Of a DNA stretch of 32,329 bases, positions 1 to 32,329 are shown one piece after another; positions within the stretch are counted from its first letter, which is position 1, and each line of letters starts with the position of its first letter. The stretch is from the sequence record SRR9188677_79. One strand, written 5' to 3'. Position numbers and translations under genes: made by a program. The notes beneath the pieces are model-generated. The model was given only the letters and a program-made list of their open reading frames with translations, searched no databases and was not told the origin of the DNA.

Positions 1-143
1 AATGAAGTTCAAGGTTTTGCTTAAAATTGAAATCAAGCTTATGAAAAAAATAATTGAAGAATCTTTTAATACTTCGCCGTAATTAAGTATTTCTATCAAC
101 CGAATGTGTAGTGATCGATTACTGCAAAAACTTATCGGGCTTT

Positions 144-151
144 TATATTTG
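144..151 (+). promoter_or_regulatory. Candidate Bacteroidota housekeeping -7 promoter box upstream of the ETR1-like kinase
   Basis: TATATTTG matches TAnnTTTG, about 100 nt before the ORF start. Confidence 0.5.
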
Positions 152-251
152 CCTAAGTTATATTTTTTGCAAATTAGTGCCTGTTTTCAAGCTGCCTTAT
201 TCCCCGCATTTCACTTTACTGTTCACCCGATTTTGATAGCTCCACCGGCTA

Positions 252-1889
252 TTGATTTCACTTATTAATTCGATACAATTGGATCCCAACCCGCTCACTT
301 TGTCTGGCACCATCGATTGCGGCCCGATATGCCAAATCAGCCATGTCCATGCTCCGGTTCAGCAAGCCGGGATCGCTGATCAGGTTACGGCGTTCTTAAC
401 CAATATCCTCAGTACTGCCGACTGGCCAGCACGTTGGAATTGTGGCGTCTGGTCGGATTTTCACGGCTGGTTATACATCATTTCCGACCTGCTTATCTGG
501 TTCGCATACTTTCTGATTCCTATTTTTTTGGTTAAACTTTTATTAAACAGAAAGGATTTTCCTTTTCCCAGAATAATCTGGTTATTCGGTGCTTTTATCA
601 TTTTGTGTGGAATGACGCACTTTATCGACGCCATCATCTTCTGGGTTCCTTTGTACCGCCTTAGTGCGCTTATCCGATTTTTGACAGCAGCTGTGTCCAT
701 TATAACCGTTTACGGATTGTACAAGACACTACCAAGTGTCTTGTTACTACGTTCTGTTAAGGAACTTGAACACGAAATCAACGAACGCCGCCTGGTGGAA
801 GAAAAGCTGGCAGCCAGTGAGTTTTTGCTTTCAGAAGCCGGTTACGTCGGCAGGGTTGGTGGCTGGGAATATGATTTGGCTACCAACAAGTTTCAATGGT
901 CAAAAACGGCTTTTGATATTTATGAAACAACGGATGAGAATTTCATGGATGCCAATACCGCAATCCGTTTTTTTGTTGAACCACATCAGAAAATCATGAA
1001 CCAGGCATTTAAGCAGGCTTGTAAAAATGGCGTTGGCTGGGACCTCGAACTACAAATGATTACAGCTAAGGAAAATATAAAGTGGGTTCGTTATTACGGA
1101 AAACCTTTGTTTGACCAGGACGGAAAACTAATTAAGCTAAGAGGTGTTTTGATGGACATTGACAAATACAAAACGAACGAAATTGATCTTCACAAGTCTA
1201 ATGAGTTGATGAATCAGCAGAACGCTCAGCTTAAGAGCTTTACACATATACTTTCTCACAACTTACGAAACCATAACAATAACATTTCCATGCTATGTGA
1301 TTTCGTAGATGAAGGTACACTTGACCCGAATAACGCAGAGCTATTTCAAAAAATCAAAAATGTTTCGGTGAATCTAAGTACTACGCTCGACGACCTTTCA
1401 CAGATTATAAAGGTCAGGGAAAGTTACCTTCCAGGTGAAATGCTATCATTCAAAACAGTAGCTGAAAAAGTGATTGGTATTCTGGAAGTCGCATTGAAAG
1501 TAAGTGATGCAGTCGTTGATCTGGACTTTGAAGAGGAGACAGTATGGTTTCCAAATATTTATATGGAAAGTATCATTATGAATCTTGTTTCAAACGGCAT
1601 AAAATATAGAAAAGAGGAAATCCCACTTCATATTTCACTCAAAACCTATGTAAATGAAAACCAGGAAAAGGTTTTAGAATACTCAGACAACGGAATAGGA
1701 ATAGATATGGAATTGCATGGCAATAAAATTTTTGGATTGTATAAGACATTTCACCAGCATAAAGACGCACATGGAGTCGGTCTGTTTTTAATAAAAAATC
1801 AAATCGAATCACAAGGAGGTAAAATAGAGGTGGAAAGCAGGCCTAATGAAGGAGCAACGTTTAAAATCACGTTCAATGAAAAAAATTGA
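252..1889 (+). CDS. Sensor histidine kinase with N-terminal ETR1-type ethylene-binding transmembrane domain, PAS/PAC, HisKA and HATPase
   Basis: SDLLIWFAYFLIP and FGAFIILCGMTH match ETR1 SDFFIAIAYFSIP and FGAFIVLCGATH; PAS-like GRVGGWEYDL...WS; H-box SHNLRNH; N box NLVSNGIKY; G boxes DNGIG and GVGL. Start is TTG and uncertain, with no in-frame ATG before residue 121. Confidence 0.9.
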   Translation: MISLINSIQLDPNPLTLSGTIDCGPICQISHVHAPVQQAGIADQVTAFLTNILSTADWPARWNCGVWSDFHGWLYIISDLLIWFAYFLIPIFLVKLLLNRKDFPFPRIIWLFGAFIILCGMTHFIDAIIFWVPLYRLSALIRFLTAAVSIITVYGLYKTLPSVLLLRSVKELEHEINERRLVEEKLAASEFLLSEAGYVGRVGGWEYDLATNKFQWSKTAFDIYETTDENFMDANTAIRFFVEPHQKIMNQAFKQACKNGVGWDLELQMITAKENIKWVRYYGKPLFDQDGKLIKLRGVLMDIDKYKTNEIDLHKSNELMNQQNAQLKSFTHILSHNLRNHNNNISMLCDFVDEGTLDPNNAELFQKIKNVSVNLSTTLDDLSQIIKVRESYLPGEMLSFKTVAEKVIGILEVALKVSDAVVDLDFEEETVWFPNIYMESIIMNLVSNGIKYRKEEIPLHISLKTYVNENQEKVLEYSDNGIGIDMELHGNKIFGLYKTFHQHKDAHGVGLFLIKNQIESQGGKIEVESRPNEGATFKITFNEKN

Positions 1890-2280
1890 TCTTCTATGCA
1901 TGATAGATGATGATCTGGTTTACACTTTTCTTTTGAGAAAAATAATTGAGAAAGCGGAAGTCGCTGAAAAATTAATCTTCTTCAAAAATGGACTGGAAGC
2001 CCTTGATTATCTAAAAGCCAACGAGGGAAACACCGACAATTTGCCGGCCATAATACTATTGGACATTAACATGCCAATCCTGGATGGGTGGCAGTTTATG
2101 GATGGTTTTGCAGATTTATATCCTTCTTTGGTAAAAAATATCACAATTTACATGACCAGTTCTTCCTATGAAGATGAGGACTACAACCGGGCGATGTCGA
2201 CAAAACATGTCGAAGATTTCGTCCGTAAACCTGTTCAGGTAAAAGTGCTTAGGGAGTTAATTGATAAGTTGGATGAGTAG
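1876..2280 (+). CDS. Single-domain response regulator (receiver only), likely cognate of the upstream kinase
   Basis: IDDD acidic pocket, LLDINMP phosphoacceptor, TSS and KP motifs; ATG at 1876 overlaps the kinase end by 14 nt and is preferred over 1846. Confidence 0.9.
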   Translation: MKKIDLLCMIDDDLVYTFLLRKIIEKAEVAEKLIFFKNGLEALDYLKANEGNTDNLPAIILLDINMPILDGWQFMDGFADLYPSLVKNITIYMTSSSYEDEDYNRAMSTKHVEDFVRKPVQVKVLRELIDKLDE

Positions 2281-2469
2281 TCGATTCGTTGCCCCCGACC
2301 ATTTTAATCACATGGTTCCAAATTTTTGTGCTCATCTTTCCGCCAGTAATCGCCTGCATCAGTTTGTACTAAGAACTGGCCCTGTCAGTACCTTAATAAG
2401 TATAACCACCTATCTTTATTCTTTTTCTTCGTAGTATATAAATCGAAATTCTTAATATAATACCACGAT

Positions 2470-5346
2470 ATGACGCGCCTATCACGTTTGATCATCCCTT
2501 TGTTATCCATTGCAGTTCTGGCATTTGATGGTAATGTCTCTGCTCAGGAAGTCAAACTTAAAACGGTAACTGCCCAGGATACTGGAAAGTTTGACCGTGA
2601 TTATGCCCTGGAAGCGACCATGCTTGGTTTTTTTGCGAAAGACGGGACGCGCAATCCAACATTGAAAGCCAATAAGGGAGAGCGTGTCCGGATCAAAATT
2701 ACCAATGGCGAGATCATGACCCACGATATTGCTTTGGAAAAACTTGGAATAAAGACAAAAACGATTCTGGAAAAGGGTGCCAGCACGAGCCTTACTTTCA
2801 AGGCGGAGCAAAGTGACACGTACTTCTGTTCAGTTCCGGGTCATCGCGCTGCTGGTATGGTTGGGAATTTTGAAGTTGTGGAAGGTGAAATCTCCAATGC
2901 GACCGTGGCCGGACAATTGCCAGCGAAGGATGGTCAGCCGTTAAATTTGAATTTTGAAACAGGTACACTCAAAGATTGGACCGCTACCGGTGATGCTTTT
3001 ACCAATCCTCTTTTCAACGCGGATCCATCTCCGGTGCATGAAAAAGAAATGAATATTGGTTTTGAAGGGAAATACTTCCTAAGTAGCGGAGGCACTGTTA
3101 ACTACATGCAAACTGGAACACTAACCTCCGTTCCTTTTAAGGTGACACAGCCATTTGCTGCCTTTCGCGTATCAGGCGGAGCTTTGCTGGATACCCGTGT
3201 TGAGCTGGTTTTAGCTGGTACGGATAAAGTGATTTACCACATAACCGGACAAGGAAGAGCGACGTTGCAACCTGCTGTGGTGGATTTGCAGGCATATTTG
3301 AACAAAGAAATTTTCATCCGGATCGTCGACAACGAAACCGGAATTTCGCAGATTCCATACATAGCCAATGACAAATGGGCACATATCAATTTCGACGAAT
3401 TTAAGTTCTACCCAAGTCGGCCTAACTTTCCAAATGAGCTCAACCAAAAGGATATCATCATTTTACCTCCGTTAGATCCCGTTCTGAACGCAGGACTTTC
3501 TGGTGTTGAAGCTGCGAAAGCGATGACGTTGCCCAAAGGTTTCAAAATAACATTAGCTGCTGCTGAGCCGGATATTATCCGTCCTATCAGCTTTACAATT
3601 GATCCAAAAGGAAGGCTTTGGGTTGTGGAAGGACATACTTATCCGGTTCCGGCACCAGAAGGTCAGGGAAGAGACCGTATTCTCATTTTCGAGGACACGG
3701 ATGGAGACGGAACGCTGGACAAAAAGAAAGTTTTCACCGAAGGATTGAATCTTGTAAGTGGTATCGAGGTAGGAATGGGTGGCGTTTGGCTGGGAGCTGC
3801 GCCTTACTTAATATTTATTCCAGCCGATTTTACCAACGATAAACCGACCGGTCCTCCGCAAAAACTGCTGGATGGCTGGGGTTTGGACGATACGCATGAG
3901 GTATTGAACAACCTGAGGTGGGGACCTGACGGCTGGTTATATGGAACACATGGCGTATTCACGCATTCGAATGTTGGTAAGCCCGGCGCGCCGGATTCGG
4001 AAAGGACGAAGATAAACGCTGGCGTGTGGCGGTTCCATCCTACAACGCATAAGTTTGAAGTTTTTGCGGAAGGTTCGAGTAATCCATGGGGAATCGATTT
4101 CAACGATTATGGTCATCCGTTCATCACTGTTTGTGTGATCCCGCACATGTATCATGTCGTACAAGGAGCGCGTTACCAGCGTCAGGCGGGAAAGCATTTC
4201 AATCCTTATACATATGACGATATCAAAACCATCGCCGATCACGTGCATTGGGTAGGGGAGCGTGGACCGCATGCAGGTAACTTCCGGTCGGCTTCGGCTG
4301 GCGGCGGTCATGCACATGCGGGTGCGATGATCTATCTGGGCGGAGATACCTGGCCAAAAGAATACCGCAACGAAATTTTCATGAACAATATCAATGGTGC
4401 CAGGCTGAATATTGATCATTTTGAACGTGAGGGATCCGGTTACGACGCTACGCACAAGCCTGACTTCCTTGCTATGAATGACTCCTGGTCACAATGGCTG
4501 AACATGAAATACGATCCAAGCGGATCAGTCTACGCTATCGATTGGTACGACAAGAATCAGTGCCACAGCCCTAATCCGGATGTTCACAACAAAACGATGG
4601 GCCGCATTTTCAAGATTACGAATGAGAATGATAAATGGGTGAAGGTAGATCTTACGAAGGCCTCGGATATGGAGCTTGTTAATTACCAGCTTAGTAATAA
4701 CGATTGGTATGTAAGGCAGGCAAGGACGATTCTTCAGGAACGTGGCCCAAATAAAAAGGTACAAAAAGCATTGAAAGATATTCTCGCAAAGAATCCTGAT
4801 CCGACACGCAAACTCCGGGCGCTATGGGCTTTGCATGTAACAAAAGGATTGACCGAAAAAGACCTGACGGATTTGCTTTTTTCCGACAGTGAGTATGTAA
4901 GAAGTTGGGCGATACAATTGCTGACCGAAGACAAAAAAGTATCGCCTGAAACGCTTAAACTTTTTGCAGAACTGGCGAAAAAAGATAATTCTGCTTTGGT
5001 TAGGCTGTATTTGACATCCGGAATGCTGAGGTTAGACCCGAGCCAAAGGTGGGACGTTATGGATGCGTTGGTACAAAAGTCGGAAGATATCAACGACCAC
5101 AACTTGCCATTGATGGTGTGGTATGCATCGGAACCGCTTGCTGCCCTGGACATGAAACGCGCTCTATTAATGGCCGAAAAATCAAAATTTCCAAAAATAC
5201 TTCCTTACATGATCCAGCGGGTTGGTGCAATTGGTACCGATGAATCTAAAAAGGTTTTGAAAGATCTGAACGAGAAACTGGGTAAGATGGATTCACACAT
5301 GCATCATGAAAGTCAGATGTTGATTGGTAAAGTGTTAAATGAATAG
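2470..5346 (+). CDS. Exported multidomain protein: type-1 copper cupredoxin, beta-sandwich-like domain, PVC-type putative dehydrogenase beta-propeller and HEAT-like repeats
   Basis: Signal peptide ending VSA|Q; H85...C120-x4-H125-x4-M130 (YFCSVPGHRAAGM); LPKGFKITL, D-x-KGRLWVVE, EDTDGDG, WGPDGWLYG, NPWG-x-DF and GRIFKI typical of the PVC-type family; helical RALWAL/VRSWAIQLL repeats; no CxxCH. Confidence 0.8.
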   Translation: MTRLSRLIIPLLSIAVLAFDGNVSAQEVKLKTVTAQDTGKFDRDYALEATMLGFFAKDGTRNPTLKANKGERVRIKITNGEIMTHDIALEKLGIKTKTILEKGASTSLTFKAEQSDTYFCSVPGHRAAGMVGNFEVVEGEISNATVAGQLPAKDGQPLNLNFETGTLKDWTATGDAFTNPLFNADPSPVHEKEMNIGFEGKYFLSSGGTVNYMQTGTLTSVPFKVTQPFAAFRVSGGALLDTRVELVLAGTDKVIYHITGQGRATLQPAVVDLQAYLNKEIFIRIVDNETGISQIPYIANDKWAHINFDEFKFYPSRPNFPNELNQKDIIILPPLDPVLNAGLSGVEAAKAMTLPKGFKITLAAAEPDIIRPISFTIDPKGRLWVVEGHTYPVPAPEGQGRDRILIFEDTDGDGTLDKKKVFTEGLNLVSGIEVGMGGVWLGAAPYLIFIPADFTNDKPTGPPQKLLDGWGLDDTHEVLNNLRWGPDGWLYGTHGVFTHSNVGKPGAPDSERTKINAGVWRFHPTTHKFEVFAEGSSNPWGIDFNDYGHPFITVCVIPHMYHVVQGARYQRQAGKHFNPYTYDDIKTIADHVHWVGERGPHAGNFRSASAGGGHAHAGAMIYLGGDTWPKEYRNEIFMNNINGARLNIDHFEREGSGYDATHKPDFLAMNDSWSQWLNMKYDPSGSVYAIDWYDKNQCHSPNPDVHNKTMGRIFKITNENDKWVKVDLTKASDMELVNYQLSNNDWYVRQARTILQERGPNKKVQKALKDILAKNPDPTRKLRALWALHVTKGLTEKDLTDLLFSDSEYVRSWAIQLLTEDKKVSPETLKLFAELAKKDNSALVRLYLTSGMLRLDPSQRWDVMDALVQKSEDINDHNLPLMVWYASEPLAALDMKRALLMAEKSKFPKILPYMIQRVGAIGTDESKKVLKDLNEKLGKMDSHMHHESQMLIGKVLNE

Positions 5347-5397
5347 GAGCTATATAGAATTCGAAAAAAATTATCATTTTAACCAAACTAAAAAACC

Positions 5398-5790
5398 ATG
5401 CAGCCATTAACAACAGCCATTGTCCCAACACTATCGGTTAAAAGCGGGAAAGCAGCTATTGAATTCTATAAAAGTGGCTTAGGAGCTGTTGTGCTGAGAT
5501 CAAACGAGGATGACAATGGTTCAGTTGTAGCAGAAATGGCGATTGACAATGCCTGGTTTGTGGTGGCTGACGAATCTCCCGAACATGGAAATCTAAGTCC
5601 GGAAACTCTGGGTGGAACACCAGTTAGAATAGGTCTGCAGGTTGCTGATCCCGATGCCATTTTTGCAATGGCGGTAGCGGCGGGGGCAACGGTTGTTTAT
5701 CCGGTCGAAGATCAGGATTACGGTTACAGGCTCGGCCATTTGGTTGATCCGTTTGGCCATCACTGGGAAATTTTCAAGCCTCTAAACTAA
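5398..5790 (+). CDS. VOC/glyoxalase (PhnB-like) family protein
   Basis: AAIEFYK..LGA and DQDYGYRLGHLVDPFGHHW motifs, 130 aa. Confidence 0.88.
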   Translation: MQPLTTAIVPTLSVKSGKAAIEFYKSGLGAVVLRSNEDDNGSVVAEMAIDNAWFVVADESPEHGNLSPETLGGTPVRIGLQVADPDAIFAMAVAAGATVVYPVEDQDYGYRLGHLVDPFGHHWEIFKPLN

Positions 5791-5796
5791 CTACGA

Positions 5797-7002
5797 ATGA
5801 CATTGATAAATCCTTATAAGGCTGGGAAGTTTACAATGACTATGCTTTTGGCTTGCGTTTTATGTAACATTTCTTATGGCCAGCCAAAGGTATTTCCAAT
5901 TTCAAACGGATTCATCAAAACGAAGATCACCGGTGATTTCATTTCTGAGGGAGCAGCCGTTGCCGATTTAAATAAAGATGGGAAACCGGATATTGTAGCT
6001 GGTTATTACTGGTTTGAAGCACCATCGTGGACTAAGCATGAAATGGCGCCTTCCCGCGTTTATGATCCCAAAAAAGAATATAGCAATTCCTTTCTTAACC
6101 TCGGGATGGATGTGAATCTGGATGGCTGGGATGATGTTGTGGTTGTTGATTTTCCAGGAAAACCCGGATTTTGGTTCGAAAATCCGCAAAACAAGCCGGG
6201 AGCGTGGACAAAGCATATCATTGCGGATTCGGTTGGCATCGCCAATGAGTCGCCGGGATTCGTTGATGTCGATGGCGATGGACGACTCGAAATTCTTTGC
6301 GGAGATTTTGCCAAAAAACAAATCATTTGGTTACAAGCGCCAACGAAAAAGGGTGAAACCGAGTGGAAACGCTTTGCGATGAGCAAGGAAGATGTTCCCG
6401 GAACCGAGCGGTTTTCACATGGAATCGGCTACGGCGATTTAAATAAAGACGGGATCGGCGATGTGACGGTTCCCGAAGGCTGGTATGAGGGAACGAAGGA
6501 CAACAAAGCAGGGAACTGGGTTTTTCATCCAACCAGCCTCGGACAAGGCTGCTCGCATATGCAGGTGCTGGACGTGAATAACGATGGTAAAAATGACGTA
6601 ATCAGTGCCTCTGCTCATGAAATGGGTGTTTGGTGGCATGAGCAACTTACGGATGTTGAAGGCAGGGCCTATTTTGCAACCCATCTGATCAGCAAAACCA
6701 CTTCACAAACACATTCGTCGATTATGGCGGATCTGAATGGCGATGGGAAGAAGGAATACATTACCGGAAAAAGATTCAGGGCGCATCATGGACACGATCC
6801 TGGTGACACCGATCCGGCAATACTGATGTATTTTGAATTGACTCCGGGGAAAGAACCTTATTTTAAGGAGCATATTATTGACAACGATTCGGGCTCAGGG
6901 CTAAACGTTACCGTGCAAGACGTAAATGGCGACAAGCAGCCTGATATCGTCGTCGCGAACAAAAACGGAGTCTTCCTTTTTGAAAATAAAATGAGAAAAT
7001 AA
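5797..7002 (+). CDS. Exported FG-GAP/VCBS-repeat seven-bladed beta-propeller
   Basis: Seven DxN/DxDGxxD-type loops (DLNKDGKPD, DVNLDGWDD, DVDGDGRLE, DLNKDGIGD, DVNNDGKND, DLNGDGKKE, DVNGDKQPD); signal peptide ending ISYG|Q. Confidence 0.85.
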   Translation: MTLINPYKAGKFTMTMLLACVLCNISYGQPKVFPISNGFIKTKITGDFISEGAAVADLNKDGKPDIVAGYYWFEAPSWTKHEMAPSRVYDPKKEYSNSFLNLGMDVNLDGWDDVVVVDFPGKPGFWFENPQNKPGAWTKHIIADSVGIANESPGFVDVDGDGRLEILCGDFAKKQIIWLQAPTKKGETEWKRFAMSKEDVPGTERFSHGIGYGDLNKDGIGDVTVPEGWYEGTKDNKAGNWVFHPTSLGQGCSHMQVLDVNNDGKNDVISASAHEMGVWWHEQLTDVEGRAYFATHLISKTTSQTHSSIMADLNGDGKKEYITGKRFRAHHGHDPGDTDPAILMYFELTPGKEPYFKEHIIDNDSGSGLNVTVQDVNGDKQPDIVVANKNGVFLFENKMRK

Positions 7003-7020
7003 GTCGGGTTGACGAAACAG

Positions 7021-7755
7021 CTAACCCGCCTGGCCTAAAAAGTAAAAGGCAGCAACCAAAGCCACTATAAAGATCAGCCATCCGGCGATTGTTCTTTTCG
7101 GCGGAAGAGGTCCTTTTAGAAGTACTTGAAAACCTTGTGGAACCAGTGCAATGCACAAGCCTGTAATTGAGATAATCGAGGTAATGGACGTTCCTTTCAA
7201 AACTCCTATCATCAAAGCGGACATGGTTGCCAGGCATATCGATCGTACAATACCCATGGTTCCCGACAAATAGCAACCTGTGGCCAGGATGATCCAACCA
7301 AATAAAAGCGTTGCTGAAAGCACAGAAACAATGTGAAATGCTCCATAAGAATTAGCAACGGCATCTGTTGCCGATTTCAAATCTAATGCATTCACCATTT
7401 GGAAAGCCAGGTGATTTGCACCATAATGAAACGTACGAGCAAATAATCCAAAAATCACAAAAGTACCTCCCCACAGCCCCCAGTTCGGTCGGGTTTGAGC
7501 GACGAAGTGCACAATAGTCAGTATTGCAGGCCATAGCAAGATGTTACCGGCTAAAAACATGTTGTAGGAAGTTGCTATGAGTTCTGGATGTTGCTCAAAA
7601 GCTTTCAGCTGATCAGGAAAAAAGAAATGATATTGAGCTCTGAGCAATTCGCCCGCAAGAAGTAAAATAGGGGCAAGAACCAACGCTGAACCGCCTAGCC
7701 AGCGACCGGGAAACCAAAACGGTTCCAACTGTGAGATACCAGAATCTGTCTGCAT
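7021..7755 (-). CDS. Multi-pass integral membrane protein of unknown function
   Basis: About 7 hydrophobic segments; ATG at 7755 is preferred over TTG at 7782 because a TAGCTTTG box lies at 7770-7777. Confidence 0.75.
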   Translation of the reverse strand: MQTDSGISQLEPFWFPGRWLGGSALVLAPILLLAGELLRAQYHFFFPDQLKAFEQHPELIATSYNMFLAGNILLWPAILTIVHFVAQTRPNWGLWGGTFVIFGLFARTFHYGANHLAFQMVNALDLKSATDAVANSYGAFHIVSVLSATLLFGWIILATGCYLSGTMGIVRSICLATMSALMIGVLKGTSITSIISITGLCIALVPQGFQVLLKGPLPPKRTIAGWLIFIVALVAAFYFLGQAG

Positions 7756-7769
7756 AAAATTTTTTCTTG

Positions 7770-7777
7770 CAAAGCTA
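7770..7777 (-). promoter_or_regulatory. Bacteroidota -7 promoter box for the membrane protein gene
   Basis: Reverse complement is TAGCTTTG, 14 nt upstream of ATG 7755. Confidence 0.6.
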
Positions 7778-7965
7778 TGCAATGCCTTGTACTATGCAAT
7801 ACATATTACATCAGCGGCAGTTGATTTACAGCTTTCACCTAGTCCGTAATTGTGGATTACATTTACAAGAAGTTCGCGACTAATTTTCCACACGTAATTC
7901 ATTTCGTCAGCAGTTCTTACTTGTATACGTAATTCGTAAAGCACCGGTTCTGATATATTTTCCAA

Positions 7966-7980
7966 GGGCATGAGAATTTA
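7966..7980 (+). promoter_or_regulatory. sigma54-like motif GGGCAT-N5-TTTA
   Basis: 29 nt upstream of ATG 8010; the same motif recurs before other stress-type genes. Confidence 0.45.
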
Positions 7981-8009
7981 AAGTTTGTCTAAAACAAACA
8001 TTAAATGTT

Positions 8010-8249
8010 ATGGCGAAATCAGAAAAAGAAACGGAAGCAAAGTCGGATAAAAAATCAGAAAAAAAGACCGACACGAAAAAGAATAAACTTGGCGTAAAAA
8101 ATTCGCTGGCGAACAACATTAACGCGAAAAAAGAAAAGGGCGAATCCAAAAGTAAGAAAGACTCCACTATATCGAAGAAAAATTACGACGACATGGAAAA
8201 CAACTGGGGAAAAGATGATAAAAAGGGCGAAAAAAAGGCCAGAAAATAA
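8010..8249 (+). CDS. Small Lys-rich hydrophilic, probably disordered protein
   Basis: 79 aa, about one third Lys, almost no hydrophobic core; A-rich leader and upstream shared motif. Confidence 0.7.
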   Translation: MAKSEKETEAKSDKKSEKKTDTKKNKLGVKNSLANNINAKKEKGESKSKKDSTISKKNYDDMENNWGKDDKKGEKKARK

Positions 8250-8270
8250 TTAATGTTTTCGCGCCAGCAT

Positions 8271-8285
8271 TGGTAAATACGTTGC
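8271..8285 (+). promoter_or_regulatory. sigma54-type -24/-12 motif TGGTAA-N5-TTGC
   Basis: Canonical GG-N10-GC spacing, 46 nt upstream of ATG 8332. Confidence 0.4.
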
Positions 8286-8331
8286 ACTAATGGCTTATAT
8301 CCGCATTACGTAACTTTATAAGAAGTGTGCC

Positions 8332-8877
8332 ATGCGGAAAATCATTTTGGTAACAGGTTTGATTTTAATTTTTTGCAGCAAGAACATAAGAATCGCCTTT
8401 GCTGCAAACACATCATTTGTTAAAGAATCCGCGAGCTTTAATGCAGTTGGAACAACGATTACCGGTAAATTAATTGGCGGGCCAAACGCGGGTTCTTTTT
8501 CAGCTAAAAGTATGGATCCGACTTGTAGTATGGGCCTTACAGGAGCAAAATCTTTTGGAAATCAGTATTCTGCAAGGGTAAAAGGTGATAATGATTTTTC
8601 GAGTCTGCAATTAATCGTCGACGATTACGATGCTGCGAAAAAAGGTACGGATAAGTTTTATTTAAAAGTCGCCTTTGGAAAAAGGCTTACAGGAAAGAAG
8701 TACGAGATTAATAATAGTACCAATTCACTCACTGGCAAAAAGCAAGGCAATGGAAAACTTACCATAAAAGAAAATGGTACTTCCAGAACTGTAACCATAA
8801 CTGGCAAGACAAAAGAAGGCGTTGAAATTAATACCGTAATTGTATGTAACTCGGTAATTACTACTCAGGCGAAATAA
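8332..8877 (+). CDS. Exported hypothetical protein, beta-rich
   Basis: MRKIILVTGLILIFCS N-terminal signal-like segment; 181-aa ORF. Confidence 0.7.
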   Translation: MRKIILVTGLILIFCSKNIRIAFAANTSFVKESASFNAVGTTITGKLIGGPNAGSFSAKSMDPTCSMGLTGAKSFGNQYSARVKGDNDFSSLQLIVDDYDAAKKGTDKFYLKVAFGKRLTGKKYEINNSTNSLTGKKQGNGKLTIKENGTSRTVTITGKTKEGVEINTVIVCNSVITTQAK

Positions 8878-9192
8878 CCTGTTTCTTCAAAAAAGTGATT
8901 TTTCTTTTACAGCTTTGGCCAGGAAATAATATTTAGATAAACAACGAGTTACTTAGCATCTGCTAAACTTAGCCTACTTAACGTCATAATTTTTACGCGT
9001 TCAGCCAAACTCTTCCTGATTTTTTCTGCAATTCATTTTCAATTTAGACATACATTTCCACGCCTGTTTCAGCTAATTAGGCGTGTTCTCACCGTTTCTT
9101 TGTTATGTATATATGGAAATTTGATATTGGCCATGTAGAATGAGTTGCTAAAAAATTGTAGTGATATTTCTTTCGTTGGTTACAAAAAATTA

Positions 9193-9213
9193 TATTGCTA
9201 ATGATTAGCAATA
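9193..9213. promoter_or_regulatory. Perfect 10-bp inverted repeat (TATTGCTAAT-G-ATTAGCAATA), candidate regulator binding site
   Basis: Read directly; about 45 nt upstream of the TPR kinase ORF. Confidence 0.5.
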
Positions 9214-9257
9214 GTATCAAAAAGCTACCTAAAATTGGGGGTTATTGATTCAGATTA

Positions 9258-11195
9258 TTGTCCACCCTGACTCTGAAATATCTTATGTTGTTTTACAAAA
9301 CAAAAATTAGGGTTTTACTGACCATATTAACTTTTGTAGCGTCATCAAACAAAGTCGCTGGACAACAGAAAGTAATTGATTCTTTAAAGGTGGTTTTAGC
9401 TGCCAACCCAAAGCAAAACACACTGAGGGTAGATCGGCTAAATCAATTGGCCTACAAAAATTTTTCATTCAACGTTAAAAATCTCAATGAGTACAGCCGC
9501 GCGGCTTTGCTGTTAGCAAAAAAACTGAACTACAAGAAAGGAGAGGCCGAGTCATACAAGAATCTTGCCCTTTCATATATGCTTATTCACGGCGATGTCA
9601 CTGCTCTTGAATGTCTCAATCAATCGTTAAAACTTTACATTTCTTTAGATGATACGACAAATGTTGCAGGAGTAACCAATTACATCGGCTGCTTTTATGC
9701 GGCAATTAAGGACTATAACCACGCATTACCTTATTTTTTGAAGTCAGAGAAAATTTTAGGTGATCGCAAACACATTCTTCTTTTAACGATTCTCTCCAAC
9801 ACCGGTTCCTGTTATGAAGACTTAAAGCAATATGCCAAAGCAGACAATTATTACAAGAAGGTTGAGGTTCTGGCAGACAGTATCAAGGATTACGACTGGA
9901 TTGTTACCTCATATTACCAGACAGCTTCACTTTTGTTTGTGAAAAAAATGTATAAAAATGCATTGGGCACCTGTCAGGAAGGACTTGCTATTGTTGAAAA
10001 GCAAGACGTGAGTCCGCGCGAAGAGCAGACATTGAATATGCTCGCAGGTGACATTCATTATGCGTTGAAAGAATATTCTGAGGCCCGGGAATATTATGTA
10101 ACAAGCGAAAAGCTTGCTAAGCAAATGAACAGTCGCGAAAAAATGGCAGCTGTTTACCATAAGTATCACCAACTGGATTCCATCGCGGGTGATCATTCGA
10201 GCGCCTTGGCGAACTTTAAGCGATACCAGGTCATCACCGACAGCTTGATCAACCAGAACAAGAATGAAATTGTAGCGCTCTATAAGGTAAAGTTTGCAGT
10301 GGAAGAACAGGCGGACCTAAGCAATTTGTTGTCTCTGGAAAGGAAGTCGGATCAAAAAATGATTTTCTACCAACGCTGGATACTTTTAATCGCCCTTGGC
10401 AGCTTACTAATTATTGGGTTCGCCTTTTTGAGAATGAAAAAACTAAATCATAAGCTGCTCACGCTGAATCACCAGATAGCATCCCAAAACACGCAGTTGG
10501 AAGAATTGAATGGCATAAAGAACAAGATATTTTCGGTGATAGCACACGATCTGCGAAACCCTTTCGCTCAATTTATTACGTTGCTGGATATGGTGGAAAA
10601 TCAGATGATCCAGCCGGATGACCTCGTCGAGGTAATTCCTTCTGTCAACAAAACTACCAGGCAGACGATGGAAATGATGGATAATCTGCTGGTGTGGTCA
10701 AAAAGTCAGATGAATGGATTTCGGGTCAATCATACAGATACAAACCTTGAAGAGTTGGTGGATTACACCTTGGGCAACCTGCAAATTTCTATAAATGACA
10801 AAGAACTGCATATTGAGACCAGTCGCCTGGCGAGTACAACTGCATGGGCAGACAAGGATATGATTTCTATAGTTTTGAGAAACTTGCTGTCCAACGCCAT
10901 AAAATTTACCCCGGCACGGGGAAGTATAGAAATCGAATCATATAGTGAAGAAAAGTCCGTAGGGTTAATTATCCGCGACTCCGGAGTTGGAATGTCAGAC
11001 GACCAGCTGAACAAATTATTTTCTTTTGATATAAGGAGTACCCAGGGAACTGCCAACGAAGTCGGCACAGGCCTCGGGTTGAAAATATGTTACGATTTGT
11101 TGGAATTGAACAGCGGTCAAATAAAGGTAGAAAGTAGCATTGGCGAAGGAAGTTGTTTCTTTATTACCGTTCCCGCGCGGGAACGACTAGCCTAA
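9258..11195 (+). CDS. Tetratricopeptide-repeat sensor histidine kinase (periplasmic TPR, one TM, HisKA, HATPase)
   Basis: TPR-like helices (NYIGCFY...ALPYF, SNTGSCY...ADNYY); TM WILLIALGSLLIIGFAFL; AHDLRNP; NLLSNAIKF; DSGVGM; GTGLGL. Start uncertain (TTG 9258 or ATG 9285). Confidence 0.9.
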   Translation: MSTLTLKYLMLFYKTKIRVLLTILTFVASSNKVAGQQKVIDSLKVVLAANPKQNTLRVDRLNQLAYKNFSFNVKNLNEYSRAALLLAKKLNYKKGEAESYKNLALSYMLIHGDVTALECLNQSLKLYISLDDTTNVAGVTNYIGCFYAAIKDYNHALPYFLKSEKILGDRKHILLLTILSNTGSCYEDLKQYAKADNYYKKVEVLADSIKDYDWIVTSYYQTASLLFVKKMYKNALGTCQEGLAIVEKQDVSPREEQTLNMLAGDIHYALKEYSEAREYYVTSEKLAKQMNSREKMAAVYHKYHQLDSIAGDHSSALANFKRYQVITDSLINQNKNEIVALYKVKFAVEEQADLSNLLSLERKSDQKMIFYQRWILLIALGSLLIIGFAFLRMKKLNHKLLTLNHQIASQNTQLEELNGIKNKIFSVIAHDLRNPFAQFITLLDMVENQMIQPDDLVEVIPSVNKTTRQTMEMMDNLLVWSKSQMNGFRVNHTDTNLEELVDYTLGNLQISINDKELHIETSRLASTTAWADKDMISIVLRNLLSNAIKFTPARGSIEIESYSEEKSVGLIIRDSGVGMSDDQLNKLFSFDIRSTQGTANEVGTGLGLKICYDLLELNSGQIKVESSIGEGSCFFITVPARERLA

Positions 11196-11442
11196 CTCAA
11201 AACGTTTACGCCTGGCAAGGAAAATAAACCAAGCCTCAACTGCACTTATGTTACTAACTTAACTTTTTATTAGTATTAAAAGTAAAATTAGCTACTTGTT
11301 AAATGGCGTAACATATCAAACCAGATGAAAGCTCGAACCTCAAATAATTACGAGCCGCAAAGTTTATGGAAAATCAAATTAAACGAATCCAGATAGGGAC
11401 CGCGTTTATTATTTTTCACCAACCTCTACCCCTGCACCAATC

Positions 11443-12159
11443 ATGACTAAGATTTCCATAATCTATCTGTTGTTGTTGCCCGTTGCCTTATTTGCACAAG
11501 AACCATACATTCACACGATTTGGACCAACGATTCACCCATTGACATTCAAAAAATCTCGATTGGGAATAACGATCTAAAACTTTTTATCGAAAGCTACAT
11601 AAGAGATCAGACAGAAAGAAACAGCCTGTTCGGCCAAAATTATGGCTACATTACTTTGTCAGAGATAGTGTCCGAACAGTCGTCACTTGCACCTTTGAAT
11701 GTTACTGAAAAGCCCGGAGATATCGAAAAATACATGAAAGCAAAGGTGTTGTCATTTGCTATTAGCATTGAATCCCATCCATTTACAGACAGCCGTGAAG
11801 GTGACTGCTGGCTTTGCGAACATTATCCACCCTTTTACACAATAATAGACGGCAGGCCGGTTCTGATATATGATGAGGTCATTCAAAATGTGATCACCAG
11901 AAATGGGTTGACCGTCTATACGAAACAAAGTCGTGATGAGTTGATCAAAATTGTTGACCCCTTCCTTCGAAAATCACTAGACCCGGATTTTGAATTTTGT
12001 GAGCTTAGCGGTATGAGAAGCTTTAAATTATCCGAAGCAAAACGCAGCGCAATGACCAAACACGAAATTTACAAACAAGCGGTTTTCACTTTCAGTCAAT
12101 TTGAAAGATTTTATTTACTGCGAAATGGTGTGGTGGAGAAGAGAACGGAAAATCCTTAG
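11443..12159 (+). CDS. Exported hypothetical protein
   Basis: Signal peptide MTKISIIYLLLLPVALFA|Q; no recognised domain. Confidence 0.7.
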   Translation: MTKISIIYLLLLPVALFAQEPYIHTIWTNDSPIDIQKISIGNNDLKLFIESYIRDQTERNSLFGQNYGYITLSEIVSEQSSLAPLNVTEKPGDIEKYMKAKVLSFAISIESHPFTDSREGDCWLCEHYPPFYTIIDGRPVLIYDEVIQNVITRNGLTVYTKQSRDELIKIVDPFLRKSLDPDFEFCELSGMRSFKLSEAKRSAMTKHEIYKQAVFTFSQFERFYLLRNGVVEKRTENP

Positions 12160-12231
12160 TTGTTACCATTTTGTGGTCTTCTATGCCAACTAACAATTGC
12201 GAGCCCAAAAGATTTACAGTTAGGTGGCTAC

Positions 12232-12266
12232 AAAAAAAACGACCCTCTCACAAAGTGGAAGGGCTG
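12232..12266 (-). terminator. Intrinsic terminator of the candidate sRNA
   Basis: Minus strand CAGCCCTTCCAC-TTT-GTGAGAGGGTCG (imperfect stem) followed by T8. Confidence 0.6.
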
Positions 12267-12330
12267 TCCATTTACTCAACGTTATGAAATTCTTAAAGTG
12301 TGTGTGACGAATTGTAATTTTGGATACTGT
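12232..12330 (-). ncRNA. Candidate ~100-nt small RNA divergent from purL
   Basis: Lies between a -33/-7 promoter and a hairpin-T8 terminator, with no credible ORF in between. Confidence 0.5.
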
Positions 12331-12334
12331 GATG

Positions 12335-12365
12335 CAAAAGTAGCGGCTTTAAAGTTTTTGTCAAC
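12335..12365 (-). promoter_or_regulatory. Bacteroidota housekeeping promoter GTTG-N19-TACTTTTG pointing leftward
   Basis: CAAAAGTA at 12335-12342 and CAAC at 12362-12365 on the + strand. Confidence 0.6.
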
Positions 12366-12558
12366 CAGCCAATTTCCTTAATTAGCCCCGCTAATTTTGG
12401 GGTAGTGAAACATATTAAGTCTAACTACATCTTTGGATCCACACATTTCAGAAAGATTAATGTACGCTCTGACCAGCAAAAGGGATTTGTTGTTGTGTAA
12501 ATTTTGTTCAAATATTATCAATACATGTTTAAACGGCTGATAAAATTTAAATAAAAAT

Positions 12559-12566
12559 TACCTTTG
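12559..12566 (+). promoter_or_regulatory. -7 promoter box of purL
   Basis: TACCTTTG 17 nt upstream of ATG 12584. Confidence 0.7.
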
Positions 12567-12583
12567 CACGATAAACCGATATT

Positions 12584-15500
12584 ATGATTTATTTCTTCAC
12601 CGGCAATGACAATACTGTTTTTGCCGTTCAAATTGAGCGAACACTCACAGGTTCAGATACTTCAAAACTAGAATGGCTGTTTGCAGGCGCTAAACTGAGT
12701 CAGGACCCTAAAATCACCGATTTCTTTGTTGGTCCGCGTGCTGCAATGATAACTCCCTGGAGTACCAATGCCGTCGAAATCACCCAGAATATGGACATTC
12801 AGGGTATTTTCAGGATCGAAGAATTCCAAAAGGTCGAAGCGAATTTCACCGGTTTTGACCCAATGTTATCCCAAAAATACAAAGAGCTCAATCAGGATAT
12901 CTTCACCATCAGTGTAGCGCCGGAATCCATTCAGGAGGTGGACGACGTTGCCGAATACAACAAAAAGGAAGGCCTTTCATTAAGTGTTGAAGAAGTAGAT
13001 TACCTGGACAGGTTGTCAGAAAAGATTGGCCGGAAATTAACTGATTCAGAAGTATTTGGCTTCTCTCAGGTTAATTCCGAACACTGCCGTCACAAGATAT
13101 TTAACGGGACATTCGTAATCGACGGTGAGGAAAAGCCAGTGTCTTTATTTAAGCTGATACGTAAGACATCAGAAACAAACCCGAATGGAATTGTTTCTGC
13201 ATATAAGGACAATGTCGCATTTGTTAAAGGGCCTGTTGTCCAGCAATTTGCACCTAAAAGACCAGACGTTCCTGAGTACTACGAGATAAAAGATTTTGAA
13301 TCCGTAATCTCTTTAAAGGCCGAAACGCACAATTTTCCGACAACAGTTGAGCCTTTCAATGGCGCTGCAACAGGTTCAGGCGGAGAAATCCGCGATCGAC
13401 TGGCAGGCGGCCAGGGTTCTCTGCCATTGGCGGGAACTGCTGTTTACATGACCGCTCTTTCTCGTCTGGAAGAAAATCGTCCGTGGGAAAAAGGCGTTGA
13501 AGAAAGAAAATGGCTTTATCAAACACCAATGGATATCCTGATAAAGGCTTCTAATGGTGCCACAGATTTTGGCAATAAATTCGGGCAGCCATTGATCGTT
13601 GGTTCGCTACTTACTTTCGAACATGAGGAAGACGGCAGAAAGCTTGGTTACGACAAGGTAATCATGCAGGCCGGCGGAATCGGATATGGAAAGGCGGAAC
13701 AAGCACAGAAAGAAAAGCCGGAAGCCGGAGATAAAATTGTAGTTCTGGGTGGAGAAAACTATCGCATTGGAATGGGTGGTGCTGCGGTATCATCGGCAGA
13801 TACAGGTGCTTTTGGCTCTGGAATTGAGCTCAACGCGATACAACGCTCTAATCCTGAGATGCAGAAACGAGTTGCCAACGCCGTTCGCGGAATGGTAGAA
13901 AGTGATAAAAATACGATCATTTCCATCCACGATCATGGCGCTGGCGGACATTTAAACTGCCTTTCGGAACTGGTTGAAGAAACGGGTGGAAAGATCGATC
14001 TTGATAAATTGCCTGTGGGTGATCCTACACTTTCGGCCAAGGAAATAATTGGTAATGAGTCTCAGGAACGAATGGGGCTGGTTATTGACCAGGCAAATCT
14101 GGAAACTTTGAAGAAGATTGCCGAACGCGAACGGGCACCTATGTATGTAGTAGGAGACGTTACGGGCGATCATCGTTTCACGTTTGAATCTGCCAAAACC
14201 GGAGCCAAGCCAATGGACCTGGAAATGGACGATATGTTTGGTAGTTCTCCAAAAGTATTGATGCATGATAAAACGGTTGAAAGAAAATATCAGCCCGTTA
14301 GTTATGACATCGCAAAGCTGAATAATTACCTCGAACAATTGCTGCAATTGGAAGCAGTTGCAAGTAAAGACTGGCTGACTAACAAGGTCGATCGCTGTGT
14401 AGGCGGGCATGTAGCGAAGCAGCAATGTGCAGGGCCTCTTCAATTGCCGCTTAACAATGTCGGTGTAATGTCCCTGGACTTTCAGGGAAAAGATGGCATC
14501 GCGACTTCAATTGGACACGCTCCACTTTCAGCCTTGATTGATCCCGCAGCTGGGAGTCGCAACGCCATAGCGGAATCACTTTCCAACATCGTTTGGGCGC
14601 CGTTAAAAGACAATCTTGCAAGCGTTTCACTTTCAGCCAACTGGATGTGGGCTTGTAAAAATGAAGGTGAGGATGCACGTTTATATAAGGCAGTAGCGGC
14701 TTGCTCTGAGTTTGCGATCAGTTTGGGAATCAATATTCCAACTGGAAAAGATTCGCTCTCGATGAAGCAAAAATATAAGGACACCGAGGTAATAGCTCCG
14801 GGAACCGTGATTATTTCAGCAGCTGGCCATTGTGACGATATCACTGCTGTTGTTGAACCCGTCCTGAAAAAAAATGGCGGTTCGATTTATTACATCAATC
14901 TTTCGGGTGATCAATACAAATTGGGCGGCTCATCGTTTGCTCAGATCCTGAATAAAATTGGTGACGAAACGCCGGATGTACTGGATCCAAATCAGTTTAA
15001 GGCGGCCTTCAATACGATACAGGAATTAATTAAAACTGGAAATATACAGGCAGGACATGATATAGGAAGCGGTGGTTTGATCACGACACTGCTGGAAATG
15101 TGCTTTGCGGATCGTGATTTAGGCGCTTCCATTGACCTTTCTTCTCTTGGAGCGCAGGATATCATTGCAAAGCTATTTTCTGAAAATATTGGCATTGTGT
15201 TTCAGGCAAACGAATCTGCCGAGGCGATCCTCAGCAACAACGGAGTCGCTTTTCATAAGATAGGATCTGTAACATCAACGCCTCAGTTGTCAATCTCAAA
15301 TTCGTCAGAAAGGTGGAATTTTGATATCGATCACCTTCGCGATGTCTGGTTCAAAACTTCCTACTTGCTTGATCAAAGGCAAAGCGGTCCGGTTAAGGCA
15401 AAGGAACGGTTTGATAATTACAAAAACCATGTTCTCAAATACGATTTTCCACCGGGATTTGATGGTAAAAAACCAGTAATCGATTTATCAAAGCCAAGGC

Positions 15501-16261
15501 CAAAAGCAGCGGTACTTCGTGAAAAAGGTAGTAATTCAGAAAGGGAATTAGCGAATGCCATGTATTTGGCAGGTTTCGATGTGAAGGACGTTCATATGAC
15601 CGATTTAATTTCGGGCAGAGAGACACTTGAAGATATTCAGTTTATCGGGGCAGTTGGCGGATTTTCTAATTCAGATGTGTTAGGTTCCGCAAAGGGATGG
15701 GCCGGCGCTTTTCTTTACAATGAAAAGGCAAAAATTGCTTTGGAAAACTTCTTTAAACGTGACGATACCTTGTCTGTGGGGGTTTGCAATGGCTGCCAGC
15801 TCTTCATTGAACTTGGCTTGATAAACGAAGATCACGATGAAAAGCCGAAGATGCTGCATAATGAAAGTCACAAGCACGAAAGCATTTTCACTTCACTGAC
15901 TTTGCAGGAAAACAATTCGGTGATGCTTTCCACATTGGCGGGCAGCACATTGGGTGTGTGGGTTTCCCATGGAGAAGGTCGCTTCCAGCTTCCATACGCA
16001 GAAGATCAGTATAATATTGTTGCCAAATATGGTTACGAGACCTATCCGGCCAGTCCAAATGGATCGGCCTTCAATACAGCCATGCTTTGCGACAATTCAG
16101 GAAGGCACCTTGTCATGATGCCCCACATCGAAAGGTCACTTTTTCAATGGCACTGGGCAAACTATCCAGATGGCAGAAAAGACGAAGTGAGTCCGTGGAT
16201 GGAAGCTTTTGTCAATGCCCGTAAATGGGTTGAGGCAGTAAACGAAAACCTTTTAGGCTAA
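12584..16261 (+). CDS. purL: Phosphoribosylformylglycinamidine synthase (large-type PurL)
   Basis: NSEHCRHKIFN, KAETHNFPT, GAATGSGGEIRD, HDHGAGG, NESQERM, GKDSLSM; glutaminase GVCNGCQ and MMPHIER. Confidence 0.98.
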   Translation: MIYFFTGNDNTVFAVQIERTLTGSDTSKLEWLFAGAKLSQDPKITDFFVGPRAAMITPWSTNAVEITQNMDIQGIFRIEEFQKVEANFTGFDPMLSQKYKELNQDIFTISVAPESIQEVDDVAEYNKKEGLSLSVEEVDYLDRLSEKIGRKLTDSEVFGFSQVNSEHCRHKIFNGTFVIDGEEKPVSLFKLIRKTSETNPNGIVSAYKDNVAFVKGPVVQQFAPKRPDVPEYYEIKDFESVISLKAETHNFPTTVEPFNGAATGSGGEIRDRLAGGQGSLPLAGTAVYMTALSRLEENRPWEKGVEERKWLYQTPMDILIKASNGATDFGNKFGQPLIVGSLLTFEHEEDGRKLGYDKVIMQAGGIGYGKAEQAQKEKPEAGDKIVVLGGENYRIGMGGAAVSSADTGAFGSGIELNAIQRSNPEMQKRVANAVRGMVESDKNTIISIHDHGAGGHLNCLSELVEETGGKIDLDKLPVGDPTLSAKEIIGNESQERMGLVIDQANLETLKKIAERERAPMYVVGDVTGDHRFTFESAKTGAKPMDLEMDDMFGSSPKVLMHDKTVERKYQPVSYDIAKLNNYLEQLLQLEAVASKDWLTNKVDRCVGGHVAKQQCAGPLQLPLNNVGVMSLDFQGKDGIATSIGHAPLSALIDPAAGSRNAIAESLSNIVWAPLKDNLASVSLSANWMWACKNEGEDARLYKAVAACSEFAISLGINIPTGKDSLSMKQKYKDTEVIAPGTVIISAAGHCDDITAVVEPVLKKNGGSIYYINLSGDQYKLGGSSFAQILNKIGDETPDVLDPNQFKAAFNTIQELIKTGNIQAGHDIGSGGLITTLLEMCFADRDLGASIDLSSLGAQDIIAKLFSENIGIVFQANESAEAILSNNGVAFHKIGSVTSTPQLSISNSSERWNFDIDHLRDVWFKTSYLLDQRQSGPVKAKERFDNYKNHVLKYDFPPGFDGKKPVIDLSKPRPKAAVLREKGSNSERELANAMYLAGFDVKDVHMTDLISGRETLEDIQFIGAVGGFSNSDVLGSAKGWAGAFLYNEKAKIALENFFKRDDTLSVGVCNGCQLFIELGLINEDHDEKPKMLHNESHKHESIFTSLTLQENNSVMLSTLAGSTLGVWVSHGEGRFQLPYAEDQYNIVAKYGYETYPASPNGSAFNTAMLCDNSGRHLVMMPHIERSLFQWHWANYPDGRKDEVSPWMEAFVNARKWVEAVNENLLG

Positions 16262-16294
16262 ACGGAAATATAACCGTTTTTGGTAGTTGATAAC

Positions 16295-16343
16295 AAGAGC
16301 AATACAATGGAGCAAAGCTTCAATCGTATTGCTCTTTTTCTTT
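16295..16343 (+). terminator. Intrinsic terminator after purL
   Basis: AAGAGCAATAC ... GTATTGCTCTT stem followed by a T-rich tract. Confidence 0.75.
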
Positions 16344-16413
16344 GGGAAAAGTAAAAAGCATAAATAGCTTTTGCGGTTGGCCTCTCAGATTTTACCTGAA
16401 AACTCTACTTTTC

Positions 16414-16428
16414 AGGCATAATTTTTTA
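16414..16428 (+). promoter_or_regulatory. sigma54-like motif AGGCAT-N5-TTTA
   Basis: Shares GGCATAATTTTT with the site upstream of treZ; 31 nt before ATG 16460. Confidence 0.55.
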
Positions 16429-16459
16429 AAGAGAACATGGAAATCAAATCATTAAGATT

Positions 16460-16855
16460 ATGCCTACTTCAAAAACGAAATCAGAGCCAAAGGCTTCGGC
16501 GTCAACAACTTCGAAGGCTGCATCAGGAAAAACAAAATCGGATAGTGCCGCTGGTAAGAAGAAAAGTACTTCCGGCAGTTCCAAATCTCAGTCAACTACC
16601 AACCACGATGAAATAAAGGCTTGGGTAGAGAAACGGGGTGGGAGTCCGGCGACTGTAAAAGGAACGGAATCAACTGACAACGCGGGATTGTTGAGGATCG
16701 ATTTTCCTGGTTATTCGGGTAAGGATACTCTGGAAGCGATAAGCTGGGAAGATTTTTTTGCTAAATTTGACGAGAGCAATCTTCAATTTTTGTATCAGGA
16801 AAAGACAGCAAAAGGACAGGAAAGCCGCTTCAATAAGTTTGTAGCAAAAGAATAA
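16460..16855 (+). CDS. Conserved small stress-associated hypothetical protein with Ser/Lys-rich N-terminal tail
   Basis: TTNHDEIKAWVEKRGGSPATV...GLLRIDFPG...ISWEDFFAKFDE...SRFNKFV domain recognisable from stress gene clusters; low-complexity first 45 aa. Confidence 0.8.
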   Translation: MPTSKTKSEPKASASTTSKAASGKTKSDSAAGKKKSTSGSSKSQSTTNHDEIKAWVEKRGGSPATVKGTESTDNAGLLRIDFPGYSGKDTLEAISWEDFFAKFDESNLQFLYQEKTAKGQESRFNKFVAKE

Positions 16856-16872
16856 ATTTAGCACACACACAC

Positions 16873-16913
16873 AAAAAAAAGATGCTGATACATTGGGTAC
16901 CAGCATCTTTTTT
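16873..16913. terminator. Bidirectional intrinsic terminator between convergent genes
   Basis: A8-GATGCTG...CAGCATC-T6. Confidence 0.8.
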
Positions 16914-16950
16914 GTGCAATTTTTCGGCTTAACGTATGGGATCGCGGGAT

Positions 16951-17214
16951 TTAAATCACAGGGATTTGAGCCGTTTCTTCCACTGCAGGTGCTGCCACTG
17001 GTTCAGCTGATTTCTTTTCCTCGTCTTTTTTAGCCTTATTGGCCTTTTTAATTTTCTTATCTGCCTTCTTCGCTAATTTCGCTAATTTTTGAGCCAGCTT
17101 ATATGCTGTTTTCTTTACTGCTTTCTTAACAGCCTTTGACTGTTCGCCAGTTTCATTCAGCTTCGACTGAACCACTTCTGCTATACTTGCTGCTAATTGT
17201 TTTTTCGCCTTCAT
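16951..17214 (-). CDS. Lys/Ala-rich basic small protein, histone H1-like composition
   Basis: KAVKKAVKKTAYKLAQKLAKLAKKADKK; upstream TAGCTTTG box. Confidence 0.75.
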   Translation of the reverse strand: MKAKKQLAASIAEVVQSKLNETGEQSKAVKKAVKKTAYKLAQKLAKLAKKADKKIKKANKAKKDEEKKSAEPVAAPAVEETAQIPVI

Positions 17215-17239
17215 AACTTTTTAATTGATAACATAATTT

Positions 17240-17247
17240 CAAAGCTA
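17240..17247 (-). promoter_or_regulatory. -7 promoter box for the Lys/Ala-rich gene
   Basis: Reverse complement TAGCTTTG, 25 nt upstream of the ATG. Confidence 0.6.
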
Positions 17248-17408
17248 CCATTTGATTTGCGAAATGTAATATTATGTTTTTGGATCTGAGCGACGGCCTG
17301 GATTAGCCTGCAAAAACAGTATTGGAATTAATGTAATATCATCGTGAAGTTTACCGATATTTAATAAAATTTTTTCAATAATGTTCATTTAAACTCAATG
17401 GGAATAGC

Positions 17409-17939
17409 ATGAAAAAGACAATGATTTCAAAAGGATTAATTTTGACATTATCAGCCATGTTAATGTCTACGATGGTTTGGGCTCAGGGCGAAAAAGCGAG
17501 CCCTCCGCAAACTGCAACGGGGAAAGTAGGTGGCGCAACGATTACCATCAACTATTCCAGTCCGGCCGTAAAAGGACGCAAGGTGTTTGGAGAACTGGTT
17601 CCGTACGACAAAGTGTGGAGAGCAGGCGCTAATGCAGCGACTATTTTTGAAACAGACAAGGATATCAAAGTTGAAGGCAAGACATTGGCCGCTGGAAAAT
17701 ATAGCTTATACGCCACACCGGGAGAAAAAGAGTGGACTTTTACCTTCAACTCTGAAACCGGCCAATGGGGAATCAAACGTACCGGCGAGACTTCAAAGGA
17801 TCCTTCAAAGGATGTTTTAAGTGTTATGGCGAAGCCGGCAAAAAGCGCTTCTATGAATGAGCGTTTAGTGTATGAAGTGACTTCCAACGGCTTCGTAATT
17901 CGCTGGGACAATACAGAGGTACCGGTCTCTATTAAATGA
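17409..17939 (+). CDS. DUF2911 domain exported protein
   Basis: Signal peptide ending VWA|Q; SP...ITINYSSPAVKGRKVFGELVPYDKVWRAGAN...LAAGKYSLY signature. Confidence 0.9.
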   Translation: MKKTMISKGLILTLSAMLMSTMVWAQGEKASPPQTATGKVGGATITINYSSPAVKGRKVFGELVPYDKVWRAGANAATIFETDKDIKVEGKTLAAGKYSLYATPGEKEWTFTFNSETGQWGIKRTGETSKDPSKDVLSVMAKPAKSASMNERLVYEVTSNGFVIRWDNTEVPVSIK

Positions 17940-17963
17940 CGACTTTAATCAAGTAATGGAAAT

Positions 17964-18005
17964 GAAAAAGGCAGCGATAGGAAATTATTCCCCACTGCCT
18001 TTTTC
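17964..18005. terminator. Bidirectional terminator between DUF2911 and the SDR gene
   Basis: GAAAAAGGCAG ... CTGCCTTTTTC. Confidence 0.75.
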
Positions 18006-18037
18006 GTATCCAGTGATTAGCGATGTTTTGACTAATA

Positions 18038-18790
18038 TCAGCTAACTGCCTGTACTTCGGGCTGCATTACTTTCAATGCTTCTTCAGGTGATTTAAGATA
18101 CAGATCATAAATGTACTGCGTGTTACCAACCCGGATCTCATATGTGTCGTTTTCTAACGCCTCCAGAAATTCCTGCGCTACCACCGAAGCGGCTATACCT
18201 CTATGTCCTCCGATAGGCGCTGAGAATTCGGTATCAACCAAAGGCGGCATAAGTTCAAATACTTTTACCTGGCTTGTGCGGTCAAGCGCTATGCGAAGTG
18301 ACTGCGTGTAGGAGTGAAGCGCTGCTTTACTGGCAGAATAGGTGACGAGGCTTCCCGGCACAAAAGCCACAACCGATGAGACATTTACGATCGCTGCTTC
18401 GCCCTGTTCTTTAAGTAACGGGAACAGCTTTTCATTCAAACGGATTACCGACAAGAAGTTAGTAAGCATTTCGTCTTCTGCATATTCGAACGCGTTTTCA
18501 CTTGTTGCGATATCATAAATAACAGCACGGCCAGCATTGTTGATAACAATATTCAAATCCGGGAAATCTTTCTTCAATGTTTCCACCAGAATTTCGGTGT
18601 CTTCTTTTTTGCTAACGTCCGTTACAATTCCGGTTGCATTTGGCAGGAGGGCAAGCGCTTTGTCAAGTCTTGCTTTGTCTCTTCCTGTAATAATTACTTT
18701 GTTACCGCTTGCTGAAAATAATTTAGCGATTTCCAAACCAATACCCGCGGTTCCTCCGCTTATCAATACTGTGTTATCTGTTGTTTTCAT
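18038..18790 (-). CDS. Short-chain dehydrogenase/reductase (DltE-like)
   Basis: SGGTAGIG Rossmann motif, NNAG, catalytic YSASK, PPLVDT. Confidence 0.92.
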   Translation of the reverse strand: MKTTDNTVLISGGTAGIGLEIAKLFSASGNKVIITGRDKARLDKALALLPNATGIVTDVSKKEDTEILVETLKKDFPDLNIVINNAGRAVIYDIATSENAFEYAEDEMLTNFLSVIRLNEKLFPLLKEQGEAAIVNVSSVVAFVPGSLVTYSASKAALHSYTQSLRIALDRTSQVKVFELMPPLVDTEFSAPIGGHRGIAASVVAQEFLEALENDTYEIRVGNTQYIYDLYLKSPEEALKVMQPEVQAVS

Positions 18791-18885
18791 TTTTTAACTG
18801 ATTTTCTAAAATTTATTAATTGATTAATGCTTAAATATGTCTGTACTGCTTGTAACTTTTTCTAGTTTATTACTGCTTCTGATAA

Positions 18886-18905
18886 AAGTGACCAATCGGT
18901 CATTT
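18886..18905. promoter_or_regulatory. Putative TetR operator upstream of the SDR gene
   Basis: AAGTGACCAATCGGTCATTT, 17/20 identical to the palindrome upstream of tetR. Confidence 0.7.
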
Positions 18906-18920
18906 TTTATGCAAAAAAAA

Positions 18921-19508
18921 TTAAGTTGACTGTTCTTCTATTTCCGCTTTTAGCAAGCGAATGATCACTTTCATCCTATCCATATTACCGGATATCCGTG
19001 CCATTAAAATGCCACCTTCCAACATAGCGAATGATTTGACAGCGTAGTCGGTTGAATTCCAAGTCGTTTTAAACTCTCCGTTTGCTTTTCCTTCTTCAAC
19101 AATGTCTATACTTGCCTGCTGAATTGCATTCATAACTTTATTCACTTTTTGCAAAATTACAGGATTGGTATCGTCGGCCTCCATACCAAAATTGAGCATA
19201 GGACACCCGCCAACGACAGCTGGTTTTAATGGATTGCTTAAAGAATCAAGCACTGCCAGCAATTTTTCCTTAGCTGTTTTGTGGCTATTTGCTGCTGCCA
19301 AAATCTTGTTTGCAAGTAAACTTAAATTATAGTCAACCGCTGAATAGGCAAGCTCTTCTTTATTTTCAAAATGAACATACAAACTTCCTTTGGCCAGTTT
19401 GGTCGCCTCCATGATATCGCTCATTGCAGTTCCGGCCACGCCCTTTGTATTGAATATCGGAGCCGATTTCTCAATGATAAATTGCCGTGTTTTTTCTGCC
19501 TTGGTCAT
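18921..19508 (-). CDS. TetR/AcrR family transcriptional regulator
   Basis: HTH region KGVAGTAMSDIMEATKLAKGSLYVHFENKEEL; GCP motif in the C-domain. Confidence 0.95.
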   Translation of the reverse strand: MTKAEKTRQFIIEKSAPIFNTKGVAGTAMSDIMEATKLAKGSLYVHFENKEELAYSAVDYNLSLLANKILAAANSHKTAKEKLLAVLDSLSNPLKPAVVGGCPMLNFGMEADDTNPVILQKVNKVMNAIQQASIDIVEEGKANGEFKTTWNSTDYAVKSFAMLEGGILMARISGNMDRMKVIIRLLKAEIEEQST

Positions 19509-19529
19509 GTTCTCATCTTAATAACGGCT

Positions 19530-19556
19530 CAAAGATAAATGACCGTTCGGTCATTT
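19530..19556 (-). promoter_or_regulatory. tetR promoter (-7 box TATCTTTG) overlapped by a perfect palindromic operator
   Basis: CAAAGATA at 19530-19537; AAATGACCG-TT-CGGTCATTT at 19537-19556. Confidence 0.8.
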
Positions 19557-19606
19557 CCTAATTTATTTTCAGGAACTTTTTTAAATTCATTTCCGCTAAT
19601 CTTAAT

Positions 19607-20761
19607 ATGGAAATCGCGGATAAGTCAGATATGTCAAGAACTGTTCAGAAATATAAGGTGCCGGTATTAAAGAAGAATCAGCCGGACGACACGAATAAAT
19701 TTCTGCCTGCTCCTGAGCCAACGGGCGCTTACCCTTATCATTTGGCTTTAGAAACCATAAAGCCGATCGTGAGTAATGAGAAGCTGGTATTTCAGATTCT
19801 GGGTGATACCGGAAGCATGCGTAACCCCGATTTCATAAAGTATGTCGTTGGCGAAATGGTGAAACAGTACGGACCTGTAGCAAGCGAGGAAGACAAGCCG
19901 CAGTTCCTGTTTCATTTGGGCGACATCGTCTATAACCACGGAGAAGCGGAGCAATATAAGCGGCAGTTTTTTGAGCCCTACAAATATTACCCGGCTCCGA
20001 TATTTGCCATTGCTGGAAACCACGACAGCGATGTGAATCCGGACAATACCAGGAAATACAAGAGTCTGGACGCTTTTAAGGCTGTTTTTTGTGACGAAGT
20101 TTCTAAAACTGTATCGTTTAGCGGAAACTCTGATCGCAAAAGTATGACACAACCCAATGTGTACTGGACGCTAGAAACGCCTCTTGCCAACATCATTGGC
20201 ATGCATAGCAACGTGCCAAAATTCGGCGTTGTGACACAGGAGCAAAGGAGTTGGTTAGTCGACGAACTCAAAGCTGCAGACCAACAGCGGCCGGATAAGG
20301 CGCTTATTCTTTGTATTCACCATTCACCGTTTTCAGCAGATATCAACCATGGTTCCAGCTTGCCAATGATTGAGCTTCTGGAAGGGGTTTTTGAAGAAAC
20401 AGGCATCAAACCCGATATTGTCTTTAGCGGTCATGTCCACAATTATCAACGGTTTGTTAAGCGCTATTCTGATGGGAAGGAAGTTCCTTTCGTTGTAGCA
20501 GGTGCCGGCGGATACGACGAGCTGCACAGCATCGCCAGAACAGACGACCCTCATTTTACCTCAGAAAATCCCCTTTTCGACAACGTGCATCTAAAAACTT
20601 TTTGTGATGACCAACATGGCTTTCTTAAGATTTCAATCGAAAAGGAGATTACCGGACTAAAGCTTACTGGAGAGTATTACTCCATACCGCAAACAAGCAG
20701 GCATCAGAAAGACTATCTGCCAAGTTCTCTATTGGCGGATCGTTTTGTTATCGACATTTAA
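19607..20761 (+). CDS. Calcineurin-like metallophosphoesterase with purple-acid-phosphatase-type motifs
   Basis: GDTG, GDIVY, GNHD, IHH and GHVH; no obvious signal peptide; alternative start ATG 19631. Confidence 0.9.
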   Translation: MEIADKSDMSRTVQKYKVPVLKKNQPDDTNKFLPAPEPTGAYPYHLALETIKPIVSNEKLVFQILGDTGSMRNPDFIKYVVGEMVKQYGPVASEEDKPQFLFHLGDIVYNHGEAEQYKRQFFEPYKYYPAPIFAIAGNHDSDVNPDNTRKYKSLDAFKAVFCDEVSKTVSFSGNSDRKSMTQPNVYWTLETPLANIIGMHSNVPKFGVVTQEQRSWLVDELKAADQQRPDKALILCIHHSPFSADINHGSSLPMIELLEGVFEETGIKPDIVFSGHVHNYQRFVKRYSDGKEVPFVVAGAGGYDELHSIARTDDPHFTSENPLFDNVHLKTFCDDQHGFLKISIEKEITGLKLTGEYYSIPQTSRHQKDYLPSSLLADRFVIDI

Positions 20762-20795
20762 GTTCGCTTGCCTGATGCTGAACCAGGTTGGCAAG

Positions 20796-22982
20796 TCAAT
20801 TTTGATCGGGCTTTAAAGGACATTTAAGTACGATAACCGATCGCCCGGCTACTTTAATGGAATCACCGGAAACCAGGCTTACACCATCGTCTCCTACAAA
20901 ACCGTCATCGGTATCAAGTACCTTTTGCCAGGCCGTTTTGCATTCCTCTGCCGGCAATACATAGTCAAGTGCTTCGTGATGGGCGTTGAAGATGAGGTAA
21001 AAGTTATCGTCTATGATCTTTTTCCCGTCATAATTTACACACCTGATTCCATCCCCTGCAAGGAAAACGCCAAGGGATTTGGCATAACCGTGGGTCCAGT
21101 TCTCTTGCGACATTTCAATTCCTTCGGGTAAGTACCAGATAATATCCGTCCGGCCGGAACCTTGTACAGGTATGCCTTGAAACCAGCGCCTTCTCCTGAA
21201 AGTCGGATGTTTTTTACAGAGTTTTATAACTCCTTTTGTGAAGGCCAAAAGTTTTTGATCTGCACTTGCCCAGTCTACCCATGAAATTTCATTATCCTGG
21301 CAATAGGCATTGTTATTACCCTGCTGCGTACGGCCAAACTCATCTCCTGCGACAAGCATGGGAACCCCCTGAGAAAGAAACAAGGTGGTTAAGAAGTTTC
21401 TTTTTTGCTTGTTACGAAGTGCAATAATCTCCTGGTTGTCAGTTGGGCCTTCCTCTCCGCAGTTCCAGGAACGGTTGTGATTTTCACCATCGCGATTGTC
21501 GTCGAAGTTGGCCTCATTGTGCTTCTGATTATATGAAACCAGGTCGTTCAACGTAAAACCGTCATGCGCAGTAACGAAGTTAATACTCGCAGTTGGCCTG
21601 CGGTAGCCACCTTTATACAAGTCAGGGCTTCCTGTGAACCGCATGGCAAATTCGGCCAGCTTGCTTTCTGCCCCGCGCCAATAATCCCTGATGCAGTCCC
21701 GGTATAGGCCGTTCCATTCAGCCCAGCCGGGAGGGAATTTCCCGACCAGATATCCGGCTTCACCTACATCCCATGGTTCGGCGATGAGTTTCACCTGAGA
21801 AATAATCGGATCCTGATGAATGATGCTAAAAAATGCACTCAGATTATCAGTGTCATGCAAAGTTCTTGCAAGCGTAGAGGCTAGGTCAAACCGGAATCCG
21901 TCTATATGCATTTCGGTGATCCAGTAACGGAGGCTATCCATAATGAGACCCAGAACGAACGGAAGTCTTACGTTCAAGGTATTCCCCGTACCCGTATAAT
22001 CCTGGTAATAACGCTGGTTGTCAAACGCAAGCCGGTAGTAGGAAACGTTGTCAATGCCTTTGAAAGAAAGGGTAGGACCCAGATGATTCCCTTCGGCTGT
22101 ATGGTTGTAAACTACATCCAATATCACCTCAATACCCGCTTTGTGGAGTTCCTTTACGAGATTTTTGAATTCATTTACTTGTTCACCCATTTTACCTGTG
22201 CTGCTATACCGCGCATCAGGGGCGAAGTAGCCAAGCGTATTGTATCCCCAATAGTTCGTAAGGCCCTTCTCAACAAGATGACGATCGGCGACGAAATGAT
22301 GAATTGGCATTATTTCCAGTGCCGTAATGCCCAGGTCTTTTAAATATGATATGGCTGCCGGATGAGCCATTCCGGCATAGGTTCCACGTATTTCTTCCGG
22401 AATTTCTGGATGCAGTTTTGTAAATCCTTTTAAATGCGCTTCATAAATAATCGTATCGCTATACTGGATCTTTGGTGGCTTGTCGCCTTCCCAATCAAAA
22501 TCAGTATCTACAACGATGGATTTCGGAATAAAAGGAGCGCTGTTTTTATCACTGTAACTCAAGTCCTCCTCTGGATTGCCAATCTGGTAGGCAAACAACG
22601 CGTCATCCCACTTAATGATCCCGGTAACTGCTTTGGTGTAGGGATCAATGAGTAATTTTGAGGGATTGAACCGCAAACCATTCTGCGGCTCGTAAGGGCC
22701 ATGCACTCTGTAGCCGTATAATTGGCCGGGTTTTAGTTCCGGCAAATACACATGCCATATATGGTGTGTAACCTCTTCTATTTTTATAATTGCACTTTCA
22801 GTAGCGTCATCTGCTTTGTCGAATAAGCAGAGCTCTACACCTGTGGCGTTCTCTGCAAATATTGCAAAGTTTACTCCTTCCCCTGTCCAGGTTGACCCAA
22901 GCGGGTATGGACTTCCAGGCAGCACTACCATTTTTTCGTTTTCCGGGGATTCTAAAAGTTCGTTTTGTAATAGCTCTTCCAT
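20796..22982 (-). CDS. glgX: Glycogen debranching enzyme (isoamylase, GH13)
   Basis: GSPYPLG, NYWGY, DVVYNHTAEG, DGFRFDLA, AEPWD, HDGFTLNDLVSYN, GNNNAYCQDN. Confidence 0.96.
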   Translation of the reverse strand: MEELLQNELLESPENEKMVVLPGSPYPLGSTWTGEGVNFAIFAENATGVELCLFDKADDATESAIIKIEEVTHHIWHVYLPELKPGQLYGYRVHGPYEPQNGLRFNPSKLLIDPYTKAVTGIIKWDDALFAYQIGNPEEDLSYSDKNSAPFIPKSIVVDTDFDWEGDKPPKIQYSDTIIYEAHLKGFTKLHPEIPEEIRGTYAGMAHPAAISYLKDLGITALEIMPIHHFVADRHLVEKGLTNYWGYNTLGYFAPDARYSSTGKMGEQVNEFKNLVKELHKAGIEVILDVVYNHTAEGNHLGPTLSFKGIDNVSYYRLAFDNQRYYQDYTGTGNTLNVRLPFVLGLIMDSLRYWITEMHIDGFRFDLASTLARTLHDTDNLSAFFSIIHQDPIISQVKLIAEPWDVGEAGYLVGKFPPGWAEWNGLYRDCIRDYWRGAESKLAEFAMRFTGSPDLYKGGYRRPTASINFVTAHDGFTLNDLVSYNQKHNEANFDDNRDGENHNRSWNCGEEGPTDNQEIIALRNKQKRNFLTTLFLSQGVPMLVAGDEFGRTQQGNNNAYCQDNEISWVDWASADQKLLAFTKGVIKLCKKHPTFRRRRWFQGIPVQGSGRTDIIWYLPEGIEMSQENWTHGYAKSLGVFLAGDGIRCVNYDGKKIIDDNFYLIFNAHHEALDYVLPAEECKTAWQKVLDTDDGFVGDDGVSLVSGDSIKVAGRSVIVLKCPLKPDQN

Positions 22983-23016
22983 CGTCTTTCATAACTTGAT
23001 TATAAAATTCGACCCA

Positions 23017-23031
23017 CAAATTCCCGTGCCA
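23017..23031 (-). promoter_or_regulatory. sigma54-like motif TGGCAC-N5-TTTG upstream of glgX
   Basis: Reverse complement TGGCACGGGAATTTG, 34 nt upstream of the start. Confidence 0.55.
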
Positions 23032-23069
23032 GCAGTCCTTGTATGGATTTCTCGTCTTAACTCTTGAAA

Positions 23070-23084
23070 TGGTATGGTTTTTGA
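23070..23084 (+). promoter_or_regulatory. sigma54-like motif TGGTAT-N5-TTGA upstream of the DUF748 gene
   Basis: Read directly; back-to-back with the glgX site. Confidence 0.5.
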
Positions 23085-23123
23085 CAAGCGGCATTGTAGA
23101 AATCATTACGAAATACGCACTGC

Positions 23124-24308
23124 ATGGGAGCTGCTCCAAGAAGTCATAAAATGCGAAAAGCGGGTTGGTATTTTCTAGCCTTCATTATTTTGGTAATCGT
23201 AGTCAGACTGATTTTACCGTATGTTGTTTTGCATCTGGTGAATAAAAACCTGGCTACAATGAATGGATACTATGGGCATGTCGATGACATCGACTTGGCG
23301 ATAATACGCGGTGCTTATCAGATAGACAGCATTTACCTAAATAAAAAAGATACTGTAACAAGCAAACAGACCCCCTTTTTTGCATCCAGGCAAATCGATC
23401 TTTCTGTGGAATGGAAGTCGCTTTTTAAAGGTTCTATTGTCGGAGAAGTTGTGTTAAACGAGCCCATGCTCAGGTTTACAAAGGACAAAGTGGAGCCGAA
23501 GGATGTTGCCAGGGATTCGTCGGACTTGAAGGAATTGCTCGACGATTTCATGCCGTTACGGATCAACCGTTGTGAAATTAACAATGGAAGAATTAAATAT
23601 ATTGATGAGAGTTCGAAGCCGAAAGTCGATGTAGAGATGACGAATGTTCACCTACTGGCGCAAAATTTAAGGAACAGTTATGATTCATCAGCGGTGCTAC
23701 CAGCCACCATCGATGCCAAAGCATCCGTTTACGAAGGAACCCTGACCTTCGATGCAAAGGCAAATCCTCTGGCCGATTCTCCTACTTTTGACATGAGCGC
23801 GGAGTTGAAAAATACAAATTTGGTGAAGCTTAATGACTTTTTTAAGGCTTATGCAAAGGTAGATGTCAATAAAGGAAGGTTTGGGCTTTATACCGAAGTA
23901 GCGGCCAAAGACAAGCAATTTACGGGTTATGTCAAACCCATTATTCAGGATCTGGATGTGCTTGGGCATGAAGATAGGAAAGATAATATTTTTCAAAAAG
24001 CCTGGGAAGGTCTTGTAGGAGTAGTGGGAGAAGTTTTTCAAAATCAAAGGAAGGATCAGTTGGCAACAAAAATTCCTTTTCAGGGAAGCCTGGACGATCC
24101 AAAGGCAAATATTTGGCTTACATTAACCCGCGTATTGCAAAACGCCTTTATTCATGCCATTCAACCTTCTCTTGACAATGAAATAAATTTGGGTTCAGTG
24201 AACGTTAAAAAGGAGGAAAAGAAGACTTTTTTACAAAAGATATTCTCAAAAGACGGGAAGGACAAGAAAAATAAGAAAGAGGATAAAAAAAATAAGAAAA
24301 ACAAATAA
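23124..24308 (+). CDS. DUF748/AsmA-like membrane-anchored protein with Lys-rich C-terminal tail
   Basis: N-terminal TM anchor then YYGHVDDIDLAIIRGAY, GYVKP, ATKIPFQGSL, LQNAFIHA; alternative start ATG 23151. Confidence 0.8.
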   Translation: MGAAPRSHKMRKAGWYFLAFIILVIVVRLILPYVVLHLVNKNLATMNGYYGHVDDIDLAIIRGAYQIDSIYLNKKDTVTSKQTPFFASRQIDLSVEWKSLFKGSIVGEVVLNEPMLRFTKDKVEPKDVARDSSDLKELLDDFMPLRINRCEINNGRIKYIDESSKPKVDVEMTNVHLLAQNLRNSYDSSAVLPATIDAKASVYEGTLTFDAKANPLADSPTFDMSAELKNTNLVKLNDFFKAYAKVDVNKGRFGLYTEVAAKDKQFTGYVKPIIQDLDVLGHEDRKDNIFQKAWEGLVGVVGEVFQNQRKDQLATKIPFQGSLDDPKANIWLTLTRVLQNAFIHAIQPSLDNEINLGSVNVKKEEKKTFLQKIFSKDGKDKKNKKEDKKNKKNK

Positions 24309-24323
24309 TCAACATACATCATT

Positions 24324-24521
24324 ATGGGCGATCCACAATTTAAGGAAGGAGACTGGGTAAAAGACAAAAACGGAACTCAGGGAATGACGGTGGTCAGTTA
24401 CATTAAAGATACCGGAAACTCAGCATATACAGGTGAAGTGAGGTGCCGTTATAAAAATTCGGTGGGTGAGGAGGTGGAAACCAATTTCTGGGAGGCAGAT
24501 CTGGTGAAACTTAACTCGTAA
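24324..24521 (+). CDS. YodC/DUF2158-like small protein
   Basis: FKEGDWV...GMTV...VRCRY...FWEADL pattern, 65 aa. Confidence 0.65.
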   Translation: MGDPQFKEGDWVKDKNGTQGMTVVSYIKDTGNSAYTGEVRCRYKNSVGEEVETNFWEADLVKLNS

Positions 24522-24575
24522 GGGTACAGTTTTGTTTTTTAACTTGTACTGCTTTTTTAATTTAAACAAAATAAA

Positions 24576-25127
24576 ATGGGAAACTCCGGCGTAACATACA
24601 ATTTACCGGGAACGGTTTCTGGTGTGTTTTTTACAAAAAAAGACGCAGATGCTGCTTATAATTCTCTCCTGAAAAGGGGGCACACGGAGGATGATATTTC
24701 CATTCTGATGTCGGACGAAACGCTCAGTACCCACAAGGCGGTATATACCGATGACGATCTGGTTGATCCTAAAAAAGAGGTTGACAACACATTGGAACGG
24801 GCCAAGGACGTTATTGCAAGTGCAATCATCTCTATTACAACGATGGTTTCTCTGCCGGGCTTAGGCATTGCCATTTCAAATACGTTATTCAGGAAGGTTA
24901 CCAGAACAATTGAACATCATGATGGCGAGAAGGCGGTCGGCCATGTGCTTGGCTCGACAATCCCCGACGATCATACAGAATCTTACAGGGATAGCATGAG
25001 GGAAGGCGGTATTATCCTCAGTGTGGACCCCAGGAATGCTGACGAAAAGCGCGCTATCGTAAAAGATTTCAAAGCACACAATGGCCACGACATCCTTGGC
25101 GATGATGGCTACACGGAACTAGATTAG
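24576..25127 (+). CDS. General-stress-protein-like (YflT-type) hypothetical protein
   Basis: VSGVF...ADAAYNSL..RG...DDISILM at the N-terminus, LPGLG and YRDSMREGGIILSV. Confidence 0.65.
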   Translation: MGNSGVTYNLPGTVSGVFFTKKDADAAYNSLLKRGHTEDDISILMSDETLSTHKAVYTDDDLVDPKKEVDNTLERAKDVIASAIISITTMVSLPGLGIAISNTLFRKVTRTIEHHDGEKAVGHVLGSTIPDDHTESYRDSMREGGIILSVDPRNADEKRAIVKDFKAHNGHDILGDDGYTELD

Positions 25128-25146
25128 AGACAAGAAGAGGTTTAGA

Positions 25147-26133
25147 ATGAACAAACATGATATTATAGTTATAGGATCATCCGCAGGGGGTGTTTTTGCT
25201 TTGAAGGAATTGGTTGGCTCGTTGCCGGAAGACTTTCAGGCGGCGATTTTTATTGTTCAGCATGTGGCTCCAAATTTTCCAAGTTTTTTGCCTTCGATTT
25301 TAAGTAAGGAGGGGAAATTGAAAGCATCCCATCCCGAAGACGGAGAGCAAATCCGTCCGGGCCATATTTACATTGCCCCTCCGGATTTGCATATGTTAAT
25401 TGAAAACGATTGCGTGCTTGTAAGAAGAGGCCCTAAGGAAAATCGTTTCAGGCCATCGATCGATGCACTTTTCCGGTCTGCTGCTTACAATTATGGCTCA
25501 CGGGTAATCGGCGTAATTCTTACCGGGATGCTGGATGACGGTTCCTCGGGTATGTGGTCTGTTAAGCGGCTGGGCGGGATTGGTATCATTCAGGCGCCCG
25601 AAGATGCCAAGTATCCGTCCATGCCACAAAGCGTGCTTGACTATGTCGAGGTGGATTACAATGTTCCTTTGTCTGAATTGGGAATGCTACTCAGTAAACT
25701 CGTAAAAGCACCGGTACTTGAGATGACAACTAACGGATCTCCCGATTTAGAGAGAATGAAGGTGGAAATTGATACTGCGGCTCAAAGAAACGCATTTGAA
25801 GAAGGTATTATGGAAATTGGAGAACTTTCGCCCTTAACTTGCCCTGAGTGCAAAGGCGTACTTCTGAAGTTGAGAGAAGGCAATTTGATCCGGTACAGGT
25901 GCCACACAGGACATTCTTATCAGGCAACATCATTACTATCTGGCATTACGGAAGCGGTAGAGATGAAACTCTGGGAAGCGCTTAAAAATCTGGAAGAAAA
26001 GGTAATGCTTCTGGAAGATACAGCCAAAGAGAGTAAATTAAATGACAACGTAACAGCATCCGATGATTTAATTGAAAAGGCGGAAATTGCCAGGAAGCGT
26101 GCACAGAAGCTTCGGGAGTTTTTATTCGAATAG
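25147..26133 (+). CDS. cheB: Stand-alone CheB-type methylesterase with C-terminal putative Zn-binding domain
   Basis: GSSAGG (Ser), VQH (His), LTGMLDDG (Asp), RPSIDALFRSAA; C-terminal CPECKG...YRCHTGH; no receiver domain. Confidence 0.88.
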   Translation: MNKHDIIVIGSSAGGVFALKELVGSLPEDFQAAIFIVQHVAPNFPSFLPSILSKEGKLKASHPEDGEQIRPGHIYIAPPDLHMLIENDCVLVRRGPKENRFRPSIDALFRSAAYNYGSRVIGVILTGMLDDGSSGMWSVKRLGGIGIIQAPEDAKYPSMPQSVLDYVEVDYNVPLSELGMLLSKLVKAPVLEMTTNGSPDLERMKVEIDTAAQRNAFEEGIMEIGELSPLTCPECKGVLLKLREGNLIRYRCHTGHSYQATSLLSGITEAVEMKLWEALKNLEEKVMLLEDTAKESKLNDNVTASDDLIEKAEIARKRAQKLREFLFE

Positions 26134-26272
26134 TTTGAAAATCAGCTTTTCAACCAATTCATTCACGAATTGTTTGGGCGTATATACCTTAACCGTACGC
26201 GATAGTCGTGATGATTGAACTTACCGAAACCTTTTTAGAATGAGAATGATGAATGCGTTGCTTATTCGAACA

Positions 26273-26743
26273 TCATAAAGCGTATTGAAGCTGTCCGTCC
26301 ATGTAAATGCTTTTTGTTAACGCTTTACTTAAATTTCTGTTAATGTCTTCTATTTTGACAAGATGATCTGCAAATATTGAGTTGGCTTCAAGTGTCAGGA
26401 CGTTTTTCTGGCTCAAAAGATTTTTATAAATTCTAATCGCTCTTTGTTCTTGTTCCTGTAGCATAAACGCGATGGATGTTTTGTCTTCCCAGGGAAATAT
26501 AAAATCCTTTCTTAAATTCTTAATCCCCTGAATATCGCCATCGCTCAAAGAAGATTTGACCTGGTCGTATATCCATTGAATTTCTTTTTTGAATAACAAT
26601 GAACTGCTGAAACCCTGGCTGCAAGTTCTGCGAAGGGTTCCCAGATCTTCAAATCCCATAGCCTGCTTGTACAGGTTCTCCCTGCGTAAATGAATGTTCC
26701 ACAAATTTACAATATTGAGTACGAAAGGATGAAGATCTTCCAT
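26273..26743 (-). CDS. Hypothetical protein, possibly a ferritin-like four-helix bundle
   Basis: Helical pattern RENLYKQA...EQEQRAIRIYKNLL...DHLVKI resembles PA2169/DUF2383-type proteins; weak. Confidence 0.55.
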   Translation of the reverse strand: MEDLHPFVLNIVNLWNIHLRRENLYKQAMGFEDLGTLRRTCSQGFSSSLLFKKEIQWIYDQVKSSLSDGDIQGIKNLRKDFIFPWEDKTSIAFMLQEQEQRAIRIYKNLLSQKNVLTLEANSIFADHLVKIEDINRNLSKALTKSIYMDGQLQYAL

Positions 26744-26793
26744 GATGCCTGAAGTGGGTTGTAGAACTTTATAGTATTTGTAAAATCAATTTG

Positions 26794-26808
26794 ACAATTA
26801 TTATGCCA
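26794..26808 (-). promoter_or_regulatory. sigma54-like motif TGGCAT-N5-TTGT
   Basis: Reverse complement TGGCATAATAATTGT, 50 nt upstream of the start at 26743. Confidence 0.6.
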
Positions 26809-26859
26809 GGTATTACTAATAAAATCTTACTTAATACGAATGGCCGGGAAGACAGATTA

Positions 26860-28488
26860 TCAAGTCTTTATTCTTATCAATACCCCTTCATCACCACTCA
26901 AAGTCATGGTTCCCTCTACACTTGATCCGATCCTTTCTGTTTCTGTGCTGAGAATTATTTCCCCAGTGTAGACATCCGCCGGCTTGAAATAACAGGGTCT
27001 GTGACTTAAATTCAGCAGGATCAAAAATTTGCCGGAATAATGCGTGCGAGTATAAGCGAGCATTTGCTTATCCGAATAAACGGGGCTATAAGTTCCGACC
27101 TGCAAAGCCGGCTCGTGCTTTCTTATTTCAATTAGCTTATGATAAAATGAAAGCATTGAATAAGCATTGTCCTTCTCCGTTTCCACATTAATCCGACGGA
27201 AATTATCGGGCAATCTTAACCACGGCTGACGATTGGAGAATCCGGCGTAGATTCCGTCATTCCATTGCATCGGTGTCCGGCTCGGATCGCGGCTTACATT
27301 TAAATCGGGCATGTTGAGCCCTTGCGGATCCACAATTTCGTCCATAGGGATTGGCACATCGCGCATTCCGATTTCGTCGCCGTAATAAACCGTGGGAGTT
27401 CCCCGCAGCGTTAGCAGCAACATGGCTGCGACTCGCGCCTGTGACCTGCCTACACGGCTGGAAATTCTGGGTTGGTCGTGGTTTCCTAACACCCAGTTTG
27501 GCCAGCCTTCATCTGGCAAAGCACCCTCGTATTCGTCTATAATAGCCGCGATTTTCAAGGAATCCCATGCAGAAGTAAGTAGCTGAAAATTGAATGGCAA
27601 ATGTGCACCCTTTTTGTCGTGACCATAATAAGTAACAAGCTTATGGATCGGAAGATATATCTCGCCGATCAGTACACGCTCGTCATACTGGTCCGTAACC
27701 CGCCTCATCATACGCACAATGTCGTGCACTTCCGGCTGGTCGGTTGAATACACAGGGCTGTAATGGTCATATATCAAATCGTTCGCATGAAACCAGGAAT
27801 CTGGCGAAACGGGATTATTGCGTAGTTGCAGATCCTTGATCATGTGCCACATCACGTCCACACGAAAGCCGTCGATTCCTTTATCAAGCCAGAAAGTCAT
27901 CACTTTTAGCATCGCCTCCTGCACTTCCGGATTACGCCAGTTCAGGTCAGGCTGTTCTTTCAGAAATGCATGGTAATAGTATTGTTCAGTTGTTTCATCC
28001 CATTCCCATGCATGCCCGCCGAATACGCTGAGCCAGTTGTTGGGAAGTTCGCCATTCTCTTTCGCATCCTGCCAAATGTACCAGTCGCGTTTAGGGTTAT
28101 CCCGTGAAGATTTAGATTCTAAAAACCAGGGATGCTGATCGGAGGTGTGATTAGGGACAAGATCCAGGATGAGCTTCATGCCGCGACGATGAACTTCTTC
28201 CAAAAGATCGTCAAAATCGTCCATGGTCCCGAACAAAGGATGGATTCCGGTATAGTCCGAAATGTCGTAGCCGAAGTCAGCCATAGGCGACGGGAAGATT
28301 GGAGAAAGCCAAATACAGTCGACGCCAAGCCATTGCAGGTAATCCAGCTTGCTTAAAATTCCTCTGAGATCGCCAATTCCATCATCATTTGAGTCCCGAA
28401 ATGAACGTGGATAAATTTGGTATATCACCCCATTCTTCCACCAAACATATTTTTGCTCTTGTGTTTCAATGGCTTTTGGATCACTCAT
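26860..28488 (-). CDS. GH13 alpha-glucosidase (oligo-1,6-glucosidase-like)
   Basis: YQIYPRSF, DLVPNH, QPDLN, GFRVDV (nucleophile followed by Val, typical of alpha-1,6-active members), IGEIY, LGNHD. Confidence 0.92.
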   Translation of the reverse strand: MSDPKAIETQEQKYVWWKNGVIYQIYPRSFRDSNDDGIGDLRGILSKLDYLQWLGVDCIWLSPIFPSPMADFGYDISDYTGIHPLFGTMDDFDDLLEEVHRRGMKLILDLVPNHTSDQHPWFLESKSSRDNPKRDWYIWQDAKENGELPNNWLSVFGGHAWEWDETTEQYYYHAFLKEQPDLNWRNPEVQEAMLKVMTFWLDKGIDGFRVDVMWHMIKDLQLRNNPVSPDSWFHANDLIYDHYSPVYSTDQPEVHDIVRMMRRVTDQYDERVLIGEIYLPIHKLVTYYGHDKKGAHLPFNFQLLTSAWDSLKIAAIIDEYEGALPDEGWPNWVLGNHDQPRISSRVGRSQARVAAMLLLTLRGTPTVYYGDEIGMRDVPIPMDEIVDPQGLNMPDLNVSRDPSRTPMQWNDGIYAGFSNRQPWLRLPDNFRRINVETEKDNAYSMLSFYHKLIEIRKHEPALQVGTYSPVYSDKQMLAYTRTHYSGKFLILLNLSHRPCYFKPADVYTGEIILSTETERIGSSVEGTMTLSGDEGVLIRIKT

Positions 28489-28530
28489 AAGGCTGCTATT
28501 TCACTGTTTATACAAAAAATTTTCACGAGC

Positions 28531-28545
28531 TAAAAAATCAAGCCA
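28531..28545 (-). promoter_or_regulatory. sigma54-like motif TGGCTT-N5-TTTA upstream of the alpha-glucosidase gene
   Basis: Reverse complement TGGCTTGATTTTTTA, 42 nt upstream of the start. Confidence 0.45.
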
Positions 28546-28591
28546 GTATAGGATTAAACATGAAATTGTTAAGAAATTAATGATATCGCGA

Positions 28592-28606
28592 TGGCATAAT
28601 TTTTAA
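28592..28606 (+). promoter_or_regulatory. sigma54-like motif TGGCAT-N5-TTAA upstream of treZ
   Basis: TGGCATAATTTTTAA, 62 nt upstream of the ATG. Confidence 0.55.
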
Positions 28607-28668
28607 AGAAGTGGGGAAAAAAATTTCACCATATCTGTCGCATAGCCGATTGACTTAGTCCACAAAAG

Positions 28669-30504
28669 ATGAAATTTATTGGTGCCAACTATTCTGAAAG
28701 CCGCTGTGAATTTAGTGTTTGGGCCCCTGAAAAGGAGTCGATCTCTTTGTTAGTGGTGCACACAGGGGAGAAAATTGAGATGGAGAAAGACGAGGCTGGC
28801 TATTTTTATGTAACCCTGGAAAACGTTCCGGCAGATTTGCAGTATAAGTTTGTGCTTGAAAATTCAGACGAAGCATATCCTGATCCCGCGTCCCAATTCC
28901 AGCCGGAAGGTGTACACGGGCCATCACAAGTTGTGGATCATCAGGCTTATGCCTGGGAAAATACATCCTGGACCGGCATTCCGCTGAAAGAGCTCATTTT
29001 TTACGAGCTGCATGTAGGGACATTTACGACCGAAGGTACTTTTGAAGCCATTATTCCCAAATTGGATGGTCTTGCAGATGTTGGTATCAATGCGATTGAA
29101 CTCATGCCCGTGTGTCAGTTTCCCGGAACCCGAAACTGGGGTTACGACGGCGTATTTCCATATGCCGTTCAGAACTCTTATGGCGGACCGGAACAATTGA
29201 AAAAGCTGGTAGACGCAGCCCACGGCAAGGGAATCGCTGTTTTTCTGGATGTTATTTTCAACCACATCGGGCCGGAAGGCAATTACTTTCCAATATTTGG
29301 GCCCTATTTCACCGCTACTTACTGCACTCCCTGGGGAAATGCGATCAATCTCGACGGCGCCTGGTCCGATGGTGTGCGTGACTATTTTGCCAATACCATT
29401 TTTCACTGGTACGGAAACTATCATATCGACGGATTACGCGTAGATGCCGTGCACATGATGTTTGATAGTGGCGCAGTCCATTTTTGGGAGCTGGTGAATA
29501 GCAGGCTGAATCAATACAGACAGCAACTAGGAAGAGATTTTTACCTGATCGCTGAGTGTGACAATAACACTCCGAGAGTTGTAAAAGCTCCGGAGTACGG
29601 AGGGTGGGGCTTCGACGGACAATGGCTGGACGATTTTCATCATGCACTTTATGTATTGCTGGATCCGGCGGGTGCTGACCGGTATGAGGATTTTGGGCAA
29701 ATGGAGCAACTCGCGAAAGCATACACCGATGGTTTCGTGCACAGTGGCGAGTATGTAAAGTTCCGCAAAAGGAAACATGGCTCATCTTCCGTTGGCCTAC
29801 CCGGGGAAAAATTCGTGATTTTCAATAGTAATCATGATCAGGTCGGAAACCGGGTACACGGAGAAAGGCTGAGTATGCTGGTCGATTTTGAGCGGCAGAA
29901 AATTGCAGCTGCGGCGATTCTGCTGGCTCCGTATTTACCGTTACTATTTATGGGGGAGGAATTCGCCGCTGATTCTCCGTTCTTTTATTTCGTAGGCCAC
30001 TCCGATGAAAATCTTATCAGGATGGTGGTTGAAGGGAGGCGAAAAGAGTTTGAAAATTACAAATGGGATGCCGATCCGCCGAATCCTCAGGACGAGGCTA
30101 CGTTTGAGCGATCCAGGTTGGATTGGAGCAAGAGAAATGAGGGTTCCCATCAGATCATGCTCAATTGGAATAAGGCACTCATCGCATTAAGACGTTCAAA
30201 TCCTGCCTTGCAGAATTTTAATAAAAACGATGTGCGGGTAACTCTGTTTGGAGAACGGGGATTTGTTTTGCACAGGAGAAGCGATGACGAAAATCACGAG
30301 CTGCTATGCATTTTCAATCTTGGTGAAGAGGTTTTGTCGTGGCTGCTACCTGCGAAAAAGCAGCGATGGAATAAAGTGATTGATTCAAAAAAGAAGGTTT
30401 GGATGGAAAACGGCGAAGGCTTTGATTTCGCAGATATCATGAACGGAGGTGATTTACTTCAAGTTTCAGGGGTAAGTCTGGTCGTTTATGAGGGTGAAGT
30501 ATAA
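28669..30504 (+). CDS. treZ: Malto-oligosyltrehalose trehalohydrolase
   Basis: FSVWAP, PDPASQFQPEGVHGPS, YELHVGTF, WGYDG, DGLRVDAVH, NHDQVGNR, PLLFMGEE. Confidence 0.95.
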   Translation: MKFIGANYSESRCEFSVWAPEKESISLLVVHTGEKIEMEKDEAGYFYVTLENVPADLQYKFVLENSDEAYPDPASQFQPEGVHGPSQVVDHQAYAWENTSWTGIPLKELIFYELHVGTFTTEGTFEAIIPKLDGLADVGINAIELMPVCQFPGTRNWGYDGVFPYAVQNSYGGPEQLKKLVDAAHGKGIAVFLDVIFNHIGPEGNYFPIFGPYFTATYCTPWGNAINLDGAWSDGVRDYFANTIFHWYGNYHIDGLRVDAVHMMFDSGAVHFWELVNSRLNQYRQQLGRDFYLIAECDNNTPRVVKAPEYGGWGFDGQWLDDFHHALYVLLDPAGADRYEDFGQMEQLAKAYTDGFVHSGEYVKFRKRKHGSSSVGLPGEKFVIFNSNHDQVGNRVHGERLSMLVDFERQKIAAAAILLAPYLPLLFMGEEFAADSPFFYFVGHSDENLIRMVVEGRRKEFENYKWDADPPNPQDEATFERSRLDWSKRNEGSHQIMLNWNKALIALRRSNPALQNFNKNDVRVTLFGERGFVLHRRSDDENHELLCIFNLGEEVLSWLLPAKKQRWNKVIDSKKKVWMENGEGFDFADIMNGGDLLQVSGVSLVVYEGEV

Positions 30505-30567
30505 CATGTAAACAAAATAATTGCAGTGCAGGACCGCAAAAAATAGTACTCAACTAAAATTTAAATA

Positions 30568-32286
30568 ATGAAATACATCACCACTGGTTTGACCATTTTT
30601 TTAGTCTTTTTCTTCGGGCTTTCATTAGCACAGGACAGAGTTGCTCCTGTGAAGTTTAAGGAGAATTATTGGTATAAGAATAGCGTCATTTATAATTTGG
30701 AAGTTGGCGCTTTTAAGGACAGCGACGGGGACGGGCGAGGGGATCTCAACGGATTGATCCAAAAGCTGGACTACCTTAAATCGATGGGCGTTGATGTCAT
30801 TTGGCTGGCTCCCTTTCAGCCCTCACCCGGTGAGGACGATGGTTACGACGTCGCTGATTTTTACGGTGTGGACAAAAGGCTCGGTACAAGCGGCGACTTT
30901 GCCGAGTTTATGCATCAGGCAGAAAAGCGGGGTATCAGGGTGATTATGGATCTGGTAATCAATCACACTTCCGACCAGCATCCGTGGTTCCAGGCTTCGC
31001 GGGCAAGCAAAACAGGCAAGTACAGGAACTGGTACGTGTGGTCCAAGGAGCTACCAAAGGATTATGATGAAGGAATGGTGTTCCCGGGCGTACAGAAAGC
31101 AGTGTGGGATCTGGACGAAAAAACCGGGGAGTACTACTATCATCGGTTTTACAAATTTCAGCCCGATTTGAATTTTGCAAATCCGGAAGTTGCACAGGAG
31201 AGTCAGCGAATTATTGGTTACTGGTTAAATCAAGGCATTTCTGGTTTCAGGTTGGATGCAGTTCCCTTCATTATCGAAGTCCCCAAGACTGGAAGTGATA
31301 AGCCTAAACTGGACTTTAAATTTCTGACTGATTTGCGCCAATTTGCTCAGTCCAGAAAGGCGGATGTAGCTATCCTGGGGGAGGCGAATGTATTACCGGA
31401 CGAAAACGTAAACTACTTCGGTAAAAATGGGGAGGGAATTCAATTGATGTTTAATTTTTATGCGAATCAGCATCTAATTTATGCATTGGCTACGGGTGAT
31501 TTGAAGCCGTTTATCAAAGCAATCGAACAGACCAAAGACATTCCGGATGCATCGCAATGGGCACATTTTTTAAGAAATCATGATGAGATCGATCTTGGTC
31601 GGTTGTCCGACAAGCAACGTAATGAGGTTTATAAAAAAATGGGTCCGGACACGAACATGCAGTTGTATGACAGAGGAATACGTCGTCGGCTTGCACCTAT
31701 GTTAAGCAATAACAGGAAGCACATCGAGCTGGCGTACAGTCTGTTATTTTCGCTTCCAGGTTCTCCTGTTATCCGGTATGGCGAAGAATTGGGCATGGGC
31801 GATGACCTCCGTCTGAAAGAAAGATTGTCGGTTAGAACGCCGATGCAATGGAGCGATGGAAAGAATGCGGGTTTCTCAACTTCTGACACGTTGTATCGTC
31901 CGGTAATTAGTACGGGAGAGTACGGTTACCAAAACCTTAATGTAGCCAAACAGTTCCGGGACCCGCAATCGCTGATGAACTGGACTGCAAAAATGATCAA
32001 ATTGAGGAAAGCATGTCCGGAAATCGGACTTGGTGAATATTCCGTATTTGATGCCGGCTCACCTGATGTTTTAGGAATTCGTTACAATTATGAGGGCAGA
32101 TCTTTGGTAGTGCTTCACAATTTTAATGAACAGCCGCGTCAGGCTGCATTTGCCGCTGAGAAATCAAACACACTTTTCGACCTGATGTCCGATAAACTGG
32201 ATAAAAAACCAGTGAACGGAAAGTATTCTGTTTCACTGGAAGGGTATGGGTACAAGTGGTATAGGGTTGATGAAATTGCTCCTTGA
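30568..32286 (+). CDS. Trehalose synthase (TreS)-like GH13 enzyme carrying an N-terminal signal peptide
   Basis: WYKNSVIY, DDGYDV, HRFYKFQPDLN, GFRLDAVPF, GEAN, FLRNHDE, GIRRRLAPM; leader MKYITTGLTIFLVFFFGLSLA|Q. Confidence 0.85.
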   Translation: MKYITTGLTIFLVFFFGLSLAQDRVAPVKFKENYWYKNSVIYNLEVGAFKDSDGDGRGDLNGLIQKLDYLKSMGVDVIWLAPFQPSPGEDDGYDVADFYGVDKRLGTSGDFAEFMHQAEKRGIRVIMDLVINHTSDQHPWFQASRASKTGKYRNWYVWSKELPKDYDEGMVFPGVQKAVWDLDEKTGEYYYHRFYKFQPDLNFANPEVAQESQRIIGYWLNQGISGFRLDAVPFIIEVPKTGSDKPKLDFKFLTDLRQFAQSRKADVAILGEANVLPDENVNYFGKNGEGIQLMFNFYANQHLIYALATGDLKPFIKAIEQTKDIPDASQWAHFLRNHDEIDLGRLSDKQRNEVYKKMGPDTNMQLYDRGIRRRLAPMLSNNRKHIELAYSLLFSLPGSPVIRYGEELGMGDDLRLKERLSVRTPMQWSDGKNAGFSTSDTLYRPVISTGEYGYQNLNVAKQFRDPQSLMNWTAKMIKLRKACPEIGLGEYSVFDAGSPDVLGIRYNYEGRSLVVLHNFNEQPRQAAFAAEKSNTLFDLMSDKLDKKPVNGKYSVSLEGYGYKWYRVDEIAP

Positions 32287-32292
32287 TTGTTT

Positions 32293-32329
32293 GTGAGAGG
32301 TGAAATGTGAAATGTGAAATGTGAGAAGT
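32293..32329 (+). repeat. Tandem 7-bp repeat GTGA(A/G)A(T/G/A), truncated by the window end
   Basis: GTGAGAG GTGAAAT GTGAAAT GTGAAAT GTGAGAA GT. Confidence 0.7.

Follow-up and report, generated by a model that had tools for sequence, protein, structure and literature searches.

The window analysed here is a stretch of 32,329 nucleotides from sequence record SRR9188677_79. It carries two overlapping genes, a sensor histidine kinase followed by a receiver-only response regulator (Table 1). The kinase frame is open and intact, and orthologues are found in named genomes at 51-69% identity, the nearest named relative being that of Dyadobacter frigoris (69% identity, full length). The annotated starts of the Dyadobacter relatives (535-537 aa) line up with the second in-frame TTG, at 279, which is probably the true start and would give a protein of 536 aa. 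The residue numbers of the preliminary description, kept here, count from TTG 252 and are thus probably 9 too high. That description had the kinase overlapping a receiver-only regulator, which stands: Response_reg is the sole Pfam family of the regulator. ATG 1876 (134 aa) is probably its start, with the same 14-nt overlap with the kinase as in relatives, as opposed to 44 nt from ATG 1846.

Table 1. Features of the kinase-regulator pair, with positions in the window. Residues of the kinase are numbered from TTG 252 unless model numbering is stated.
Feature	Position	Strand	Basis or remark
Sensor histidine kinase gene	252..1889	+	ORF list; ORF from TTG 252, 545 aa
Predicted periplasmic N-terminal tail	279..458	+	C-x3-C, H31/H33, amphipathic helix, WPxRWxC
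ETR1-type (putative ethylene-binding) domain, three transmembrane helices	462..743	+	Residues 71-164
Codon of D79, helix 1	486..488	+	AzoEtr1 alignment; = ETR1 D25, AzoEtr1 D35
Codons of C119 to H123, helix 2, predicted Cu(I) ligands	606..620	+	AzoEtr1 alignment; = ETR1 C65, H69
Codon of R142, helix 3	675..677	+	Lys replaced by Arg; = ETR1 K91, AzoEtr1 K98
PAS domain	855..1157	+	PAS_3, E 1.4e-7, residues 215-299; AF2 PAS fold 193-293 (model numbering)
DHp (dimerisation and phospho-acceptor) helix pair	1161..1415	+	AF2 helices 295-342 and 350-379 (model numbering)
HATPase_c catalytic domain	1566..1880	+	PF02518, E 4.8e-16, residues 439-543
Receiver-only response regulator	1846..2280	+	144 aa from ATG 1846

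The regulator follows the kinase gene in 8/10 related genome loci, and this pair is the only neighbourhood conserved across the related loci. A cupredoxin-DUF7133-HEAT gene lies downstream (2470..5346) and was considered as a copper link to the kinase, but none of the 10 related loci has a counterpart of it beside the kinase, and the connection was rejected. A scan for promoters and terminators gave no excess over shuffled sequences (12 vs. 7.2 ± 2.9 and 4 vs. 2.5 ± 1.7).

The preliminary description proposed an ethylene receptor, to be checked by profile alignment and structure prediction. The profile alignment returned Pfam ETR1_N (PF25487) over residues 71-164 (E 2.6e-32; 111.4 bits, cut-off 27). 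The match spans positions 2-95 of the 97 in the profile and is far beyond chance. The structure prediction returned three membrane helices. A BLASTP of the kinase against AzoEtr1, the ethylene receptor of Azospirillum brasilense Sp7 (PLoS Genet 2025, PMC11819568, available portion), is full length with an E-value of 2e-27. As the AzoEtr1 reference we used L015:2914-4491, a 525 aa protein of an A. brasilense Sp7 plasmid record; its identity agrees with the length, the D35/C75/H79/K98 positions and the primer-encoded start given in the available text of PMC11819568. The three helices align to AzoEtr1 without gaps at an offset of 44. The pairs in helices 1 and 2 (kinase/AzoEtr1) are D79/D35, Y86/Y42, I89/I45, P90/P46, I116/I72, C119/C75 and H123/H79, and those in helix 3 are R142/K98, T145/T101, S149/S105, T152/T108 and P161/P117. 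All seven ethylene-binding residues are therefore the same in the kinase as in AzoEtr1, which itself holds the seven residues that ETR1 needs to bind ethylene (PMC11819568, available portion). Equivalences to Arabidopsis ETR1 were obtained through this alignment and the residue pairs in the same portion of that paper, where AzoEtr1 D35, C75, H79 and K98 correspond to ETR1 D25, C65, H69 and K91. They yield offsets to ETR1 of 54 for helices 1 and 2 and 51 for helix 3, reproducing the earlier values, and a hand count on the 252..1889 translation found all 12 residue positions from D79 to P161 exact.

Alignments of transmembrane segments carry a general risk of being spurious, and this is all that could be said for a chance likeness of hydrophobic helices, or for a decayed gene. 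Both are refuted by the ETR1_N profile, the AzoEtr1 BLASTP and the intact, open frame with its orthologues, and we give them a practically negligible probability.

The seven binding residues are identical in 119/120 close relatives listed and in 132 of 148 further rows, which comprise 147 cluster representatives and one Pseudanabaena plasmid protein. The D79 position is Asp in all 120 close relatives listed, and the C119 and H123 positions are invariant in the 268 rows examined (120 + 148). The position of R142 is more variable (114 of the 120 close relatives listed have Arg and 6 have Lys; Arg in 87/148 of the other rows). The named relatives among the 120 matches listed are all Bacteroidota, and the matches listed include the soil- or plant-associated genera Dyadobacter, Mucilaginibacter and Pedobacter. 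The ETR1-type domain as such is not rare. It belongs to a large bacterial family, catalogued in Pfam and matched by 7160 cluster representatives at E≤1e-3, in which a member with this layout has been tested. We found it in 21/401 sampled Bacteroidota genomes and in 43 of the 62 genomes searched of the genus of Dyadobacter frigoris, and in none of 14 control genomes.

We consider it probable, from these residues and from the gene layout, that the kinase and regulator form a two-component system that takes its input from a Cu(I)-dependent sensor of ethylene (a small alkene), of the ETR1/SynEtr1/AzoEtr1 kind. This reading is supported at the sequence level by each of the features examined, namely the profile match, the helices, the seven residues, the copper ligands, the kinase and the receiver. 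A rather unlikely alternative is that the ETR1 fold and copper site have been kept for a different signal. Candidates are the availability of copper, or the redox state, in periplasm and membrane, or else another small ligand that binds copper, for instance carbon monoxide, other alkenes or isocyanides. Plant ethylene receptors also answer other unsaturated ligands. The very large size of the family (counted above), with many members in bacteria that have no known plant link, would fit such a signal, as would the Arg that this clade carries in place of the signal-transmitting Lys of ETR1 and the extra periplasmic tail, whose Cys and His residues could bind metal. Only a handful of family members have been tested for ethylene, as far as the available portions of PMC11819568 and PMC10266040 report. 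However, the near-complete conservation of the seven residues in the close relatives listed points to ethylene, and every tested member that has them, i.e., ETR1, SynEtr1 and AzoEtr1, binds it according to the same partial sources.

The helix-3 position whose Lys pairs with the helix-1 Asp in ETR1 is Arg (R142) here, and the charge is kept. In ETR1, a K91R mutant is hyposensitive to ethylene (PMC10266040, available portion), so that the affinity or output of the Arg-bearing kinase may differ from that of ETR1.

An AF2 model of the full-length kinase (mean pLDDT 77.4, pTM 0.38) places three long N-terminal helices, a linker, PAS, DHp and the catalytic domain in that order; the low pTM makes the relative placement of the domains uncertain. 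The membrane helices span 60-90, 97-122 and 126-156 (model numbering), and pLDDT in this block is mostly 68-86. Residues 25-175 were also modelled as a homodimer, which scored 0.82 against 0.00 for the best of three controls. The mark used here was reached by 21/30 proteins solved as one-chain pairs and by 0/23 solved as single chains. Contacts agreed by at least 88% between runs and the partner pLDDT was at least 84. The membrane domain has no PDB sequence match at E≤10, so recall of a known complex by the model is an unlikely source of this result. The kinase is thus predicted to be a homodimer through its membrane domain. In the dimer model R142 touches D79 of the other copy, which suggests that the signal-transmitting Asp79-Arg142 pair would lie across the subunit interface and not within one subunit. 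If so, helix 3 of each subunit would read out the ethylene bound in its partner.

The Pfam order in the kinase is ETR1_N (71-164), PAS_3 (215-299) and HATPase_c (439-543). The preliminary description had given the part after the membrane domain as PAS-HisKA-HATPase without GAF. The PAS and HATPase domains hold, as does the missing GAF: no GAF family was found in the kinase by Pfam at E≤0.01, and AF2 shows a PAS fold in its place. Pfam recovered HisKA only below its threshold (E 0.072; 13.6 bits, cut-off 26.9), though the DHp helix pair is modelled with an H-box (SHNLRN). Its H336 (codon 1257-1259) aligns with the His of the AzoEtr1 H-box. Solved kinases align with residues 313-541, and bacteriophytochrome kinases are among these core matches. 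In the regulator, the phospho-acceptor would be D73 (codon 2062-2064); the residues D21/D22, D73, T104 and K128, as they stand in the translation, agree with the receiver alignment. Judged by these residues, i.e., the H-box His, the ATP-binding domain and the receiver Asp, Thr and Lys, kinase and receiver appear to be an intact phosphotransfer pair.

The PAS domain is a possible second input of the kinase. In a stronger version of this idea, which we regard as quite improbable, PAS in the cytoplasm is the real input, and the main role of the three helices is to anchor the protein in the membrane and to dimerise it. The location of PAS, with the membrane domain on one side and the kinase on the other, and the extensive membrane-domain interface in the homodimer model, are what one would expect in that case. 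Yet PAS is missing from many close relatives of 382-418 aa, including those of 403-418 aa, that keep the membrane domain and the seven residues, and a mere anchor would not be expected to retain the polar Asp, Cys, His and Arg within the membrane, as 119/120 relatives listed do.

The predicted periplasmic tail contains a C-x3-C motif (C23, C27), H31/H33, a short, conserved amphipathic helix (residues 41-50) and a conserved WPxRWxC motif with C64. In model numbering, AF2 has the helix at 32-41, and residues 1-28 have a pLDDT below 50. C64 is conserved in 120/120 close relatives listed and in 145 of the 148 further rows; C-x(2-4)-C is present in 75 of the 119 WPxRWxC-bearing relatives listed. 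Some distant relatives have a signal-peptide-like start ahead of the tail helix. The Cys-rich tail appears to be an extra that is specific to a Sphingobacteriia/Cytophagia clade. A further reading, which we regard as rather unlikely, is that the tail would act as a built-in site for capture and loading of Cu(I) and, separately, that the Asp79-Arg142 pair would act between subunits. The tail, if so, may be a bacterial stand-in for the RAN1 and chaperone route of plants.

Returning to the favoured ethylene sensor, sequence and models together show a membrane protein in which the predicted periplasmic tail leads into the ETR1_N helices, and helix 3 continues into a cytoplasmic coiled coil followed by PAS, DHp and the ATP-binding domain. 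By analogy to ETR1 and AzoEtr1, one Cu(I) per dimer subunit would be held by C119 and H123 of helix 2. D79 of helix 1 would orient the His and pair with R142 of helix 3. Binding of ethylene to the copper would then shift helix 3 and, via the linker, change the balance of kinase and phosphatase activities. In A. brasilense, ethylene treatment and loss of AzoEtr1 give the same phenotype (PMC11819568, available portion), and ethylene thus probably turns off the kinase. Depending on its phosphorylation, the regulator would then act on some partner by protein contact. Likely targets would be surface, biofilm or metabolic traits of benefit close to plant roots or in soil that contains ethylene.

AzoEtr1 and its regulator have the same layout as this pair. 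Both proteins have the order three-helix binding domain, PAS and histidine kinase (525 aa vs. 536-545 aa), and both loci have a downstream overlapping regulator of ~135 aa without an output domain (PMC11819568, available portion). The binding domains are about 40% identical and align without gaps, whereas overall identity is 24%, and between the regulators there is little likeness (22% identity, E 0.001). The host of AzoEtr1 is an alphaproteobacterium and that of the kinase here a soil-type member of the Bacteroidota; AzoEtr1 has Lys where the kinase has Arg, and its tail before helix 1 is 29 residues long without the C-x3-C stretch. AzoEtr1 has been tested for ethylene binding and phenotype, while the kinase is known from sequence and models.

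Arabidopsis ETR1 (and ERS1) shares with the kinase the ETR1_N domain with the seven residues, the Cys and His of helix 2 and the Asp of helix 1, ETR1 being compared via AzoEtr1. In plant ethylene receptors the membrane domain is followed by GAF, and ETR1 also includes a fused receiver; the kinase here has PAS and a separate receiver gene, and Arg in place of the helix-3 Lys of ETR1. Plant ethylene signalling runs via CTR1 and EIN2 rather than by phosphotransfer. The dimer is established for ETR1 (PMC10266040, available portion) and predicted by model here. In Synechocystis sp. PCC 6803, the bacterial ethylene receptor SynEtr1 (Slr1212) shares this binding domain and passes its signal on as a histidine kinase, with phosphotransfer to a response regulator; unlike the kinase here, it is also described as light-sensing and as acting via a DNA-binding regulator and a small RNA (all from the available portion of PMC11819568). 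The cyanobacterial proteins in our own comparison are uncharacterised plasmid-borne homologues with 41-42% identity.

The statement in the preliminary description that no ethylene receptor is known to have been characterised in Bacteroidota agrees with our literature search, in which no paper on such a receptor was found, and surveys of the domain may list Bacteroidetes as predicted holders. The word 'ethylene' is absent from PMC13440311. If the kinase does bind ethylene, a common group of soil- and root-associated Bacteroidota, of which Dyadobacter is an example and Mucilaginibacter and Pedobacter are among the relatives listed, would be able to perceive a plant hormone directly. Experimental knowledge would then reach past the cyanobacteria and one alphaproteobacterium, and the finding would be relevant to the responses of root microbiomes to stress signals from plants. 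The concept itself would stay unchanged because the domain family and the exact layout have already been described. The two-gene cassette is small and intact, and thus convenient for binding assays and knock-outs.

A last point concerns naming. The closest solved relatives of the regulator are stand-alone receivers, among them Rcp1 and RcpA, which partner phytochromes (E about 1e-7). Cph1-type kinases have a PAS-GAF-PHY input, whereas the kinase here is without a phytochrome input, and the likeness of Cph1/Rcp1-type pairs to the kinase and regulator lies in the transmitter and receiver modules only. Several relatives of the kinase carry the JGI label 'sensor kinase Cph1'.

At its start the window has AT-rich non-coding DNA; the kinase ORF comes next, and its end overlaps the regulator ORF as the preliminary description had reported. 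Residues are counted here from TTG 252. Dyadobacter relatives (535-537 aa) have annotated starts that match the position of a second in-frame TTG, at 279, so the real kinase is probably 536 aa long. The residue letters of the preliminary description hold when counted from TTG 252, but its numbers are probably 9 too high. In relatives the two genes overlap by 14 nt, and the equivalent regulator start in the window is ATG 1876, giving 134 aa. The kinase had been described as PAS-HisKA-HATPase without GAF. The Pfam search found PAS_3 and HATPase_c and no GAF domain, and a DHp helix pair was modelled, but HisKA gave only a sub-threshold match (E 0.072). H336 lies within an SHNLRN H-box that aligns to the H-box of the Azospirillum brasilense receptor AzoEtr1 (BLASTP), and residues 313-541 align with solved kinases. 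The receiver domain is the sole Pfam family found in the regulator, as the preliminary description held, and the protein resembles stand-alone receivers of the Rcp1/RcpA type.

Features of the kinase-regulator pair and the adjacent gene (model numbering counts from TTG 279)
Feature	Position	Strand	Details
Kinase ORF	252..1889	+	545 aa from TTG 252 (ORF list)
Regulator ORF	1846..2280	+	144 aa, overlaps kinase ORF end
Cupredoxin-DUF7133-HEAT gene	2470..5346	+	958 aa, plastocyanin-type copper-binding domain; 190 nt downstream of regulator
N-terminal tail, predicted periplasmic	279..458	+	C-x(2-4)-C clade feature, relatives P0001-P0120
ETR1_N (PF25487)	kinase residues 71-164		E 2.6e-32, 111.4 bits vs cut-off 27 (Pfam)
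PAS_3	kinase residues 215-299		Pfam
HATPase_c	kinase residues 439-543		Pfam
Disordered start	1-28, model numbering		AF2
Short helix	32-41, model numbering		AF2
Three long helices	60-90, 97-122, 126-156, model numbering		AF2
Linker helix	160-189, model numbering		AF2
PAS fold	193-293, model numbering		AF2
DHp helices	295-342, 350-379, model numbering		AF2
Catalytic domain	387-531, model numbering		AF2

The profile alignment proposed in the preliminary description places the membrane domain in ETR1_N, a family already catalogued in Pfam. For a validated reference, residues 55-170 were searched by tblastn against a plasmid collection, yielding 21 records, seven of them from Azospirillum. A 525-aa ORF in the A. 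brasilense Sp7 plasmid record (L015) was identified as AzoEtr1; it agrees with the receptor described in PMC11819568 in length, primer-encoded first residues, D35, C75, H79 and K98. The alignment with the window protein is gapless across the three helices at an offset of 44. All seven binding residues (D79, Y86, I89, P90, I116, C119 and H123) are identical, as are the helix-3 T, S, T and P, whereas the position of AzoEtr1 K98 is an Arg in the window protein. A count on the translation of 252..1889 found these seven, together with R142, T145, S149, T152 and P161, where the preliminary description had put them. Its offsets of 54 and 51 to Arabidopsis ETR1 were reproduced by combining the AzoEtr1 alignment with the equivalences that PMC11819568 gives (ETR1 D25, C65, H69 and K91 to AzoEtr1 D35, C75, H79 and K98). 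Chance resemblance or gene decay is excluded by the ETR1_N match, the BLASTP match to AzoEtr1 (E 2e-27) and an orthologue in Dyadobacter frigoris, the closest full-length match in species genomes (69%).

AzoEtr1 has the same layout as the window pair. A review (PMC7700396) names proteobacteria and cyanobacteria as holders of the domain, and a PNAS study (PMC10266040) compared 1,221 related sequences. Within the collection of papers searched, which excluded supplements and the surveys likeliest to list such receptors (Carlew 2020; Lacey and Binder 2016), none discusses an ethylene receptor in Bacteroidota, in line with the preliminary description, which knew of none characterised there.

Relatives are numerous. 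Of 754 candidate proteins in a word-indexed search with residues 55-170, 694 matched at E<=0.001. All 120 matches listed carry PF25487 in the precomputed Pfam column; identity reaches 78% at best, and those with a name come from Dyadobacter, Mucilaginibacter, Pedobacter and Daejeonella. When 1.84 billion cluster representatives were searched exhaustively, 7160 matched at E<=1e-3; at E<=1e-10 the number was 3952, and at E<=1e-30 it was 256. By profile search, ETR1_N occurs in 21/401 evenly drawn Bacteroidota genomes, in 43 of the 62 genomes of D. frigoris' genus and in none of 14 control genomes. The seven binding residues all match the window's in 119/120 listed close relatives, as they do in 132 of the 148 additional rows (new cluster representatives, 147 in number, and one Pseudanabaena plasmid protein). 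In the close relatives the helix-3 basic position holds Arg 114 times and Lys six times; the additional rows have Arg (87), Lys (49), Leu (11) or Gln (1). In some Bacteroidota genomes there are two or three ETR1_N proteins of differing length (G002, the genome of locus L005; loci L011 and L014); one sampled genome (G307) contains three, and these have the top profile scores (131-142 bits). A short form of 382-418 aa (e.g., proteins P0021, P0029 and P0064; locus L008), found in the same genera, joins the ethylene-binding domain straight to the kinase without PAS.

Structure prediction, also proposed in the preliminary description, gave the three long helices expected of the domain. The AF2 model of the 536-aa kinase (alignment of 70 sequences) has a mean pLDDT of 77.4 and a pTM of 0.38. 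As read from the translation, Lys and Arg are frequent in the loop that joins helices 1 and 2 and the N-terminal tail is acidic, so the protein fits a topology with its N-terminus outside. Ahead of the conserved helix and the three-helix domain, distant relatives P0126, P0156, P0160 and P0198 show an apparent cleavable signal peptide, and such starts support this orientation. A homodimer model built for residues 25-175 reached a score of 0.82, the best of three controls 0.00; the mark used was reached by 21/30 proteins solved as one-chain pairs and by 0/23 solved as single chains. Contact agreement between runs was at least 88% and partner pLDDT at least 84. The modelled interface sets helix 1 of one copy against helix 3 of the other and would take in the Cys/His site, with Arg133 touching Asp70 of the other copy (model numbering). 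A remembered complex is unlikely, since the PDB holds no sequence relative of the membrane domain.

The mechanism is proposed by analogy with ETR1 (PMC10266040) and AzoEtr1 (PMC11819568), and beyond the sequence features we infer every step. C119 and H123 would hold Cu(I), and D79 would orient the His and bridge to R142 in helix 3. Such a site might instead respond to copper itself, to redox state or to some other small ligand, which we consider improbable, though less so than the PAS domain being the true input; the latter is weakened by relatives that lack PAS yet retain the membrane domain with its residues. On the ethylene reading, binding would move helix 3, and PAS and DHp would receive the change through the unbroken helix that leads from there into the linker. 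The kinase is probably switched off by ethylene, because exposing A. brasilense to ethylene lowers its biofilm formation, as disrupting the receptor also does (PMC11819568). D73 of the receiver-only regulator would accept the phosphoryl group from H336, and the regulator would have to act on its target by protein contact.

The N-terminal tail is the one feature that stands out, and it appears to be clade-specific. Of the 119 listed relatives with the WPxRWxC motif, 75 have a C-x(2-4)-C pair, often with a His nearby. The Cys of that motif (C64) is at position 45 or later in 99/120 close relatives, 69 of which carry the pair upstream. It falls before position 45 in 123/147 more distant representatives, and two of these 123 have a pair. 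Most distant relatives lack the pair, with an apparent start at or near a conserved FFxxLF helix; eight short-tailed examples inspected start at or just before the amphipathic helix.

A receiver gene follows the kinase in 8/10 related genome loci; the exceptions are Fulvivirga and Pedobacter alpinus, the latter with a short kinase lacking PAS and no adjacent receiver gene. Any other neighbour is common to at most three of the ten. The cupredoxin-DUF7133-HEAT gene adjoins the pair in none of them, so we take its copper domain as coincidental. Elsewhere the window carries ordinary chromosomal genes: purL, a TPR kinase, a TetR regulator and a GH13 cluster. The TPR kinase (9258..11195, +) is a second histidine kinase whose input region consists of TPR repeats; among the ORFs scanned, none next to it encodes a receiver. 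In a 328-aa protein (25147..26133, +), residues 7-179 form a CheB methylesterase domain; no receiver domain was detected, and the C-terminal half has no Pfam match at E<=1e-5. Four clustered GH13 alpha-amylase-family genes (20796..32286), two with CBM48, suggest glycogen or trehalose metabolism.
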